Shown: piece by piece, positions 1-64,000 of the stretch | Numbering within the stretch: position 1 is the stretch's first letter | Layout: each line of letters starts with the position of its first letter | NCBI GenBank assembly: GCA_035292445.1 | Contig: DATDQB010000013.1 | Location: 82,132 to 146,131 of the forward strand | Direction: 5' to 3' | Origin: Candidatus Omnitrophota bacterium | GTDB lineage: Bacteria > Omnitrophota > Gorgyraeia > Zapsychrales > Zapsychraceae | Length of the DNA: 64,000 nt | Translations under genes and position numbers: made by a program | The notes under the pieces: generated by a model | Database searches by the model: none | The model's input: the letters and a program-made list of their open reading frames with translations, nothing else | Told to the model about the DNA's origin: nothing

Positions 1-3000
1 AGCATCCACACCTTTGACTTGCCTGTAGCTTCATCATACACAACGGTAAATTCCATATCCTGAACGTCGCGCCTGTTTTCCTCCAAATAAGCACCGATAA
101 GCCGGATATGTTTGGCCACCTCCAATAAACGTTCCATCAACCGATCGAAATTCAGGATTTCTTCCTTCCCTAAACTGCCATCGACAACTGCCTCTCCTTG
201 GGCATTGAAAGCAAAATCGATATTAAACTCTTTTGTCCCATCCCCCATGTCTCTGGTATGGGCAACACCTGTACCGGAATAATCGTTCAGATTTCCCAAA
301 ACCATTGATTGAATAGTAACGGCCGAACGTCCTTGTTCCGCCGTTAAGGGCGGATCCTGATTTGCTCTATAAACAATGGCCCGTTCATTATTGCTTGATC
401 TCATAACGGCCACAACCGCCCCTACCACCTGCTCATCAATATCCTGTGGAAACTCCAAACCTCTATCAGCCAATATCTGCTTAAACGTTCTAATAAGTTC
501 TTTTTGGGCTTCGACAGAAAGTCGGCTCTGATTCGATACCCCTTCTCTTTCAAGCATCCTTTCTTTCACCAACTTAAAATTGACCGGACTATTATCAACT
601 TCTTCTTCGATACCTAAGACCGTTTGACCGTACATTTCAATAGCGCGGGCATAACTTCCCCAGGCGCTTCTCTCATTGGTCGCTTCAACCAAAGCTTCAA
701 CCGTTTCATCGTTAAGACCTAAATTTAAGACCGTTTCCATCATGCCCGGCATGGACTCTGGGGCCCCGGAACGGACAGAAACGAGATGAGGAATGCCTTC
801 TCCCTTTCTAGCCCCCCACACCGTTCCCATGGACTGCGCTTGAACTCGAACAAGTTGTTTAATACGTTCTACAAGTTCGGATGATAATTTTCCTGTCTCA
901 CCCTCCTCAAAATGTAGCGTCTGCTCTGTGGCTACCGTCCCGGCCAGAGGAACGCTAATCGGATATTTACCGGCTAAAACATCTTCTCTTGTAATGCCAA
1001 ATCTTGCTAACCATGCCGGATCATCGGCATGGGCCTTTTGCCACTCTAAAAATGCTCTTGCATCATCATGGGCCATTTCAGCTAAATTGGCGCCCTTTCC
1101 TCCCAATACCATCTTCATTTTCACATTCCCTTTAGGCAGCTGGCGATCGATATCGGCGCCATAGTTGCCAACAAAATAAATCGGCGGATGCTCATCCCCC
1201 TCGAACGCCTCGGTGCCGGCGAGCATAGCGGAATCTTCCGGAACAAAAGCGCTCAAGCTCACCCCAATGGGCAACCCCCGCTTGTTCGGCCAAAGCATGG
1301 GTTCTCTGGTGGTCTTCAAACCGGCAAGAACAACTGCCAAATGATATTCTTCGTAAGGCAATATATACTGACCAGGCCAATGCGTTCCCTGATAGGCCGG
1401 AGCCAGCGTCTGCTCCAGCGCCATGGGTTGATTGATATCATTAGGAACCTCCTCAACCAATTGGTTAGCGCGCGGCTTGTGCAGCTCCAAAAGCCGCATG
1501 TGGTAATTCGGCCTGCCGGGTTCTTTTTCTATCCATCGCCTGAGGAAATTAATGAAATCAGCGGCAACCACATAACCAGGGAGCAAACGTCCCTGCGGTT
1601 CATCATCGCTGTACGAACCCTCAAATTGGGAAATGACCAACTGTGTCAACATCTCTTCATCGGAAGGAATATCATTTTCTTTTATGCCCAACTTTAATAA
1701 CGCTGCCGTTAAACGCGAGCGATCAACGGATTGAACGGCGCGACGAATAATTTCTCTGGCCTGATCTCTATCCTTTATTTTTAAACGTCTTTCATGAGGA
1801 ATAAACTCCTCGGTGTGGACAAAATCATCTTTGTCATAACCGCTAAGACCTATGGCATCCAATCGAGCCTTTAAATCCTCATTAAAATCTTCCGGGTCCG
1901 TAACATCGGCCCACATCACAATAACATGCAGCCCCTCAATGCCATCAAACTCCGCCATGGTGTCACGTTCCCGCCCCAAGGCCGCTTCATTGAAATCGGA
2001 AACCACAACCACCAACGGATGCGTTTTCAGATTCTTTCCGCGATCGGTGTACTTAAGAATATAACGGGTAACATCCCTTGCCAATTGAGCATCTCCGGAT
2101 CCCATATTGAAGAACCCGACAGACTGTTTATTTAAAGGTGTATTGTGATAAAGGTCGCGCACAAAGGTAAGAATACCGTCTTTAGTAATCTCTCCCGTCT
2201 CTTCATCAAATTCTCCCATATACGCATGATGCGCGCCGGAGGAACCCCAGATATCTTTGACCCGCCCGAATCGTCCCATGTGTTCATCGCTGTTTAGATT
2301 CAGCCGATTGGGATCACCGAACAAAAAATCCTCGAGATGAGCATCAATCAATGAATAAGCATCTGTCACGCCGTAAGAAGTGACTTTATCAAAAAAGGCT
2401 CTTCCCTTGTCTGTCAGGCTTACGAGTTGTTTATCAGCTTTAACAAGACCCTGCGCGTGCAGAAGCCGGAAAGCCTCATAAATAAAACCTTTGTTAAACT
2501 GTGCCGGCAGACGATCAAAAAAGAGATACCCGTTTTCATCAAACAACTCAAGAATGGAAGGGCCGATCTTGCTGATGATCCGATTTTCTATATTAAAAAA
2601 AGGCATCCCTAAAGAAACCATGACAGGGCTCATGAGCATTCCAATAAAATAGGAATGGATATGAATCAGGCCGCGCTGCAGGACAGGCATGGGCAACTGC
2701 GAAGAAAGCTTGGGTAAAACGATTTTGACCATTTCTAAATCTTGTTGATCCAACTCACTGGCAAGAATATTAAATATTTCAGAATATTCACTGTAATTTT
2801 TCTTCTTTAAGCGTTCAATAACACGTGTATATCTTTCGACCTTATCAACCAACTCTATAAATTCATCGTACGCCTTATGCACATCATCGCCTTTCCTTAT
2901 TGGCGGCCCCCGGCGAAAATAATCATGATATTCCAAAGCATTGGCTATGGCCCCATCAAAGGTTTCTAAATAACCCACTTTCGCCAGCTCGACCATCAAC

Positions 3001-4793
3001 CATCCCAAGTCCGTCAAGGCGACCTGTGTATCTTCATAGGCTGGTTTCATGCGCACAAGCCCCAAATGGGCCATATTCTCAAAAGCGCCGTAGATGTAAG
3101 CAAGATTTTCCTCACGGCCCTGGACCACTTCTTTGATCGAAACAAATCGGGAAGATCCGGGTTGGCCAAAACGGCTATCAAAGATTCCTTGTTGAGCCAG
3201 CGTATGCACGATGGGAACGCCTTTTTGCCCGTTGATATGCCGGAATAACGGATAAAGAACGTCCCTGGCCTGACTGATATTAACCCTGCCATCCAGGGCA
3301 ATACCCAGGCGGTCATGACGGCGTTGGGCCTCCCGAAGAGACATCAGTATGCCATCGATCTGGCGCTGTAAACGATCCCAATCTTCTCTTTCGCTTTCTT
3401 TATCAACTGTTGAAATGTCTCGTTGTAATCGAGTCAACCGACCACTTAACTCTCGAACCTCTCGTCCCATCCGCTCATGTTCCGCGACTAAAGTTACATA
3501 GGGCGCTGTCCTTAAGTTTTCATCGGCCGTCGCTTGAACCGTCATGGCATTGTCCAATTGAATATAAGGACCCGCCCTCAACGCTTCATACTCAGTCAAG
3601 TCTGGACGTACGCCTAAGAGCCCTACCGTAATACTATGAATGGACCCGTGGGCCAGCTGAGCGGCATCTGCCGGTGTCAGCTCTTCCACGCCAATAGGCG
3701 TGATTTCAGGCACAATCTTTGCCCCACCGGAGAAATACTTTCTGGGAATGATCTCTTGAGTGGCCGGGTCGTAATCTTCTTTGATAAAATCGTACACGCC
3801 TTTTTGGAAGGCCTGGAGATACTGCTCGTAAATTTTCTGCTTGGCCTGCGGGTCATCCGTATCAACGCCTTTGGTCTTGTTCTGATCGACATAAACTTTG
3901 GAAAGAATACTTTCTTTGAGAGTTTCCTTGTACCACGTGGCCAGAATGACGGCGTTATAGATCTGGCGCAAACCGGCGAAGGTCTTGCCCTCATTGATCT
4001 CTTTCTCGATCTCAGGAAGAACAATTTCTCGCATAATTTGAGTCATCAGTCGTCGGTCATCAGTCGTCAGATTTTCATGCGTTGACTGAAGACTGATGTC
4101 TGATGTCTGATGACTGATAGCTAAATAATCCTCTTCCAACATGACCTTCAGATGGCTGGCAACGATATAAGCGCTGCCTTGATGCTCCAAGACAACAGCC
4201 TTGTCCGGCACGATCCACACCTTGTTAAAAGTATTCATCGGGATGTCGGTCGTGCCGAATTTCTCAAAAGCTTTTTTGTGGACGCGTTTCCAGAATTCTT
4301 TGCCTAAATCATCTTCCGGATAGATCAGGGAAGCCGTCAGCTGTTTTAAAAGATAATCCTGACTCAAAAGATCGCGGCCCATTTCGGTGACACCGAAGGA
4401 TTCCGGAACAATACGACCTTTTTCGTAAGGTGAGAGATTAACCCAAAGCTCATCTTCCGGAACCGTTAAGGAGGCCAGAAAATATTTAATCAATCTGCTC
4501 GCTTCAACCCGCAAGGCTTCGCCCTCCAGGTTTTCATCGCCTGTATCAACAATAAAATCGAATTCAAGAGGATTGGTAGGATTCGGCGTGATGCCTTTAA
4601 TCAGAGCGGGCGTAAATCCGGGGCTTAGGGCGACCATGGTTCCGGGTGCTGGCAAGCTGAACATCCCCGGCGCGGGTAGAGATTGCGCAAAGGCCGTTGG
4701 CGGCGGAATAATAGCGCTTAAAAGAAAGCTGGCGCAAATGAAAGCGCAGAAAAGACGGTAAGCTAAAGATTTTTTGTATTGTGGATGAAACAT
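1..4793 (-). CDS. Giant multi-module secreted protein, paralog A. Start codon at 4793; ORF leaves the window at nt 1 (more than 1597 aa here). Signal peptide, conserved N-module, unknown middle module, then a pyruvate,phosphate dikinase-like module (nt ~1245 to 1 and beyond).
   Basis: Hand translation of the minus strand from ATG at 4793 gives MFHPQYKKSLAYRLFCAFICASFLLSAIIPPPTAFAQ-SLPAPGMFSLPAPGTMVAL..., then a block closely matching the N-termini of the 5097..12530, 14589..27587 and 27900..31268 ORFs (TVPEDELWVNLSPYEK, TEMGRDLLSQDYLLKQLTASLIYPE, NTFNKVWIVPDKA, PEIEKEINEGKTFAGLRQIYNAVILATWYK, IPRKYFSGG). I saw no in-frame stop down to nt 1. The ORF track omits it because its stop lies outside the window. 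The downstream module carries PPDK hallmarks: MVLGGKGANLAEM, HLVSVRSGAPESMPGMMETVLNLGLND, AIVYRANQDPPLTAEQ, GTGVAHTRDMGDG, DMEFTVVYDE. A Shine-Dalgarno-like AAGGGCAGGA lies upstream of the ATG. Confidence 0.75.
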   Translation of the reverse strand, partial: MFHPQYKKSLAYRLFCAFICASFLLSAIIPPPTAFAQSLPAPGMFSLPAPGTMVALSPGFTPALIKGITPNPTNPLEFDFIVDTGDENLEGEALRVEASRLIKYFLASLTVPEDELWVNLSPYEKGRIVPESFGVTEMGRDLLSQDYLLKQLTASLIYPEDDLGKEFWKRVHKKAFEKFGTTDIPMNTFNKVWIVPDKAVVLEHQGSAYIVASHLKVMLEEDYLAISHQTSDISLQSTHENLTTDDRRLMTQIMREIVLPEIEKEINEGKTFAGLRQIYNAVILATWYKETLKESILSKVYVDQNKTKGVDTDDPQAKQKIYEQYLQAFQKGVYDFIKEDYDPATQEIIPRKYFSGGAKIVPEITPIGVEELTPADAAQLAHGSIHSITVGLLGVRPDLTEYEALRAGPYIQLDNAMTVQATADENLRTAPYVTLVAEHERMGREVRELSGRLTRLQRDISTVDKESEREDWDRLQRQIDGILMSLREAQRRHDRLGIALDGRVNISQARDVLYPLFRHINGQKGVPIVHTLAQQGIFDSRFGQPGSSRFVSIKEVVQGREENLAYIYGAFENMAHLGLVRMKPAYEDTQVALTDLGWLMVELAKVGYLETFDGAIANALEYHDYFRRGPPIRKGDDVHKAYDEFIELVDKVERYTRVIERLKKKNYSEYSEIFNILASELDQQDLEMVKIVLPKLSSQLPMPVLQRGLIHIHSYFIGMLMSPVMVSLGMPFFNIENRIISKIGPSILELFDENGYLFFDRLPAQFNKGFIYEAFRLLHAQGLVKADKQLVSLTDKGRAFFDKVTSYGVTDAYSLIDAHLEDFLFGDPNRLNLNSDEHMGRFGRVKDIWGSSGAHHAYMGEFDEETGEITKDGILTFVRDLYHNTPLNKQSVGFFNMGSGDAQLARDVTRYILKYTDRGKNLKTHPLVVVVSDFNEAALGRERDTMAEFDGIEGLHVIVMWADVTDPEDFNEDLKARLDAIGLSGYDKDDFVHTEEFIPHERRLKIKDRDQAREIIRRAVQSVDRSRLTAALLKLGIKENDIPSDEEMLTQLVISQFEGSYSDDEPQGRLLPGYVVAADFINFLRRWIEKEPGRPNYHMRLLELHKPRANQLVEEVPNDINQPMALEQTLAPAYQGTHWPGQYILPYEEYHLAVVLAGLKTTREPMLWPNKRGLPIGVSLSAFVPEDSAMLAGTEAFEGDEHPPIYFVGNYGADIDRQLPKGNVKMKMVLGGKGANLAEMAHDDARAFLEWQKAHADDPAWLARFGITREDVLAGKYPISVPLAGTVATEQTLHFEEGETGKLSSELVERIKQLVRVQAQSMGTVWGARKGEGIPHLVSVRSGAPESMPGMMETVLNLGLNDETVEALVEATNERSAWGSYARAIEMYGQTVLGIEEEVDNSPVNFKLVKERMLEREGVSNQSRLSVEAQKELIRTFKQILADRGLEFPQDIDEQVVGAVVAVMRSSNNERAIVYRANQDPPLTAEQGRSAVTIQSMVLGNLNDYSGTGVAHTRDMGDGTKEFNIDFAFNAQGEAVVDGSLGKEEILNFDRLMERLLEVAKHIRLIGAYLEENRRDVQDMEFTVVYDEATGKSKVWM

Positions 4794-4924
4794 AAATCCT
4801 GCCCTTTTGTGAATAGTTAATAGTAAATCGTAAATAGTACAATACACAATTAACTATTGATCATTAACTATAAACGACTATTTCTTTTTGGGATTGAATG
4901 CAGTGCTTCCGGATGGAAATGATT

Positions 4925-4940
4925 ATCCGTTTTACCGTGG
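4925..4940. promoter_or_regulatory. Conserved CCGTGGCAGGAT 12-mer ~135 nt upstream of the gene A start. The same 12-mer lies at 27839..27850 upstream of gene C, and a related CGTGGCAATGAT at ~31327 upstream of gene D.
   Basis: Exact 12-mer shared by two 5' leaders, plus a related 10/12 copy in a third. Function unknown: it could be an operator, a leader-RNA element, or chance. Confidence 0.25.
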
Positions 4941-5096
4941 CAGGATTTTTTGAATAATTATCTATTGATAATTATGACTAAATTATATCACGCGAAAAGG
5001 CAATTGCAAGCCCGGGAAAGGGTTTTCTTTTTATATAACATGTTGATATTAAATAAGTTGTGTGAATGTTGAAAAAAATCAGGATAAATAAAAGAA

Positions 5097-8000
5097 TTAA
5101 TTCAAGAGGCTGACCTTTTCAGGTTCTTTGGCTTGGACGTCAGGATTCAATCCAAATTCGTTTTCCTCTTCTTCCCCGCCCAATCCCAACAATAACGGCA
5201 GGTTCGTGACCGGTGTCACGTTAATGATGATGGGAATAAAGCCTTCGATGTGCATCTGTTGGATGGGCTGCTGGTTCATCGGCAGCGGAATGCCTTTGTC
5301 ATCGCGTTTAATTTGCAAATCTAAAAGTGCGGGGTTCAGATCGATACCACCGACCGGCCCCTGGTCTTGCGCCAACTGGGCGCCATCGGCTGGGCCTATA
5401 GCTCCTTCAACAGCACCTTTTAATTGAACAATAGTAAACGGCTTCGCCAAAATACCCAAATAATCTGAGGAACCCGCTACTTCGGCAGAAGGCGCTCCTT
5501 CATAATAACCGGACATGAGCTGCACCTTGATGCCGGGATGATTCCTGACAACATGGTCTGCCAGACTAAATCCGGTTTCATCCGGCATCACAATATCCGA
5601 TAAGACTAACACAAATTCCTGCTGAGATAATTGCTCTCTTGCTTCGGCGGCACTGGAAACAACCGTTACTTGATAACCAGCTCGCTCCAAAATCCGTCGG
5701 GCTACATTGCCCACAGATGCTTCATCATCCACCACGAGAACCCGCCGTGTTACCATCGCATTATCACCGTGGACGAAATCAGCTTCTATAAACCCACGTA
5801 ACGTTTCGCCGAAGGCTTCATCTTTTGAAATGACCCGCTTGATATCACCGGGCGACGCGGCTTGACGGTACAATTCCTTGGATGCTGTATCCCCAGCCCC
5901 AAAATCTCCAGACATCAAGATGACCGGAATATTGGGGAAATTAACATCCGCGACCCTTAGATCTGCCAGCGCTCTCGTTAATGCTATACCGCTGATCCGC
6001 GGCATGTTCAGATCTGTTAATATACCTGCAAAACGTGTCGGATTAGCTCGAATAATATCTAAGGCTATTTTCCCATCTTGGGCAACAACAACTCGGTAAC
6101 CCAGGCCTTCTAACATCTCTTTAAAATCTTCTCTTAAACCCGCATTGTCCTCGACAAGCAAAATCTCGCCCGTCACCATGGCTTGATCGGCGGATCCGAA
6201 GACTTCAGCGGCCATGGCCGAATCTCCAGAAACACTTCTTTGATTTCCGTCTCGATCAAAATAATAAAAATGCGTTTGTTGCCTCACATCTATTATAAAG
6301 ACAATAGGATAAACAAAAGCCCTGCCGCCAACATGACTGACATAAAATTCCCGCCTCTCGTTCACGGCCCTTAAAACACCCTCGCGTTCAACAAGAATGG
6401 AATCCGGAATCACGGCTTCCTTCAGAGGAAGCTCTTCCCCTAATTGGGCCAATATAACGCCCATTTTCTTGACCATTTCAGAATAAGCTTTAACGATAAA
6501 TCGAATATTGAGTAATTCGACCGGCCTTCTTAAAACAGAAAGATTCGCTTCCGTAACGTTCTGGATATCCATCGACTCTAACTCTCGCGTTGCTTCACTG
6601 ATGGTGGTGAGCAATTCATCGTCCTGAATTTGCGCATCCAGGGCGATATCTGACACTTTAGTGTAAACATTTTCTATCGATGATTTCTGCGCCCCCCTAT
6701 CTCCTCTGGTTTGACCGCGTAAAACTCTATCAGCCGCGATGTATTGTTTCATAATATCCGCGAACCTTAACAATTGTTCTCTTACTTCCGGGACGTCTTG
6801 AACACCGACGCCATAAAATGTAGCGCGAAGCTTCCTCGCCCGCTCAAAATCTTGGTCCCCTATCATCGCCGCGTCAGCCACTTGCGAGTCTGTCGAGACG
6901 TCGCTTGATAAAGCTTCTAATTGTGTTTCGACCATAGGAATATATTTAGTAATATCGGTTGCACTTAATAATAAAACCTGTGCTTGTAAAGCTAACCTTT
7001 CAGCTAATCCAAAATTCTGCGACTTTTGTTCAGCTATCCCTTCTTTCGTGACATTCGATGTGATCTGCGTATAAAATCGGATCGCTTGAGAAGTTCCTGA
7101 AGGGCGGATAGTGATATGATTTCTGCTATTAGTAAACGGGACCCCTGGCTCCAACGCTTCATCATCAAGAAAGAATCTAATGCCTTCATCCGGAAAACCT
7201 TCATAATGCTGAGCGTCATAACGCCCGGATTTGAATTCGACCGCGCCAATAATTCTTTGGCCAGATAAGACCCAAGGATTATCGGTTTGCGCCCGCGCAT
7301 TCGCTTCTTGCATCCATTCTTGAGCCTTCCTTAATAATTTAATTTTCTCCGTAATACCTTCAGCGCCTTCGAACGAGCCCACACGGGGCAAAGGCTTATT
7401 GGCTGTTGCATAATGACCGATCTGCATATAAATATCATCCAATAATTCGAATATCATTGTGCCCCGTTCTTTGGCGTAAGCTGCCACCTCTAACGCCAGG
7501 ATACCCGCAAAAACACCGTCTTTATCATTAACATGCCCGTCATCGGCTAAGATCTCTCCTTCGGCAACTGGCCCCCCCATAATGGAATAACCATTGGACT
7601 CTTCCTGCGATCCCTCATTGGTTAAACCCCGTTCACGCATCCTTTCAGCATACTGAGCTTGATACGTCATTCCCACCCATGCACGACGGCCGCTTAGATA
7701 ATCTCCCCTGTTCTCTTTTCCTGTCACATCCAACATCTCTCCGAGAGCTTGAACCCCGAACAAAGCCGCCACTTCCTCGATAGCATCTGTTGTAACATGG
7801 CTTAAACTAACAAAATGCTGCTGGGGATTCTCTAATAATCCCAGTTCTTTCTTTCTCATAAGCCTATACCATGTTAACAATGTCCAAAGATCATTTGCCG
7901 ACAATAAGCGATATTTGCCGAATAACTGCTGTTGGCTCTCAGGTACTTTGACAATCAGCCCTAAACGATCCGCATCGGGATCCGTTCCGATCAAGACATC

Positions 8001-11000
8001 TAACTGATCGAAAGCTTCCTGGCCATGCTCGGCTATAAATTCTTTTACAGCAATGTCCGCCGAAATCGAATCGCCGGGATCAGGCTGTTCTCCCCAACCA
8101 AAAGCCGGGAACAACCCGTCCAATTCCTGTAATTTTGAAATGACTTTATAATCCGTAAAACCTAACTCGGACAACAATCTGGGAACCGCTTTATTGCCCG
8201 ATCCGTTAAATGCCGAAAAGCCGATTCTTAAATTACCCGCTTGTTTTTGAACAACATCATTATCAATAATAAATTTTTTGACCTGCTCCGCATGCAACGT
8301 ATGCATGTCAATTAAATTGCCCGGCCTGCTGACATCAACTCCTTTATAATCCTTACCGTCAACGGGTGTTGCTCCGCCCAGCCATATTAATCGGCCCTCA
8401 CCAGCTTCTTCTAATGCTTTTAACTTGATATCAGCTACCGTTGTAGCATTGATAGCTTTTAAAACTTCATTCTTCATGCTTTGGGGTAACTGGGCTCCCG
8501 TGTTGTTGGTAATTTTATATCCATTGTACTGGCTTGGATTATGGCTGGCTGAGATAAGAATGCCGATATCCGCCCGAACAGCTTGTGTTGTGACACCAAA
8601 AGATAATTCCGGGAACGGGCTTGCTTCATCAAACAAATAAACAGTAAATGGATAATCCTCGCTAGACTGCCCAATAAAACTTTGTGCGATCATCTCGGCA
8701 AACTGCTCACCGGCGATCCGGCTGTCAAAGCCAATGGCGACTTTATGAAATCCGTTTGCTTTCATGTAATTGATGACACCCGCGGTGTATCGTAAAAGAA
8801 CAATATCATTGATCGTATTCGGCCCCTTCAGGATACCTGCGCCGGGCCCATAGGTTTTAAGCTCACGTAATTCATCCTCCGTTAACGCCGCTAATCCCCG
8901 AATACCAGCGGTTCCGAAGACGATATTTTGCCGAAACACTTCAACTAAATCCTTCCATCGCTCTTCCTGTATCGCTTTCAGTATTGCCACCTGTGTTTGT
9001 GGAGAAATCCTCTCGATATCAGGATTCGTTGCCCAAGCTTGGAGGTTGGGAAATGTTTCAGCAAGGGCTTTATTGAATATTTCATCGGTGATCCTTCCTT
9101 CACTATGTTGTTCTCTTAAGTAGTCCTCAATGCTACCTTTTGCAGAAGCAACCACCGAATTTCGACTCACCAGCATTGCGCGATCGGGTGAAAAGATCTC
9201 AACCTCACCTTGCTGATCAATCTTTAGACTGATATTTCTTAGAATCAATCTCCCATCATCGGTTTTCTCAAAAATACCTGCATATCGAGCATCATTAAGG
9301 TCAACTATTTCTTTAAATTCACTGGCAATCGTGACACTCCCTTCCAAGACCGCTCTTTGTAAATGCACCCGGCCGGCGATGCTTAATTCATCCAAATTCG
9401 TCATATCCGTGCCATCTAAAGCCCGAATGGCATTTTCCACATCCTCATAATACGGATCCATTGCTCCAAACCCCGGAAGATGCGGCGCGGCATTGTTGAC
9501 TAAAACACCGTTTGCGGCATCCACGCTAAAATGACCGGTGTGCGCATAAAGAATATGATCAAACGCGTATTTGGTCGGGGTAAAAAAATTGGTACGGTTT
9601 TGCGGGTCAACATTAACCATATAAAGAAGCCGCTTAAAACCATATTTGTTGTCCTCCAACAAAGCGCGCACCCTCTCGTCATCGGTCGTAGTCACAAAAG
9701 CATTTAAATTTAAAAGAGCCGAACCCATGGCTCCCTCCAACTGTTTAACGCTTCGCCCCTCTTTTATTTTTGAATTACCAATCAAATCAGGCGTAACAAT
9801 CTCATTAAATTTCTCGCGGCCGATAATCTCCAACAAATCTTTTAAGAAAGGCTGAAGCACGCTGTAATTCATAACAGCGACATTGGTATTAAAAAGCTGT
9901 CCGCCAGGCTCTCCTTGCGTTAAACCCATCTCATAAAACAGCTGTTTTTGCTCGTCAGTCACTTGAGCTAATTCAAGGATTTGCGGTGCCGACTTGCCAT
10001 TAGGCAGCACTTGCCGGCCCAATTGTCCTCCCTTTTTATCCAACGGCGTTTTAGTGGTTGTAATCATAACAATAGGGATTTTATTAGTGACCATCCAGCC
10101 AATAATATAATTGTCGGGAACATTGTTGACCCCATCACCGTTATAAACGCTGCGGATTAACGCTTGGCCGTCTGTTGGTAAATCGACCGTTAAAGCGTCC
10201 TGTAAGGCCATTGAACCTAATTGCCCATGCCCGCCCGGTGCCGTAAAATCAGTGGTTAGCTCACCCGTTTCGATATCGATGACGGGTAATGAAGCCTGTT
10301 CAATCATGCGTTGGCCAAGTTCTATGCCCGGCGTTTCCTCAATCACCTGACGATAAGTTCTTCTTTGCGAAGCGGGAATAGATTGGTCGATACGGTCAAA
10401 TAGATAAATCGTTTCACCAAGAAAATGCGTCATTGGGCCGATACTCTCTTCATTAACCAACTCTTGAATAACCAAATTGGCGAATTGACCCTGTTGGGCG
10501 GCTTTAATGGCTCGAATATATTTTAATTCTGTGATGCTGACCAATTCCGTAACTGTTATGGGTTGGCCGCTTTCATCATGTCCTTGCATCTGCACTTCAA
10601 AGAATAAATCCATTGATTTGGCGCCTAACTGAGACCGTCCCGTAAGTCGCAGTAAATAATCTTTGCGTTTAACGCTCGTTCCCAAACCACCATCCATCGG
10701 ATTGGCCAAAACAATTGATTGCGCCGCGGCTTGTGCGTAGGCAGGGTTATCAGCAATTTGCGTCGTATAGCCCATTTCCCCTAATTCTTCTTTTCTTTGA
10801 TCAGAAGTCAATAAAGCAGATGGAAAAAAATTACCGCCAATCTTCAATGATTGCTCTTGTTGTGAAGAGCTTTTCGAGCGGACATATTTAGCGTAAAGAC
10901 CCGCCATATAGGAACGATCGAACCCAGCCAGGCCTAATGGGGCAACAAAGGCTTCAAATTCGGCTAGTGAAAGCATCGCCCGGTCGGTAGGAGCGCTGGC

Positions 11001-12530
11001 CTGCAATCTCTCTCTGGCCCGGCCGAGCCTTAATATATCGTTGGCAAACTGGGTAAGCTTTTCCCTGGCCTGTCTTCTGACCTGGGCATTCCCTTCACGT
11101 GTGTCTCTTTCGGCTAGCAGGGCGGCGGCTTCGATCCTGGCGGTTAATCCATCGATTTCTTCAAGGTTATAACGGTTCTCTCTTAGACCCCGCCGCTCCT
11201 GTTGTGTTAAAGTATTATCTGCCAACATCGACTGGTCGGAACCAATAGTAGCCATAGCTCCCGTTGCCCTTTGTGCCTCGGCAACACCGTTTATTCCGAC
11301 CTCGTTCAAGGCAACCGTTACGCGCTCTGTTTCTCCGTGGTCAACCACGGCGGCAACAAAATCCGTAACTCTGCCGCGCTGCTCTGGCCTTAAAACCTCC
11401 TGGCTTGCTTTAATACTCTCGAAACTCATCATCGCCCGGTCAATAACGTATCCGCCGGAGAAATATTTGCGCGGGATCACCTCTTGGGTGGCGGGGTCGT
11501 AATCTTCCTTGATATATTCATAAACGCCTGTCTTGAACGCTTCCAGATATTGGCTGTAAATCTTCTCTTTAATGGACTTATCCTCAATATCGATGCCGAC
11601 AATTTTGTTCTGGTCGACATACACTTGGCCCAAGAGGGATTCTTTCAGATTCTCCTTGAACCAGATCGCAAGAAGCAACGAATTCGTGATCTGTCTTAAG
11701 GCGGCAAAGGTCTTGCCTTCATTGACTTCCTTTTCAATTTCGGGGATCAAGACCTCGCGAACGACCTGGGAGCTGACCTCATTAATGGCCTCGACATCTT
11801 TGTTGGCCAGCATGTCGGTGCCGAACTTTTCGCTGCCGATATTCTCCTGTAACGCAACGTAATCCTCTTCCAGCATGACGCGCATGTGGCTTTCGATGAC
11901 ATACGCCGTTCCCTGATGTTCATAAATGGTCGCTTTATCCGGCAGGATCCAAACTTTATTGAAGGTGTTAACAGGAATATCTTTTGTCCCGTACAACTCA
12001 AAAGCCTTCTTGTAAACACGATCCCAGAACTCTTTGCCCAAGTCTTTTTCCGGATAGATCAATGAAGCGGTCAATTGTTTCAAGATATAATCTTGGGCCA
12101 AAAGATCGCGGCCCATCTCCGTTTGGCCGAATTTTTCCGAGATGATCCGGTTCTTTTCATAAGGGGAAAGGTTGACCCACAGCTCATCTTCGGGAACCGT
12201 TAAGGAGGCCATGAAATATTTGATGAGCTTGTTGGCCTCCATGCGTAACTCTTCGCCTTCTATCTTGTCATCACCTGTATTGACCAAAAAATCGAATTGC
12301 AAAGGATTTTCGGGATTAAGCGTTAGACCGATGATCATGGCAGGCGTATAACCCGGGCTCACGGAAACCATTGTTCCGGGTGCGGGAAGATTCAAAATGG
12401 TTTGCGGATTGATCTGGGCGAAACTGGCTTGCGGCGGAAGAATGAGGCTTGAAATAAATGAAGCGGAAATAAGAACCGAAAGGAGCTTTCTTAAAAATGA
12501 ATTTTCGCAGGTATGCAGGTACTTAAACAT
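5097..12530 (-). CDS. Giant multi-module secreted protein, paralog B (2477 aa): signal peptide, conserved N-module, UDP-sugar pyrophosphorylase-like module, phosphohexomutase module, unknown module, two CheY-like receiver domains, conserved C-module.
   Basis: A 7.4 kb uninterrupted ORF. The N-terminus MFKYLHTCENSFLRKLLSVLISASFISSLILPPQASFAQ looks like a signal peptide. UDPGP-like motifs: NPMDGGLGTSVKRKDY and ITTTKTPLDKKGGQL. Alpha-D-phosphohexomutase motifs: IVFGTAGIRG and SASHNPSQYNGYK. Two REC domains: EILLVEDNAG...ILTDLNMP...VILMSGD and RRVLVVDDEAS...VLSDIVMPDETG...KVQLMSGY. The C-terminus is VGGIDLNPALLDLQIKRDDKGIPLP...GFIPIIINVTPVTNLPLLLG. Confidence 0.85.
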   Translation of the reverse strand: MFKYLHTCENSFLRKLLSVLISASFISSLILPPQASFAQINPQTILNLPAPGTMVSVSPGYTPAMIIGLTLNPENPLQFDFLVNTGDDKIEGEELRMEANKLIKYFMASLTVPEDELWVNLSPYEKNRIISEKFGQTEMGRDLLAQDYILKQLTASLIYPEKDLGKEFWDRVYKKAFELYGTKDIPVNTFNKVWILPDKATIYEHQGTAYVIESHMRVMLEEDYVALQENIGSEKFGTDMLANKDVEAINEVSSQVVREVLIPEIEKEVNEGKTFAALRQITNSLLLAIWFKENLKESLLGQVYVDQNKIVGIDIEDKSIKEKIYSQYLEAFKTGVYEYIKEDYDPATQEVIPRKYFSGGYVIDRAMMSFESIKASQEVLRPEQRGRVTDFVAAVVDHGETERVTVALNEVGINGVAEAQRATGAMATIGSDQSMLADNTLTQQERRGLRENRYNLEEIDGLTARIEAAALLAERDTREGNAQVRRQAREKLTQFANDILRLGRARERLQASAPTDRAMLSLAEFEAFVAPLGLAGFDRSYMAGLYAKYVRSKSSSQQEQSLKIGGNFFPSALLTSDQRKEELGEMGYTTQIADNPAYAQAAAQSIVLANPMDGGLGTSVKRKDYLLRLTGRSQLGAKSMDLFFEVQMQGHDESGQPITVTELVSITELKYIRAIKAAQQGQFANLVIQELVNEESIGPMTHFLGETIYLFDRIDQSIPASQRRTYRQVIEETPGIELGQRMIEQASLPVIDIETGELTTDFTAPGGHGQLGSMALQDALTVDLPTDGQALIRSVYNGDGVNNVPDNYIIGWMVTNKIPIVMITTTKTPLDKKGGQLGRQVLPNGKSAPQILELAQVTDEQKQLFYEMGLTQGEPGGQLFNTNVAVMNYSVLQPFLKDLLEIIGREKFNEIVTPDLIGNSKIKEGRSVKQLEGAMGSALLNLNAFVTTTDDERVRALLEDNKYGFKRLLYMVNVDPQNRTNFFTPTKYAFDHILYAHTGHFSVDAANGVLVNNAAPHLPGFGAMDPYYEDVENAIRALDGTDMTNLDELSIAGRVHLQRAVLEGSVTIASEFKEIVDLNDARYAGIFEKTDDGRLILRNISLKIDQQGEVEIFSPDRAMLVSRNSVVASAKGSIEDYLREQHSEGRITDEIFNKALAETFPNLQAWATNPDIERISPQTQVAILKAIQEERWKDLVEVFRQNIVFGTAGIRGLAALTEDELRELKTYGPGAGILKGPNTINDIVLLRYTAGVINYMKANGFHKVAIGFDSRIAGEQFAEMIAQSFIGQSSEDYPFTVYLFDEASPFPELSFGVTTQAVRADIGILISASHNPSQYNGYKITNNTGAQLPQSMKNEVLKAINATTVADIKLKALEEAGEGRLIWLGGATPVDGKDYKGVDVSRPGNLIDMHTLHAEQVKKFIIDNDVVQKQAGNLRIGFSAFNGSGNKAVPRLLSELGFTDYKVISKLQELDGLFPAFGWGEQPDPGDSISADIAVKEFIAEHGQEAFDQLDVLIGTDPDADRLGLIVKVPESQQQLFGKYRLLSANDLWTLLTWYRLMRKKELGLLENPQQHFVSLSHVTTDAIEEVAALFGVQALGEMLDVTGKENRGDYLSGRRAWVGMTYQAQYAERMRERGLTNEGSQEESNGYSIMGGPVAEGEILADDGHVNDKDGVFAGILALEVAAYAKERGTMIFELLDDIYMQIGHYATANKPLPRVGSFEGAEGITEKIKLLRKAQEWMQEANARAQTDNPWVLSGQRIIGAVEFKSGRYDAQHYEGFPDEGIRFFLDDEALEPGVPFTNSRNHITIRPSGTSQAIRFYTQITSNVTKEGIAEQKSQNFGLAERLALQAQVLLLSATDITKYIPMVETQLEALSSDVSTDSQVADAAMIGDQDFERARKLRATFYGVGVQDVPEVREQLLRFADIMKQYIAADRVLRGQTRGDRGAQKSSIENVYTKVSDIALDAQIQDDELLTTISEATRELESMDIQNVTEANLSVLRRPVELLNIRFIVKAYSEMVKKMGVILAQLGEELPLKEAVIPDSILVEREGVLRAVNERREFYVSHVGGRAFVYPIVFIIDVRQQTHFYYFDRDGNQRSVSGDSAMAAEVFGSADQAMVTGEILLVEDNAGLREDFKEMLEGLGYRVVVAQDGKIALDIIRANPTRFAGILTDLNMPRISGIALTRALADLRVADVNFPNIPVILMSGDFGAGDTASKELYRQAASPGDIKRVISKDEAFGETLRGFIEADFVHGDNAMVTRRVLVVDDEASVGNVARRILERAGYQVTVVSSAAEAREQLSQQEFVLVLSDIVMPDETGFSLADHVVRNHPGIKVQLMSGYYEGAPSAEVAGSSDYLGILAKPFTIVQLKGAVEGAIGPADGAQLAQDQGPVGGIDLNPALLDLQIKRDDKGIPLPMNQQPIQQMHIEGFIPIIINVTPVTNLPLLLGLGGEEEENEFGLNPDVQAKEPEKVSLLN

Positions 12531-12843
12531 AGATAATCTTTATCTAATATTAATATTAATTAAATTTAGAGGTTAATAAAAGTCTATCATAAGAATATAT
12601 AAAATCAAGCTTGGATAGGCCAATAATTTATTATAAGATATTGATATTAAATGAGTTATGTATTGACTAAAAATTTTTGCCTTAAAAACCTAATTGTCCC
12701 CTGAGCTTGCTTCATGGCACTCCGCTATCATTCAAAGCCGATCTTCGATGCACCTGCAATCCTATGCAAAAAGCAAATCATCCTTTACATCAAAAAAAAT
12801 GTCTGGTAATATGAGTCGCCGTTAAGAAAATTTCGTTAATTAA

Positions 12844-12918
12844 CGTCCCTGTAGCTCAGGTTGGATAGAGCATTTGCCTTCTAAGCAAAGGGTCGCACGT
12901 TCGAATCGTGCCAGGGAC
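12844..12918 (+). tRNA. tRNA-Arg (anticodon TCT)
   Basis: Clean cloverleaf: acceptor GTCCCTG/CAGGGAC, D-arm GCTC-AGGTTGGATA-GAGC, anticodon stem TTTGC/GCAAA with loop CTTCTAA (anticodon TCT), T-arm GCACG-TTCGAAT-CGTGC, discriminator A. CCA is not encoded. Confidence 0.85.
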
Positions 12919-12999
12919 ATTCTTTCTTAGTATATGCTATGCCCTGCCCCGACGCGCTATTACATAGCGGTCGGGGTCCCGACCGAGGTGAAACCGAGC

Positions 13000-13074
13000 G
13001 TCGGGATAGCTCAGGTTGGATAGAGCATTTGCCTTCTAAGCAAAGGGTCGCACGTTCGAATCGTCCCGGGGTCA
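13000..13074 (+). pseudogene. Degenerate tRNA-Arg-like copy. Its 57-nt core (D-arm to T-arm) is identical to the upstream tRNA-Arg, but its acceptor-stem strands (GTCGGGA ... CGGGGTC) cannot pair and its T-stem has one mismatch.
   Basis: The core TAGCTCAGGTTGGATAGAGCATTTGCCTTCTAAGCAAAGGGTCGCACGTTCGAATCGT is repeated exactly. The 5' strand GTCGGGA instead pairs with the upstream TCCCGAC to form a separate hairpin. I could not fold a canonical cloverleaf. Confidence 0.5.
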
Positions 13075-13086
13075 TTTTCTTTAACC

Positions 13087-14058
13087 ATGAAGATAAAACC
13101 CATCTATCGATTCTTTATATGGCTCGCCTTCATCGGCCTCGTTATCCTGGCCTTCCTGGCCTATTACTTCCAGAACCATGAAAAAGACCTCTTCCTTGCC
13201 GCCCTGCGGTCTTCTCTCGACCAAGGCATCAGCGCTTCCGATGTCGATTATGATTTCCCCTTCGGGTTCAGCTTGGATGACTTCCAGATCGAAGGCGTCG
13301 TTCAGGCAAAAAAATTAAGCGCCCAGCTTGACCCGCGTTCTTTCATAGAAAAAAAGATCATCCTTAGCCAGATGACCCTTCACCAGCCTATTATCACCTG
13401 GCGTAAAGAAAAAAAGGCGGCCGCTATCGCGGAAAATCAAAATGTTTCCAACGGGCCTTCGGTTGGCACCCCGAAAACGATCCCCCAGGAGGCATCAAAA
13501 CTTATTATCAAGCAGCTGCGCATAAAAAACGGCCGTTTCCATTTTGCCGATGAATCGGCCATCCCGGCCCTTTCCTTTAAGCTGGATAATCTCCAGATGA
13601 AAATCGAAGACCTTATTTTTCCGCTGTCTCCAACGGCAACCACCTTTCAATTGAAAGCCAATCTGATCAAAGAAAACGCCCCGGTTTCGGGCAGCGTTGT
13701 GCAAAGTAACGGCTGGATCGATCTGGCCAAAAAAGACCTGGATGGAACTCTTCTTATCATTGAATCGGACGGTAAGACCGGCTTAAGCGCCCATGCGATC
13801 TCAAAAAACAACGATTTAAACGTCGAAGGCAAGATCAAGGCGCAAAACTTGTTCAAACAGTCCGGCGAAAATCCATTGGAGACGACTGTGGATAATATCG
13901 TCCTTAACACCTTATCGAATATGGGCATCGAGATCGGTGCAAGTTTTTCCTTTAATACCAAACTCGATGATTTTCGCATCGAACAGATCTCTTTCTCAGG
14001 AAGCGTCTCCACTCATGAGGTTCCCGCAACCGAGCCGATGAATCCTGTTGCGCCGTAG
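13087..14058 (+). CDS. Membrane protein with an AsmA-family-like N-terminal region (323 aa): one N-terminal TM helix, then a periplasmic beta-rich region.
   Basis: The N-terminus MKIKPIYRFFIWLAFIGLVILAFLAYYF is a single TM helix. The architecture resembles the start of the 1033-aa AsmA-like protein at 31606. The gene is on the opposite strand to the giant genes and sits just after the tRNA-Arg pair. Confidence 0.55.
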   Translation: MKIKPIYRFFIWLAFIGLVILAFLAYYFQNHEKDLFLAALRSSLDQGISASDVDYDFPFGFSLDDFQIEGVVQAKKLSAQLDPRSFIEKKIILSQMTLHQPIITWRKEKKAAAIAENQNVSNGPSVGTPKTIPQEASKLIIKQLRIKNGRFHFADESAIPALSFKLDNLQMKIEDLIFPLSPTATTFQLKANLIKENAPVSGSVVQSNGWIDLAKKDLDGTLLIIESDGKTGLSAHAISKNNDLNVEGKIKAQNLFKQSGENPLETTVDNIVLNTLSNMGIEIGASFSFNTKLDDFRIEQISFSGSVSTHEVPATEPMNPVAP

Positions 14059-14172
14059 GGAATTTGTGATAGAATTCTGAACGTTAGTTGGTGGGTGCCC
14101 TGACTTCTCTTTAAAAAAATTATGGTAGTCAGGACTACCACCATTTTCTCTAAAATTTAAATTGTGGTAAAT

Positions 14173-14250
14173 GGTGGGTGTAGCGCAGCTGGTTAGCGCA
14201 CAAGATTGTGGATCTTGTGGTCGCGGGTTCGAATCCCGTCACCCACCCCA
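14173..14250 (+). tRNA. tRNA-His (anticodon GTG) with genomically encoded G-1 and 3' CCA
   Basis: G-1, then acceptor GTGGGTG/CACCCAC, discriminator C, CCA encoded. D-arm GCGC-AGCTGGTTA-GCGC. Anticodon stem CAAGA/TCTTG with loop TTGTGGA (anticodon GTG). T-arm GCGGG-TTCGAAT-CCCGT with one G-U pair. Confidence 0.85.
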
Positions 14251-14386
14251 TATTAAAAATCCCAAGACACAAGATACAAAAAAACCAAACAATATCCAAA
14301 TTTCAATATTCAATTTCCAAACAGTTTGGTCATTTGAATTTGTAATTTTGTATTTGTTTGTATCTTGTTTCTTGTATCTTGGAAAT

Positions 14387-14423
14387 TAAAAAGGCGGTCT
14401 CCTTACGGAAACCGCCTTTTTTG
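14387..14423. terminator. Bidirectional rho-independent terminator serving tRNA-His (plus strand) and giant gene C (minus strand)
   Basis: AAAAAGGCGGTCTCCTTACGGAAACCGCCTTTTTT: a 6-bp GC stem (GGCGGT/ACCGCC) flanked by an A-run upstream and a T-run downstream. Confidence 0.7.
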
Positions 14424-14588
14424 CATTGCTTCTTAACCTACCGTGGCAGAGTTTTAAGGTGCTGCCCCTTGCCACCTTATTACCCACGGAGAATTTAAGA
14501 AGGTGCCCCACATTCGTTTGCGTCCTTCGTCACTCTTCCTTCGTCCATCGTGACACGATTAACGAAGGACGATAGACGAGGGACGAAC

Positions 14589-17500
14589 TTATCCTTTAAA
14601 TATCGCTATCCTATCCAACACATCCCTCAGCGTGAACTTGCGCATCGAAAGCGCTGGCGCTTTCTCTTCCTCATCCTGTGCCTGCTCGATCGGTTCATCC
14701 GGAATAAAATCTGCGATTCCCAACAGCATCGGCATATTATTGATCGGCGCGATGTTAATGATCACGGGAATAAACCCGTCAATATGAATATTTTGCAGCG
14801 GTTGCATCTCAACCGGCAGCGGAATGCCGCGGCCGTCGCGCTTAATTTGCAGGTTAAGAAGCGCCGGGTTCAAATCAATACCGCCGACCGGCGTTGTTTC
14901 TTGAGCTGTTACAGCTCTATCAATGCCGGCCGATGATGAGACGTCCTCTTCCTCTGAAGGAAAGTTGACAATTAATTGACCTTCCAAAAATTCACGGATA
15001 ATCCTTCTAAATTTAATCTCCCGCACCTTAAAATCTCTTGCCGAGTTTATGTGGGTTGCTCTTGTCAGATCTCCTTTTGAATAAAGATCCGGCGCATCTT
15101 CGCTTAGCGGGGTGCTCAATTCTTTACCATCAAGATAATGGATCAACCGGGCGAGGAGCCCGACGCGATCGCCAAATAATTCTTCATCGCCCATTTCTTC
15201 CAGTAAATCCTCGGCGATCTCCCAAGCTTCCGCAGGCGTCAGCATCGCGCCGTCGCCCTGCTCCGTCATGGCGGCATCGATGCTGACAATTGTATGATCG
15301 ACTTCCACCGGGAAGATCTCGGCTTTCAGTTCATTTCCAACGTTATAAATCTTAATCACCACGGATGTTTGGCCGCCTTCCGTTGCCTGCGTTCCAGTTT
15401 GACCAAAAACCCAATCATTGGCTATGACAGTAAAAATACCAACAACATCGCCTTTTACATCTTGTTCCGTAAAAAATTTTTGCCCATTAAGAATTGCTCC
15501 GGCATCACCATAGCTTTCCCGTATAACACGAAGCTCGGATGCCTCAGCTAACTTAAAATTATAGCGTTCGGAAAGGTCAGGCAATTCTTCTCCAGCAGCG
15601 TTTTTATTCATTTTGGCGTTATAAACCCGAACCCCGGCCACAGCGCCGATATATTTTGCGGCACCGGCAATCGCTAAGTTCATAAATCCTTCGGCCGAAC
15701 CGCCAACGGTTATAACTGTTTTGTGGACACCATAAGAACGCCCTGTTGCGGCCTCATAAAGAGCCGGTGTTAACGTCGCCCTTAACCCATGTGCAACAGT
15801 TCCATCCTGAAGCGTCTTTTGAACAACGCTCACACCTTGTATTCCATATTCTTGCTTAACCTCTTCAATGGCTCGTACAAAAGCAGTTTCTCGTTTACGG
15901 TTCATCACGATAATCTCTTCCTGAACTTGCGAGAGTTCTTGTCTACGAATAGCGGCCAAAAACTTAAGGTACGCCAAAATGCCTTCTTTAGGGTGAGCCG
16001 CATATAATTCAGGATCGTAAAGATGGTATTTTTCCCCACCCACTTCAACAGCGGCTGCCCTTAACGCGTCGGCATCTTCACCCACATTCGTAATAAACTG
16101 ATGAACGTATCCATCGGGGACGTTTCCTAAATCGCGCACACCGCGCCCGACAACAATATCGCTATTGGCTCCCGCCTCATTTTCCGGAGCTTCCTCCAAG
16201 GATCTGTTGCCAGAATTGGTGACAAACTGATTAGTCCCTTCGACCACGTCGATAATGGCATCAAGAATCGGATAATACCGGCCATTTTCGCTTAGGTAGA
16301 ATTCATCGCCACGGTCAATGGCCGCTTTAATGGCTTCGACTTCGTGTTGGATCAAGTTAGGCATAATGACTTCATTGGATTTTAAGCTTTCCGCCACTTC
16401 ATCCCGGCCGAAACCTTCGGAAACACGAACCATCATAATGATACCCAGTTCTTTGATAGTCCGTTCAAAAATCCTTTTGGCGAAACCATCGACCACATCT
16501 GTAATGGCCGTTTGCATTCTTTTTAATTCATCTTTGGCAATGGTTCCTTCTTTCCCCAAAACCATTATTGCTACTTCCGCAAATTCGCCCCTTTGCGTCG
16601 TTTGATGAAGTTGAGTAAATAACAATGCGATCTGCGTCCGCTGCTCAGATGTATCAGAGACACTTTTAACAACATCTAAAATTTTTTGATAAGCACCTCG
16701 TAAACCAAGAGCGGTTAATTTGGCGGCCGTGTGTGTTGTCAATATAACAGGCAACTCATCACGAATGGCGCGTAATCTCGTTGCTTCTTCTTTGTTTGGC
16801 TGTGCCGCCATCGCGGCGTCAAAATCCCTAATCATCTGCCCTAACTGTTCATTATCAATGTTGACCTGGACCATCCGGCCATAAACATCAACACGGGCAA
16901 CGAAGGCCTCAACGCCGATGCGCTCAATTAACGCATCGTACTCATCCATGACACCTAAGCTGGCTGCCTGGATCCTGAAGGAGGCGCGGACGAACTCGTT
17001 CTGCGCCGCTTGTTCGTTAACAAAATCCCCATTAAGGACCGTTAAAGCGGTCTCCTTGGAAGCCCTAGAGAAGGAAGCAGCATAGCGCCAAGGCGCTCCC
17101 ACCCGCTTCGCTTCTTTCACAATGGCATTTAAATTGCGGGCCGCCTGATCAGCGGTCTGCCCCCCTGATAAAAAGACAATCGTGCCTAATTCCGGAGGAA
17201 GACTATCCATATGCACGGCAACAGTCGCTCTAGCCACTTCTTCGGGTGTATCTTTAGGCGCTTTATCACCCGAGGTGACCATGCTCACTTTAATCGCGCT
17301 GCCTTTCAAATCAACCCCTAGGCGGCTGGCGGCTTCCGTATAAACCTTAAGAATACGCCTGTTCGCCTCTGCGCTGGCTTCAATATCATGAGAGCCTTTA
17401 ATCAACACCTCTGGCTCAGGCGTTGGGACCCTTCCTAATAACTGAACATCTAAAACATGTTGGGCCAACATCTCCATATTCGCTTCGATATTACGTTGCG

Positions 17501-20500
17501 TCGGAAGACCAGCATCTGTATCAATCGTAAATGTTTGACGGAATTTATCGGCATGAGATGTGGGTATCATATCCATAATCGCACGAAGGTTATCGATCCC
17601 CAAACCTTTTGGTTTAGAGAGCTTCTCGGGATCAAGGCCTTCACGGCTTGGCCGAGGGCTCTGTGTATCATCATCGATACCCCGATCAGTTTTATGGATA
17701 ATGCTTATCCCTCTTCCTTCCACGTGGGTGGCTAAAAGAGGCTTGTCTTCATCATCCACATAGCTGACGGATTCATCCTGGACAATAATGCCGCCAAAGA
17801 CATACTGGATGCCTGGGGCGGTATAGAACATCCTTCTCATTCTTTCGCGAAGAAGATAGTTCGCGCCGTCGACTTTATCAGCATCCGGATAAGCCTTTGC
17901 ATCCACTATCTTAAAACCGTATCTTTTAAGAAGTGCATTGCCTGTTGATGGAGACCCATCCGAAGCAAAGTAGTTACGGCCTCGCCCCGTCAGGCTTTGT
18001 ACTCTTTCACGAAGAAGGGTTTTTTGGACATCCGTCAACATCGCGTGATCTTCGTCTTCCGGGGGGTATTCCGAAATTGGTCTAGGCGGTAACACCTGGG
18101 TAGCGCCTGTGTCTAAATCATCTACTTCTTCCTGTTCTCCATCGACTACGGTGCCTACAGGGTTGGGGTCGCGGTTAATTTCATCCATTACTTGGAGCAA
18201 GCCTAAACCTAAACCTGAATTGACAATCAATGCTATAACGTCATCTTCACTACTCTCTCCCAATGAAAGAAGTCGATCATAGGCATCCTTGACCATGATT
18301 CTTCCAGCTAATAAATCTTCCAGAATTCGGTCAGCCGCCATCATGGCGCTGTCGCCAGAAAGCAATTGCTCACCCTGACCAATAAGACGATTGATTCGAG
18401 CTCTTTTTTCATTAAGCTCGGATGATCCCAATTCATCCGATAATTGGCCTATCTCCAAAAGAATCGCCCTTTGTCCAGCTCTCAATATATAGAGTTCGTT
18501 CTCGATGTCTTGTGCCGGTTCGGGATAAAAGGTTTCAGGTGCAGCGAAGCGCTCCTCAATGTGATCAAGGCTGACATCCTCCAAGGGAAAAGCGACCTCA
18601 TCTGCTCCTTCCAAAGGCCTGATGCGACTGATCGCTCTCTTGAGCAACCCTTCTATCGTATGTCGGTCGGTTGTAAGTTGGGCTATCTGTTGCGCAATTG
18701 AACTTCTTTCCTCTGGTCCATCTTTGAGGCTACGCTCCCTGGTCCTTAATTGTGTAATACGGGTTCTTACGCCTATCAAGGAAATTCGCAATTTGTTGAT
18801 AAGATCCGCCAATTCATTAACAGACAGATCATGTTGTAACGCCGTTTCTTTTTCTGCAATCTGTCTATGTATTTCTCCCATTAAATCATCTTTGGCTTTT
18901 AATCCGGCCCGGTCTTTCATGGTATCGCCTTTACCACCCTCAAATGATATGGCGGCAGTTTCCCCTATAGCAACCGATGTCATGAATTCCAGCCCTCTGT
19001 TGCCGGCAAAAACCTGCGGGTTGATCGACATGCCGCTTTTTTGCTTACGGCCGATCTCTTGCCACTGGGCCAGCCCGTCCATACCGTCCCTTAAATATCC
19101 CCCTTTACCGTCAGTCCCTTGCAAAAACTGCATGGTAGCGGCGTGTAGGAATGTGGATCCGCCGTAGGTGATAAAATTGAACTGGGAATATTTTCCCTGT
19201 TCCGGCAGAAATGCCTTTCTTTCTTCCGGCGTCATTAGACGACTCCCATCCTCGGTTTTGGCAAGCGGCCAATAAAAGGACGGCGACGTGTTATTTGCTT
19301 TTATTCTGGTTGTCGCATCCAGTAAACCCACGGCATCATCATGAGCTAGGTCTAACTCTTGAAGCGCTTTTAAGGCATATGAATAACTGTCCGGATCAAC
19401 TGGCCGGTTATTGTGATATGTTTCGATAATTTTCTCTACCTGAGTTTTAATTCGATCTCGAAAAGCCTGATCAAATCTTTCAAGAATTTCGTCATACCAG
19501 CCTTCGGCAAACAATAAGCGTCTGGCTTCCGCATCCAGGGCGGTTGACCACTGCTTGACTTCGCCAATATGCGGATGGTGCTGCTCAAACCAAGAAATGT
19601 CCGTATATGGCAAGGCTGATTTGGAACGGGCAATGGCCATTTCCATGCCGCTATTGATCATCCAAATGGTACGGCTTCTCTTCTCTACCGAACGGGTGAG
19701 CTGGAAATCCCATAATACGTTGATCGTGCCTGAGAAAGCTTCAGGCGCTTCATCCACCAACTGGATTTGACTGCTGTCGATGAGGCGAATTCCGATCTCT
19801 CTGGCCTTTGCTTTTACCAGATCGAAAAATCTTACGTCTCTTTCATAAGGTATAGCCGCAACAAAAGCTCTCCATTCTTCAACCGTCATACCAATCTTAT
19901 CCTGATTTGCGGCGATAGTTCTTGCCACAATTTCATCGATCGTCAAAAGATTGGCCATGATCTTCCATTGATTATGGACCTTTTGTAATTCGGAAGCCTC
20001 TAGCCCTGATTGATTGGCAGCCGTGATAACATCTTGATAGGTTTGGACCCTACCTTTGCTATCGTGAATCAAAGGTATATACTTCTGCCAGTCAGATCTA
20101 AACCGGGTGATTGTTGCCGCTATCTTTTCAGCCGGCATTTTTTTGGCAACCAGGTCTTTTTCCAATGCTTTGACTGCTTCTTCCAGACGTTCAGCTTCAT
20201 CGGCCTCAGTAACACCAAGAATAAATTTCTGATCACGTCCGTCATCATGGCCCGTGATCCATTCGGCCGATTCGGCATCGGTCCGGGCAACGATCAACGT
20301 ATTAAGACCCATGCGGTCAAACTCAAAACGGGCCTCAAGAAGTGTTTTGATCCAATGATCCGTACTATCGAGGACTTTGCCGCTCATATGCCCGCACATT
20401 TTACATCCGTGAGCTTGATCTTCAATGTGGACTGCGGCGATATGTGTTTCTTCCTCGCCCATTGACAGAACCCTTCGTGCCATCTCCTGGACCTTTAAAT

Positions 20501-23500
20501 GTCCTTCGTCAAAATCAACAAAGATAGGCACGTAGAAATCAACCGGTCTAACAAGAGAACGTTGTTCAGGCGTCATTTGGGCCCTGGCGATCTCCTGATA
20601 AATGGCATGCCATGTATTTAGCTTTGAGATCCTGGCAGCCAGTATACCCAAATAATCATATTGGTCCCGGGCACGGTCTCCTTTGCCTCTGAGCATTTGT
20701 GCATCCCATCCACCCAGATAATAGCCTTCAATATGCTTAAACAAATTCTGTTGCAGAAGAGCGAATATAATGCCGGATCTTTCTTTGAAAGCGTCATCGA
20801 TCCTTTCGTAATATTCCTGCTTTACATTCTCCATCATGGAGAACGAATCCTGAATAACACCCGTTTCAGCATCGATGAAGCCTAATGATGCTAAATGATT
20901 ATACAGGGCATCAACTTCATAATCATAAGCCACATCTAATAATTTTGTCTTTGTGATAGGTTCGGCTTGAAGAATTTCGGATACAGCCATGGCTTCGGCC
21001 ATCAATTCATTGCTAGGGCCGAAGGTATCGATGGATTTTACATCCCTGAAATACCTTCGCAGCTTGCCATTAAATTTCTCGGCCATATGGTTGGCGATCG
21101 ACCATGTTCTTAAAACAGGGCCTTGCGCAGCCGCGACTTTTTCTGCGCTCCAAACACGCTTGATCCAGCGGCCTTCGGCTCTTTGCTGGTTCCATCGCTC
21201 CTGCATGATTTGCGCTCGTTCTTCTAAAGAAGCCACCATCGCCGCATCGCCGCCCATGCGGGCAACCATGCCGCCTTCAGGTCCGGGTATATTCATCTGG
21301 GCAACTAACGCTTCATATCGCGCCAACACTTCAGGGCTAAGCGCCCCTGTGAAACGCTCTTTCCCCACCTCGATCATAGCCCACACGTCTCTTAATCGGC
21401 TTGAAACTGTCCCTTTCACATCTCCAAAGGTCGGCACCTCGTTATAGCGTTCTTCAGGATCTCTGGAACGGGCCCATTCCTCATCATTCTTGTCTTTTAT
21501 TTTTTCCCATCTTTTAATTAATCCCGCCAATTCATCTGGAAGTCTGGCAAGTTGCTCGATAGCCGATTTTCTATCCACACGATTGAGCTTATCGACACTC
21601 ACCTCTTTGCCTAAAAGAGCCGCTAAAAACGCTAATTCTTTCTCAGCCCTATCAAGATCCGCTTCTACTTGCGCTTCATACATCCCGCCTGGAAGCGCTC
21701 TGTCATATTGCGCTTTAAATCCTGCGACGCTCTGTAATAACCAATTAAAATACTCCTCGGCAACGGCCCTAGCATCCACCGCCATCGCCGCGTCACCTTC
21801 TTTGGGAGTTCCCTTCTGATCTCTCTCCCTCAATGACGCTATTATACCTCTCATATGTTTTTCAGAAGCAGCGGGTTCTTCCGGTACTAACTCACCACTT
21901 AAAGGATCTCCCCTGACAAACCTGGGTCCAAGTTCCGGCGCCCTATCTTTATCGCTGGCCGCCATCGCCGCGGCTGAAGTTAGTGAAGTTATCCTTTCCC
22001 GTATCTCTCGAATGGCCAGTTCGGTTTGTTCCTTTTCACCTTCCAGCCCCTCGACAATGACGACCTGATCTTGATATTCCACTAATTCATTTCCAATTTG
22101 TCCTAAACGCTTTTCCAGTTCTGCGATGGCACCTCGAAGCTCATCCGCCGTTCGGTATCCTTCCTCGCTGGTAAGAACGGCTTCTAAAATCCTGACCGCC
22201 CCCATCGCATTATCAATGCTGTCATCCCATTGCGCTCTTGTCCGATCAATTGTTTCCTCAAGCACTCTTTCCTCTTCCAATAAAGACGGTAAATCACCAA
22301 TGTCTCCATCTTCATATTTTGCTTTTTCTATTCTTTCTCTAACTTGAGCAAGTCGATCAATCGCGCGAAACCATTCTTTTTGGGCAGACTCATCCCCCAC
22401 CATCGCCGCGTCGATTGGTTCTTGAGAAGTCCCGCCTCTTTTTCCAAGGTGACCCATTTTTTTACGTTGAGTAAAAAGTATATCCCCTGCCGCGGCGTCA
22501 ACGGCCCGAAACATATTATCAAATGTTTCCCCATAAGCTAATTCGGCGATACGATGAGGATCCATCCGTAATTTATCCAATCTTTCAAATCCAACACTGT
22601 CCAAATTTTGTAGAATACTCGATTCAGGATAGTAGCTTCTTCTTCGCGAGTCATCGAAATCGGCTATTTTACTCAAAATATAACTGTTAGAAGCCTCTTC
22701 ACTTTGTAATCGATCTCTGAATCGGTATAAGACCCTCCTTCGCTCTGGCTCCATTAAACTTAAATAATCTAACGCCCTTGTAACTTTATCTCTTAACTGT
22801 AAATCATCAAACTGGGAAACAAAACGTTTTGCATTCTTCGGAAATTGATTACTAATACGCATAGCCCGAAAGTCTAGGGAAATCATACCTTCAATGACCG
22901 AATAGTCCTCAATCCTATCCAAAAGGATCCGTGTTGAGAAATAATCAGACAGGATCATAGCTTCAAAGATATCGGCATCCCTGTATCTTTCTGTTACCGC
23001 CATCGCCGCGTCGGTTTCCGCCACAGAGACAACCGTCTTTTCAACAAGTCTTTCTAAAGTCTCCGTAACTTCTTTAATTTTGCGTTGCAGGGGTCCTATT
23101 TTATCTTGATCATAAGCGGCAAGGGTTCTGAAGCTCAAAACGTCACCGGAACTGCGAGGTATTAAGATTCGGTAAAAGGTCTGAATCGCTTCTTGGGCTG
23201 TCGTTAAAGGTACATTTTGACCGCCTGAATCTCGAATGGCCCTTTGAAGCGTTTGAATCATCTCCAACAACCCAACCCCTTCTTCTCTGATTCTAGCGTC
23301 TTCAAAAGCTACTACCATTTCTTTAAGTTCTTCCAATTGCGCCGCCACCATCGCCGCGTCACCTTCTTTGGGAGTTCCCTTCTGATCTCTCTCCCTCAAT
23401 GACGCTATCATGTCTGTCATATGTTCTATAGAAGCAGGTTCTTCAGGTACTATCTCACCAGTTAAAGAATCTCTCCTGGCAACCCTGGGCCCCAATTCCG

Positions 23501-26500
23501 GCGCCCTGTCATCTGACTTTCCAGCCGCCATCGCCGTGTCGATATAATTCCCATCACGTAGCGCATTGGCTATTTTTTCAAGCTGCTCTTCAATAATTGA
23601 ATTTGACGCCTCCTCGCCTTGAGGATTAAAAGGAGCATACCCCGCAGCAACCGTTTGTAATCTTTCTTGCAAATTCAAAAGTTCTGCTCTCGTCAACACG
23701 CCGCTTTCCACTCGAATCTCTTCTTCCGGCGTCAACATCGCCGCATCGGCAAGCTGGAACGGAGCAAATAAAATTCGCCGATCATACAGGTTGTCCGCAT
23801 TATCGTGGATAGCAAAAAATCGTTTCAACTTTCTTTTTACATCAATTAATGTTCTGTCATCAAGGGTTGTGTTAAAAACAATGGATTCATGAAGCACCAT
23901 ATTCTTTGAAGTGATAATGCTTTTATTGATTTCTCTGGCAATGGCGATATCTTCATCGCTAAATCCCGATTCCATATATCTGGCCTGGGTATTTCTAGCG
24001 ACTTCATCCATAATTTGGCTTAAATATTCCCATGTAATGATTGTGCCTGTATCTGGGCCTTCCTGCACCTTGGCCCCCGATTTAATCAACGTCCACAGCC
24101 AATATTGGGCTTTCTTGGCCGTAGCTAAATCAAACATGGTTCTTCCGCCATTATGCAAGTTGTCTACGGCAACAGCCGCTCCTTGTTTTCGATAACCTAG
24201 CGTATATGTCAGCAGTTCATATAAGTTCTTATATATTTCAGCTCTCGCTATATTTCCCTCTGGAACATGTAATAAATCGGCATATAACCCTTCATTATAA
24301 ACAGGCGGCGCCACTTCCATTTCTTCAACATCGGCTCGGAAGATTTCGTTTTCTTTGGGAATGGCGATTGGTGTCGCTGCCCAAGCTTGAAGTTTGCCTT
24401 GTTTGCGTTCATCTATTTTGTCACCTATAAATCCTGTGGTAGCTATTTCATCCGCGGCCGGGTCCATCGGCGCTCCATCTGGATATCTGCGTGAGGTCAT
24501 TCCCGTCCACATGCCGCCTTCAGGATGAACACCGCGTTTTTTACTGGCCGATAAATTAAGGCCTGTATAAGGTCTAAACGGTTTGTCTTTCATGCCTATT
24601 TTATCCAATCCCGGCCATACGCGTTTCTTCAAAAACCAAGCGAGTCGTATCGCTGAAGCACCCCAATCCCAACGTCCATCATTCGAAAACTTGATATGAT
24701 GGCGGCCTGCCCAGAACATTAATTCCAGCATTAATGTCGCCTCTTCGACTTCATGCATAAAAATAAGATTGATCTCTTCTTTAAGACCTAAAAACTCCTT
24801 TGTTTCAATGGCCGTCTCCACAAACAATTTTACTTCTTCCCAATGCTCCAATTTCGGCACAACAATATCAATGCCTTGTCTCGGATCGGCTTCTAAAGCC
24901 TCGAAATTAGGTTCAACATAATACGCCAAGTCTCTCATCATCATTGATACCGGCATACCCTTATAGGATTCATGCCGTGACCACAATTGCAATCCGCTTG
25001 GCCTTTTTGTTACTGTCGGCCAATATTTCCTGGGTAATACTCTATAAATTTTATTTTTGTCTCCATGTTTTACGCTCTTGAGTCTTCCGTTAATAATATC
25101 GGCACCGATTTGGTGTTCGGCAAACCTTTTGTCACTATCTATTCCAGCGGCATCTTCATCGTCACCAAAGATTCTTACAGGTCTCATCGCTTCTATATAT
25201 TCAGCTATCGCTGGATTACCCTCAATAATTGCTATGATTTCTTCATCAGTTTTTTCCTTTAAACTTATTCCAAACTTCTTTTCCACTTCATCCAATACAT
25301 TTGACCCAAACGCACTCAAGGCAAAAAATAGATTCCATGGACCTGACAATATGCCGCCTGCTTTTGTTAACCTTTCTGGCGCTTCGTCGACTTTCCAATC
25401 CCCTTCTAATATTTCACGCACGGTCAAAGTATTTCCATACGCATCGCTCACCTTATCATCCATATTAGGAATATAAGAATTTTCTCCGCGCTCAGCCGCG
25501 TTTATTCTTTCCCCGCGTTTCTTTAATAACTCGAGCTGCCGCTCGCCGAACTTCTCCATTAAATGCGCTATTAATGCCTGGCTTCGCGGATTTATGATTT
25601 TTCCACTTCCGACATCTCCTTCAAATTCGCTTAAATCTACGGCCTGTCCTTTTTGATCCAACACCTCTCTAATATCTAAATCCTCTACGCCCGCCACCAT
25701 CGCCGCATCGCTGGTCGTCAGCAGCCGGATGTGATCAGGCTTATCTGAATAGTCATCGAATAGTAATGCCTCATTGCGGATGAACGGAACAATATAGGCG
25801 TGAGACGATTGGAACTGCACTTTCGGTTTAACGAGCATGATCTGGCCTTGATTCGCGGGGACATCTTCCCGGCGGAACACGGGCAGCTTATCAAAGTCAG
25901 GATGGACAACAATTCTTGATGCCAGAGAGCGCGCGACCCTTTCAATGATATCCTGGTATCCTTTTAAACGTTTATAGTCATCCGATATGGTTGGTATCCT
26001 GCCCAGAACAACATCTAATATGCTCCAGTAAATTTGATAATCAATAAGGTCTTGAGCTTCTCTGTAAACGGAATTAAACCTACCATTGACTTGACTGATG
26101 GCAGAGTGAACTCTTCGACGGACTATGGTAATGGTATTTAAATGGCCTTCCGTAATGGGAGTGATCCCGTGGCGTTCCGCCACCTCCAATAACTCCTTTA
26201 GATCATCCGCATTCGGCGGTTCTTCTCGCCATATTTCCGGCCTGCGCGCAAGACGCTGCTGGCGCTCAGCATCCGTTGCGGTGGACGGATCTGTAATGAC
26301 CGCCTGGTCGGCCAACCGGCTGCTAGCCTCATCGACCGCCAATTGGGCGCTGTCACCGGCAATTGTTTCTAATAAATCAACATCCGTATCAAAAAAACGG
26401 CCCGTGGGGGAAGAAGCATTGATAACCTGCTGTTGGACAGCCTCAGGAAATTGGCCTAAATCGCCTTCTATTTCGGCTACCAACATCGCCATGTCCCTGC

Positions 26501-27587
26501 CATCAACGCCCCCTGAGAAATATTTACGCGGGATGATGTCTTTTGTCGCCGGGTCATAGTCTTCCCTAATAAAGTTATAGACGCCTTTCTTGAAGGCATC
26601 GAGGTATTGCTCATAGATCTTATTCTTGGCGTCCTTATCTTCAATATCAATGCCGCGGATCTTGTTTTTGTCCACGTAAACCTGGCCTAAAAGAGAATTT
26701 TTCAGGTTCATCTTGTACCACGTCGCCAAGATCATGGAACTGTAGATCTGGCGTAAACTGGCAAACGTCTTGCCTTCATTGACTTCCTTTTCGATCTCGG
26801 GGATAACAACATCCTTAAGAATCTGGGATTGGATGGAGCTCATTTCAGTCGTCAGTCGTCGGTCGTCAGTCGTCAGTAACTGATGACTGACGTCTGATGT
26901 CTGATGACTTAATGCCAAATAGTCTTCCTCCAGCATGACCTTCAAATGGCTTTCAACGACAAAAGCGGTGCCGTTATTTTCATACACCAGCGCGCGGTCA
27001 GGGACGATCCATACCTTATTAAAGGTATTCATCGGGATGTTGGTCGTGCCGAATTTCTCGTAGGCCTTATCTTTGACGCGTTGCCAGAATTCTTTGCCCA
27101 GCTCCTGATCGGGGTGGATCAAAGACGCCGTCAATTGTTTGAGGATATAATCCTGCGCTAAAAGGTCGCGGCCCATTTCGGTCGTACCAAAAGCTTGGGG
27201 AATGATACGGTCTTTCTCATAAGGGGAAAGATTTACCCAGAGTTCTTTTTCGGGAACGGTCAGGGAAGCCAAGAAGTATTTAACTAATCTATTCGCTTCT
27301 TCGCGAAGCTCTTCGCCCTCGAGGCTCGTATGGCCAGTATCAACAATAAAATTAAAATGTAGGGGATTAACGGGATCGATCGTGATGCCTTTGACCATGG
27401 CCGGCATAAAGCCAGGGCTTGGGGAAACCATCACCCCCGGAGCCGGTAAATTAAGATATGTGGGTACGCCTTGGGCGTAAACGGATGCAGGCGGCGTGAC
27501 AGAGCTAAAGATAAAGGTAAAGGCGATAAAAGCGGATAAACCTTTGTGGAATCGGGTATTTCTTCTTCGCTCGAGAAAGCTTATCAT
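14589..27587 (-). CDS. Giant multi-module secreted protein, paralog C (4332 aa): signal peptide, conserved N-module, unknown modules, malate synthase-like module, repeated linker modules, isocitrate lyase module, unknown and coiled-coil region, class I fructose-bisphosphate aldolase module, possible GlpX-like module, conserved C-module.
   Basis: A 13 kb uninterrupted ORF with AGGGGGA upstream of the ATG at 27587 and signal peptide MISFLERRRNTRFHKGLSAFIAFTFIFSSVTPPASVYAQ. Malate synthase motif: HHIKFSNDGRWDWGASAIRLAW. ICL signature: HIEDQAHGCKMCGHMSGKVL plus LIVARTDAESAEWITG and YYLGGWDAQ. Class I FBA motifs: GRGRNYFASDGSPSTG, LKGSAIKVSMVTSGD (Schiff-base Lys context) and IVFLSGGQTADQAARNLNAIVKEAKRVGAPWRYAASFSRA. 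The C-terminus is VGGIDLNPALLNLQIKRDGRGIPLP...GFIPVIINIAPINNMPMLLGI. Confidence 0.85.
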   Translation of the reverse strand: MISFLERRRNTRFHKGLSAFIAFTFIFSSVTPPASVYAQGVPTYLNLPAPGVMVSPSPGFMPAMVKGITIDPVNPLHFNFIVDTGHTSLEGEELREEANRLVKYFLASLTVPEKELWVNLSPYEKDRIIPQAFGTTEMGRDLLAQDYILKQLTASLIHPDQELGKEFWQRVKDKAYEKFGTTNIPMNTFNKVWIVPDRALVYENNGTAFVVESHLKVMLEEDYLALSHQTSDVSHQLLTTDDRRLTTEMSSIQSQILKDVVIPEIEKEVNEGKTFASLRQIYSSMILATWYKMNLKNSLLGQVYVDKNKIRGIDIEDKDAKNKIYEQYLDAFKKGVYNFIREDYDPATKDIIPRKYFSGGVDGRDMAMLVAEIEGDLGQFPEAVQQQVINASSPTGRFFDTDVDLLETIAGDSAQLAVDEASSRLADQAVITDPSTATDAERQQRLARRPEIWREEPPNADDLKELLEVAERHGITPITEGHLNTITIVRRRVHSAISQVNGRFNSVYREAQDLIDYQIYWSILDVVLGRIPTISDDYKRLKGYQDIIERVARSLASRIVVHPDFDKLPVFRREDVPANQGQIMLVKPKVQFQSSHAYIVPFIRNEALLFDDYSDKPDHIRLLTTSDAAMVAGVEDLDIREVLDQKGQAVDLSEFEGDVGSGKIINPRSQALIAHLMEKFGERQLELLKKRGERINAAERGENSYIPNMDDKVSDAYGNTLTVREILEGDWKVDEAPERLTKAGGILSGPWNLFFALSAFGSNVLDEVEKKFGISLKEKTDEEIIAIIEGNPAIAEYIEAMRPVRIFGDDEDAAGIDSDKRFAEHQIGADIINGRLKSVKHGDKNKIYRVLPRKYWPTVTKRPSGLQLWSRHESYKGMPVSMMMRDLAYYVEPNFEALEADPRQGIDIVVPKLEHWEEVKLFVETAIETKEFLGLKEEINLIFMHEVEEATLMLELMFWAGRHHIKFSNDGRWDWGASAIRLAWFLKKRVWPGLDKIGMKDKPFRPYTGLNLSASKKRGVHPEGGMWTGMTSRRYPDGAPMDPAADEIATTGFIGDKIDERKQGKLQAWAATPIAIPKENEIFRADVEEMEVAPPVYNEGLYADLLHVPEGNIARAEIYKNLYELLTYTLGYRKQGAAVAVDNLHNGGRTMFDLATAKKAQYWLWTLIKSGAKVQEGPDTGTIITWEYLSQIMDEVARNTQARYMESGFSDEDIAIAREINKSIITSKNMVLHESIVFNTTLDDRTLIDVKRKLKRFFAIHDNADNLYDRRILFAPFQLADAAMLTPEEEIRVESGVLTRAELLNLQERLQTVAAGYAPFNPQGEEASNSIIEEQLEKIANALRDGNYIDTAMAAGKSDDRAPELGPRVARRDSLTGEIVPEEPASIEHMTDMIASLRERDQKGTPKEGDAAMVAAQLEELKEMVVAFEDARIREEGVGLLEMIQTLQRAIRDSGGQNVPLTTAQEAIQTFYRILIPRSSGDVLSFRTLAAYDQDKIGPLQRKIKEVTETLERLVEKTVVSVAETDAAMAVTERYRDADIFEAMILSDYFSTRILLDRIEDYSVIEGMISLDFRAMRISNQFPKNAKRFVSQFDDLQLRDKVTRALDYLSLMEPERRRVLYRFRDRLQSEEASNSYILSKIADFDDSRRRSYYPESSILQNLDSVGFERLDKLRMDPHRIAELAYGETFDNMFRAVDAAAGDILFTQRKKMGHLGKRGGTSQEPIDAAMVGDESAQKEWFRAIDRLAQVRERIEKAKYEDGDIGDLPSLLEEERVLEETIDRTRAQWDDSIDNAMGAVRILEAVLTSEEGYRTADELRGAIAELEKRLGQIGNELVEYQDQVVIVEGLEGEKEQTELAIREIRERITSLTSAAAMAASDKDRAPELGPRFVRGDPLSGELVPEEPAASEKHMRGIIASLRERDQKGTPKEGDAAMAVDARAVAEEYFNWLLQSVAGFKAQYDRALPGGMYEAQVEADLDRAEKELAFLAALLGKEVSVDKLNRVDRKSAIEQLARLPDELAGLIKRWEKIKDKNDEEWARSRDPEERYNEVPTFGDVKGTVSSRLRDVWAMIEVGKERFTGALSPEVLARYEALVAQMNIPGPEGGMVARMGGDAAMVASLEERAQIMQERWNQQRAEGRWIKRVWSAEKVAAAQGPVLRTWSIANHMAEKFNGKLRRYFRDVKSIDTFGPSNELMAEAMAVSEILQAEPITKTKLLDVAYDYEVDALYNHLASLGFIDAETGVIQDSFSMMENVKQEYYERIDDAFKERSGIIFALLQQNLFKHIEGYYLGGWDAQMLRGKGDRARDQYDYLGILAARISKLNTWHAIYQEIARAQMTPEQRSLVRPVDFYVPIFVDFDEGHLKVQEMARRVLSMGEEETHIAAVHIEDQAHGCKMCGHMSGKVLDSTDHWIKTLLEARFEFDRMGLNTLIVARTDAESAEWITGHDDGRDQKFILGVTEADEAERLEEAVKALEKDLVAKKMPAEKIAATITRFRSDWQKYIPLIHDSKGRVQTYQDVITAANQSGLEASELQKVHNQWKIMANLLTIDEIVARTIAANQDKIGMTVEEWRAFVAAIPYERDVRFFDLVKAKAREIGIRLIDSSQIQLVDEAPEAFSGTINVLWDFQLTRSVEKRSRTIWMINSGMEMAIARSKSALPYTDISWFEQHHPHIGEVKQWSTALDAEARRLLFAEGWYDEILERFDQAFRDRIKTQVEKIIETYHNNRPVDPDSYSYALKALQELDLAHDDAVGLLDATTRIKANNTSPSFYWPLAKTEDGSRLMTPEERKAFLPEQGKYSQFNFITYGGSTFLHAATMQFLQGTDGKGGYLRDGMDGLAQWQEIGRKQKSGMSINPQVFAGNRGLEFMTSVAIGETAAISFEGGKGDTMKDRAGLKAKDDLMGEIHRQIAEKETALQHDLSVNELADLINKLRISLIGVRTRITQLRTRERSLKDGPEERSSIAQQIAQLTTDRHTIEGLLKRAISRIRPLEGADEVAFPLEDVSLDHIEERFAAPETFYPEPAQDIENELYILRAGQRAILLEIGQLSDELGSSELNEKRARINRLIGQGEQLLSGDSAMMAADRILEDLLAGRIMVKDAYDRLLSLGESSEDDVIALIVNSGLGLGLLQVMDEINRDPNPVGTVVDGEQEEVDDLDTGATQVLPPRPISEYPPEDEDHAMLTDVQKTLLRERVQSLTGRGRNYFASDGSPSTGNALLKRYGFKIVDAKAYPDADKVDGANYLLRERMRRMFYTAPGIQYVFGGIIVQDESVSYVDDEDKPLLATHVEGRGISIIHKTDRGIDDDTQSPRPSREGLDPEKLSKPKGLGIDNLRAIMDMIPTSHADKFRQTFTIDTDAGLPTQRNIEANMEMLAQHVLDVQLLGRVPTPEPEVLIKGSHDIEASAEANRRILKVYTEAASRLGVDLKGSAIKVSMVTSGDKAPKDTPEEVARATVAVHMDSLPPELGTIVFLSGGQTADQAARNLNAIVKEAKRVGAPWRYAASFSRASKETALTVLNGDFVNEQAAQNEFVRASFRIQAASLGVMDEYDALIERIGVEAFVARVDVYGRMVQVNIDNEQLGQMIRDFDAAMAAQPNKEEATRLRAIRDELPVILTTHTAAKLTALGLRGAYQKILDVVKSVSDTSEQRTQIALLFTQLHQTTQRGEFAEVAIMVLGKEGTIAKDELKRMQTAITDVVDGFAKRIFERTIKELGIIMMVRVSEGFGRDEVAESLKSNEVIMPNLIQHEVEAIKAAIDRGDEFYLSENGRYYPILDAIIDVVEGTNQFVTNSGNRSLEEAPENEAGANSDIVVGRGVRDLGNVPDGYVHQFITNVGEDADALRAAAVEVGGEKYHLYDPELYAAHPKEGILAYLKFLAAIRRQELSQVQEEIIVMNRKRETAFVRAIEEVKQEYGIQGVSVVQKTLQDGTVAHGLRATLTPALYEAATGRSYGVHKTVITVGGSAEGFMNLAIAGAAKYIGAVAGVRVYNAKMNKNAAGEELPDLSERYNFKLAEASELRVIRESYGDAGAILNGQKFFTEQDVKGDVVGIFTVIANDWVFGQTGTQATEGGQTSVVIKIYNVGNELKAEIFPVEVDHTIVSIDAAMTEQGDGAMLTPAEAWEIAEDLLEEMGDEELFGDRVGLLARLIHYLDGKELSTPLSEDAPDLYSKGDLTRATHINSARDFKVREIKFRRIIREFLEGQLIVNFPSEEEDVSSSAGIDRAVTAQETTPVGGIDLNPALLNLQIKRDGRGIPLPVEMQPLQNIHIDGFIPVIINIAPINNMPMLLGIADFIPDEPIEQAQDEEEKAPALSMRKFTLRDVLDRIAIFKG
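21780..21985 (-). repeat. Internal ~200-nt direct repeat within giant gene C, copy 1; the other copy is at 23340..23550 (~88% identical). Each encodes a duplicated ~65-aa linker segment.
   Basis: CCATCGCCGCGTCACCTTCTTTGGGAGTTCCCTTCTGATCTCTCTCCCTCAATGACGCTAT... occurs at both loci. The protein copies are AAMAASDKDRAPELGPRFVRGDPLSGELVPEEPAASEKHMRGIIASLRERDQKGTPKEGDAAMAVD and TAMAAGKSDDRAPELGPRVARRDSLTGEIVPEEPASIEHMTDMIASLRERDQKGTPKEGDAAMVAA. Confidence 0.8.
26845..26925 (-). repeat. Hairpin-forming short tandem repeat (TCAGTCGTCAG/CTGATGTCTGATG units) inside the N-module of gene C; a homologous insertion sits at 4050..4125 in gene A.
   Basis: Gene C has CAGTCGTCAGTCGTCGGTCGTCAGTCGTCAGTAACTGATGACTGACGTCTGATGTCTGATGACT. 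Gene A has GTCATCAGTCGTCGGTCATCAGTCGTCAG...CTGAAGACTGATGTCTGATGTCTGATGACTGAT. Both are imperfect inverted repeats built from 8-11-nt units. They encode SDVSHQLLTTDDRRLTTEMSS and SDISLQSTHENLTTDDRRLMTQ, which are absent from paralogs B and D at the same position. Confidence 0.7.
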
Positions 27588-27899
27588 TTTTTATTCCCCC
27601 TAAGATTTAAAAATTGTTCCCGCAATTGTATTTTCATCGTTACCAGTGATTTGAACCATCGAAAGCGTTTTCCCGCATCAGTTTAAAAAATGGCCGCACA
27701 AAATAAAGGACCGTGCAACCAAACAAGCGAAGGCACACGAAAAGCCTCAATGCTCGTCGAGAATTAAAAATAAACTGTGATATTAGGAAAACAACTTTTC
27801 AGGAGGACATTTACATCGGGTCAGATCGACCCCCGTGGCAGGATAAATAAACGTCTCTCAACAACTCTTATTGTTGCCACAAATATAACACAACAAAAT

Positions 27900-30800
27900 T
27901 TACCTGTCAAGCCCTAATTCTTGCTGCATGTTCAGATCGCGTTCCACCCGCGTGATCACCGGCTCAAAGCCACCAAGGTTTAAATTTTCAATGGTGGAGG
28001 CTGCAATCGTCATTTGGACGCCGTTCCCCTCCCGCTGAACGACCAAATTCAACATAGCCATATTCAAATCAATACCACCCCTACTATCCCTGTTACCCGT
28101 ATCAAGCTGGGCCATGCCGCGCCCTATAACCTGAGCCATATTAGAAATTAGCCTCTGCTCTCTGATACGAGCCAATGAATCGGCAGAGATATTCGGTCTT
28201 TGCTGTAATACTGATAACAACCTTTCTTCTCCCCCATCAAAGGCTTGGGGATTATTTCTAGCTAAATCGCCAAAAGCGGTCACGATAGGTTCAAAATCAA
28301 TCGATTGAATACCACTGGCACTCATAACTTGTTCAGCCATGGGTCTAAAGACATCTTGGAAGACTTGGGGATTGGCTATATTTTGCGGCATCAATCTTAA
28401 GAGGGTATCCGACTGCTGCCTCGCGCTGGAAACCTCTCCAAATTGCCGAACCACAAAAGCGTTCGAAGCCTTTTCCGCGGTTTCAGGAGCGGCTCCTACT
28501 TCACGTAGGCCTGCTTGAAATTCGCTTAACGAACGTAGCGCTGCTGGATTTCTTTCGGCTAGTTGCGCAACCTGGCCGGGCAATGCCTGGATTTCCTCAG
28601 ATGTAAATCGAAGACCGAATTGAGACACCTCTGGCGCCCGTAAAGAGTCCCTATAATCATCTTCAAAGGCCTGCCCCATAGCCGCCTCTACAACAACACG
28701 GGCAAGTGTAGGGTTATAGCTCATCCGATCCCCAGCAGAAGAGGATTCAGCAACCGCCTGGTAAATCCGCCCAGACAGCCCTTCGCTATTATCTATAACA
28801 ATACCTGCCATTCTTTGGGCAAGCGGCTCAGCCACGTTCAAACTCCGTAATTCGGTCAAATAAGTGCTTCTTAAGCCATCGCGGTCTCCCAAGAGCTCAG
28901 GCTTGGCAAGGACATTCACTAATGCCTGCGCCGCCGGCTGGGCTTCCGATGGGTTAAGAGGGGTTGTCCGATTAAGCGCCTCGGCTACATTAATAACATT
29001 CGTTCGTTGATCTCCAACCAACGCAAATCGCGTCGAAGAACTGGCCAAATGGCTATCAACACCTTTGAATTCCTCCGCTTGCCCGGCCAAATTATTAATC
29101 CGGTCAATAACTTCTTTGGTAGCGACCCGGCTCGCCAAATTACGGACAGAATCTTCAGGCATCTGCGGCTGCGCGATCCTTAAGCCTTCGGTTATTTTTT
29201 GCTCGAGTTGATCCAATGACCCATATTCGCGTAAATTTTGCATTACAGGTGTAACAGCTGCAATTTCATCTTCATTAAAATTATCCGTCTGCAAAGCGGA
29301 CGTCACAATGCTTTGCATACGCGGCTGATTGACGGCGTAAAGAACAGGCATAACGGATATTTGCATATTGAATTGATAACGGCCCTGGGTTTGGTCGGCC
29401 ACTTCGCGCATGGTATCCAAATCCGAGGCAATTCTTGCGGCAGTAACAGCCGTCGGCCGGTCGATGCCCTCCCTTTCCAAGCCAGCGGTAATGGCCGCTT
29501 CGTATTGAATAGGCGTTGAGAAAGCTTCCGGTGATTGCGTCCTAAGGCGTGTTATGACTTGAGCTGTTGTTGCCGCTACAGATCGGGCTTGGGCAGGTTC
29601 GATTTCTCCTTCTCCTATTAATCTATTCGCTACGCTCGCGCTATACGCATTGCCGGCTAATTGTTGATTGGCAGCAATACCGCTGGCGACATCAACTAAT
29701 ACCGGCTGAGGCGTTGAGCGTTCAAAAACCGTTTGGGCTAAAGATGGCAGGCTCTTTTCGACCGTAGGGAGTGTTTGTTGGGAGATCCCTCGAGAGCTTA
29801 AAACACTCATAATCTCTTGAGTGGTACTTCGCGGCGCCCGGCGTAACGTGTCCCCCACTATACCCACCACTAAACTAATTTCTTCCTGCGGCACTCCTTG
29901 CTGCCCTAAAGAACGCCCAAGCTCGGCATTAAAAGAAGGAGCGTTTGTCCTAAGAACGGCAGCCATATTAGGCAAAGTGATGCCCATGTCTTGTGCGGCG
30001 TTTGGTTCCCGGTTTCCCAAGGCGAAAGAGACTCTTGCAACCCTTTCAGGGTTAGTCGTGGCTCTTTCCAACAGCCTATTGACCGAAGTCATCATAGCCT
30101 CATCAAGGCCGGCTTGGGCCAAGGGTACTTCTGCGGAAACCTGCGTTGTCCCTGCCCGAACGACTTGAGCCGCTCGATCCCCCGCAAAACCTCCCGAATA
30201 ATACCGCTTCGGCACCAAAGAAAATGTCTCCAAATCAAATTCTTTTGTCGTATACTCATAAGCTCCCTGCTGGAATGTCTCCAGATATTTATCAAAAATC
30301 TTTTCTTTAACCGCCCTGTCTTGTGTGTCTACGCCTTCAATTTTATTCTTATCGACATACACTTGGCTTAAAAAACTCTCTTTCAAATTTTGTTTATACC
30401 ACGTTGCCAGAATCATGGCATTGTAAATCTGCCTTAAATTGGCGAAATTCTCCCCTTCATTGACTTCTTTTTCAATTTCCGGAACAATGACTTCCCTGAC
30501 AACATTACTGGCAATAGCATTGATCTTCTTGACGTCATCTTCCTGCATCCGGTCCGTGCCGAATTTCTTATTATCCATATTTTCCTTTAATCCCAAATAA
30601 TCTTCCTCTAGCATCACTTTTAAATGGCTGTCCAAAACAATGGCGTTGTTACCTCTTTCTAAAACAACCGCTTGATCAGGGACAATCCAAATCTTGTTAA
30701 ATGTGTTCATCGGTATGTCAGAAGCGCCGTAGAGCTCGTTGGCTTTGCTTTGGACTTTTTGCCAGAACTCTTTTCCTAACTGATTTTCGGGATACATTAA

Positions 30801-31268
30801 AGATGCGGTGAGCTGCTTGAGAATATAATCCTGGGCTAAAAGGTCGCGCCCCATTTCTGTATACCCGAGATTTCTGGGAATAATCCGATCTTCTTCATAG
30901 GGAGAAAGATTAACCCATAACTCCTCTGAAGGAACGGTAAGAGCTGCCAGAAAATATTTGACAAGCTTATCAGCCTCTTCTTTCAGGGCATCTCCATCAA
31001 TATTCACATCACCCGTATCGATAATAAAATCGAATTTTAATGCATCGTCGGAGTTGACGGTTATCGCCTTAATAAGAGGTGGCGTGAATATTGGACTTTG
31101 GGTAAGCAATGTCCCCGGCGTGGGTAGCTGCAGGGCGCTGGAACCGACGGTTTGAGCGGAACTAAGATAGGGAGTTAAAACAAGGTGGCAGGAGAAACAA
31201 AGCACTGTTAAACAGCTTAAAAATCGAAAGCCTGGTTTGCTTCTTTTTCTTCGGGATAAAACTTCCAT
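27900..31268 (-). CDS. Giant-family paralog D (1122 aa), the minimal member: signal peptide, conserved N-module, ~700-aa low-complexity Ala/Gln/Ser/Thr-rich region, conserved C-module.
   Basis: GAGGA/GGTGGA lies upstream of the ATG at 31268. Signal peptide: MEVLSRRKRSKPGFRFLSCLTVLCFSCHLVLTPYLSSAQ. The N-module shares TVPSEELWVNLSPYEEDRIIP, TEMGRDLLAQDYILKQLTASLMYPE and PEIEKEVNEGENFANLRQIYNAMILATWYK with the other paralogs. The C-terminus is GGIDLNMAMLNLVVQREGNGVQMT...GGFEPVITRVERDL. Confidence 0.8.
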   Translation of the reverse strand: MEVLSRRKRSKPGFRFLSCLTVLCFSCHLVLTPYLSSAQTVGSSALQLPTPGTLLTQSPIFTPPLIKAITVNSDDALKFDFIIDTGDVNIDGDALKEEADKLVKYFLAALTVPSEELWVNLSPYEEDRIIPRNLGYTEMGRDLLAQDYILKQLTASLMYPENQLGKEFWQKVQSKANELYGASDIPMNTFNKIWIVPDQAVVLERGNNAIVLDSHLKVMLEEDYLGLKENMDNKKFGTDRMQEDDVKKINAIASNVVREVIVPEIEKEVNEGENFANLRQIYNAMILATWYKQNLKESFLSQVYVDKNKIEGVDTQDRAVKEKIFDKYLETFQQGAYEYTTKEFDLETFSLVPKRYYSGGFAGDRAAQVVRAGTTQVSAEVPLAQAGLDEAMMTSVNRLLERATTNPERVARVSFALGNREPNAAQDMGITLPNMAAVLRTNAPSFNAELGRSLGQQGVPQEEISLVVGIVGDTLRRAPRSTTQEIMSVLSSRGISQQTLPTVEKSLPSLAQTVFERSTPQPVLVDVASGIAANQQLAGNAYSASVANRLIGEGEIEPAQARSVAATTAQVITRLRTQSPEAFSTPIQYEAAITAGLEREGIDRPTAVTAARIASDLDTMREVADQTQGRYQFNMQISVMPVLYAVNQPRMQSIVTSALQTDNFNEDEIAAVTPVMQNLREYGSLDQLEQKITEGLRIAQPQMPEDSVRNLASRVATKEVIDRINNLAGQAEEFKGVDSHLASSSTRFALVGDQRTNVINVAEALNRTTPLNPSEAQPAAQALVNVLAKPELLGDRDGLRSTYLTELRSLNVAEPLAQRMAGIVIDNSEGLSGRIYQAVAESSSAGDRMSYNPTLARVVVEAAMGQAFEDDYRDSLRAPEVSQFGLRFTSEEIQALPGQVAQLAERNPAALRSLSEFQAGLREVGAAPETAEKASNAFVVRQFGEVSSARQQSDTLLRLMPQNIANPQVFQDVFRPMAEQVMSASGIQSIDFEPIVTAFGDLARNNPQAFDGGEERLLSVLQQRPNISADSLARIREQRLISNMAQVIGRGMAQLDTGNRDSRGGIDLNMAMLNLVVQREGNGVQMTIAASTIENLNLGGFEPVITRVERDLNMQQELGLDR

Positions 31269-31440
31269 TCCACCAGTCCTCGTTTATAGAAAACAATTCT
31301 TTTTTCTGGGAGGATTCACAAGAACCTTATCGTGGCAATGATTTTCTATGGTGTAAATATAACATTATTAATAATTACTGTCAATGAGGCCATCAGAGGC
31401 GGCGCCATAGAAAGATCGAGGACGAATATTATTTAAATGG

Positions 31441-31514
31441 TCGGGGCGGGGGGATTCGAACCCACGACCCCTTGCTCCCAAAGCAAGTGCGCTAGCCAGC
31501 TGCGCTACGCCCCG
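31441..31514 (-). tRNA. tRNA-Pro (anticodon TGG)
   Basis: The reverse complement folds with acceptor CGGGGCG/CGCCCCG, D-arm GCGC-AGCTGGCTA-GCGC, anticodon stem CTTGC/GCAAG with loop TTTGGGA (anticodon TGG) and a T-loop TTCGAAT. The T-stem has one non-Watson-Crick pair. Confidence 0.8.
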
Positions 31515-31605
31515 TTATATTTTTTGAATAGTGGCGCTTAGTATATCATTGGGTTTTGAAATTTGCAATTACTGTAAAATTACCCACTTATGCTATAATA
31601 CCGCC

Positions 31606-34600
31606 ATGCGAAAACGGATTATATTTATCTTATTGTCCCTGTTAATGTTAGGCACCATCGCCTTCTTCTACGTCCAAAACATCCTCATCCCCATTAAAGT
31701 AAAACAGTTTATCGAAGAAAAGGCCCAAGATTACTTAAAAAGAAAGATCGAAATCGCCGACATCCAATTCAAGCCCTTCCAGGGCTTTCGATTCATCAAT
31801 ATAAAGATCTATGAAAAAGACGCCCCTGAGACACTGTTTTTCTTCGCGGATGAAGTGCGTTTTCAGATCCTCTTCGCGGCCTTCTTTCAACATAAGACGT
31901 TGATCGTACCTTCCCTCCAGTTGGTCAAACCCACCCTGCATTTGACGCGCGATGAAACCGGCGCCTGGAACATCGCTGACCTTCTCAATCTTAAACAAGC
32001 CAAAGACGAGCGGATGGAGTACACCTTCTTCGTACGAAAATTCATCCTGGAGAAGGCAACCGCCGACTATGCCGATCACAGCAAGGATACAAAATTCTTT
32101 GAATCGTACGAAAACATTGATCTTGATGCGGCCATTTCTTTCGACCGCTCCATCCATTACGAAATAGCCGTTGACCTTCCCATAAGAAAGGCCCGCCTTA
32201 AATCAACAGGAACCATTGCCGCGGCAACCAAAAAGATATCTGCACAGCTGGCGCTTGATAATTTCCCGCTTTCCGATTACGTCAGTTTATTGACAAACGA
32301 CCAAAACCTCACCATGAAAGACACTTTTGTGACAACGCCCGATCTCACCATGAACTATCAAAACAATAGCCTGGACATCAAAGCAAGCCTTAAATTCCCC
32401 TCCTTCTTCCTTAAATATGCCGACGGACAGATCTCCGGCCCCTTTGATATTACCAACGCAAACTTTAAACATGAAAATAACGTACTGTATCTCTCGGGGA
32501 CCTTCAGCTCAGCGCAAGCTGTCTTCAAAAAATCCAATCTGTTTTTGTCCTCCCCCCTGTCATTAACGCTTAAAGCCTTAAGCTTGAAAAATAAAGAAAT
32601 AAAAATGTTGGCGGATTTGACCCTCAACAACGCCCAATTCTCGTGGTCGGAAAATAAATCCGTGCGCGGCCAGCTGATGATCCAGGACATCCGGCTCGAT
32701 AAAGCGCAAAGCAGCTCTCTCACGTGGCAGAAAGCGGTCTTGGAATCGGCTGAATTGATCTACGAAGACCGGTTAACTTTCAAGGGAAACCTTCTCATGG
32801 ATAAGCTCTCCTTGACCCATCAAAGCGATGACTTATCCATTGACGTACCTTTCCGTATTACAAAAGCGGATTGTGCGGTCGGCGAAGATAAGATCATCCA
32901 TTCCGACGTCTTGGCAAGAAAATTCCAGGGCCGCATCAAAGGCCGAAAATTGTACATCGATACCCTTGTTGACCTGCCCAACATGGAAATCCTCTTTGGC
33001 CAATTCCAGCGATTCCTCGGCAGCCCCAACATCGAGCTTCATACGATATTGGACCTTGGGCAAATAACGCCGCCTCTTTATAAAGGAAGCGTTACACTTA
33101 GCGATGTTTTGTTGGAAGGCATGAAGCCGGTCGGTGACATCACTCGGCTCACGGGAAAAGTATCTTTCGACAATGACGTCTTCTCCAGCGAGCAGCTGAG
33201 TTTCCGCGCCTTGGATAGCGATTTTCATGCTTCGGGCCAATGGTTCAATTCACAAAACCCAACAGCCGATATTCAACTTTCAACCGATAAAATTGATCTG
33301 TCACAACTGGCAAAGGTGTATCCGCCGCTAAAAGAAGATTATCAACTGATTCCTTCCGGGCCCGCTGCCATCGCCGCTAGTTATCAGGGACCTTTGTCTC
33401 CTTTCTCCGCAGGGTATCTTATGTTGGAATCACAATTGACAGGGGCCCATCTGGTATGGCAAAAGGGAAATAAAAAATTTTCCGACGTTTCAGGCCGGTT
33501 AACCCTTGGCAACGACCAGTTGATCTGGAAAAACCTCACCTTTGCCGTCGATGGCCAAACGTATAAAATGGAGGGCTCATTGAGCCGGCTGAAAACGCCT
33601 ATCATAGAAACCACCATTCAAAACGAACAGCTTGATGCCAAAACCATCCTTGCCTACATGGACCAAAGCTTTCGCGTTGATTCACTTAAGGGGCGGTATT
33701 TATCGTCAAGCTTTAATTTGAGCGGGGAATTCGGTTTCAATCGAAACGTCCGTTTGGAAGGAGACGGTGTTTTGAACCTGGAAGACCTGGCGGCATCACC
33801 GGGGCCGCTATCTCAACACATAAAAACGCTCCATCCGTTGGGCAGCCTGATGTGGAAAGGCTCATTCCTGGGCAATGCCGGTGATTGGAAAACCTCCGCA
33901 GTTAATGTGTCCGCTCAAACAAAGGCCATGAGATTATTCCATTACCCGATCGATAACGTAAACATCAATTTCAAACAAAAAAATCAATCCGTGCATGCGC
34001 TTTTAATGACGGCCAGCGTGTATGAGGGGCCGTTGAATATCGAGGCCAATATCGATCTCTCCAAAGACGGCGCGCCTTTCCAATCCACCACCAGCCTGGC
34101 GGACATGAACCTGACCGCTTATCGAAAGGATAAAAAGACAAAAAATGTGCATCTTTCCGGAAAATTGACGTGCGAATTCAATCTAAAAGGTGAACTGCTC
34201 GATCAGCCCAGCTACCAGGGAATAGGTTATTTCGCCATTACGGAAGCTTATCTGGGACAGCTTGTCCCACAGCTGAATGAAGCCATTTACACCGAGGCCA
34301 ACGCGGATTTTGTGATTAAGAACCGAAAAATAATCACCGAAAATGCCATGATCATTAGCAAAACCGTCGATCTTCTTGCCCAGGGATGGGTCGATTTTGA
34401 TAAAAATATCGACCTCGACATCACACCCGCCTTAAAACAAATCCAAAGAATCGATACCGGTTCCATCAAGATCGATCCCGCCACGTTTTTGACGCAGGCC
34501 GTCAGCCTTAAAATGACTGGAACTCTGGATAACCCAATCAAAAAAATCAACACCTCTGCCAGTAAGGTGTTCAAAAACACAACCGGTGTGATAAAGGAAG

Positions 34601-34632
34601 GGATTGGGAGTATTTTGGAGGAAATATTTTAG
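31606..34632 (+). CDS. AsmA-family outer-membrane biogenesis protein (TamB/YhdP-like): N-terminal TM anchor plus a long periplasmic beta-rich domain.
   Basis: The 1033-aa ORF at 31531..34632 likely starts at the internal ATG 31606 (MRKRIIFILLSLLMLGTIAFFYVQNILIPIK), because 31531 abuts tRNA-Pro. It has a single N-terminal TM helix, then the repetitive Ser/Thr/Asn/Gly-rich beta-strand pattern typical of the AsmA family. Confidence 0.6.
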   Translation: MRKRIIFILLSLLMLGTIAFFYVQNILIPIKVKQFIEEKAQDYLKRKIEIADIQFKPFQGFRFINIKIYEKDAPETLFFFADEVRFQILFAAFFQHKTLIVPSLQLVKPTLHLTRDETGAWNIADLLNLKQAKDERMEYTFFVRKFILEKATADYADHSKDTKFFESYENIDLDAAISFDRSIHYEIAVDLPIRKARLKSTGTIAAATKKISAQLALDNFPLSDYVSLLTNDQNLTMKDTFVTTPDLTMNYQNNSLDIKASLKFPSFFLKYADGQISGPFDITNANFKHENNVLYLSGTFSSAQAVFKKSNLFLSSPLSLTLKALSLKNKEIKMLADLTLNNAQFSWSENKSVRGQLMIQDIRLDKAQSSSLTWQKAVLESAELIYEDRLTFKGNLLMDKLSLTHQSDDLSIDVPFRITKADCAVGEDKIIHSDVLARKFQGRIKGRKLYIDTLVDLPNMEILFGQFQRFLGSPNIELHTILDLGQITPPLYKGSVTLSDVLLEGMKPVGDITRLTGKVSFDNDVFSSEQLSFRALDSDFHASGQWFNSQNPTADIQLSTDKIDLSQLAKVYPPLKEDYQLIPSGPAAIAASYQGPLSPFSAGYLMLESQLTGAHLVWQKGNKKFSDVSGRLTLGNDQLIWKNLTFAVDGQTYKMEGSLSRLKTPIIETTIQNEQLDAKTILAYMDQSFRVDSLKGRYLSSSFNLSGEFGFNRNVRLEGDGVLNLEDLAASPGPLSQHIKTLHPLGSLMWKGSFLGNAGDWKTSAVNVSAQTKAMRLFHYPIDNVNINFKQKNQSVHALLMTASVYEGPLNIEANIDLSKDGAPFQSTTSLADMNLTAYRKDKKTKNVHLSGKLTCEFNLKGELLDQPSYQGIGYFAITEAYLGQLVPQLNEAIYTEANADFVIKNRKIITENAMIISKTVDLLAQGWVDFDKNIDLDITPALKQIQRIDTGSIKIDPATFLTQAVSLKMTGTLDNPIKKINTSASKVFKNTTGVIKEGIGSILEEIF

Positions 34633-34668
34633 GGAAATACAAATGTAGGGGCAACCCTTGCGGTTGCC

Positions 34669-35307
34669 CTATAAAGGGCGGGTGCGAGACCCGCCCCTAC
34701 AAAAATATTCATTCAATATTTTTTTAATTTTCCTAAACGCGCGGGCCCGATGGCTTATCTTGGTTTTAATGGAAGGGTCCAACTGGCCGAAAGTCTTGTT
34801 ATATTGGGGAAGGTAAAATAAGGGGTCGTAGCCAAAACCGTTTTTCCCCTTGGAACGAAGATCGATCAATCCGCTACAACTGCCACTGACAACATCAATG
34901 ATCCGGTTCCCGTCCACCAAAGCGGCGAAGCAGCGGTAACGCGCGTTTCTTTTCTTAAGCGGGACTCTTTTAAGGCAGCGAAGAAGCTTCAGGTTATTCT
35001 TCCGGTCGGTCGCATTCTCCCCCGAGAAGCGGGCGGAATAGATGCCTGGTTTGTTGCCGAGGGCCTTGACCTCAAGCCCTGAATCCTCACCGAGGGTTAA
35101 TTTCTTCGTATAAAACGCGATTGTTGCCGCTTTTTTGAGCGCGTTCTGGGCAAATGTTTTTCCGTCTTCATCGACCCTTGGAGCGCTGGGGTAATCGACA
35201 AGAGAGGTGATCTTTATGCCTAAATCGGCAAGCAATTCTTTGATCTCACGCAGCTTCCCCTTGTTTGTCGTCGCCACAACCAGTTCTTGCACGTTAGAAC
35301 TCCACAC
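34669..35307 (-). CDS. rdgB: Non-canonical purine NTP pyrophosphatase (RdgB/Ham1 family)
   Basis: [17 protein letters not shown]...[19 protein letters not shown]...FGYDPLFY are Ham1-family motifs. The gene is 3'-adjacent to rph, which is the usual gene order. Confidence 0.8.
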
Positions 35308-36016
35308 CCTTCAAGTGCTTTTTCTGCAACGTGATAAGCCGCTTGATCCCTTTTTTGGCCAACGCAAGCAGCTGGTCCAATTCTTTCTTGGAAAATGAGC
35401 TCTTTTCCGCTGTTCCCTGGACCTCAATGAAATTGCCCTGCCCCACCATGACGACATTCATATCCATATCGGCTTTGGAGTCTTCCTCATAATTCAGATC
35501 GAGCGCCATTTGGCCCTTAATAATGCCGACGCTGACAGCGGCGACATAATCTTTAAGAGGGATGGTCGCGATCAAACCGTCTTTTTTCATCTTTCTAAAC
35601 GCCAAAGCCAAGGCGATAAACCCTCCCGTGATGGCGGCGGTCCGGGTACCTCCGTCGGCCTGGATAACATCACAGTCAATATTTATCGTGCGCTCCCCCA
35701 ACTGGTCCAAGGCCACCACCCCTCTTAACGAACGGCCAATCAGCCTTTGGATCTCGAACGTCCGCCCCGATTGAAAAATTTTTTCCCGGCGCATACGTGT
35801 ATTGGTCGAGCGCGGGAGCATGCCGTATTCGGCAGTCACCCAGCCTGTGCCCGATCCCTTCAAAAAAGGCGGCACACTTTCTTCCACCGAGGCGGTGCAG
35901 ATCACGCGCGTTTCCCCAAAACTGATCAAACAAGAGCCTTCGGCATGTTTATTATAATCTTTCACAACCGCAATCTTGCGCAACTGCTTATGATTGCGGC
36001 CATCATGTCTTGACAT
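35294..36016 (-). CDS. rph: Ribonuclease PH
   Basis: [41 protein letters not shown]...[11 protein letters not shown]. Length ~240 aa. Confidence 0.85.
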
Positions 36017-36030
36017 TGAAAGCCTTTCTT

Positions 36031-36435
36031 TTATCGTTTCCTTCTTTTATATTCCGCCGTAACGGTTGTCCCTATCCCCCCGCGCGGGTTCATCACCACT
36101 TCGATCTTCGCCCACCGCGGCTGGCACGCCTTGACAAAATCTTCCAGGATCTTATTGGTCAGATGCTCATGAAATATCCCGACGTTTCGGTAAGCCACCA
36201 GGTATAATTTGAACGATTTTAATTCGATGCACAGCTTATGGGGGCCATACGTCAGATTAATGATCGCAAAATCTGGCAGCCCTGTTTTGGGGCAGATGCA
36301 GGTAAACTCGGACGTGTTCAGATGAACGGCATAATCTTTATGCGGATATTTGTTACTGAACACTTCCATGTCGGGAAGTATTAACGAATTAATATTTTCC
36401 TGCAAGCCTTCATAACTCGACTGGTGTTTCGGCAT
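36031..36435 (-). CDS. queF: NADPH-dependent 7-cyano-7-deazaguanine (preQ0) reductase, unimodular type
   Basis: The [19 protein letters not shown]...[10 protein letters not shown] QueF motif (Cys plus E-x-K-S-F-K-L-Y). 134 aa. Confidence 0.8.
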
Positions 36436-36492
36436 TTATTCTCCTTGCTATTTAATATAAAAGTACGGGCGACCCGCCGGGTCGCCCCTACA

Positions 36493-37182
36493 TCATCTTA
36501 ATTTCATAAATTTATGGACCTGTGGCAAAATGCGGACATTATTTAATCGTTTTAAACAAAGATCCTGAAATTCCAAACATTTTTTCATGACGCCGTTTTT
36601 CAACTCATAAGTGTTAGGCTGCAAAATAAAAAGGACATCGGGGTCTATACCGGCAACCAGTTGAACGCAGCGTCCAATATCTTCCTTATCGGTGTCGCTA
36701 CTGATGACTGTTTTGATAAAAACATCTTTTTGGCGGGCCAATTTCAGAAAAGATTCGTGCTCTTTCCAGAAAGGCTGGCATTTGGTTGAGCTCGGCAACT
36801 TTATATCCATGGCGATGGTGTCAATGCCGTCTATGACCATGCCCAGCGCCTGTGGCAAGACGCCGTTGGTTTCTAGGTAGGACTTTAACCCTTCTTTTTT
36901 AAGCGCGGGCAACATACCCTTAATAAACTCCGCCTGAAGAAGCGGCTCACCCCCGGTCAAACTGACCGACTCACAGCCCGCTTTAAGTGCGCGCACACGA
37001 TCCATGATCTCATCCAGCGTCATTTCTTTGAAATTTCTGACGGTATCCCCGATAGAGTTGGGTGTGTCGCACCAAACGCAGTGCATATTGCATTCAAAAA
37101 AACGCACAAACACCTGTTTGATGCCGGCGTATTTGCCTTCACCCTGGATGGACTGGAATATTTCAAGAACCTTGGCTTTCAT
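36493..37182 (-). CDS. queE: 7-carboxy-7-deazaguanine synthase (radical SAM)
   Basis: FFECNMHCVWCDTP radical-SAM cluster motif with the QueE N-terminus (KVLEIFQSIQGEG). Overlaps queC by 4 nt. Confidence 0.8.
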   Translation of the reverse strand: MKAKVLEIFQSIQGEGKYAGIKQVFVRFFECNMHCVWCDTPNSIGDTVRNFKEMTLDEIMDRVRALKAGCESVSLTGGEPLLQAEFIKGMLPALKKEGLKSYLETNGVLPQALGMVIDGIDTIAMDIKLPSSTKCQPFWKEHESFLKLARQKDVFIKTVISSDTDKEDIGRCVQLVAGIDPDVLFILQPNTYELKNGVMKKCLEFQDLCLKRLNNVRILPQVHKFMKLR

Positions 37183-37844
37183 TTTAAGATCGGGTCTTTG
37201 GACCCCGCTTCCTCAAATCCTTTTTGCCTCAACCGGCAGCTTTCACAAACTCCGCACGGAGTTTTGCCACCCTGATAACAGGACCATGTTCTTTCATAAG
37301 GCACTTTCAACCGTTTCCCCAACCGAACGATCTGCGCTTTCGTTTTACGGACCAACGGGGCGATGATCTTGATGGGGCTTCCCTCCACCCCTGATTTCAT
37401 CCCCGAGCGGACAACTTGCTCAAAAGATCTAAAAAATTGCGGCCGGCAATCCGGATAACCCGAGTAATCAATGGCATTGGCCCCGATAAAAACGGCCCTA
37501 GCACCGATCGCCTCCGCGTAGGATACGGCAAAACTCAAAAAAATGATATTGCGCGCCGGCACATAGGTCGACGGGATCTTTTGAGGGTCGATCTTCTTTC
37601 GCGTGGGAAGCCGCATCCTTTTATCCAACAACGATGAACCCCGCCACGGCAGTGAAATGCCAACCAGCCGATAATCACAGCCTGCTTGGGCGGCGATCCG
37701 CTTGGCCGCCTCGATCTCCTTACGGTGGCGCTGGCCGTAATTAAATATCAAACAATGCGGCGTATAACCCGAATGTTTCGCGTAATAAAGGATCGTTGCT
37801 GAATCCAATCCTCCGGAAAGTAATACGACCGCTTTCTTACTCAT
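37179..37844 (-). CDS. queC: 7-cyano-7-deazaguanine synthase
   Basis: KKAVVLLSGGLDSAT PP-loop and a C-terminal Zn-binding Cys cluster, CYQGGKTPCGVCESC. Confidence 0.85.
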   Translation of the reverse strand: MSKKAVVLLSGGLDSATILYYAKHSGYTPHCLIFNYGQRHRKEIEAAKRIAAQAGCDYRLVGISLPWRGSSLLDKRMRLPTRKKIDPQKIPSTYVPARNIIFLSFAVSYAEAIGARAVFIGANAIDYSGYPDCRPQFFRSFEQVVRSGMKSGVEGSPIKIIAPLVRKTKAQIVRLGKRLKVPYERTWSCYQGGKTPCGVCESCRLRQKGFEEAGSKDPILK

Positions 37845-38199
37845 AATACGTCACGCTCGATGTATCGGATTCCCAAACCCTGACCTTACTGATCTTAAGC
37901 GGCACGATTTCTTTGGCAAAATGCTTATAAACGTATTTGGCTATATTTTCCGTCGTGGGGTTATCCCTCTTAAAATACTCCAGGTCATTCAAGCAAACAT
38001 GGTCCAATGGCTTTAAGAATGCCTTTAACTTCTTTTTTATATCTTGAAAATCGATCACCATTCCGATTTTATCCAACGACCCGCTCAAAACCGTTACCTC
38101 GATCTTCCAGGTATGGCCGTGCAGGTTCTTGCACGGGCCCTCATAACCGGGAAGAAAATGGGCAGAGGCGATATGGTCGCAAACGGATAACTCAAACAT
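37837..38199 (-). CDS. queD: 6-carboxy-5,6,7,8-tetrahydropterin synthase (PTPS family)
   Basis: CDHIASAHFLPGYEGPCKNLHGHTWKIEV is the PTPS/QueD motif (Cys and His-x-His). 120 aa. Confidence 0.8.
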   Translation of the reverse strand: MFELSVCDHIASAHFLPGYEGPCKNLHGHTWKIEVTVLSGSLDKIGMVIDFQDIKKKLKAFLKPLDHVCLNDLEYFKRDNPTTENIAKYVYKHFAKEIVPLKISKVRVWESDTSSVTYYE

Positions 38200-38200
38200 C

Positions 38201-39043
38201 TTAGACTCCCTTTATCGTCTGAACATGGTCGATATCAAAGCCGAGAAAAGTACGGGCGATCTTTTTGAATTGCTGGGGCTTATCGCTGATGAGGAACTTA
38301 ACCTTTCCCCTGCTATGTTTGCGGTTCACCAATCCGAGCCGGCTTAAGGTATCTTTGACTTCACTGGCGACCTCTTTGGCCGAATCGATCAACGTGACTT
38401 TCTGCCCCATTGTCTTTCTTAATGTGTTCTTTAAAAGAGGATAATGCGTACAACCCAAAATCAACGTATCCACCTTACGCTTCTTTAACGCCTGCAGATA
38501 ACTGTCGGCGACATCAAGAGCGATTCTTTTGTTGAACCATCCTTCCTCGACCAAAGGGACGAACATGGGGCACGCCTGGGTGAACACCTGGGCGCTTTTT
38601 CTAAAGCGCTTGATGGTTTTAGGGTACTGGCCGCTGGCGATGGTTGCGGAAGTCGCGATAACGCCTACTCTATTATTACGCGTCTGGCTCGTCGCTTTTT
38701 TGGCGCTGGGGACAAGCACGCCGAGAATAGGAAGGGAAAAATTCCTCTTTAAAATGGGCATCGCATAACTCGAGCAGGAATTACAGGCCACCACCACGCA
38801 CTTGACTTTATGCTTTAAAAGGATCCTCGTATTTTCTTTTGAGAAACGGATAATGGTCTCTTTGGATTTGGTCCCGTAAGGCACGCGGGCGGTATCGCCG
38901 AAGTAAACGATATTCTCAAAAGGAAGTTGCCGGCGCAGTTCCTTGACGACCGTTAACCCTCCGAGGCCTGAATCAAAAACGCCGATGGCAAAGTTGCGCT
39001 TATTGGCTGTTGATATAATCAAGGATACCCCTGGCCAAGGCAT
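38201..39043 (-). CDS. murI: Glutamate racemase
   Basis: IGVFDSGLGGLTVVKEL...VVACNSCSS...LGCTHYP. The start codon is uncertain; the ORF overlaps the upstream amidase end. Confidence 0.8.
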   Translation of the reverse strand: MPWPGVSLIISTANKRNFAIGVFDSGLGGLTVVKELRRQLPFENIVYFGDTARVPYGTKSKETIIRFSKENTRILLKHKVKCVVVACNSCSSYAMPILKRNFSLPILGVLVPSAKKATSQTRNNRVGVIATSATIASGQYPKTIKRFRKSAQVFTQACPMFVPLVEEGWFNKRIALDVADSYLQALKKRKVDTLILGCTHYPLLKNTLRKTMGQKVTLIDSAKEVASEVKDTLSRLGLVNRKHSRGKVKFLISDKPQQFKKIARTFLGFDIDHVQTIKGV

Positions 39044-40043
39044 GCGCCAACTTTTGGCGATAGCCTTTATCTTTTAAAAGTTTCTCCTCTTTGGGATTGC
39101 TCAAATAACCCACTTCCACCAGAATGGCTGGGATTAACGTATTGCGCAAAACAAAAAAACGGCTCGTCTTAGCGCCGAGATTCTTTGCCTTTACATAACC
39201 AGCCGCCTGTTGTGATAACTCCTGGGCCAATTGGACTGATTGCCCCTGTTTATATGTATAGAGCATATCCCCGACAATGCTTTTTAAATTTTCATCGCTT
39301 TGATGCATCGATAACTGCCGATACAGCGTTTCTTGGTTTTCCTGCCGCTGGAGATCGTTGAGCTCAAAAAAATCCAAATCCTTCAAAGAATAGACCTCGA
39401 TGCCATTGACGCTTCTTCTGTCGTGAGCATTGGCATGGATACTCACAAAAAGATCGGCCTTCGACTCGCTGGCTAAAACCGTCCGGTCCTTCAAGGAAAT
39501 AAACTCATCCGTACGCCTGGTCATAACCACCTTGATGCCATGGCGCTCCAAGATCTGTTTGAATTTCTGCGCAATGTCCAAAACAACCGTCTTTTCGTAT
39601 AACCGGGAAGCGCCGATCGCACCGGGATCCTTTCCCCCATGGCCCGCATCAACGACCACCTTTCTAATCTTTCTTATGGAAAAATCTTCTTTACGGGAAA
39701 TCTGTTGCAGTAGCCGGTCCGTCACTTTTTCTTTAAAATCCGCCGGAACAATGACGGCACCGCGCTGAAGCTTTAAAGGCGCGCTTAAGACCACCTTTTC
39801 GTCATCGACCAGAACAATATCACTGCCGACCATCGCGTTGGCTGTCCCCGCCCCCCCATAAAGAAAGATCGCCTGAGAAACGGAATCCAGGCTGAAACTA
39901 ATATTATGTCGGTCGCACAGCTCTTTTAAAGACAGCTCTGCGGAAACAGCAGGCACCTTCTTGGAAGGCCGCGCCGTCGCACATCCTGCCAACAGGCACA
40001 CGCACAGAATAACGACGACATGCTTGAACGAATCTTTTCTCAT
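39000..40043 (-). CDS. N-acetylmuramoyl-L-alanine amidase (AmiC-like, Amidase_3) with an N-terminal lipoprotein-type signal and a possible AMIN domain
   Basis: VVVDAGHGGKDPGA...DLFVSIHANA...GIEVYS are Amidase_3 motifs. The N-terminus is VVILCVCLLAGC. Confidence 0.75.
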   Translation of the reverse strand: MRKDSFKHVVVILCVCLLAGCATARPSKKVPAVSAELSLKELCDRHNISFSLDSVSQAIFLYGGAGTANAMVGSDIVLVDDEKVVLSAPLKLQRGAVIVPADFKEKVTDRLLQQISRKEDFSIRKIRKVVVDAGHGGKDPGAIGASRLYEKTVVLDIAQKFKQILERHGIKVVMTRRTDEFISLKDRTVLASESKADLFVSIHANAHDRRSVNGIEVYSLKDLDFFELNDLQRQENQETLYRQLSMHQSDENLKSIVGDMLYTYKQGQSVQLAQELSQQAAGYVKAKNLGAKTSRFFVLRNTLIPAILVEVGYLSNPKEEKLLKDKGYRQKLAHALARGILDYINSQ

Positions 40044-40048
40044 ACCTT

Positions 40049-41608
40049 TTATGGTGAAATCGTATTGACCGTCAGAAACACGATGATTTCCGTATTACGT
40101 AATTGCTCTCCCTCGCTTTGAAACGCAAAGCCCAGTATCGGTAAATCGCCCAATAAGGGAATTTTCCGCAAGGACTTGACAAATACTTCCTTTAGCATAC
40201 TTCCGATAACGATCGTCGCCCCGTTTTCCACCTCCATGATAACCGGTTCCTGGGCTTTTTCCTCGGCCAGGAGCCCTCGCTCTCTTTCCTCGCCATCGCC
40301 AATACCGGGTAAAACACGAGTTGCGCTTTTGATAATATCGGCCCCCATGGCAACGCTTCGTATAAGAATATTTTTTCTCGGTTTCTGCTGGCCATTTTCA
40401 TCGACAACGACATAAACGGAAGGCTGGATTTCAACGGTAATCGCGTTATCCTCCTGCCATTGGGGGCTCAAAACAAATTTAACATCCCCCTCTCTTAATT
40501 CAAATCCTACCTGCGTATGATCCTCTTCTACGCGCGCAATCTCCTGCACGGGAATAAGAAATTGGGCCTTACCGTTACTTTGGGTCATTAATTCATCGAC
40601 AAAAACCGTCTTAATGGCTCCGACGGTTTCCAGTGCCTCCGTTAAAATAACCAGATCTTCGGCCGAGATGGTCCCCATGCTGATTTTGTTCTCTTCCACG
40701 GCCAAGCGAGGGGTATCAAAGACATCGAAAGGCAGGCTTTGATAGGTGGAAACGATCGCTTCCCAATCGACTCCCGTTTCATGCTCGTCGCTTAAGATAA
40801 TCTGAATCACTTTGACATCGATCTGGATTTCTTTGACAGTATCCAAGATCCTGATCAATCGTTCGATCTCCTGGACATTCGAGAGCCTGTCAGTCACCAG
40901 CAAGCTATTTTTTTCCGCATTGACTTCCACCCTGCCGACTTTGGCCGTCAATTTCTCGGTGACCTTCTTGGCCACCTCGGCGGCGTCCGCATTTTGAAGA
41001 GCGATCTCTTTACTTTCCATAGGCACATCCAGCTCTTTAATGACCTTTTCCATCGATGCCAACGTGTCCGGGTGGTCTATCAGAATGAATGAATTGGTTT
41101 CTTCGTTATAGATAATCTTGCCAGAAGGGGTTTTCAGCTGATTTAAAGTGTCCATCAAATCCTGCGCTTTAAGATAGACCAGCGGGATAATACGTGTCTG
41201 GATTTTTTTACCGAATGCCTGACCGTACTGTTGCTCAAAAACGCTTTCAGGCATGACACGGATGCTTTTTTGCTCTTTGCCGTCAATCATCTCTGTTCCC
41301 TCGCTAAAAGCCAGATCGAGCTTCTCTAAGATAATTCTTAAGGCACTGAGCACATCAATATCTGTCAGGAAAATGTCCACCCGGCCCCGGATCTCTCCCT
41401 CAACCTTTATGGGATAAGAGCTCTTTTGGGAAATCTTTTGTAATACCTCGCTGATGTCGGCCCCTTCCGCTTCCAGGATTTCAATATAACCTCCGTCCCT
41501 TAACTCCAGCGTGACGGAAGGATCCTTCAGCTCTTGAGCTTTAAGAGGCCCTGGGCACCAGATAAAAACATTCATCAACAAAAATGTAACTAGATAAATA
41601 TTTCTCAT
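40049..41608 (-). CDS. Secretin-family outer-membrane channel (GspD/PilQ/CpaC-like), 519 aa from the internal Met
   Basis: Two Secretin_N-like repeats (IIPLVYLKAQDLMDTLNQL...NSFILIDHPDTLASMEKVIKELD and IALQNADAAEVAKKV...NSLLVTDRLSNVQEIERLIRILD) and a secretin C-domain ending KIPLLGDLPILGFAFQSEGEQLRNTEIIVFLTVNTI. The start is likely the internal MRNIYLVTFLLMNVF signal peptide. Confidence 0.7.
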   Translation of the reverse strand: MRNIYLVTFLLMNVFIWCPGPLKAQELKDPSVTLELRDGGYIEILEAEGADISEVLQKISQKSSYPIKVEGEIRGRVDIFLTDIDVLSALRIILEKLDLAFSEGTEMIDGKEQKSIRVMPESVFEQQYGQAFGKKIQTRIIPLVYLKAQDLMDTLNQLKTPSGKIIYNEETNSFILIDHPDTLASMEKVIKELDVPMESKEIALQNADAAEVAKKVTEKLTAKVGRVEVNAEKNSLLVTDRLSNVQEIERLIRILDTVKEIQIDVKVIQIILSDEHETGVDWEAIVSTYQSLPFDVFDTPRLAVEENKISMGTISAEDLVILTEALETVGAIKTVFVDELMTQSNGKAQFLIPVQEIARVEEDHTQVGFELREGDVKFVLSPQWQEDNAITVEIQPSVYVVVDENGQQKPRKNILIRSVAMGADIIKSATRVLPGIGDGEERERGLLAEEKAQEPVIMEVENGATIVIGSMLKEVFVKSLRKIPLLGDLPILGFAFQSEGEQLRNTEIIVFLTVNTISP

Positions 41609-41726
41609 AATAGTACTATTCAAATTAATATTTATGGAAAGTAGTGCCCCTATTTTTATACAAGGAAAGAAAACTGTCAAGCTTCATTTAAGAATCCCCC
41701 TTTAAAACGCCTTTAATCCGAGCGGT

Positions 41727-43001
41727 TCATCTGTTTTCTCTATTTTGCAGGAGTTTTTGCCTGATTGGGAGGGCTTCCCGGTAACGGCCTAATTTCTCTA
41801 AGACCGCGGCCTTCGTGTCCAGAAAGATCTTATCGTCCGGAAAATAAGATAGCGCCTCGTTAATGGCTTCCAGCGCGGCATCGATATTCTGGTTTTCCTC
41901 CAAATAAAGATGCGCCAGCTCGTGGTGCGCATCGGCCAAATCCGGCTCTTTTTCGATAGCTTGATGCAATAATTCCACCTTTTGGACGAAGTTTAATTGA
42001 TCAAAATTCGCCTGGTATCGAACATACGCCGGGTTGGAGACCATCATCATAATGGCAGGAATAAAGGTCACGGCGGCGTTATAAACATAATGCATCACGC
42101 AACTGGCGATCGTGGATCGGGTCCACGCCCGCATGAGCGTCAACGTAAACCCGATAAGCGCGATCATCACAAGTGCGAGCCAATCCCCCCAATATTGCCC
42201 CACATGCAAAACAGCGAAAGACAAAGAAATAACGATGATGGTGAATTTGCTTCCCTTTAGCTGCCGCAACACATGGAAAAGATATCCGCGGAAAATGATC
42301 TCCTCGACCAGCGGGGCCACGCCAACGGCCATCAAGAGAAAGACCAAAAGAATGTACGAAGACTGCGTTTCACTGATGATCTCGCCAAGAGGCGTTGAGG
42401 GCGTTATTTCCCGGGCAAAAACGATAAAAACGGATAAAACGGCGAACCCCAACCCCGCCAAAGACGGCAAAACAAATAATTTTAAGAAACCGTTGGGCCC
42501 TCTGATGAAACCCACATTATAAAAGAATCCCTTGTCAGAAAATCTGCGACTGGCCTCATAAACCAATACCAAAAGAAGGATCGAAGAGCCGACCGCGGAA
42601 AATATCATCTCGCCTAACAACGAGTCGAAATCAAGGACGGATTCGAAATAAACCCCCACCAACGTGGATATGATCCCACCGCCGAGAATCCACATCAAAA
42701 CCACGCCGAAAGCGTCAGCCGCCAGATGAAACCGCTGTTGTCTTTGGCCCAGGGCTGCCACAAACTTGAATCGCTTGATAAGATAATACGGCAAGAAAAC
42801 AAAGAAAACCACGATAGCCAACGCCTGCGCTTTTTCTTGGGCCAAAATCAATACAAGGACAATAAAAAACGCCAGCAAGGCAAGATAAGCATTTCTCAAA
42901 TAAAAATTCTCTGTGAATAAACGCTCATCTTCTTTTTTTAAAAAACGCGCATCAAAGAAAACGACCAAAAGAAGCAGGCTTAAGGCTAAGATAAGCATCA
43001 T
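41727..43001 (-). CDS. CPBP-family intramembrane metalloprotease (CAAX protease/Abi-like) with a C-terminal TPR-like tail
   Basis: A multi-TM protein with the EEIIFRGYLF motif and downstream His. The start at 43001 gives an ATGA overlap with the upstream rsm gene's stop. The C-terminal ~70 aa (LHQAIEKEPDLADAHHELAHLYLEEN...) look TPR-like. Confidence 0.65.
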   Translation of the reverse strand: MMLILALSLLLLVVFFDARFLKKEDERLFTENFYLRNAYLALLAFFIVLVLILAQEKAQALAIVVFFVFLPYYLIKRFKFVAALGQRQQRFHLAADAFGVVLMWILGGGIISTLVGVYFESVLDFDSLLGEMIFSAVGSSILLLVLVYEASRRFSDKGFFYNVGFIRGPNGFLKLFVLPSLAGLGFAVLSVFIVFAREITPSTPLGEIISETQSSYILLVFLLMAVGVAPLVEEIIFRGYLFHVLRQLKGSKFTIIVISLSFAVLHVGQYWGDWLALVMIALIGFTLTLMRAWTRSTIASCVMHYVYNAAVTFIPAIMMMVSNPAYVRYQANFDQLNFVQKVELLHQAIEKEPDLADAHHELAHLYLEENQNIDAALEAINEALSYFPDDKIFLDTKAAVLEKLGRYREALPIRQKLLQNRENR

Positions 43002-43933
43002 AACCTCTGTAGTTTGGCGATAAAAAACGCGTCCCAAAGCCTGTCGGGCCGGATACGGGCACAGGCGCTCACCAAGGAGTTATATTTTTTATTTTTCCAC
43101 TCCTTAAGGGCGGGATAAACCGGTGCGCCGGTAATTTGAATATGTTCCGGATGGACAGCGCCGTCCATTTTACGCAGGACCCAATCGATGACCCCTTCGT
43201 TTTCCTCCGGAGCAAAGGTACACGTGGAATAAACCAACGTCCCGCCCGGCTTCAACAATTGACACCCGCGCAATAAAAGGCCTTTTTGCTTCTTCTGCAT
43301 TTCCTTTATCTTTCGCAGGCTCCAATAAGCGAATGTTTCGGGATCATTGGTATCGAAACGGCCCTCGCTGCTGCAGGGGGCGTCCACGAGCACCTTGTCA
43401 AATAGCAAGTCCTTGGGCCGATAGCGCCTGCCGTCGAAACGCTTGCACTCAACGTTTATAACCCCTAAAATCCCTAGAACTGACTTTAATTTGTAAAAAC
43501 GCGATGGGACGGGCTCGATAGCAACGATGCGGCCCTGACTGTTCATCATCGCCGCTATCAGGCTCGTCTTGCTTCCCGGCGCCGCGCACAGATCCAAAAC
43601 AGCCTCCCCCGGCTTAGGGTCCAGGATCTTCACGGCCGCTATGCTGGATAAATTCTGAAAATATACCTTCCCCTCTTTGATCAAATCCGATTGAAGAAGC
43701 CTTTGCCGTTCTTGAGCGGAAACCGTCAAGACCTCATCAAAAACAGGATGTTCCTGAAAAGGAATTTGATTCTTTCTTAAAATATCCAAAACGGTTGATT
43801 TGGCTGCCTTTAACAGATTGATACGAACGGACCATTGTTCCTTTGGGGAAAGGCTGGCCAACACATCCTTTCCATCTTCGGCAGGAATAATAGCGTCTAA
43901 GCGTTGCAAAAACTGTTCGGGGAATAAAGACAT
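42998..43933 (-). CDS. NOL1/NOP2/Sun-family RNA cytosine-C5 methyltransferase (RsmB/RsmF-like)
   Basis: LDLCAAPGSKTSLIAAMM (SAM-binding), DKVLVDAPCSSEG and TLVYSTCT (catalytic Cys motifs). Confidence 0.75.
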   Translation of the reverse strand: MSLFPEQFLQRLDAIIPAEDGKDVLASLSPKEQWSVRINLLKAAKSTVLDILRKNQIPFQEHPVFDEVLTVSAQERQRLLQSDLIKEGKVYFQNLSSIAAVKILDPKPGEAVLDLCAAPGSKTSLIAAMMNSQGRIVAIEPVPSRFYKLKSVLGILGVINVECKRFDGRRYRPKDLLFDKVLVDAPCSSEGRFDTNDPETFAYWSLRKIKEMQKKQKGLLLRGCQLLKPGGTLVYSTCTFAPEENEGVIDWVLRKMDGAVHPEHIQITGAPVYPALKEWKNKKYNSLVSACARIRPDRLWDAFFIAKLQRL

Positions 43934-44015
43934 TTTTAAAAATCGAGAATATTAATAGTTCTAGATTGAATGTCCATTATATATAGATTATACTTAATTC
44001 ACCAGAGGGATTTTC

Positions 44016-45263
44016 ATGCCCAACCCACTCCAAAAGATGACAAACCGCCGTGGCCAGCACGTCATGGAATATTCGATTGTTCTTATTATCACCATGGTGG
44101 CCATGATGATCGCCCTTCCTCATGTCATGCGAGGCTGGAACGCCAACATGAAAGGATGGGAAGACTCCGCCATTGATTCTCTCGAAGACCCCCTCTTGGA
44201 AGCGCCTGTTGTCACCTCATTGCCCGGTTGCGCCTGCAACTGGTCTATGCCCCTTGGTTGCGGCAATGGCTCTTGTTCTCGACAACAAATGGCTAGTCAA
44301 TGTATTTGTAATCCTCCTGGTTGCGGCTCAACAAATCTTACACTAAATTGCACGGAAGGAACTTATCAATGCCCTTGCGATTCGACATGCTGCGAACCTT
44401 GGCAGCCGACGGGCCTTTGCGGTGCCGCTGCCAATCCTCCTTGCCTGACCGGAGAGATGCGAAAAACACGCCTTTGTGGTTGCAACCCCACACCCCAATC
44501 GCAATGCCTGCCCGATCCGGCATGTACATTCGCCTGCCAAGGCATTAACGGAAATCCTCCCGGGATAGACCAGCCACTGAATTCGCAAGAATGCCCAAAC
44601 TATGAGAGTTGTCTGAGCCAAAATAGGAGGAATGTTTTGGTGGACGCTTGTAGCGGAGGGTGCGACCATTGCGAATATATTTGTACTGCTCCCTTTTTTG
44701 CCAATAATAACCAGTGCACAACCTGCCCCATCGGTAAAGTTTTTCAAGGGGTTTGTACTACCGGCCAATGCCAATACACGACAGCCTGTTCCGGAGGGAC
44801 GTGTCAAACAGTCGGCGCTCCGCCGCCGCTACCGCCACCTACATGCGGCACAAATGGCTTACCCTGTTGTACAGGTAACGTTTGCAATGCCGGTCTACTT
44901 TGCAGCAATGGGACTTGTATACCATGCGGCAATCCGAGTGAAGCCTGTTGTACTGGGAGCGTTTGTTTTTCTAGCACATGCATTAATGGTACCTGTGTAT
45001 GCGGCGATCCCGGCCAGTCGTGTTGTGCGGGCGGCGTTTGCAATAGCGGCTTAAGTTGTAATAGCAGTTATCTTTGTTCATGCGGCGACATTGATGAAGA
45101 TTGTTGTAGCGGTGGTACTTGTAACGGAGCTCTTCAATGTAACGGCGTTGGTAAATGCTGCCCCATCACTTATACCGGTTACTGCAGTATAAGCAGAAAT
45201 TGTTGCGAGGTCGATCTCGACTGCCCTCCATCCGAATCCTGCGTATATATCCCCCTTCCATAA
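44016..45263 (+). CDS. Secreted Cys-rich repeat protein with an Flp-type (class III) prepilin-like leader
   Basis: AGAGGGA lies 8 nt upstream of the ATG. The N-terminus RRGQHVMEYSIVLIITMVAMMIAL fits the Flp G/XXXXEY motif plus a hydrophobic helix. The remainder is ~15% Cys, with ~25-aa repeats (CCTGNVCNAGLLCSNGTCIPCG, CCTGSVCFSSTCINGTCVCG, CCAGGVCNSGLSCNSSYLCSCG, CCSGGTCNGALQCNGVGKCC) and a PPPLPPP linker. Confidence 0.7.
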   Translation: MPNPLQKMTNRRGQHVMEYSIVLIITMVAMMIALPHVMRGWNANMKGWEDSAIDSLEDPLLEAPVVTSLPGCACNWSMPLGCGNGSCSRQQMASQCICNPPGCGSTNLTLNCTEGTYQCPCDSTCCEPWQPTGLCGAAANPPCLTGEMRKTRLCGCNPTPQSQCLPDPACTFACQGINGNPPGIDQPLNSQECPNYESCLSQNRRNVLVDACSGGCDHCEYICTAPFFANNNQCTTCPIGKVFQGVCTTGQCQYTTACSGGTCQTVGAPPPLPPPTCGTNGLPCCTGNVCNAGLLCSNGTCIPCGNPSEACCTGSVCFSSTCINGTCVCGDPGQSCCAGGVCNSGLSCNSSYLCSCGDIDEDCCSGGTCNGALQCNGVGKCCPITYTGYCSISRNCCEVDLDCPPSESCVYIPLP

Positions 45264-45360
45264 CTCTAATTAAATATTCCTGATAAGAACGCCTGTCTTT
45301 TAAGGTAAAAAATTATAGCTGGCGGGGCGGTGTTCTGGATAGAAAACAGTTTAATGTTAA

Positions 45361-45810
45361 TTATTGTGCCGGCCAAGCGCCGACCGTATACCAATATTCA
45401 TAACCCCATGGGTCGTCGCCATTCGTGTCACGAAAACACACTTCAACCTGAAACACTACCCTTCTGGAGGAGGAATCCATACCTGCGGAACCCATAATCC
45501 TTATACTTCCAAGGTCATAATGGTGGTCACCGTTATTAAACCTGAAATGCCACGCCCGTAATGCGACAATAGGTTCGCCAACCAAGGCTTGATTAAAATC
45601 CACTATCTCGGGCTGAGTAATACACGGCGTGTTGGACCCAACATTGGTCCAGGGACGATGCAGCTCTTTTACTACGGGCGCATAAGGGATGCAAACCGGT
45701 TGTTGGGCGCATGTTTCGCGGGGAATTAAATAATCTCCTATGGAGCACAAAATGGAGATGATCAAACAGGAAAGGATAATATAATAAACATTTTTATTCA
45801 ACTTCTTCAT
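45361..45810 (-). CDS. Small secreted protein, paralog 1 of a 3-gene tandem family
   Basis: Starts at the internal MKKLNKNVYYIILSCLIISILC signal. Shares C-x-x-A-Q-x-C after the signal, a central DHHYDLGSIRIMGSAG-type block and a C-terminal W-x-A-Q with the two neighbouring ORFs. Confidence 0.55.
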   Translation of the reverse strand: MKKLNKNVYYIILSCLIISILCSIGDYLIPRETCAQQPVCIPYAPVVKELHRPWTNVGSNTPCITQPEIVDFNQALVGEPIVALRAWHFRFNNGDHHYDLGSIRIMGSAGMDSSSRRVVFQVEVCFRDTNGDDPWGYEYWYTVGAWPAQ

Positions 45811-45817
45811 ATCCACT

Positions 45818-46243
45818 TTATTGCCACCTTGCGATAACATAATGGGAACTAAACGCCATATTATCGTCATCATTACCGTCGTTAAGGCAACCTTGGGAAG
45901 TAAAATATACCTGAGATTGGTTAGAACCGGGAGCGGACATAAAGACTCTCATCTCATCTAGGTGATGGTCATTGCTCGTCGAATACCTTACTTCAAATCC
46001 CGCAGATGCCAACCACACATCAAGGCCGATACCTCCGCCTGCGGACACATAGGTCGGATTTGGATTTGGGGAGGCACAGCCCCCACCACTGCTCCCGCCC
46101 ACTACGCCATATGTGGCCGTAGGTCGAATCGTTGTGCAAGATTGGGCTTGTACACAATCAGGGACCTGAAGCTCATAGGCAAGGCTTATGGCAAAGATTA
46201 AAAATAATGATAAGAGTAATATACCCAATTTACGAATTTTCAT
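45818..46243 (-). CDS. Small secreted protein, paralog 2
   Basis: MKIRKLGILLLSLFLIFAISLA signal; CVQAQSC; DHHLDEMRVFMSAPGS; C-terminal ARWQ. Confidence 0.55.
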   Translation of the reverse strand: MKIRKLGILLLSLFLIFAISLAYELQVPDCVQAQSCTTIRPTATYGVVGGSSGGGCASPNPNPTYVSAGGGIGLDVWLASAGFEVRYSTSNDHHLDEMRVFMSAPGSNQSQVYFTSQGCLNDGNDDDNMAFSSHYVIARWQ

Positions 46244-46288
46244 TCTTTATCGATCCTTCTTTACCTAAAAAAATACTTACCATTCATG

Positions 46289-46750
46289 TTATTGCCAAGC
46301 ATAAAGAACAAAATAGACCTGATATTCGTGCGCATTATCGACGTTATCGTCATGTAAACAAACGTCAATATTAAACATGATGGTGCTCCCAGACGCCCGC
46401 AAAGTGCTATAATCTATCATCGTCCTTGCCCTTTTTAAATGTTCATCACCGGAAGCGGTATAATGCAAATACCAGCCTGTTAATGCCAAAACATAATTTC
46501 TCGGATTATCGGTAAACGTGAATCCGGGCCAACTTTTGTTGACCGACGCAACGACGCAGGCCTGAGAAGAGTTCCAGGACGTCCGGCCCGTCCACCAGTA
46601 TTCCACATAAGGATACACGTTATAACACGTTTGGGCATTGACACAGCGCGGGGTTTTAAAATCATAGAAAAAATAGACGGCAGCGATGACAAGAATCGAC
46701 AAAACAAAAAAAAGAAAGGATTGCTTTTTTTGTTTTTTATTTATATCCAT
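46289..46750 (-). CDS. Small secreted protein, paralog 3
   Basis: N-terminal TM/signal (FLFFVLSILVIAAVYFF); CVNAQTC; DEHLKRARTMIDYSTLRASGS; C-terminal YAWQ. Confidence 0.55.
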   Translation of the reverse strand: MDINKKQKKQSFLFFVLSILVIAAVYFFYDFKTPRCVNAQTCYNVYPYVEYWWTGRTSWNSSQACVVASVNKSWPGFTFTDNPRNYVLALTGWYLHYTASGDEHLKRARTMIDYSTLRASGSTIMFNIDVCLHDDNVDNAHEYQVYFVLYAWQ

Positions 46751-46819
46751 ATGATTATAATAGTCTTTGTATAAGTATAAATCATCTCTTTATATAATAC
46801 AATAACATCAACCCCTCAC

Positions 46820-47987
46820 ATGAAAAAGCATAACTTCAATTATTTAAACCAGTTGCAAGAAATTCTATTTCGACCCGTTGATCCTTCTTCCTTATCTCTT
46901 TTCAGGCTTTTTTTCGGTCTTATATTAGGCTGGTACGCTTTTCACCATATTGGGGCAAACTTGATCCACATCAAATATATCGATACCCATTTCCACTTTT
47001 CTTTATGGGGGCGGAGCATTTTGTGTCCCTGGATTGCCTGCGCAACCCCCAGCTGCGCCTTAAACCGATCCCTTTCTGGAACATCCTGATTCTCAGGGCC
47101 CAAATTGTCATTGTTTATTTCTTTGCCGGGATAGCCAAAATAAGCAAGGATTATTTGGACGGGCGCCAACTGCGCAGCCTTCTAATCAGCGATGATAGAT
47201 TGCCATTTCTGCAGTCCTTTGTATCGACAGAGTGGGGCATAACCTTATTTGTTTATAGCGGATTATTCATCGACTTACTCATCGGTTTTTTCTTGTGCTA
47301 CAAACCCACAAGGCCTTTAGCATTTTTTGTTGCCGTTATTTTTCATATAACCAACAAGTTGTTTTTCGACATCGATATTTTCCATCATTTCATGATCGCC
47401 ACCCTCATTCTTTTTGTCAAACCCGATGAACCCAGAAGGCTTTTGTATAAAATATTAAACTTTTTTAAAAAAACGGCTTGAAACCGCCCGTGTTTGAGGC
47501 CGGCTCGAAGAGCCCCCACAGATTATCCCGCCCTTTAATCAGCGCCTTCTTATTTTTATACCTGATGATCCAAGTCCTTCTGCCGTGGCGACATTTGCTC
47601 TATAAAGGCGATGTGAACTGGACGCGGGAGGGGCATCGCTTTGCATGGCGTTTAAAATCCAACGTTGTCGGCGGCGTCATGAGCATTATCGCCGTAGATC
47701 CTTCGACCGGTCAAATCACTCCCATTATTCCGTTCGATGACATCAGCCCGGAACAATACGTCCTCATGATTTATACCCCAGATATGTTATTGCAATATGT
47801 GCATTATCTTAAGGAAAAATTGGAAAAGCAGGGCATGAAAAATCCCATTATTAAAGTCGACGGCAAAATATCGGTCAACCGCAGGCCTTTCCATCCCTAC
47901 ATTGATAGAAATGTGAATCTTGCGGAAGAAAAATACAGGCTTTTTTCTTCCGCCGACTGGATCCTCCCCCCGCCGCCTGATCTTTAA
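46820..47987 (+). pseudogene. HTTM-domain (vitamin K-dependent gamma-carboxylase-like) membrane protein, split over three reading frames by two frameshifts at homopolymer runs
   Basis: The pieces 46820..47089, 47005..47481 and 47478..47987 lie in three different frames. Together they carry HTTM hallmarks: FRLFFGLILGWYAFHHI and NWTREGHRFAWRLKS. The frame changes coincide with GGGGG (~47018) and TTTTTTAAAAAAA (~47461-47473). Confidence 0.5.
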
Positions 47988-47989
47988 AT

Positions 47990-48024
47990 AAAAAAGGCAA
48001 CCTTTTTGGGGTTGCCTTTTTTAC
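47990..48024. terminator. Bidirectional rho-independent terminator between the convergent HTTM gene and the inositol-lipid operon
   Basis: AAAAAAGGCAACCTTTTTGGGGTTGCCTTTTTT: a GGCAACC/GGTTGCC stem with an A-run and a T-run. Confidence 0.65.
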
Positions 48025-48043
48025 TGTTAATATCACAAACGCT

Positions 48044-48268
48044 TTACGTCTGTTCGCTTTTCAAGACGCCTCTCAATTTTGTCGCAATCTTCGCATAGCC
48101 ATAACCCATAATAAAAATGAGCAAACCGATGAGGACCTGTGTGAAATCCTGATTAACCACATGAATGAATAACACCAGTACCCCTAAGAAAATGATAAAG
48201 ACACCGCTGCGGTAACAGGTACGACTTAAATTATCCAGCGCTTTGGCATTTTGCTCTTTCATAAACAT
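48044..48268 (-). CDS. Small membrane protein (74 aa, 2 predicted TM helices), last gene of the MIPS operon
   Basis: The ORF has hydrophobic helices FIIFLGVLVLFIHVV and LIGLLIFIMGYGYA. Confidence 0.35.
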   Translation of the reverse strand: MFMKEQNAKALDNLSRTCYRSGVFIIFLGVLVLFIHVVNQDFTQVLIGLLIFIMGYGYAKIATKLRGVLKSEQT

Positions 48269-48306
48269 CCTCCCTTGTTAATAACATTCAGTATAACATC
48301 AATCAC

Positions 48307-48516
48307 TTATTTCTTCCTCATATATTTAAAAAAACTCCACAGGCAAATAAGCTGGGACGCAACAATGACGATGGCCACATATCCATGGAACCAAGAAACG
48401 AACGTTATAGTGGAGGCCATATGAACGACGAACAAAAAGGAAAAGAAAGCAAAGCACAAACCCCACAGCTCGGCTCGGGTGACAGGGTTGGGTGAGGGGT
48501 CCTGCGGTTTAGTCAT
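48307..48516 (-). CDS. Small membrane protein (69 aa, 2 TM helices)
   Basis: The ORF overlaps the MIPS stop by 8 nt. Helices: LWGLCFAFFSFLFVV and VAIVIVASQLICLWSFF. Confidence 0.35.
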   Translation of the reverse strand: MTKPQDPSPNPVTRAELWGLCFAFFSFLFVVHMASTITFVSWFHGYVAIVIVASQLICLWSFFKYMRKK

Positions 48517-49825
48517 AATACTCCATGCCTAAATGGGTAATGAGGTCTTCCCCCCGTAAATAACGCAGGGTGTTTTTAAGTTTCATCAGCTGAATGAAAA
48601 GGTCATGCTCCGGATAAAGCTGCGGTGCTGTCATAGGGCTTTTGAAATAAAACGACAGCCATTCCTGGATACCGCGCATACGAGCGCGCTGGGCCAAGTC
48701 CATAAAAAGGACCAAATCCAAAACAATGGGAGCCGCCAAAATACTGTCGCGGCAAAGAAAATTCATTTTTATCTGCATCGGATAACCGAGCCAGCCGCGG
48801 ATATCGATATTATCCCAGCTTTCTTTGTTATCCCCACGCGGCGGATAATAATTGATGCGCACTTTATGGTAATAGTCTTTGTAAAGCTGCGGATAAAGCT
48901 TGGGCTGCAGGATATAATCCAACACGGAAAGCTTGCTCTCCTCCTTGGTCTTAAATGACATCGGGTCATCAAGGACCTCTCCGTCTCGATTGCCGAGGAT
49001 ATTGGAGGAATACCAGCCGTCCAAGCCTAACATCCTTGCCTTAAGCATGGGAGCAATGGCTGTCTTGAGCATCGTTTGCCCGCTTTTAAAATCTTTACCA
49101 GAGACCGGAACATTCTTTTTTCTGGCCAAATCAACAAGCGCGGGAATATCAACGGTCAGATTCGGTGCGCCGTTGGCAAAAGGAACGCCACACTTAATAG
49201 CGGCATACGCATAAATCATGCTGGGGGCGATGGCTTCGTGATTGTTCTCCATTGCTTTTTCAAAGGCCTTGAGCGTTTCATGCACCGGCTGACGCTCCAG
49301 GTAGATTTCCGTCGAACCGCACCAAACCATGACCATCCGTTCCAGCTTGTTCTGCTTTTTGAATTTCTCGATATCATCAATCAGGGCTTCGGCCTGTTCA
49401 CGCTTGCTCTTTTCTTTCTTGACATGCGTTCCATGGATACGGCTGACATACTTTTGACTGAAAACCGCCTTCCAGGGCTTGATCGCCTCCAGCTGAGGGC
49501 GCAGTTTATCGATCAGGCCGATCTCCAACACACCGGCCTTGACCGCGGAAATATACGCATCGTCGGGGATCGGATCCCAAGAACCGAAGACCATATCCGA
49601 CAAATCAGCTAACGGAACAAATTCTTTGATGGGAACAACGCGGTTGTCCGTACGTTTTCCTAGCCGGACGGTACTTAATTGGGTCAAGGAACCTATCGGC
49701 AGGGCCAACCCTCTTTTGATAGCTTCAACTCCGGCGATAAAAGTCGTTGAAACCGCCCCTAACCCGGGAAGCAAAACGCCCAGCTTGCCTTTAGGCTCAA
49801 GGATCTTAATCTTCGTCTCTTTCAC
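48509..49825 (-). CDS. myo-Inositol-1-phosphate synthase (MIPS/Ino1 family)
   Basis: GKDFKSGQTMLKTAIAPMLKARMLGLDGWYSSNILGNRDGEVL matches the conserved MIPS core (SGQTK...SYNHLGNNDG region). NGAPNLTVDIPALVDLA. 438 aa. Confidence 0.75.
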   Translation of the reverse strand: MKETKIKILEPKGKLGVLLPGLGAVSTTFIAGVEAIKRGLALPIGSLTQLSTVRLGKRTDNRVVPIKEFVPLADLSDMVFGSWDPIPDDAYISAVKAGVLEIGLIDKLRPQLEAIKPWKAVFSQKYVSRIHGTHVKKEKSKREQAEALIDDIEKFKKQNKLERMVMVWCGSTEIYLERQPVHETLKAFEKAMENNHEAIAPSMIYAYAAIKCGVPFANGAPNLTVDIPALVDLARKKNVPVSGKDFKSGQTMLKTAIAPMLKARMLGLDGWYSSNILGNRDGEVLDDPMSFKTKEESKLSVLDYILQPKLYPQLYKDYYHKVRINYYPPRGDNKESWDNIDIRGWLGYPMQIKMNFLCRDSILAAPIVLDLVLFMDLAQRARMRGIQEWLSFYFKSPMTAPQLYPEHDLFIQLMKLKNTLRYLRGEDLITHLGMEYYD

Positions 49826-50420
49826 TTAAGTTTCCTTCCGTTCGTTTCCATGTGTAGTAAATTCGGTCCAATGCCGTGAAGTGTGTGGCGAAAGCGAGGA
49901 TCCACAGCGCCGGGACAATTGCTCCAAACAATCCGCCGATGCAAATTATGAGAATCCTCTCCGGCCGCTCGATCATGCCGACATCACAATGCCTGATGAG
50001 GCTCTCGGCCCGGGCCTTGGTATAACTGGTCAAAAAAGAACCGGCAATCACCGCCAGTGTCAGTAGGACATAATCGGCCTGATTGGCCTTGGCGAAATGG
50101 ACCGTCAGGCCACCAAAGATCAGAAAATCGGAATAACGGTCGATCACCGAATCAATAAAAGCGCCGAATTTGGAAGTTTTATTGGAGCTTCTGGCCAGGG
50201 AGCCGTCCAGCATATCGAAAATCCCGGCAAACAAAATGACCAAAGAACCGCTGGAGAAGTGGCCATGGGCGTACAAGATACAGCCTAAAATATTCACCAA
50301 AAACCCCGTCATGGTCAACTGATGGGGGGTCACGTTATAGCGGTCCAAGCCTACCCCAATTTCGTTGACAACCGCTTTGACGGGCTGATAAATAAGATCC
50401 CTTAGCCTTGCCTTTGTCAT
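49806..50420 (-). CDS. CDP-alcohol phosphatidyltransferase family protein; from context a phosphatidylinositol-phosphate or archaetidylinositol-phosphate synthase-like enzyme
   Basis: DMLDGSLARSSNKTSKFGAFIDSVIDRYSD fits the CDP-OH_P_transf motif D-G-x2-A-R-x8-G-x3-D-x3-D. A multi-TM protein that overlaps the MIPS start. Confidence 0.7.
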   Translation of the reverse strand: MTKARLRDLIYQPVKAVVNEIGVGLDRYNVTPHQLTMTGFLVNILGCILYAHGHFSSGSLVILFAGIFDMLDGSLARSSNKTSKFGAFIDSVIDRYSDFLIFGGLTVHFAKANQADYVLLTLAVIAGSFLTSYTKARAESLIRHCDVGMIERPERILIICIGGLFGAIVPALWILAFATHFTALDRIYYTWKRTEGNLSERDED

Positions 50421-50544
50421 AACCTCTTAACCTTTAAAGAATAATGAAGCATTTTAGTATGAGTTACCGCAAAAAACAAGCAAATAAAAAGGCCTGCCCG
50501 AGATAAATCGGACAAGCCTTTTGAGCCATGAGAAAAGGCAGATT

Positions 50545-50808
50545 TTATTTTTTGGCTTTTGAGGTTTCTTCTTGTTGTTGGACTAATTCTTCAGCATGGC
50601 GTAAATACTCCTTGCTGGGTTCATAGCCTTTTTCCTCAGCCTCTTCTTTGCTAATACGCTCCACTCCTTCCACTTGAGAAAAACGGCTATTTTCCGGATG
50701 GTACTTCTTGCCGTTTTTCGTGACGTAGACCCATTCAGCAAAACACACGCTCGTAAGCATGGCCGAGGTGATAAGCCCCAAAAACAGAACTTTCAACGCT
50801 CTTTTCAT
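50545..50808 (-). CDS. Small secreted protein (87 aa), unknown function
   Basis: Signal peptide MKRALKVLFLGLITSAMLTSVCFA, then a charged Lys/Glu-rich tail. Confidence 0.4.
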   Translation of the reverse strand: MKRALKVLFLGLITSAMLTSVCFAEWVYVTKNGKKYHPENSRFSQVEGVERISKEEAEEKGYEPSKEYLRHAEELVQQQEETSKAKK

Positions 50809-50922
50809 ACGATCGCCTCCTTTCTATTCAACGCACTATTTTTGGGGAAATAACGGCTATTCGGGGGGATGATACAGTATAGACAAGGTACCACATATTT
50901 GATTTTTTGTCAAATATTTTGA

Positions 50923-51921
50923 TTATTGTGAAATAAGCGCTTTGGTCGCTTCTTTGGCAAAATAAGTGAAGATGATCCCTGCCCCGGCTCTTTTAATAGC
51001 AACCAACACCTCAAGCATGGCCGCCTTTTCATCCACCCATTTCATCTTGGCAGCCGCCTTGATCATGGCGTATTCGCCGCTGACATTGTAGGCGGCAACG
51101 GGTACATGGACTGCTTCACGGACGGCACGGATCACATCCAAATATGGCAATGCAGGTTTCACCATCACGATATCCGCCCCTTCTTCGACATCCAGCTTAG
51201 CTTCGCGGATGGCCTCCTGGATATTGGCAGGGTCCATTTGGTAAGTTTTTTTATCACCGGCTTTAGGTGCCGAATTGAGCGCATCGCGAAAAGGGCCATA
51301 AAAGGCTGAGCAATATTTTGCCGCGTAAGAAAGGATTCCCACATCTTCAAATCCATTTTGATCAAGTGCTTGACGGATAAATCCTACGCGCCCGTCCATC
51401 ATATCCGATGGAGCGACAATATCGGCCCCGGCTTTGGCCTGGGCGAGTGCCATGTCGGCCAAAATGGGAAGCGTTTCATCGTTAAGTATTTTGCCGTCTT
51501 TGACCAACCCATCGTGCCCATCGCTGGAATAAGGGTCCATCGCCACATCCGTGATGACCAACAACTCCGGCAATTTATCCTTCAACGCTTTTATAGCCTG
51601 CTGCAGCAACCCATTAGGATTTTTACTTTCGGTTGCCCTTTTGTCCTTTAATTTCTCATCAATGGCCGGGAATAACGCGACCGCAGGGATCCCTAAAGAA
51701 AACGCCTCTTTGGCCTCTTTCACAAGTTGATCAATACTAAGCCGGTAATACTCCGGCATCGAAGAAATGGCGATCCTTTTATCCTTTCCATCGACAACAA
51801 ACAACGGATAAACAAAATTATCCGGTGCAAGAACCGTTTCACGGACAAGCCGGCGCATTGATTCGCTTTTACGGTTTCTTCTGGGCCGCTGGGGTAATGT
51901 CACGTTATTTTTTGAAGCCAT
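50923..51921 (-). CDS. hemB: Porphobilinogen synthase (delta-aminolevulinate dehydratase)
   Basis: RPRRNRKSESMRRLVRE...YPLFV...VMVKPALPYLDVIRAVRE...SGEYAM. 332 aa. Confidence 0.85.
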   Translation of the reverse strand: MASKNNVTLPQRPRRNRKSESMRRLVRETVLAPDNFVYPLFVVDGKDKRIAISSMPEYYRLSIDQLVKEAKEAFSLGIPAVALFPAIDEKLKDKRATESKNPNGLLQQAIKALKDKLPELLVITDVAMDPYSSDGHDGLVKDGKILNDETLPILADMALAQAKAGADIVAPSDMMDGRVGFIRQALDQNGFEDVGILSYAAKYCSAFYGPFRDALNSAPKAGDKKTYQMDPANIQEAIREAKLDVEEGADIVMVKPALPYLDVIRAVREAVHVPVAAYNVSGEYAMIKAAAKMKWVDEKAAMLEVLVAIKRAGAGIIFTYFAKEATKALISQ

Positions 51922-52372
51922 GGCTTAATGCTTTCATCCGTTCATTAAAATCCGTGTTGAGTTTCCGGCATTCTTCGTCCAAGACACCGAAGCGCACATG
52001 AACTCCGGCTTGTTTGAGGATCTCAATGCCGCGGCCTTGATGCTGCGGATTCGGGTCAATGGTACCGACGATCACTTCCTTGATCCCGGAGGTGATGATG
52101 GCCTTGGTGCAAGGGCCTGTTTTTCCCACGCTCGAGCAAGGCTCAAGGGTGACATAAAGCCGCGCCCCTTCTTTGGGGATGCGGCCTAAATGGCTAAGGG
52201 CATTCACTTCCGCATGCGCAGCGCCCGCCTTTTCATGAAAACCTTTGGCGACGATTCCTTCGCCTTCAACGATGACGCAGCCGACGATAGGATTGGGGAA
52301 CGTTTTTCCCTCACCCTTTATCGCCTCTTCGATGGCAAGGCGCATCCATTGCGCGTCGTTTGTTTGAGGCAT
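51905..52372 (-). CDS. CMP/dCMP-type zinc deaminase; matches the RibD deaminase domain but lacks the reductase domain
   Basis: NPIVGCVIVEGEGIVAKGFH...AHAEVNAL...TLEPCSSVGKTGPC. Only 155 aa. Confidence 0.65.
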   Translation of the reverse strand: MPQTNDAQWMRLAIEEAIKGEGKTFPNPIVGCVIVEGEGIVAKGFHEKAGAAHAEVNALSHLGRIPKEGARLYVTLEPCSSVGKTGPCTKAIITSGIKEVIVGTIDPNPQHQGRGIEILKQAGVHVRFGVLDEECRKLNTDFNERMKALSHGFKK

Positions 52373-52374
52373 GG

Positions 52375-52995
52375 TTAGAAAAGTACGTCTTGGTTAGCTT
52401 CGGCGATCTTAAAGTTCGGCTTCGTCACACCGAACTCTTTAAAAATATCTTGAGGAGTGGTGAATCCCTGCTTAATAGCCAAATCCAACAAACGAGTGAT
52501 GACCGTCACCGTTAATTTGACATCCGCGAGCGCGCGGTGCGTTTCCTGGACATTAGCGCCAAAGTATTGGGCCAGATTCTGCAGCCGATACGTGCTTAAT
52601 TGAGGCAAGAGCCGTTTGGCCATCTTGATCGTATCAATGGCGGGGGTCGTGTCTTTTAATTTACGCCCTATCAAAGAAAGCTCGTAGCATAAAAAATCCA
52701 GATCGAATTTGATATTATGGCCGGCCAAAGGGGTCCCACCGATAAAATCGATCATTTTAGGAAGGAATTCCTGGGCCGTCGGAGCATCGATGAGCATGTC
52801 ATCGCTTATGTGATTGATGCGCTGCGCCTCAAGCGGGATGGACCGTTGAGGATTGATCAAAGACTCGATGGTGGCAACGACCTTCCCTTCTTTGACCTTG
52901 ATGGCAGCGATTTCGATGACCCTATCGCCCTCCAGCGGTGAGAGGCCCGTTGTTTCCACGTCAAAAACAACGCATTCGATCTGATCGACTCTCAT
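52375..52995 (-). CDS. DnaQ-like 3'-5' exonuclease (DEDDh family)
   Basis: CVVFDVETTGL (Exo I), LAGHNIKFDLDFL (Exo II), HRALADV (Exo III). The start was moved to the internal ATG at 52995, directly after the metE stop. Confidence 0.7.
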   Translation of the reverse strand: MRVDQIECVVFDVETTGLSPLEGDRVIEIAAIKVKEGKVVATIESLINPQRSIPLEAQRINHISDDMLIDAPTAQEFLPKMIDFIGGTPLAGHNIKFDLDFLCYELSLIGRKLKDTTPAIDTIKMAKRLLPQLSTYRLQNLAQYFGANVQETHRALADVKLTVTVITRLLDLAIKQGFTTPQDIFKEFGVTKPNFKIAEANQDVLF

Positions 52996-55316
52996 CTGGT
53001 TGCGCCTACTTTTTCCCTCATGGTCTTGGCGGATTCCACCATGTTCTTGAGCGATGGGATAACCTCGTCCCACTGGCGTGTCTTTAGCCCGCAGTCAGGG
53101 TTGACCCAAATATTCTCGACCGGCAAGACCTCCTCGGCCTTATCGAGCAATTCATCGATCTCTTTCTTGGTAGGGACGCGCGGTGAATGGATGTCATAAA
53201 CACCGGGGCCGATCTCGTTGGGGTATTTGAAATTGACGAAAGCATCCAGCAATTCCATTTTGGAACGCGAGGTTTCAATGGAGATAACATCCGCGTCCAT
53301 AGCTGCGATGGATTTAATGATGTCGTTGAACTCCGAGTAACACATATGGGTGTGTATTTGCGTTTCATCCTTAACGCCGCTGGAACTTAACCGGAAAGAA
53401 TCCACCGCCCATTTCAAATAATCGTTCCAGTCGGAACGCCGCAATGGTAACCCCTCTCGGATGGCTGGCTCATCGATTTGAATAGCGGCGATACCCGCCC
53501 TTTCCAGATCGACCACTTCATCGCGGATGGCTAAGGCGATCTGTTTGACGGTTGCCTCCCGCGGTTGGTCATCGCGCACAAAACTCCATTGGGAGATCGT
53601 CACAGGGCCGGTCAACATGCCCTTCATCGGTTTTTTCGTCAATGACTGGGCGAATTTCGACCAGCGCACCGTCATCGGTTGGGGCCGTGAAACATCGCCG
53701 TATATAAAAGGCGGTTTCACATATCGCGAGCCGTAGCTTTGGACCCAGCCGTTTTGCGTGAAGGCAAAACCGTCCAGTTGTTCCCCGAAATATTCCACCA
53801 TGTCATTGCGTTCAAATTCGCCATGGACGTACATATCAATGTCAATCTCATCCTGGACCTTGATGGCGTTTTTGATCTCGTCTTCCATGTATTTTTCATA
53901 CTGCTTTTGGGTGATGTCGCCTTTTTTCAGCTTGGCCCTCATGGCGCGTACCTCAACCGTCTGAGGGAACGAACCGATCGTTGTCGTCGGAAAAAGAGGC
54001 AGGTTAAGTTTTTCGTGCTGGACCCTCTTGCGCTTGACGAAAGATGATTTTCGCTGCAGGTCTTTTGTCTTAACGGCGCTCAGGCGCTTTTTGACCGCCT
54101 GATTATGGATGCGTTTGCTTTCCCGCCTGGATTGCAGGGCCTTTTTGTTCTTTTCCAAAACCGATTTGTCGGCTTTACCGGCCAGAATGTCGGCCAGATC
54201 TTTGATCTCTCTAAGTTTTTCTTCGGCAAAGCTGAGCCAGCTCTTCAATTCTTCATCCAATTCATTCTCATTCCTTAAAGTGTTCGGCGAATGGATCAAG
54301 GAACAGGAGCTCGCCACGATCAATAAAGCATTGCCCAACTTTTCCTGGGCTCTCTTTAGAAACTTCAATGACTTCTCATGATCATTCTTCCAAATGTTCC
54401 TTCCATCAACGACACCCAACGAAAGCGCCTTTCCTTTGGGGAATTTGGAGAGGACCCCTTCCAGATCGTTGCCCGCGCGCACGCAATCGATGTGGAACCC
54501 TTCGACCGGAAGGCTTAAGAACGTTTCCAGATTATCTCTTAGATCCCCGAAATACGTCGTGATGATGACCTTTAAGGACGGAACGCTTTCTTTGATCTTC
54601 GCGTAAGATTTCTTTAAAGCCTGCTTTTGTTCGTCGGTCAGATCCAACGCAAAAATAGGCTCATCGATCTGCGCCCATTCAGCGCCCAAGGAAGCCAGCT
54701 TTTTAAGGACCTCGATATAAACGGGAAGGACCTTATCCAATAACGTAAAGCGGTTAAAATCAGGATTCTTTTCATCATGCACCTTACCGAGGGTCAGGTA
54801 TGTCACCGGCCCGATGAGAATCGGCCGCGTCTTAATGCCCGACTCCAGCGCTTCTTTGAATTCATCAAAAACCTTTGCGGCCGAAAGTTTGAATTTCGTC
54901 TGGGAAGTGAACTCGGGGACAATGTAATGGTAGTTGGTGTCGAACCATTTGGTCATCTCGCAGGCGGTCGCGTCAACCTTATCCGCCCCGCTTTCGCGCG
55001 GGCCGCGAGCCATCAAAAATAAAGTCTCAAGGTTAATATCGGCGCCGTCCCATTTGAACCGTGCGGGGACATTGCCCAGTAAACAGCTCATGTCCAATAC
55101 TTGATCGTAGAGGCTGAAATCATTTGATGGGATGATATCAATGCCGAGGCTTTTTTGTAAATTCCAATTCTTCTTGCGTATGTCCCGGCCCGTTGCCAGA
55201 AGGTCGTTCTTGGAGATCTCGCCTTTCCAAAAACTCTCCGTGGCTTTTTTAAGCTCTCTTTTTTCGCCTATGCGCGGGTATCCTAAAACGGCTGTCTTTA
55301 TCGTGTTGGTTGCCAT
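52992..55316 (-). CDS. metE: Cobalamin-independent methionine synthase
   Basis: LGYPRIGEKRELKKATESFW at the N-terminus, then UroD-like N- and C-terminal halves with TTIGSFPQT and HTHMCYSEFN. The start is likely MATNTIKT (55316), which has a GGGAGA SD; an upstream ATG at 55343 is also possible. Confidence 0.85.
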   Translation of the reverse strand: MATNTIKTAVLGYPRIGEKRELKKATESFWKGEISKNDLLATGRDIRKKNWNLQKSLGIDIIPSNDFSLYDQVLDMSCLLGNVPARFKWDGADINLETLFLMARGPRESGADKVDATACEMTKWFDTNYHYIVPEFTSQTKFKLSAAKVFDEFKEALESGIKTRPILIGPVTYLTLGKVHDEKNPDFNRFTLLDKVLPVYIEVLKKLASLGAEWAQIDEPIFALDLTDEQKQALKKSYAKIKESVPSLKVIITTYFGDLRDNLETFLSLPVEGFHIDCVRAGNDLEGVLSKFPKGKALSLGVVDGRNIWKNDHEKSLKFLKRAQEKLGNALLIVASSCSLIHSPNTLRNENELDEELKSWLSFAEEKLREIKDLADILAGKADKSVLEKNKKALQSRRESKRIHNQAVKKRLSAVKTKDLQRKSSFVKRKRVQHEKLNLPLFPTTTIGSFPQTVEVRAMRAKLKKGDITQKQYEKYMEDEIKNAIKVQDEIDIDMYVHGEFERNDMVEYFGEQLDGFAFTQNGWVQSYGSRYVKPPFIYGDVSRPQPMTVRWSKFAQSLTKKPMKGMLTGPVTISQWSFVRDDQPREATVKQIALAIRDEVVDLERAGIAAIQIDEPAIREGLPLRRSDWNDYLKWAVDSFRLSSSGVKDETQIHTHMCYSEFNDIIKSIAAMDADVISIETSRSKMELLDAFVNFKYPNEIGPGVYDIHSPRVPTKKEIDELLDKAEEVLPVENIWVNPDCGLKTRQWDEVIPSLKNMVESAKTMREKVGATR

Positions 55317-55469
55317 CTTGTTTCTCCCGTTCATTTTCTTCATTTTCTCTCAAGGAGAAAATGAACGAGGCTCGCCCGCCTTAGGCGGGCGGCCTTACAC
55401 TATTATTAAAATTTATTATAAAAGTCTATCAGGTTATATCAATAAATCAAGTCCCTTTTCTATAGGAAA

Positions 55470-56930
55470 TTATCCTTTTTTGACCTGCCAGCTTGACCCA
55501 CCTAACGCATCCTGGATCTCGATCCCCAGCTCGGCCAATTCTTGACGCAGCTGATCGGCTTTGGAAAAATCTTTCCCGGCACGGGCCTGGTTGCGCTCAT
55601 TGAATTTTTTCTCGATCTCCTTCACATCAAGCCCCTTTTGCTTGAGCAACATGCCATCCAGTTTCCTTAAAAATTCCTGAAATGATTCTTGAAACAATGA
55701 CATCATGGCCCCATAGGGAAGGATCCAGTCCTTAAAGGCTTTTGCGACGGCTTTCATGGACGGGTTTGGTTTGGGGTTCTTCAGCAAAAGTGCATTAAAA
55801 GCGCGCACCACATCGAATATCTTGGCGAAAACGGCCGGCGTGTTAAAATCATCATCCATCGCCTCTTCCAGTTGTTGAGTTGATTCCTTAAGAGCTTTGA
55901 CGAACGAGCTGTCGAGGCTCCCCTCTTTGACATCCGCTCCGATCAAGCTTTCAGCGGCAGCTAACGCCGAATAGATCCTTGCCAACGCAGCGACAGCCTG
56001 CTGGATCTGCGCATCCGCCAGGCTCAAGGGTGAGCGATAATGGACACTCAACATCATATACTTGAAAATCTCAGCGTTATATTTATTCAAAAATTCGCGC
56101 GCCGTCACGACGTTACCCAACGACTTGGACATCTTGGTATCACCGAAATTAACAAAGTTATTATGCATCCAATAGCGTACAAACGGCTTATCCGTTGCCC
56201 CTTCGCTTTGGGCAACCTCATTTTCATGATGAGGGAAAATAAGATCGATCCCGCCGCCATGAATATCGATCGTGTCGCCTAAAAGCGTTTTGGCCATAAC
56301 GGAACATTCGATGTGCCATCCCGGACGGCCGCGCCCCCAAGGTGAATCCCACGAAGGCTCATTCTCTTTGGAAGGCTTCCATAACACGAAATCCAATGGA
56401 TTCTTCTTGCGCGGGTCCACTTCGACGCGCTGACCGATCTGCAGTTCATCCAGATTTTTATGGCTTAACTTGCCGTATTCTTTAAAACTGTCCACCGAAT
56501 AGAAAACCTCCCCGCCTATCACATACGCTTTCTTCTTATCAATTAACGTCTTGATAACCTCGATCATTTGCTGGATATAGTCGGTCGCCCGGGGGTTGTG
56601 ATCATGCGCTCTCAGCTTTAACGCCTTAAAGTCCCTCTCATATTCCCTGATATACATCGCACTGATTTCCTGGGCGCTTTTGCCTTCCTGATTGGCGCGG
56701 TTGATGATCTTATCATCAATATCGGTATAGTTATAAGCGAAATTGGCCTTGTAGCCACCGTGCTCCAGCCAGTTGCGCACCAGATTGAAGAAAACGGCCC
56801 CGCGGAAATTGCCGACATGAAGGACGTCATAAACGGTGGGCCCGCAGACGTACATCGTCACTTTGCCCGCCTTCAAAGGTTTAAATTCCTCTTCTTTGCG
56901 TTTTAAGGTATTGTAGATCTTAAGGGCCAT
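55470..56930 (-). CDS. cysS: Cysteinyl-tRNA synthetase
   Basis: MYVCGPTVYDVLHVGNFRG (HIGH region), KMSKSLGN, and the Zn-binding CxxC...H context. Confidence 0.85.
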   Translation of the reverse strand: MALKIYNTLKRKEEEFKPLKAGKVTMYVCGPTVYDVLHVGNFRGAVFFNLVRNWLEHGGYKANFAYNYTDIDDKIINRANQEGKSAQEISAMYIREYERDFKALKLRAHDHNPRATDYIQQMIEVIKTLIDKKKAYVIGGEVFYSVDSFKEYGKLSHKNLDELQIGQRVEVDPRKKNPLDFVLWKPSKENEPSWDSPWGRGRPGWHIECSVMAKTLLGDTIDIHGGGIDLIFPHHENEVAQSEGATDKPFVRYWMHNNFVNFGDTKMSKSLGNVVTAREFLNKYNAEIFKYMMLSVHYRSPLSLADAQIQQAVAALARIYSALAAAESLIGADVKEGSLDSSFVKALKESTQQLEEAMDDDFNTPAVFAKIFDVVRAFNALLLKNPKPNPSMKAVAKAFKDWILPYGAMMSLFQESFQEFLRKLDGMLLKQKGLDVKEIEKKFNERNQARAGKDFSKADQLRQELAELGIEIQDALGGSSWQVKKG

Positions 56931-57771
56931 TTTTTACTTTCGCTTGATTCTTCGTTGTTATAAAAAATCCTATGCCGAAAACGATCATCACAAGGCACAA
57001 CAATTGCCCCAGGCTCAAAGCTTGGATGACAAAACCGATATGCTCATCCGGCTGGCGGAAGAATTCGATGGCAAACCGTACGATGCCGTAACCCATGATG
57101 TAAATGCTGAACATCGCCCCATCGAACAGCTTTTTCTTACGAAGCGGCCAGAGGATCAAGAACAGAACAATGCCTTCGAAAAAAGCTTCATAAAGCTGCG
57201 AGGGGTGCCTTAATTCATAGCTGGGGGCGTACGGAAAATACATGCCCCACCACTTCTGGGTCAGCCGCCCGTACAATTCGCCGTTCAAGAAATTACCGAG
57301 CCGCCCGAAGGTGTATCCCAACGGGAACGCCGGAACTATAAATTCGATCAACTTCATACCGTTCAACCCGTGGCGACGGCAAAAAAGCATTGTCGCGGCA
57401 ACGCCGCCGATCAACCCGCCGTGATACGACATGCCGCTGATGCCGAAATAAGCCTGGCCATCGATCGTCTGAACCGGCCAGAAGACCTCCAAAGGATGAA
57501 TCATGAAATAAGCGGCATTATAAAAGAACGCGTAGCCTAAACGCGCGCCCAGCAAGACGCCGATGATCGCCCACGTCGTGTAATCATCAATGATCTTCTT
57601 TGTGAACGGCCCTTCCTGATTTTTGAGGCGATAAAGAATGAGCGCGTAGACGGCCAGGAAGGAAAATAAATACATGAGCCCGTAATAACGGATCTGCACG
57701 ACCCCCAACTGTAAAAAAACCGGATCGATATCTTCCGGTAAATGCTGCCACCAATTAATGAATTGTTCCAT
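56920..57771 (-). CDS. lgt: Prolipoprotein diacylglyceryl transferase
   Basis: YGLMYLFSFLAVYALI...HGGLIGG...GRLGNFLNGELYGR. Confidence 0.85.
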   Translation of the reverse strand: MEQFINWWQHLPEDIDPVFLQLGVVQIRYYGLMYLFSFLAVYALILYRLKNQEGPFTKKIIDDYTTWAIIGVLLGARLGYAFFYNAAYFMIHPLEVFWPVQTIDGQAYFGISGMSYHGGLIGGVAATMLFCRRHGLNGMKLIEFIVPAFPLGYTFGRLGNFLNGELYGRLTQKWWGMYFPYAPSYELRHPSQLYEAFFEGIVLFLILWPLRKKKLFDGAMFSIYIMGYGIVRFAIEFFRQPDEHIGFVIQALSLGQLLCLVMIVFGIGFFITTKNQAKVKNGP

Positions 57772-57780
57772 ATGAATTGA

Positions 57781-58014
57781 TTATTTCTTTTGTTCCGGAA
57801 CAGGGTCAAATCCGTAACTGCCCCACGGGTGGCACCGGCCGATCCTTTTAACAGACATCCAACCGCCATTGATGATGCCGTGAGCGTCAATGGCTTCTTT
57901 CGCGTATTGAGAGCATGATGGGATATGCCGGCAGTTCATGGGGAATAAAGGGGAAATCAACCTTTGATAGATCCCGATAATACAAAAAATAAAAGATTTA
58001 AGAACTTTTCTCAT
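57781..58014 (-). CDS. yidD: Membrane protein insertion efficiency factor YidD
   Basis: YQRLISPLFPMNCRHIPSCSQYAKEAIDAHGIINGGWMSVKRIGRCHPW. Confidence 0.8.
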   Translation of the reverse strand: MRKVLKSFIFCIIGIYQRLISPLFPMNCRHIPSCSQYAKEAIDAHGIINGGWMSVKRIGRCHPWGSYGFDPVPEQKK

Positions 58015-58261
58015 TTAGCAAGATCAATTCATCGATTAATAAAATCGGGATGTTGTCCCGGATAGGATAAAGGCAGCTGCGGTCGCCTTTGCGGAACAAT
58101 CCTCCATCGATATTCTTGGAAACGCGCTCCTTGGCCCTGTTGAGCAACTTTCCTTGCCGGATCAGATCGTTCACCTGAGCGACCGTTTGCTTATCGGCCA
58201 ACTCCAAATCCTTTTTTGTCTCGGGACAAGCAAGAATGCTTAATAACGTTTTATCGATCAT
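57998..58261 (-). CDS. Trm112-like small protein (UPF0434/YcaR family)
   Basis: LLSILACPETKKDL...ELILLNE. 87 aa. Confidence 0.6.
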   Translation of the reverse strand: MIDKTLLSILACPETKKDLELADKQTVAQVNDLIRQGKLLNRAKERVSKNIDGGLFRKGDRSCLYPIRDNIPILLIDELILLNEKSS

Positions 58262-58270
58262 ATCAAGCTC

Positions 58271-58621
58271 CTAGGGTTCCAATGGGATCAATTTTACGCC
58301 TGTTTCCGGGTCATATTCCAGATCGCCGCTATAACGCTTTCCTGTTGCCGGCGAATATTTGATGTTGATGTTTTTCCCTTCCAGCGACTCGCTGATGGCT
58401 TCAACGGCCGTCTGCGCTTCCTCATCCGATTGAAGCTTCTTGGCGACCTCTCTCATCTTTTCCTCATCCATATCCTGCTGGGAAATGGACCCGGCCACCG
58501 CCCCCAACGCGCTTACCGCTTCCTGGGGCGTTTCTTTTTCCGATATTTTTATTGAAGCGCATCCAGCCAGTAACGCCAACACTAATATTACACCGCTAAA
58601 GTTTTGTCGGGTTAGGCGCAT
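58271..58621 (-). CDS. Lipoprotein, unknown function
   Basis: Lipobox [11 protein letters not shown] after the [12 protein letters not shown] signal. The start was moved to the internal Met. Confidence 0.5.
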
Positions 58622-59069
58622 CGCCGTAGACTTTCTTCGGATCGAAAACTTTCTCGGTCTCTTCAAACTTTAATTTGACGGCTCCCTTATCTTTCTTGAC
58701 GCTGCGATAAAAACAAGAACGGTAACCCACATGGCAACTGGCGCCGCCTTGAACGTCCACTCTTAACCAGACACAATCCTGGTCGTCGTCAATCCTTAAT
58801 TCCTTGACCTTCTGCACCAAACCGCTGGTCGCCCCCTTGTGCCAGAGGGTCTTGCGGCTGCGGCTGTAATAGACCGCTTCATTCAATTCAATGGTTTTCG
58901 CTAAAGCCTCCGCGTTCATATACGCGTGCATGAGAAGCTCGCCCGACTTATAATCCGTCGTGACGACCGGGATCAATCCGTCTTTATCGAACTTGGGGGC
59001 AAGCTCATTGCCCTCTTCGACCTGCTCCACCGTTTTTCGCTGCGCAAAAATATCTTCAGGTTTCGTCAT
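58596..59069 (-). CDS. hisI: Phosphoribosyl-AMP cyclohydrolase
   Basis: [26 protein letters not shown]...[17 protein letters not shown]...[24 protein letters not shown]. Confidence 0.8.
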
Positions 59070-59082
59070 GACAATCTCCCAT

Positions 59083-59634
59083 CTATTTTTTTCTGGCTTC
59101 TACCGCCGTCTTTTCCTCTTCAAAATCTTTGTAAAGCAAGCTCGGTTGTACGCCTTTGTTATTCTGATACTTGCTGCTTTTATATTCGACATAATCGCCT
59201 TCGATCGTGTGATAAAAGATCTGGCAGATCTCAACGCCCGGATAGATCCGGATAGGTTTGACGCAGAACATCTCAAGCGTCCAATAACCGCAAAACCCGA
59301 CGTCCCCGAATCCGGCGGTCACGTGCACGAACAAGCCCAACCGTCCGATCGAGGAACGGCCTTCCAGCATGGGAACGGTCGTATGCGTGCGCGTGTATTC
59401 CACGGTGCGGCCAAGGTACAATTTACCGGTCTCAAGCAATAACCCCTCATCGGGGATGGTGATCATATGCGCCCTGTTGGGCTTTTTCATATCCAGCACG
59501 TCCTCATCGTAAATAAGGACCTCGTTATGCAAACGCAAGTTATAACTGTTGGTATTAAGCTGTTTTTCATTAAAGGGATCAATATATATTTCTTTGTTAA
59601 GCCTTTTTTTGATTTCCATTCCAGAGAGGATCAT
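59083..59634 (-). CDS. dcd: dCTP deaminase
   Basis: [12 protein letters not shown]...NTNSYNLRL...[14 protein letters not shown]. 183 aa. Confidence 0.75.
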
Positions 59635-59649
59635 GCGTTTAATCCTTTG

Positions 59650-60165
59650 TTAACGAGTTAATTCCCAGGCCAAATGCTGCAATTCCGGCTCGATCAATTT
59701 CTTCCAGGCCAGCTCGACCGCTTGCGGCGAGCCCGGGATTAAGATGACCACTTTATCTTTATAAATACCCGCGGCCGCGCGCGAAAGCATCGCCGCCGCC
59801 CCGACCTGTTCGAAGCTCAACATCCGAAAGATCTCGCCGAAGCCGGGAAGGACTTTCTCAAACCTTTTATGAAGAACATCAAAAGTGCGGTCACGCCGGC
59901 TGATACCCGTCCCGCCGTTAAAAATAATGATCCTTGCCGGCGTCTTGGCAAATTCCTCAAGAACACCTTCGACTTGGGAAGCTTCATCCTTGACGATACG
60001 GTAGGCCACCACTTCATGGCGGGCTTTTTGGATCTGGCGCTTGAGGTATTGCCCGTTTTCATCCGTCTCTTCGCGGCGGGAATCGCTCACCGTCACCAGC
60101 GCGATGGGGATCGTGCCCAGCTGAAGCGCTTTCTTTCTGTGTTCTTCGGAGGAGATTTTAACCAT
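59650..60165 (-). CDS. Molybdenum cofactor biosynthesis protein (MoaB/MogA family)
   Basis: [18 protein letters not shown]...[15 protein letters not shown]. Confidence 0.75.
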
Positions 60166-60179
60166 GAAGACTTATTTAG

Positions 60180-61121
60180 TTATGATAGTCCGCCGGGAAT
60201 GCCTTTACGGATGACCGCAACCGCATTATGGCTGTGCAGGGACTCCCAATGCTCTACCGAAACCACCCAATCCAAAACGCGTTTATCGGCGTTTAAAACC
60301 CTGCTCAAGCGCCGGGTGGCGTGCTCGACGAACATGGGGTTTTGGGCGTTCAAGACCGCAAAGGCCTGCTCATCGACGCGTTTGGCAAAACTTTGCGTCT
60401 CGGTAGGGATCGCTTTTCGGATCAACTCCACCAGATCTTCAACAAAAAATTCCGTGCCGAAGGGAATTTCGACCGTGACCTTCGCTTGCGAACGCTGGCT
60501 GTGCGGTACCGCCATGCCGTTACCTTCACTCGTTAAATTAAGCGCATGTTCCGTTTCATATTGTTTGGACATGCTTAAACTGCATGGGCAGGTGGACGAA
60601 TATTCGTAGTGAGTCGTCAAAAACATGCGGATCTTTCCCTGGCTGTCTTTACGCCCTTCCATTTCGCAGACATAATATTGCCAGCCCTCTTTTGGGCTTT
60701 TAAGAGCCGGTTGCTTAAGGGCATAATTGAACTTAAATTTCAAATAAGCGGCCTTAAAAAGGGATTCATCGTCATTGTCGCGCATATCCCGGCGATAACG
60801 GGTCAGTATCTTCTTAAACAACTGATGACTGACAAACGATTGGTCCGCTTCTTCCTGCAGGATCTCATAAAGGCGGCTCATGTTGATGCCGGCTTTCCCT
60901 TTCGGGAAATGGATATACATGCTGGCGATGCCGTCATGGTTCATGACAGTGCCGTCTTTGTGGCGGAATTTAAGCGGGATGCGGAAACGGTTGATGCCGA
61001 CTTTATCGATATCAAAGCCATAGATATCCGGCATCTTGTGAAAGTCGCTTAATCCACTTCCATCTTTTTCCACTTCTTCTACATCAAACATTCGATCTTC
61101 TGGTGTCATAATGGGCCCCAT
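60180..61121 (-). CDS. folE2: GTP cyclohydrolase I type 2 (FolE2/MptA family)
   Basis: KGKAGINMSRLYEIL and CPCSLSMS...GMAVPHSQRSQAKVTVEIP fit the FolE2 family pattern. Confidence 0.6.
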   Translation of the reverse strand: MGPIMTPEDRMFDVEEVEKDGSGLSDFHKMPDIYGFDIDKVGINRFRIPLKFRHKDGTVMNHDGIASMYIHFPKGKAGINMSRLYEILQEEADQSFVSHQLFKKILTRYRRDMRDNDDESLFKAAYLKFKFNYALKQPALKSPKEGWQYYVCEMEGRKDSQGKIRMFLTTHYEYSSTCPCSLSMSKQYETEHALNLTSEGNGMAVPHSQRSQAKVTVEIPFGTEFFVEDLVELIRKAIPTETQSFAKRVDEQAFAVLNAQNPMFVEHATRRLSRVLNADKRVLDWVVSVEHWESLHSHNAVAVIRKGIPGGLS

Positions 61122-61157
61122 TCGACCTCCCTAAAGACGGCCCGTAAACACGACGCG

Positions 61158-61619
61158 TTATGGATAAAACGTAACACGGTGATCTACAAGCCGTTTATTT
61201 TTGTACACAAACTTGGCTGAGAAAAACTTATCGACTTTCAGCCATTGAAGGAAAAACTTATCGCCTTCCCACAAATTCAAATCCAGCAACTTACCGTCCT
61301 CGACCCACTCAAGATGACCCTCGCTCGATTCGATGAGCGTTCCCGCAAATTTATTCACCGTAAACAAAAATACCAGCCAATCCTCGTTATCCTTAAAAGC
61401 CGGGAACATCATCACCCCACGCAGCCTGGGGTTCCTGATCTTAAGCCCCGATTCCTCTTCGACCTCACGAACGACACATTCTTCAGGCGTTTCCCCCGTC
61501 AGCAACTTTCCGCCCAAACCGTTATACTTTCCCTCATGGACATCGTCTTTTTTCTTGACGCGATGAAGCATCAGCGTTTTTTCGTCGCGCTGGATATAGC
61601 AGAGTGTCGATACATGCAT
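61158..61619 (-). CDS. NUDIX hydrolase (MutT-like)
   Basis: Nudix box GLGGKLLTGETPEECVVREVEEESGL. Confidence 0.75.
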   Translation of the reverse strand: MHVSTLCYIQRDEKTLMLHRVKKKDDVHEGKYNGLGGKLLTGETPEECVVREVEEESGLKIRNPRLRGVMMFPAFKDNEDWLVFLFTVNKFAGTLIESSEGHLEWVEDGKLLDLNLWEGDKFFLQWLKVDKFFSAKFVYKNKRLVDHRVTFYP

Positions 61620-61621
61620 GA

Positions 61622-62797
61622 CTACGAGCGTGCTCGCTTGAGGACAGCGGCAATCGCTTCCTTCGTAAAATAAGGGGCTTGTCTTTTAACCCTGATCATG
61701 TCGTTGATGATAAAGAGCAGCTTGCCCGCGGCATTCTCCAAGCCGGGGATAAAATGTTTCTTTAAGGTGCTTTGTGCAACAGAGGCGTTTTCTTCTTCAA
61801 CCAAAAATGAACGCCCGAATCCAACTTCTTTGAAACCATCCATATCGTTCCCGTTTGGGTGCCCGTCATTTCCGATATAAATCATATCCAGCTGCCGCTT
61901 TTTGTTCGCCGCGCGAGCCAACCGTAACGCATTCAACCGATAATCTTCGATCTCAATTAATTGGCCGTTTTTTCCGAAGACCGCCATGCTTGCCCCGCCG
62001 TTACCGACCAAAATAAAACGATTTTTCAACAGATCTTCAATGCCTTCTTTAACCCTCACGACCGTGCGCTCAAGATTATTGCCCGAGATGAGCATAAACA
62101 CGCCACCCATCCGTAAATATTTATTAAGAGGCTCTTTCGTTGGGCTTTCCTGAAGGGTCGGCATGGTTGTCAATGTCGGGCCGCCATACATCGTGCTGTC
62201 GCCATCCGCCGCAATGATCGTCTTCGATCGAGCCGCATCTATTAAACTACCAGACGTATACCCCATCACTTTCAGCACATGGGCCAGATTCTTCTCAAGA
62301 TATTTGAACGGAAGCGCTTTGTTCACGCCGGCCACATTAAATTCTATGCTGGATCTTCCGGCAAACTTGATGGTAAGCTCGCTTTTCCTGAACCCTTTTT
62401 TAGCCCTTAACCGTTTCAAAGCAGCCATGCGGAAATCTCCCTCAATACCTTTAGAAACTACCTGAGCAGCCCCACCAATTGCTGGAGTACGCCTTATTTC
62501 AATGCGCACAAAATTTTTGATGGCCTCCTCTACACCCTCTCCCATTTCAACCATCCGCTGATCGCTAAAAAAGGAAGGATTCTGCCGAAAATTTTCGGCG
62601 CATTGGCGCATATCGGCGCTTAAATGAGCTAAAACGGCTTTGACGTTTTTCAAAGAACTGTACGGAGATTTCTTCTTGGGGTACCCTAAAAAATCCAAAA
62701 ATAAGCGAATTTCCTCACCAGATGCTTGAATAATCCGTTCAACAGCTTCATCGCTCAAGTAAGTGGAATGGGTTCCCATCTCAGTGCCTCGTTTCAA
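61622..62797 (-). CDS. Hypothetical protein (391 aa), possibly a HAD-like phosphatase fold; function unknown
   Basis: Long intact ORF. IIAADGDSTMYGG and IYIGNDGHPNGNDMDGF weakly resemble HAD motifs I and III. No confident family call. Confidence 0.4.
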   Translation of the reverse strand: MKRGTEMGTHSTYLSDEAVERIIQASGEEIRLFLDFLGYPKKKSPYSSLKNVKAVLAHLSADMRQCAENFRQNPSFFSDQRMVEMGEGVEEAIKNFVRIEIRRTPAIGGAAQVVSKGIEGDFRMAALKRLRAKKGFRKSELTIKFAGRSSIEFNVAGVNKALPFKYLEKNLAHVLKVMGYTSGSLIDAARSKTIIAADGDSTMYGGPTLTTMPTLQESPTKEPLNKYLRMGGVFMLISGNNLERTVVRVKEGIEDLLKNRFILVGNGGASMAVFGKNGQLIEIEDYRLNALRLARAANKKRQLDMIYIGNDGHPNGNDMDGFKEVGFGRSFLVEEENASVAQSTLKKHFIPGLENAAGKLLFIINDMIRVKRQAPYFTKEAIAAVLKRARS

Positions 62798-63055
62798 AAA
62801 TTCATAGAATCTGTCTTTAGAAATAGAGAAGGTTTAAGCGAGAAACTCGGCACTGTTATACCGAGTCCCATTCTTAAAAAAATTTTGGAACGAGGTATCA
62901 GTAAGTACAAAATAGTATCAGTTTCGTTTGGGGTTGTCAATACAATTCACGGGGCGGGCCGAATAGAACAAATCTACTTGAAAACAAAGAGGTTATATCA
63001 ATTTTATAAAATAGACCCTCATCAATTTAAGGGCCTATAAGTAATAATAATTAGA

Positions 63056-63604
63056 TTATTGTAGCGGTATCTCTAAAGAAAGGTCGGCTTTGGCATGGCT
63101 TTCGATTTCCACTTTGACGGTTTCGATCGGCCTTTCTTCATATAACTTTTTGATGAGTTTCGCGTATTTTTCGTTGGGCAACGCTTCTAAAGGACGTCCG
63201 TAACCGGCCTTGACAACGGTCGTATTAAGAAGCACAAAGAAGTCCCCTTCGCCTTCTGAATCAACAACATAATGGACGTCAAAATCATTTGGGAAAATAA
63301 CCTGGTCATTACTGTAACGCGGCTCGAACTTAAACCATACATAGGCAAGGATATTGCCATCGGCATCTGTCTTTTCGACATCATACTCTAAAGCGACCAC
63401 GCTGCCGCTGACCAAAGAGCGTACAAACTCGGCTGCCTCGGCGGCCTTTTCAGGGGGTACGTCAATACCGATCAAACGCACATATTCCCCGTTTAAAGTC
63501 TTTAGCGTCTGCCCATCAACGACCTTTTGGATAAACTGGCCTTCCGCCCAGACAAACGGCGTCAACAAAAAAAATACCCCTATAACCATCAATAATCGCT
63601 TCAT
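63056..63604 (-). CDS. Secreted staphylococcal-nuclease-like (thermonuclease/SNase) protein
   Basis: Signal peptide MKRLLMVIGVFFLLTPFVWA, then VVDGQTLKTLNGEYVRLIGIDVPPE (SNase-like). Confidence 0.55.
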   Translation of the reverse strand: MKRLLMVIGVFFLLTPFVWAEGQFIQKVVDGQTLKTLNGEYVRLIGIDVPPEKAAEAAEFVRSLVSGSVVALEYDVEKTDADGNILAYVWFKFEPRYSNDQVIFPNDFDVHYVVDSEGEGDFFVLLNTTVVKAGYGRPLEALPNEKYAKLIKKLYEERPIETVKVEIESHAKADLSLEIPLQ

Positions 63605-63776
63605 TTTAACCTCTTTTAAGCTCTCTATTTGATACAGAGTAAGTATAAAATAAATACGGGGGTAAAACGGGGATTGGCACCCTCAAAAGGAAAGCGTTTT
63701 CTTCAGATTGGTTACTTAAGGGTGGCTTGCTGAAAGGCTGCCGGAAGGATTGATGTTAAGATGAATGCTTCTATTA

Positions 63777-64000
63777 TTAAATCCATCGTTTGCGCTTAAA
63801 ATAAATGAGCATGGAGGTCCCCATAATCGCCATCAGGCCTAAAATCGAAAAATATCCCCACTCCCACTCCAACTCCGGCATATTCTTAAAATTCATCCCA
63901 TAAATGCCGACGACAAAATTAAGGGGAATAAAGACCGATGTAAAAATGGTAAGAAATTTCATGACCTCGTTCATATGATGGCTGAGGCTCGATAAATAAA
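63777..64000 (-). CDS. corA: Magnesium/cobalt transporter CorA, C-terminal part (the gene continues past the window end)
   Basis: FIPLNFVVGIYGMNFKNMPELEW contains the CorA GMN motif with its two C-terminal TM helices. The reading frame stays open to nt 64000 (…YLSSLSHHMNEVMKF). Confidence 0.8.
   Translation of the reverse strand, partial: YLSSLSHHMNEVMKFLTIFTSVFIPLNFVVGIYGMNFKNMPELEWEWGYFSILGLMAIMGTSMLIYFKRKRWI

What the first reader, a model, noticed from the sequence alone, without database searches (positions are those of the whole stretch)
46820..47987. HTTM-domain gene disrupted by two homopolymer frameshifts, in a neighbourhood of Cys-rich secreted proteins
The three overlapping ORFs 46820..47089, 47005..47481 and 47478..47987 together encode an HTTM (gamma-carboxylase-like) membrane domain: FRLFFGLILGWYAFHHI ... 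NWTREGHRFAWRLKS. Frame changes fall at a GGGGG run (~47018) and a T6A7 run (~47461-47473). Three explanations are possible: a pseudogene, homopolymer sequencing error, or programmed slippage. HTTM proteins are thought to modify secreted substrates, and the adjacent Cys-rich and small secreted genes are candidate partners.
Basis: seen in the sequence. Interest (0 to 1): 0.5.

Follow-up and report, generated by a model that had tools for sequence, protein, structure and literature searches.

The report
Broken vitamin-K-carboxylase-like gene (pseudogene)
This is a recently inactivated copy of a bacterial gene related to the vitamin K-dependent carboxylase, broken by a 223-base internal deletion and a one-base loss in an A-run. 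That is ordinary gene decay, although the gene sits in a small conserved cluster with three secreted-protein genes of unknown function.

Summary
The three ORFs exist and are pieces of one HTTM/VKGC-like gene. Pfam matches are HTTM positions 1-54, HTTM 119-258 and the VKGC lumenal domain.

The first frame change is not a slip at the GGGGG run. It is a deletion of about 223 nt (74 codons plus 1) at 46994-47004. It removes two to three hydrophobic helices and the NNH motif, which corresponds to human GGCX Asn159/His160, the residues that hold the substrate Glu.

Both lesions appear, 100% identical, in four separately assembled metagenome contigs. In addition, 54 homopolymers of 6 nt or more lie inside 37 kb of intact long ORFs in the same window. 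Sequencing error is therefore very unlikely. NCBI annotates two of the pieces as separate genes in a Candidatus Omnitrophota MAG. The retained parts show no extra decay, so inactivation was recent.

Context: the order Cys-rich protein, three small secreted paralogs, then a divergent HTTM gene recurs in related contigs (L001, L086, L134). One syntenic relative (L130) has the three small genes and no HTTM gene.

Verdict: an ordinary recent pseudogene. The conserved cluster is a modest lead.

The parts
46820..47002 (+). N-terminal remnant of the HTTM gene (frame 1: start codon, first TM helix, FRLFFG...YIDTHFHFS). After the deletion junction the frame runs on out of register to a stop at 47087-47089.
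   Evidence: Pfam HTTM positions 1-54, E 1e-6. Aligns to the N-termini of P0001-P0005. Family HMM positions 4-67.
46994..47011 (+). Deletion junction CACTTTTCTTTATGGGGG. About 223 nt (74 codons + 1 nt) are missing inside a T-rich tract. The GGGGG run (47007-47011) is ordinary coding sequence (M-G-A) in frame 2.
   Evidence: The spacing from FHFS to FFMG is 231 nt in four relatives and 8 nt here. Three-frame translation. Pfam positions 55-118 and family HMM positions 68-125 are absent.
46996..47481 (+). HTTM core remnant (frame 2; ORF called from ATG 47005). It retains the Lys218-equivalent (AGIAKISKD), the Asp263-equivalent and the Phe299-equivalent. It ends ...KILNFFKKTA*.
   Evidence: Pfam HTTM positions 119-258, E 1e-39. 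Mapping to human GGCX through P0002. NCBI HLF18338.1 'HTTM domain-containing protein'.
47461..47473 (+). T6A7 tract. The A7 run (47467-47473) carries a 1-nt loss that shifts the reading from frame 2 to frame 3.
   Evidence: Frame 3 opens at 47469 and frame 2 stops at 47479-81. Adding one A gives a continuous ...FFKKNGLKPPVFEAGSK.... Relatives read HFFKPS in frame at the same place.
47469..47987 (+). C-terminal remnant (frame 3): last TM helix plus the VKGC-type lumenal domain (NWTREGHRFAWRLKS ... DWILPPPPDL). Gene callers place the start at TTG 47478 or GTG 47490.
   Evidence: Pfam PF22777 positions 3-148 of 152, E 9e-40. NCBI HLF18339.1. Family HMM positions 291-448.
47989..48022 (.). Hairpin flanked by an A-tract and a T-tract between the convergent HTTM gene and the 74-aa membrane-protein gene. 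It looks like a bidirectional intrinsic terminator.
   Evidence: RNA fold -19.9 kcal/mol, z = -4.8, 0 of 200 shuffles as good.
46289..46750 (-). Small secreted/anchored paralog 1 (153 aa), divergent from the HTTM gene. It has an N-terminal hydrophobic helix, the motifs P-x-C-V-x-A-Q-x-C and C-x-x-D-x-N-x-D-D, and 4 Cys.
   Evidence: Alignments A2/A3. No Pfam hit. Profile search finds 229 relatives. Intact and identical in 4 assemblies.
45818..46243 (-). Small secreted paralog 2 (141 aa).
45361..45873 (-). Small secreted paralog 3. The longest ORF is 170 aa; gene callers give 149-169 aa.
44016..45263 (+). Cys-rich 415-aa protein (61 Cys, 14.7%) with an N-terminal hydrophobic segment and C-terminal CC-x-G-x-C repeats. 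It is convergent with the small-gene array.
   Evidence: No Pfam hit. Homolog at the same position in L086 (phmmer 3.7e-57). DNA repeats 44863-45139.

Best explanation
Positions 46820-47987 are a recently inactivated pseudogene of an HTTM/VKGC-like integral membrane enzyme (HTTM domain plus VKGC lumenal domain) in a Candidatus Omnitrophota genome.

Two independent lesions broke it:
1. A deletion of about 223 nt (3n+1) inside a T-rich tract at 46994-47004. This is probably replication slippage or microhomology-mediated deletion. It removes about 74 codons, covering two to three hydrophobic helices and the conserved 'EKAYFNNHYYL' motif, and puts the rest of the gene out of frame.
2. The loss of one A in the A7 run at 47467-47473, which separates the HTTM core from the lumenal domain.

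Translation from the original start yields an 89-residue product. No catalytically competent enzyme can be made.

The gene belonged to a lineage-conserved cluster: a Cys-rich protein, three small secreted paralogs, and a divergent HTTM gene. The other members of the cluster remain intact.

Shown: the lesions, their reproducibility, and the loss of conserved residues. Inferred: the deletion mechanism, the recency, and the loss of function.
For: - Pfam matches cover HTTM 1-54 and 119-258 plus the lumenal domain. Positions 55-118 are missing.
- The closest homologs (P0001-P0004, 450-464 aa, 53-56% identity) carry about 73 extra residues exactly there.
- The spacing is 231 nt in four relatives and 8 nt here.
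- Frame 2 reads 'LFFMGAEHFVSLD' from 46996, which matches the family.
- The deleted stretch maps to human GGCX residues ~101-171 and includes Asn159/His160. These residues hold the substrate Glu carboxylate, and N159A and H160A impair carboxylation (PMC12647623).
- Ten family-conserved columns are deleted.
- The second shift is confined to the ~10-nt span 47469-47478, which begins inside the A7 run. One added A restores the frame.
- Window 36289-56750 is 100.000% identical, without gaps, to contigs from ENA ERZ27254865, ENA ERZ27254861, Logan SRR3989295 and JGI 3300002124.
- All database copies of the pieces are short, 140-169 aa.
- 54 homopolymers of 6 nt or more (12 of 7 nt or more) lie in 37 kb of intact ORFs in the window, including 4332-aa and 2477-aa ORFs.
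- The retained parts differ from family consensus at 9 of 64 conserved columns. Intact clade mates differ at 9-13, so there is no extra decay.
- A syntenic relative (L130) has INO1, the 72-aa membrane protein and the three small genes with no HTTM gene at all. The gene is therefore dispensable in this lineage.
Against: - No reads were available, so a minority intact allele in the population cannot be excluded.
- The four assemblies may partly share read sets or come from one site.
- Pieces 2 and 3 are free of internal stops and still score E about 1e-39, which would also fit continued selection on the pieces.
- The stop of piece 2 overlaps a TTG start of piece 3 (cTTGAa), so coupled translation of the lumenal piece is conceivable.
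- A distant homolog (P0051, 373 aa, seen in two assemblies) lacks the same segment in frame. A form of the protein without that segment may therefore be tolerated in some lineages.
Confidence: 0.85

Rival explanations
1. Sequencing or assembly artefact: the real genome carries an intact ~460-aa gene.
For: One lesion sits in a homopolymer (A7), a classic site of indel error. Metagenome assemblies can collapse sequence between short repeats.
Against: Four contigs from different sources and assemblers (two ENA k141 contigs, one Logan, one JGI) are 100% identical over 10-20 kb, including both lesions. None of 54 homopolymers of 6 nt or more in 37 kb of long ORFs is frameshifted. The larger lesion is a 223-nt deletion, not a homopolymer miscount. 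The contig names suggest short-read k-mer assemblies, in which 6-7-nt homopolymers are called reliably (inference).
Confidence: 0.04
2. Programmed recoding: two -1 ribosomal or transcriptional slips (at G5 47007-47011 and A7 47467-47473) produce a full-length protein at a low, regulated level.
For: Both frame overlaps contain a homopolymer on which a P-site tRNA (Gly on GGG, Lys on AAA) could re-pair in the -1 frame. A-runs are known slippage sites (established knowledge).
Against: All relatives are in frame at both positions. At the second junction two of them (the L001 copies) read CAT TTT TTC AAA CCG in frame, so there is no conserved recoding signal. Neither site is a canonical X XXY YYZ heptamer in phase (sequence). 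The product would still lack about 74 conserved residues, including the Asn/His substrate site. Two sequential low-efficiency events would give a negligible yield.
Confidence: 0.02
3. Functional remnant: the lesions created separately expressed pieces. In particular, the lumenal-domain protein (47478/47490..47987, with its own TM helix) still works, perhaps with an HTTM protein encoded elsewhere in the genome.
For: Natural systems exist in which an HTTM membrane protein and a TM-anchored domain that structurally corresponds to the lumenal region are separate adjacent genes (the DUF5819 pair, bioRxiv 10.64898/2026.08.19.745780). Piece 3 has an overlapping stop/start (TTGA) and no internal stops. 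The pieces show no excess substitutions. Tandem HTTM paralogs occur in relatives.
Against: No second HTTM copy exists in the 64-kb window. No Shine-Dalgarno-like sequence precedes either internal start (sequence). Piece 2 starts inside the out-of-frame tail of piece 1. The lack of extra decay is equally expected for a very recent pseudogene. L130 shows the whole gene can be lost.
Confidence: 0.07
4. Phase-variable (contingency) switch: reversible changes in the length of the A7/T6 tract turn the gene on and off.
For: The tract lies in a gene next to secreted or surface proteins, which is the typical setting for contingency loci (established knowledge).
Against: The 223-nt deletion is irreversible. 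The tract length is identical in all four assemblies. A7 is shorter than typical phase-variable tracts (established knowledge).
Confidence: 0.02

Closest known systems
[quoted passage not shown]
   Same: The intact clade mate P0002 aligns over residues 11-461 with human GGCX 53-509 (E 5e-55). It has the same HTTM domain plus lumenal domain architecture. The equivalents of Lys218, Asp263 and Phe299 are retained in the window's remnant, and the equivalents of Asn159/His160 are present in intact relatives.
   Different: The window copy lacks the segment equivalent to human residues ~101-171 and is frameshifted twice. The bacterial clade has F/Y in place of Trp223 and His in place of Tyr395. It also lacks the large C-terminal region of the 758-aa human enzyme. 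No Gla-type substrate with a propeptide and conserved Glu residues is evident nearby.
Bacterial VKGC homologues with other chemistry: MloH of malonomycin biosynthesis (carboxylates an aspartyl residue of a PKS-NRPS intermediate; Law et al. 2018 as cited) and the Leptospira VKGC orthologue (epoxidase without Glu carboxylation; my own recollection of Rishavy et al. 2005, not checked here)
   Same: These are HTTM plus lumenal-type enzymes in bacteria that need not act on Glu in proteins.
   Different: No PKS/NRPS genes flank the window gene. The neighbours here are small secreted proteins.
HTTM-DCC membrane protein plus a separate DUF5819 protein (bioRxiv 10.64898/2026.08.19.745780)
   Same: An HTTM protein is encoded next to a small protein with one N-terminal TM helix and a domain of about 110-160 aa. 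The small paralogs here have this architecture.
   Different: The small proteins here have no DUF5819 or any other Pfam hit. The HTTM genes of this clade already carry their own lumenal domain and have no DCC domain.
Ordinary bacterial pseudogenes formed by deletion and homopolymer indel
   Same: There is an internal out-of-frame deletion plus a single-base loss in an A-run. The neighbouring genes are intact, and the gene is completely absent in a syntenic relative.
   Different: Nothing distinguishes it from this class.

Membership tests
HTTM / VKGC-like family (Pfam PF05090 + PF22777) | Significant match to the HTTM domain profile | tested here: met
   Piece 1 scores 28.9 bits (cut-off 27.7), piece 2 scores 136.8 bits, and the repaired protein scores 154.7 bits.
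HTTM / VKGC-like family (Pfam PF05090 + PF22777) | Complete HTTM domain (all 259 profile positions, all TM helices) | tested here: not met
   Profile positions 55-118 are absent. About 74 residues are missing relative to P0001-P0005.
HTTM / VKGC-like family (Pfam PF05090 + PF22777) | VKGC lumenal domain C-terminal to HTTM | tested here: met
   PF22777 positions 3-148 of 152, E 9e-40, but in a different reading frame.
Functional vitamin K-dependent carboxylase | Catalytic base equivalent to human Lys218 | tested here: met
   The K in AGIAKISKD aligns with Lys218 through P0002 K178.
Functional vitamin K-dependent carboxylase | Substrate-Glu binding residues equivalent to human Asn159/His160 | tested here: not met
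   The NNH motif (P0002 residues 118-120) lies inside the deleted stretch. Its role is described in PMC12647623.
Functional vitamin K-dependent carboxylase | Single uninterrupted reading frame | tested here: not met
   Three frames are used. There are stops at 47087-89 and 47479-81.
Functional vitamin K-dependent carboxylase | Vitamin K (menaquinone)-dependent epoxidase or carboxylase activity | not testable with these tools
   This is a biochemical assay. No member of this bacterial clade has been characterised, as far as the searches show.
Programmed -1 frameshift gene | Slippery site and frame change conserved in homologs | tested here: not met
   Homologs are in frame at both positions.
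Pseudogene | Disabling lesions relative to intact homologs, reproducible in independent sequence data | tested here: met
   The deletion and the frameshift are identical in four assemblies.
Pseudogene | Relaxed selection (excess substitutions at conserved sites) | tested here: inconclusive
   9 of 64 conserved columns are substituted, the same as in intact clade mates. This is compatible with very recent inactivation. No close strains were available for dN/dS.

The most novel reading that the evidence does not exclude
The conserved Omnitrophota cluster (Cys-rich pilin-like protein, three fast-evolving small secreted paralogs built on an undescribed ~70-aa beta-rich module, and one to three HTTM/VKGC-like genes) may be a bacterial quinone-dependent protein-modification system. 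In this reading the small proteins are the substrates, and the window captures a strain that has just lost the modifying enzyme. It would be a first natural protein-substrate set for a bacterial VKGC homologue.
Probability: 0.15. Interest if true: 0.55.

Novelty: new member of a known kind. Interest (0 to 1): 0.2.

Why it matters
The broken gene on its own matters little. It is a routine pseudogene that NCBI has annotated as two separate 'HTTM domain-containing' proteins, and that annotation should be corrected.

The comparative context is more useful. The function of bacterial VKGC/HTTM homologues is largely unknown. The repeated pairing of this clade with a triplet of small secreted proteins that lack any Pfam hit gives a concrete, testable substrate hypothesis. 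There is also a natural loss series for comparison: HTTM intact in L001 and L134, broken in the window, absent in L130.

Tried and rejected
- Scanning genome contigs with the HTTM alignment did not find the window's genome. The best hit was 42% identical (Caldilineaceae). None of the 80 named-genome loci carries the small-protein family.
- The metagenome scan with the same alignment added no further cluster members.
- The word-indexed search with the small-protein profile found only 4 proteins. The full HMMER search was needed to find 229.
- The AlphaFold model of small paralog 1 was too poor (pLDDT 59.7) for a fold search, so none was run.
- By eye the N-terminus of the Cys-rich protein looks like a Flp/TadE prepilin motif. 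Pfam gave no hit even at E <= 10, so the resemblance is not claimed.
- The consensus terminator scan missed the hairpin after the gene. Folding showed it.
- No meaningful direct or inverted repeats flank the window's deletion.
- A literature search for cryo-EM/K218 terms returned nothing. A second search did return relevant papers.
- The exact look-up of three window proteins failed, probably because of start-codon or translation details.

Full report
**Observation.** The three overlapping + strand ORFs exist at the stated coordinates, in three different frames. Pfam assigns piece 1 (46820..47089) to HTTM PF05090 positions 1-54 (E 1e-6). Piece 2 (47005..47481) matches HTTM positions 119-258 (E 1e-39). 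Piece 3 (47478..47987) matches the VKGC lumenal domain PF22777 positions 3-148 of 152 (E 9e-40). A family HMM built here gives the same picture: positions 4-67, 126-283 and 291-448 of 452. It finds no other HTTM copy in the 64-kb window. The gene identity is therefore confirmed. The gap in profile coverage was the first sign that the lesions are not two simple frameshifts.

**Junction 1 is a deletion, not a G-run slip.** The closest homologs in a 5.8-billion-protein collection are 450-464 aa long and 53-56% identical. Aligned to the conceptually joined window protein, they carry about 73 extra residues between '...FHFS' and 'FFMGAH...'.

Reading frame 2 upstream of its ATG gives 'PLFFMGAEHFVSLD'. 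This matches the homologs' 'FLMFFMGAHRCASMD' from position 46996. The GGGGG run is at 47007-47011, not about 47018. In frame 2 it simply encodes the conserved Met-Gly-Ala, so no indel is needed there.

In four relatives (L087/P0001, both L001 copies, L086/P0005) the first codon of FHFS and the first codon of FFMG are exactly 231 nt apart. In the window they are 8 nt apart (46991 and 46999). The window has therefore lost about 223 nt, which is 74 codons plus 1 nt. The junction lies in the T-rich string CACTTTTCTTTATGGGGG. Both flanks in the relatives are T/C-rich (TTTTCTCTTTTT and TTTTTTATG). Slippage between short T-rich repeats is a plausible cause, but this is inferred, not shown.

**What the deletion removes.** In P0002 the missing stretch is residues 59-132. 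It covers two hydrophobic helices and half of a third, plus the motif EKAYFNNHYYL.

A phmmer alignment of P0002 to human GGCX structures (E 5e-55) places the stretch at human residues ~101-171, with P0002 His120 aligned to human His160. In the cryo-EM work on human GGCX, Asn159 and His160 hydrogen-bond the carboxylate of the substrate Glu, and N159A and H160A impair carboxylation (PMC12647623).

The Lys218 equivalent (the catalytic base) is retained in piece 2 as the K of AGIAKISKD. The Asp263 and Phe299 equivalents are also retained. Ten columns conserved in at least 85% of 69 family members fall in the deletion. Even if the frames were rejoined, the product would lack part of the active site.

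**Junction 2 is a 1-nt loss in A7.** Frame 3 opens at 47469 and frame 2 stops at 47479-81. The shift is therefore confined to the ~10-nt span 47469-47478, which begins inside the A7 run at 47467-47473 (T6 is at 47461-47466). Adding one A gives a continuous ...KILNFFKKNGLKPPVFEAGSK.... The two L001 copies (P0002, P0003) read ...KILHFFKPS... in frame at the same place.

**Artefact or real?** The window's 153-aa neighbour protein was found on six contigs. Four were fetched: ENA ERZ27254865 k141_4381063, ENA ERZ27254861 k141_2268053 (149 kb), Logan SRR3989295_166365 and JGI 3300002124 C687J26631_10001161. All four are 100.000% identical to the window, without gaps, over 10.6-20.5 kb, including both lesions.

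Every database copy of the pieces is a short protein of 140-169 aa. NCBI lists pieces 2 and 3 as HLF18338.1 and HLF18339.1, 'HTTM domain-containing protein [Candidatus Omnitrophota bacterium]'. This also identifies the organism.

Within the window, 37 kb of intact long ORFs (including ORFs of 4332 and 2477 aa) contain 54 homopolymers of 6 nt or more and 12 of 7 nt or more, with no frameshift. A homopolymer miscall at exactly this site is therefore unlikely. The 223-nt deletion cannot be a homopolymer error at all.

Caveats: I could not inspect reads, and the four assemblies may share a sampling site or some read sets.

**Recency.** At the 64 family-conserved columns that remain, the window differs at 9. 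Its intact clade mates P0001-P0004 differ at 9-13. There are no internal stops in the pieces. The terminator-like hairpin after the gene is intact (47989-48022, -19.9 kcal/mol, z = -4.8). This fits a very recent inactivation. It would also fit continued use of the pieces, which I keep as a minor rival.

**Recoding.** Two -1 events would be needed. A P-site slip is mechanically possible on GGG and on AAA. However, neither site is a canonical heptamer in phase, relatives are in frame at both positions, and the product would still lack the deleted segment. I rate this at about 2%.

**Neighbourhood.** Left of the gene, on the opposite strand, lie three paralogous genes of about 140-170 aa (46289..46750, 45818..46243, 45361..45873). 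Beyond them is a 415-aa protein with 61 Cys (44016..45263, + strand). Housekeeping genes flank this block: an RsmB/F methyltransferase on one side; myo-inositol-1-phosphate synthase, a CDP-alcohol phosphatidyltransferase and HemB on the other.

The small proteins share an N-terminal hydrophobic helix, a P-x-C-V-x-A-Q-x-C motif, four conserved Cys and a C-x-x-D-x-N-x-D-D motif. They have no invariant Glu and no Pfam hit.

The same arrangement recurs elsewhere:
- **L001:** three small genes, divergent from two tandem HTTM genes plus a third partial copy.
- **L086:** RsmF (50% identical to the window's), a Cys-rich homolog, three small genes and HTTM P0005.
- **L134:** an intact HTTM N-terminus, divergent from two small genes.
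- **L130:** INO1 (94% identical over its last 51 residues), the 72-aa membrane protein and the three small genes, with only 146 nt where the HTTM gene would be.

HTTM is thus adjacent in 4 of 5 loci where that side is visible. It is broken in one locus (the window) and absent in another.

None of 122 more distant HTTM loci from named genomes and metagenomes carries the small-protein family. The association is therefore specific to this lineage and may partly reflect inherited gene order.

A full HMMER search finds 229 relatives of the small proteins. Many are larger proteins with two or three copies of the C-terminal ~70-residue module, and none of those scanned has a Pfam annotation for that module. 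An AlphaFold model was of low confidence (pLDDT 59.7; one helix plus about six strands) and was not used further.

**An unexplained point.** One distant homolog, P0051 (373 aa, 36-38% identical, seen in two assemblies in an unrelated context), lacks essentially the same segment in frame. Either this part of the gene is a recurrent deletion target, or a form of the protein without it can be tolerated. This does not rescue the window's copy, whose deletion is out of frame, but it tempers the claim that the segment is indispensable for every function of the family.

**Comparison with known systems.** By sequence, the gene is a member of the HTTM/VKGC family and the closest solved relative is human GGCX. 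Characterised or discussed bacterial relatives include MloH in malonomycin biosynthesis and HTTM-DCC/DUF5819 pairs (also mentioned). The Leptospira orthologue is from my own recollection. None of them is linked to a triplet of small secreted proteins.

**Verdict.** The window copy fails the tests for a functional carboxylase: the domain is incomplete, the Asn/His site is missing and there is no single reading frame. It is best filed as a pseudogene of this family. I rate this an ordinary, recently formed pseudogene at confidence about 0.85, and interest is low. The only lead worth keeping is the conserved HTTM / small-secreted-protein cluster in Omnitrophota.

Noticed in passing
window 14589-27587 (-): An intact 4331-aa ORF combines a malate synthase TIM barrel (aa 860-1088), an isocitrate lyase domain (aa 2281-2472) and a class-I fructose-bisphosphate aldolase domain (aa 3246-3545) in one polypeptide. 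This is a giant multi-enzyme fusion, and most of its length has no Pfam hit.
   Followed up: no
window 5097-12530 (-): A 2476-aa ORF carries UDP-glucose pyrophosphorylase, phosphoglucomutase/phosphomannomutase domains I/II and response-regulator receiver domains. The neighbouring 1121-aa ORF at 27900-31268 (-) has no Pfam hit.
   Followed up: no
window 44016-45263 (+): A 415-aa protein with 61 Cys (14.7%). Its N-terminus, RRGQHVMEYSIVLIITMV, looks by eye like a Flp/TadE-type prepilin motif (G/xxxxEY), but there is no Pfam hit even at E <= 10. The C-terminus holds repeated CC-x-G-x-C-N-x-G units (DNA repeats 44863-45139). A homolog sits at the same position in L086. A secretin gene lies at 40049-41680 (-).
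   Followed up: partly
window 45361-46750 (-); P0099-P0244: The three small paralogs belong to an undescribed family with 229 relatives at E <= 1e-3. Its C-terminal ~70-aa module (VALTGW...D-x-H...C-x-x-D-x-N-x-D-D...AW) also occurs two or three times in proteins of 280-1060 aa, some of which also have Sortilin/BNR or transglutaminase-like hits. The module has no Pfam model. The D-x-N-x-D-D motif resembles a calcium-binding loop (my impression, untested).
   Followed up: partly
L086 5878-6274: A perfect 39-nt inverted repeat (5878-5916 / 6236-6274, with the second arm at the contig end) brackets the 3' end of the HTTM gene, which lies in inverted orientation. As assembled, P0005 is truncated at 417 aa. 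Flipping the segment would restore a full C-terminus. This is either an invertible segment or an assembly artefact.
   Followed up: partly
L001 5041-5616: A third tandem HTTM copy jumps from 'IVYFFSG' directly to 'NINWTREGERF', with about 150 residues missing in frame, just before the contig end. This is either a deletion between paralogs or a chimeric contig end.
   Followed up: no
L135 5609-6730 / L136 3470-4591 (P0051): A distant single-copy HTTM gene (373 aa) in two assemblies lacks, in frame, nearly the same segment that is deleted in the window. This could be a recurrent deletion or a viable short form.
   Followed up: partly
L130 1-1995: A syntenic relative has INO1, the 72-aa membrane protein, a hairpin and three small paralogs, with no HTTM gene in between. 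It also has no counterpart of the window's 69-aa ORF at 48307-48516.
   Followed up: yes
window 47005-47987 (NCBI HLF18338.1 / HLF18339.1): The public annotation lists the two larger fragments as two separate 'HTTM domain-containing protein' genes rather than as one pseudogene.
   Followed up: yes

What the first reader, a model, noticed from the sequence alone, without database searches (positions are those of the whole stretch)
48044..50420. Inositol-phosphate synthase plus CDP-alcohol phosphatidyltransferase operon (bacterial inositol lipid or solute synthesis)
A MIPS/Ino1-family gene (48509..49825) overlaps a 204-aa CDP-alcohol phosphatidyltransferase gene carrying the D-G-x2-A-R...G-x3-D-x3-D motif (49806..50420). 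It is followed by two small membrane-protein genes and a shared terminator. The pairing is the signature of phosphatidylinositol-phosphate synthesis from inositol-1-P (as in actinobacteria and archaea), or of di-myo-inositol-phosphate osmolyte synthesis. It is uncommon in most Gram-negative lineages.
Basis: partly seen in the sequence, partly recalled or inferred. Interest (0 to 1): 0.5.

Follow-up and report, generated by a model that had tools for sequence, protein, structure and literature searches.

The report
Inositol phospholipid synthesis operon in Omnitrophota
An uncultured Omnitrophota bacterium carries a two-gene operon, an inositol-phosphate synthase plus a membrane transferase, that most likely makes phosphatidylinositol-type lipids; this is a well-known pathway seen here in a new lineage, so it is real but ordinary.

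Summary
On the minus strand there are four genes. The first is a 204-aa CDP-alcohol phosphotransferase (50420..49806). It overlaps by 20 nt a 438-aa myo-inositol-1-phosphate synthase, MIPS (49825..48509). Two small two-helix membrane ORFs and a strong bidirectional terminator hairpin follow.

The MIPS is 60% identical to the biochemically proven Bacteroides BT_1526 enzyme. By profile, by predicted fold and by residues, the transferase groups with phosphatidylinositol-phosphate (PIP) and archaetidylinositol-phosphate synthases. It does not group with PgsA or PssA, and only weakly with DIPP synthase. It keeps the full catalytic motif and every mapped inositol-phosphate and lipid-groove residue of M. 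tuberculosis PgsA1.

The transferase–MIPS pair recurs in other Omnitrophota, once with a different MIPS type. That supports a functional link.

Most likely function: glucose-6-P → inositol-1-P → PIP → PI. The last step would need an unlinked phosphatase.

- Both gene families are abundant in environmental Gram-negative phyla.
- The small ORFs are not conserved partners: one is an orphan, and the other belongs to a small family seen so far only in Omnitrophota and found elsewhere without inositol genes.
- The osmolyte reading is unlikely.

This is a new member of a known kind, of low to moderate interest.

The parts
49806..50420 (-). Inositol-phosphate-accepting CDP-alcohol phosphotransferase (PIP-synthase-like), 204 aa. 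It is the first gene of the unit.
   Evidence: PF01066, 58.6 bits. Best NCBIfam models are archaetidylinositol-P synthase (157 bits), PIP synthase (139) and BT_1523 PIPS (125), against DIPPS 81, pgsA 32 and pssA 31. Closest solved relatives are M. tuberculosis, M. kansasii and Renibacterium PIPS (E 4e-25 to 8e-19). The AlphaFold model (pLDDT 90) is best matched by PIPS structures, TM 0.75-0.83. Motif and substrate residues are conserved.
48509..49825 (-). myo-Inositol-1-phosphate (inositol-3-phosphate) synthase of the long Bacteroides/eukaryote-like type, 438 aa. GTG start overlapping the transferase stop by 20 nt.
   Evidence: PF07994 347 bits and PF01658 116.5 bits. E 2e-160 and 60% identity to 7NWR, which I take to be BT_1526 MIPS. 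The N-terminus and length agree with 11 homologues, mean column identity 81%.
48307..48516 (-). Orphan 69-aa ORF with two hydrophobic segments. Its ATG overlaps the MIPS stop by 8 nt.
   Evidence: ORF. GGAG lies 4 nt upstream of the ATG. Two hydrophobic segments. The only match among 5.8 billion proteins is itself, named 'hypothetical protein' by NCBI. ENA and JGI gene callers did not call it. Whether it is a real gene is unproven.
48044..48262 (-). 72-aa two-helix membrane protein. It belongs to a small family whose named members are nearly all Omnitrophota. The last gene of the unit.
   Evidence: 33 relatives among 1.84 billion representatives, 10 of them at E<=1e-10; most alignments (25 of 33) start at residue 3 of the 74-aa ORF. 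A conserved G-Y-x-x-(V/I/A)-K-(I/V)-(S/A) motif is visible. AGGGAGG lies 6 nt before the second ATG. In two other Omnitrophota genomes, homologues lie in unrelated contexts.
47986..48025 (.). Bidirectional intrinsic-terminator hairpin that ends the unit and the convergent + strand gene.
   Evidence: RNA fold -22.8 kcal/mol, z -4.33, 0 of 200 shuffles as stable. The 7-bp GC core GGCAACC/GGUUGCC is followed by UUUUUUAUUU.
50487..50522 (-). Terminator of the upstream 87-aa gene. It marks the upstream boundary of the inositol unit.
   Evidence: 15-pair stem followed by a T-rich tail.

Best explanation
This is a short operon for de novo synthesis of inositol glycerophospholipid by the prokaryotic two-step route.

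- The MIPS converts glucose-6-phosphate to L-myo-inositol-1-phosphate.
- The six-helix membrane transferase moves the phosphatidyl group from CDP-diacylglycerol onto inositol-1-phosphate. The product is phosphatidylinositol phosphate (PIP).
- A phosphatase encoded elsewhere then yields phosphatidylinositol.

Overlapping stop and start codons couple translation of the two enzymes.

What is shown: the identity of both enzyme families, conservation of the catalytic and substrate-binding residues, the operon layout, and recurrence of the pair in related genomes.

What is inferred: the lipid donor (CDP-DAG), the dephosphorylation step, and the final lipid. The two small membrane ORFs probably ride along on the transcript and are not needed for the chemistry.
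For: MIPS:
- Both Pfam domains score far above threshold.
- It is 60% identical over 418 aligned residues to BT_1526. That enzyme's activity was assayed and its structure solved (PMC9246714).
- The four classic MIPS motifs align with a eukaryotic MIPS.

Transferase:
- The curated models rank AIPS 157 > PIPS 139 > BT_1523 PIPS 125 > DIPPS 81 >> pgsA 32, pssA 31. All 28 clade members give the same top four.
- In the alignment to M. tuberculosis PgsA1, D69, D72, G73, A76, R77, G86, D90 and D94 form the catalytic motif.
- S132, K135, R155 and R186 correspond to Mt S132, K135, R155 and R195. Mutating those residues impairs inositol-phosphate use (PMC4634129).
- M70 and P153 correspond to the acyl-chain groove residues M69 and P153.
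- S132, R155 and R186 are invariant in 28 relatives, and P153 is nearly invariant.
- The predicted fold (pLDDT 90.2) matches PIPS structures best: TM 0.75-0.83 at 28-34% identity. DIPPS gives 0.66 and PgsA 0.52.

Linkage:
- There is a 20-nt overlap with a Shine-Dalgarno-like sequence.
- Transferase followed by long MIPS is conserved in Omnitrophota relatives L087, L088, L089 and L174.
- A syntenic relative, L090, pairs the transferase with a short-type MIPS in the opposite order. Two Desulfobacterales loci also have a short MIPS just upstream.
- So the pairing appears with two different MIPS types.
Against: - The transferase scores below the curated cutoffs of all three inositol-lipid synthase models (157<180, 139<170, 125<350). 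It belongs to a clade in which I found no characterised member.
- Its best profile is the archaeal (CDP-archaeol) enzyme, so the donor lipid is not settled.
- Mt D31, a CDP-DAG contact, is H33 here and N in most relatives.
- No PgpA, PAP2 or HAD phosphatase, no IMPase and no CDP-DAG synthase appears in the Pfam annotation of the window. The last step is therefore unsupported locally.
- In the wider transferase clade (Acidobacteriota and others), MIPS is usually not adjacent. It was adjacent in 12 of 126 loci, and 6 of those are this same strain.
- I found no inositol lipid reported from Omnitrophota. The full-text search gave nothing specific.
Confidence: 0.8

Rival explanations
1. The transferase is a stand-alone di-myo-inositol-phosphate-phosphate (DIPP) synthase. 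It would condense CDP-inositol with inositol-1-phosphate to make the compatible solute DIP, so the pair would make an osmolyte rather than a lipid.
For: DIPP synthases also use inositol-1-phosphate as acceptor and belong to the same superfamily. The DIPPS model is hit at 81 bits. The A. fulgidus IPCT-DIPPS structure is matched at TM 0.66.
Against: - The DIPPS score is far below its cutoff (81 vs 580) and below three lipid-synthase models.
- There is no cytidylyltransferase domain in the 204-aa protein, and no NTP-transferase gene anywhere in the annotated window.
- The acyl-chain groove residues M69 and P153 of MtPIPS are kept.
- PIPS structures fit better than DIPPS.
Confidence: 0.04
2. The enzyme works like the archaeal archaetidylinositol-phosphate synthase. 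It would attach inositol phosphate to an ether-linked or isoprenoid CDP-activated lipid rather than to CDP-diacylglycerol, and so make an unusual inositol ether lipid.
For: The best-scoring curated model, for the window protein and by best E-value across the 28 clade members, is the archaeal AIP synthase. The clade is common in Desulfobacterales and Acidobacteriota. From my own knowledge, not tested here, members of those groups make ether lipids.
Against: - The margin over the bacterial PIPS model is small (157 vs 139 bits), and both are below their cutoffs.
- The closest solved structures are bacterial PIPS bound to CDP-DAG.
- No archaeal-type lipid genes appear in the window.
- Sequence alone cannot assign donor specificity.
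Confidence: 0.06
3. The transferase uses another phosphorylated alcohol, for example glycerol-3-phosphate as a divergent PGP synthase, and its adjacency to MIPS has no functional meaning. MIPS would then supply inositol for something else.
For: - Automatic pipelines label many clade members as PGP synthase.
- Most clade members in Acidobacteriota have no adjacent MIPS and sit next to greA and mla-like genes.
- Arginines that bind a phosphate could in principle also bind glycerol-3-phosphate. This is my inference.
Against: - The pgsA models match only the short motif region, at 27-32 bits against cutoffs of 109-304.
- The PgsA fold match is poor (TM 0.52, 16% identity).
- The MIPS pairing recurs with two non-orthologous MIPS types.
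- The genes are translationally coupled.
Confidence: 0.05

Closest known systems
Mycobacterial/actinobacterial PIP synthase (M. tuberculosis PgsA1, M. kansasii and Renibacterium salmoninarum PIPS; PDB 6H53/6H59, 6WM5, 5D91/5D92)
   Same: - Same six-helix CDP-alcohol phosphotransferase fold (TM 0.75-0.83).
- Same D-x2-D-G-x2-A-R...G-x3-D-x3-D motif.
- Same inositol-phosphate-binding Ser/Lys/Arg/Arg residues and the same groove Met/Pro.
   Different: - Only 28-34% identical.
- Below the curated PIPS cutoff (139<170).
- Mt D31 is His here.
- Paired with a long Bacteroides-like MIPS rather than the short actinobacterial Ino1; TIGR03450 scores only 25 bits against a cutoff of 638.
- From my own knowledge, the mycobacterial operon also carries acyltransferase and mannosyltransferase genes. 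None is next to this operon.
Bacteroides thetaiotaomicron inositol lipid cluster BT_1522-BT_1526 (Heaver et al. 2022, PMC9246714)
   Same: The MIPS is 60% identical to BT_1526. A PIP-synthase-type transferase is encoded nearby, and the same two-step PIP-to-PI logic is expected.
   Different: - The transferase is only distantly like BT_1523 (125 bits against a cutoff of 350).
- No PgpA-type PIP phosphatase (BT_1525), no PI-dihydroceramide synthase (BT_1522) and no GtrA-like gene (BT_1524) lies in the neighbourhood.
- The two genes here overlap.
Archaeal archaetidylinositol-phosphate synthase (NCBIfam NF040950)
   Same: It is the best-scoring curated profile. The alignment is full length (residues 13-193 on profile positions 7-190 of 191) at 157 bits.
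   Different: The score is below the equivalog cutoff of 180. The host is a bacterium with Gram-negative envelope genes (Lgt, secretin, AsmA). The donor lipid is presumably CDP-DAG.
IPCT/DIPP synthase of hyperthermophiles (A. fulgidus 4MND; NCBIfam NF041135)
   Same: It uses the same acceptor, inositol-1-phosphate, and has a related membrane domain (81 bits; TM 0.66).
   Different: There is no cytidylyltransferase domain or gene here. The profile and fold matches are much weaker than for the lipid synthases.

Membership tests
myo-Inositol-1-phosphate synthase (EC 5.5.1.4; Pfam PF07994 + PF01658) | Both family domains score above the Pfam gathering thresholds | tested here: met
   PF07994 scores 347 bits (cutoff 25) and PF01658 scores 116.5 bits (cutoff 27).
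myo-Inositol-1-phosphate synthase (EC 5.5.1.4; Pfam PF07994 + PF01658) | Close full-length similarity to an enzyme with demonstrated MIPS activity | tested here: met
   E 2e-160 and 60% identity over 418 aligned residues to 7NWR, which I take to be BT_1526. Activity and structure of BT_1526 are reported in PMC9246714.
myo-Inositol-1-phosphate synthase (EC 5.5.1.4; Pfam PF07994 + PF01658) | Conserved MIPS sequence blocks. The motif list is recalled from the literature: GWGGNNG, LWTANTERY, NGSPQNTFVPGL, SYNHLGNNDG. | tested here: met
   The aligned counterparts PGLGAVST, VWCGSTEIY, NGAPNLTVDIPAL and SSNILGNRDG are visible in the alignment to eukaryotic MIPS 9M53. Most of these positions are invariant in 12 homologues.
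myo-Inositol-1-phosphate synthase (EC 5.5.1.4; Pfam PF07994 + PF01658) | Catalytic conversion of glucose-6-phosphate to inositol-1-phosphate | not testable with these tools
   This needs an enzyme assay.
Actinobacterial short-type Ino1 (NCBIfam TIGR03450) | Score above the equivalog cutoff | tested here: not met
   25.2 bits against a cutoff of 638. The window enzyme is the long Bacteroides/eukaryote-like type.
Phosphatidylinositol-phosphate synthase (class I CDP-alcohol phosphotransferase using inositol-1-phosphate) | CDP-alcohol motif D-x2-D-G-x2-A-R...G-x3-D-x3-D | tested here: met
   D69, D72, G73, A76, R77, G86, D90 and D94 are present and invariant in 28 relatives.
Phosphatidylinositol-phosphate synthase (class I CDP-alcohol phosphotransferase using inositol-1-phosphate) | Inositol-phosphate pocket residues (MtPIPS S132, K135, R155, R195) and acyl-groove residues (M69, P153) | tested here: met
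   The query has S132, K135, R155, R186, M70 and P153 at the aligned positions. Their roles come from mutagenesis in PMC4634129. S132, R155 and R186 are invariant and P153 is nearly invariant in the clade.
Phosphatidylinositol-phosphate synthase (class I CDP-alcohol phosphotransferase using inositol-1-phosphate) | Score above the curated equivalog cutoff of a PIPS/AIPS model (NF045883, NF040950, NF052561) | tested here: not met
   139<170, 157<180 and 125<350. By best E-value, no clade member appears to reach a cutoff either. It is therefore filed as 'PIPS/AIPS-like clade', not as a member of any one curated equivalog.
Phosphatidylinositol-phosphate synthase (class I CDP-alcohol phosphotransferase using inositol-1-phosphate) | Fold closest to solved PIPS rather than to other CDP-alcohol transferases | tested here: met
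   The top 14 Foldseek hits are PIPS chains (TM 0.75-0.83). AF2299 gives 0.74-0.80, DIPPS 0.66, PgsA 0.52 and PSS about 0.5, on a model with pLDDT 90.2.
Phosphatidylinositol-phosphate synthase (class I CDP-alcohol phosphotransferase using inositol-1-phosphate) | Genomic coupling to an inositol-1-phosphate source | tested here: met
   The gene overlaps MIPS. The pair is conserved in L087, L088, L089, L174, L090, L011 and L013.
Phosphatidylinositol-phosphate synthase (class I CDP-alcohol phosphotransferase using inositol-1-phosphate) | [quoted passage not shown] | not testable with these tools
   This needs a biochemical assay or lipidomics.
DIPP synthase / IPCT-DIPPS | A fused or neighbouring inositol-1-phosphate cytidylyltransferase, and a DIPPS model score above cutoff | tested here: not met
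   The protein is 204 aa with only the PF01066 domain. No NTP-transferase is annotated in the window. NF041135 scores 81 bits against a cutoff of 580. The rest of the genome was not searchable.
PgsA / PssA | Score above the equivalog cutoffs (TIGR00560, TIGR00473) | tested here: not met
   31.8 against 109 and 31.3 against 107, with only the motif region matched.
Bacteroides-type inositol lipid cluster (Heaver 2022) | A PgpA-family PIP phosphatase and a PI-dihydroceramide synthase clustered with MIPS and PIPS | tested here: not met
   No such Pfam families occur among the genes of the window or of related Omnitrophota loci.

The most novel reading that the evidence does not exclude
The transferase may represent a large clade of inositol-lipid synthases, with no characterised member that I could find, in Omnitrophota, Acidobacteriota and Desulfobacterales. 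The clade scores closest to the archaeal enzyme. Its product could be handled by dedicated envelope factors: a LolA-like lipoprotein that follows MIPS in other Omnitrophota and recurs near the gene in other phyla, or, in this strain, the two co-transcribed small membrane proteins. If so, inositol lipids would be a widespread and overlooked outer-envelope component of environmental Gram-negative bacteria, with their own trafficking partners.
Probability: 0.1. Interest if true: 0.5.

Novelty: new member of a known kind. Interest (0 to 1): 0.25.

Why it matters
Bacterial inositol lipids are still described in the literature as rare: Actinobacteria, some Bacteroidota, spirochaetes and myxobacteria (PMC9246714). 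This locus and its many relatives suggest the capacity is common in uncultured Gram-negative phyla, including the very small-celled Omnitrophota.

That gives lipid geochemists and membrane biologists a concrete gene pair to express and a lipid class to look for. It does not change the understanding of the pathway itself.

Tried and rejected
1. Conservation of the small ORFs with the inositol genes.
- The 69-aa ORF has no homologue among 5.8 billion proteins or in any fetched locus.
- The 72-aa protein has a real family. Its members in two other Omnitrophota genomes lie next to unrelated genes: rubredoxin and oxidative-stress genes in one, unknown proteins in the other.
- The closest family member sits on a 612-bp contig with no DNA available.
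- I therefore rejected the small ORFs as conserved pathway parts.

2. The two small ORFs as paralogues, or as remnants of the 285-aa lipoprotein found downstream of MIPS in relatives. No similarity was found.

3. A search for a PIP phosphatase, IMPase, cytidylyltransferase or CDP-DAG synthase in the 64-kb window, through precomputed and fresh Pfam annotation. None was found. The rest of the genome could not be searched.

4. Population variation, to test whether the small ORFs are under coding constraint. All six public copies are 100% identical in DNA, so there was no signal.

5. A riboswitch or sRNA in the leader or tail. Only sub-threshold Rfam hits to the terminator hairpins appeared.

6. 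A sigma-70 promoter upstream of the transferase. The scan found nothing in the 50421-50486 leader, and overall counts matched the shuffled expectation.

7. The metagenome scan for close relatives gave only one (L091, 73% identity), and it is cut at the end of the transferase.

8. A formal phylogeny with characterised references was not built, because reference sequences could not be imported. Profile scores and fold ranking were used instead.
Full report
**Observation**

- a 204-aa ORF, 50420..49806;
- a 438-aa ORF with a GTG start, 49825..48509, which overlaps the first by 20 nt;
- a 69-aa ORF, 48516..48307, whose ATG overlaps the stop of the 438-aa ORF by 8 nt;
- a 74-aa ORF, 48268..48044.

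Reading the DNA shows Shine-Dalgarno-like sequences at sensible distances. GGAAGGA lies 7 nt before the GTG of the 438-aa gene. GGAG lies 4 nt before the 69-aa ORF. AGGGAGG lies 6 nt before the second ATG (48262) of the last ORF.

That second ATG is the likely true start (72 aa). Most family alignments (25 of 33) begin at residue 3 of the 74-aa ORF, and gene callers called 72 aa on two public contigs and 74 aa on two others.

A hairpin with a 7-bp GC core and flanking A and U runs follows, at about 48025..47986. Its free energy is -22.8 kcal/mol, z = -4.3, and none of 200 shuffles fold as well. The convergent + strand gene ends at 47987, so the hairpin can terminate both.

Upstream, a 15-bp terminator (50522..50487) closes an 87-aa signal-peptide gene. 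The unit is therefore bounded on both sides. The promoter scan found nothing convincing in the leader, and Rfam found no known RNA element.

**Source**

The identical DNA occurs in six public metagenome contigs. NCBI attributes the proteins to a Candidatus Omnitrophota MAG.

The neighbourhood consists of ordinary housekeeping genes of a Gram-negative bacterium: ALAD, MetE, CysRS, Lgt, a secretin, AsmA and queuosine genes.

**The synthase**

The 438-aa protein hits both MIPS Pfam domains, at 347 and 116.5 bits. It matches PDB 7NWR, which I take to be the B. thetaiotaomicron BT_1526 enzyme, at E 2e-160 with 60% identity over 418 aligned residues.

BT_1526 was assayed and crystallised by Heaver et al. 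(PMC9246714). Twelve homologues align end to end with 81% mean column identity and the same N-terminal length, which supports the GTG start.

This is the long Bacteroides/eukaryote-like MIPS type, not the short actinobacterial Ino1. TIGR03450 scores only 25 bits against a cutoff of 638.

**The transferase**

PF01066 is hit at 58.6 bits. Curated NCBIfam models rank as follows:

| Model | Bits | Cutoff |
|---|---|---|
| Archaetidylinositol-phosphate synthase | 157 | 180 |
| PIP synthase | 139 | 170 |
| Bacteroides BT_1523 PIP synthase | 125 | 350 |
| IPCT-DIPPS | 81 | 580 |
| pgsA | 32 | 109 |
| pssA | 31 | 107 |

The three inositol-lipid models align over nearly the full length. The pgsA and pssA models match only the motif region.

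All 28 diverse clade members give the same top-four ranking, and by best E-value none appears to reach a cutoff.

The closest solved sequences are M. tuberculosis PgsA1, M. kansasii PIPS and Renibacterium PIPS, at E 4e-25 to 8e-19.

In the alignment to PgsA1, the chain numbering reproduces the residue numbers used by Clarke et al. (PMC4634129). The mapping is:
- the eight motif residues are present (D69, D72, G73, A76, R77, G86, D90, D94);
- the four residues implicated in inositol-phosphate binding (Mt S132, K135, R155, R195) are S132, K135, R155 and R186 here;
- the two residues lining the acyl-chain groove (Mt M69, P153) are M70 and P153;
- S132, R155 and R186 are invariant and P153 is nearly invariant across 28 relatives;
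- the one difference noted is Mt D31, which is H33 here and Asn in most relatives.

An AlphaFold model built on the 28-sequence alignment is confident (pLDDT 90.2, pTM 0.83). Foldseek against the PDB ranks PIPS chains first (TM 0.75-0.83), then AF2299 (0.74-0.80), IPCT-DIPPS (0.66), PgsA (0.52, 16% identity) and PSS (about 0.5).

**Linkage to MIPS**

Other Omnitrophota with 59-64% identical transferases (L087, L088, L089, L174) have the same order: transferase, then long MIPS.

A more distant locus, L090, shares the flanking DUF1015-Band_7-Band_7 synteny. There the transferase is paired with a 370-aa short-type MIPS in the opposite order, with a 1-nt overlap. Two Desulfobacterales loci also place a short MIPS immediately upstream.

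The same transferase clade is thus paired with two non-orthologous MIPS types. That is good evidence that the enzyme consumes the MIPS product.

In the wider clade, mostly Acidobacteriota, MIPS is not adjacent. It was adjacent in 12 of 126 loci, and six of those are this same strain. There the gene usually follows greA and lies near mla-like and LolA-like genes. I assigned those neighbour names by eye from the sequences.

**Mechanism**

The best reading is the prokaryotic two-step route described for mycobacteria and Bacteroides:
1. MIPS converts glucose-6-phosphate to inositol-1-phosphate.
2. The transferase condenses CDP-diacylglycerol with inositol-1-phosphate to give PIP.
3. A phosphatase converts PIP to PI.

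Steps 1 and 2 rest on family identity and conserved residues. The donor lipid and step 3 are inferred.

No PgpA, PAP2 or HAD phosphatase, IMPase, cytidylyltransferase or CdsA is encoded in the 64-kb window. The rest of the genome could not be examined.

**Rivals**

- DIPP (osmolyte) synthesis is unlikely. The DIPPS score is weak, no cytidylyltransferase was found, and the lipid-groove residues are retained.
- An ether or isoprenoid lipid donor, as in the archaeal enzyme, cannot be excluded from sequence. Only a small score margin supports it.
- A PGP-synthase-like role with accidental adjacency is contradicted by the profile, by the fold and by the recurrent pairing.

**The small ORFs**

Each has two hydrophobic segments, and they are unrelated to each other.

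The 72-aa protein belongs to a real family:
- 33 representatives out of 1.84 billion, ten of them at E<=1e-10;
- a conserved G-Y-x-x-(V/I/A)-K-(I/V)-(S/A) motif;
- among the ten clusters looked up, three members carry source names: two are Omnitrophota MAGs and one is a member attributed to a Bathyarchaeia MAG.

In two other Omnitrophota genomes its homologues lie in unrelated contexts with no inositol genes.

The 69-aa ORF has no homologue at all, and ENA and JGI gene callers did not call it. Only its coupled layout speaks for it.

In other Omnitrophota the position after MIPS is taken by a 276-285-aa lipoprotein with a sub-threshold LolA-like hit.

The small genes are therefore probably co-transcribed passengers, not conserved pathway parts.

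**How common it is**

They are mostly Acidobacteriota and Desulfobacterales and include cultured strains.

The MIPS search scored 8000 proteins at E<=1e-30. The best 120 are 71-78% identical and come from Omnitrophota, KSB1, Aminicenantes, Blastocatellia (Pyrinomonas) and Calditrichaeota.

A full-text search found no paper on inositol lipids in Omnitrophota.

**Verdict**

The feature is real and correctly interpreted. It is a new lineage-level member of a known pathway. The transferase belongs to a clade with no characterised member that I found, below all curated equivalog cutoffs. Interest is low to moderate.

Noticed in passing
window 46820-47987 (+): A vitamin-K-carboxylase-like (HTTM) gene is split over three ORFs. 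46820..47089 covers HTTM profile positions 1-54. 47005..47481 covers positions 119-258 in another frame. 47478..47987 holds the VKGC lumenal domain and has a 4-nt start/stop overlap with the previous ORF. About 64 profile positions are missing between the first two pieces, so the gene looks disrupted or rearranged.
   Followed up: partly
window 44016-46750: Three tandem minus-strand genes (46750..46289, 46243..45818, 45873..45361) encode 141-170-aa proteins with hydrophobic N-termini and similar C-terminal ends (...AWQ...RWQ...AWPAQ). Next to them lies a 415-aa extremely cysteine-rich ORF (44016..45263, + strand). None has a Pfam hit.
   Followed up: partly
window 5097-12530 and 14589-27587 (-): There are two giant ORFs of 2477 and 4332 aa. 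The precomputed Pfam hits listed for the larger one (malate synthase TIM barrel, isocitrate lyase, glycolytic aldolase) look odd for a protein of that size.
   Followed up: no
window 50545-50808 (-); L091 705-959: An 87-aa protein with a signal-peptide-like N-terminus and a charged tail lies just upstream of the transferase, behind its own terminator. A 60% identical copy sits in the same position next to the 73% identical transferase in the only close relative found.
   Followed up: partly
L087 8043-8900, L088 7995-8846, L089, L174 2306-3136; also L030, L080, L095, L098, L100, L103, L112, L113: A 276-285-aa lipoprotein with a sub-threshold LolA-like hit follows MIPS in other Omnitrophota. Related lipoprotein genes recur within a few kb of the transferase homologue in other phyla. 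greA lies directly upstream in 56 loci, and mlaF/E/D-like genes are nearby.
   Followed up: partly
L090 4889-6588: In an Omnitrophota-like locus with the same flanking synteny (DUF1015, two Band_7 genes), the transferase is paired with a short 370-aa MIPS placed upstream, instead of the long MIPS placed downstream. This is a replacement of one MIPS type by another.
   Followed up: partly
proteins P0121-P0153 (family of window 48044-48262): This is a family of about 70-aa two-helix membrane proteins with a conserved G-Y-x-x-(V/I/A)-K-(I/V)-(S/A) motif. Named members come almost only from Omnitrophota MAGs. One 140-aa member (P0123) is a tandem duplication of the unit. One 2062-aa protein (P0139) matched in 17 stretches.
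   Followed up: partly
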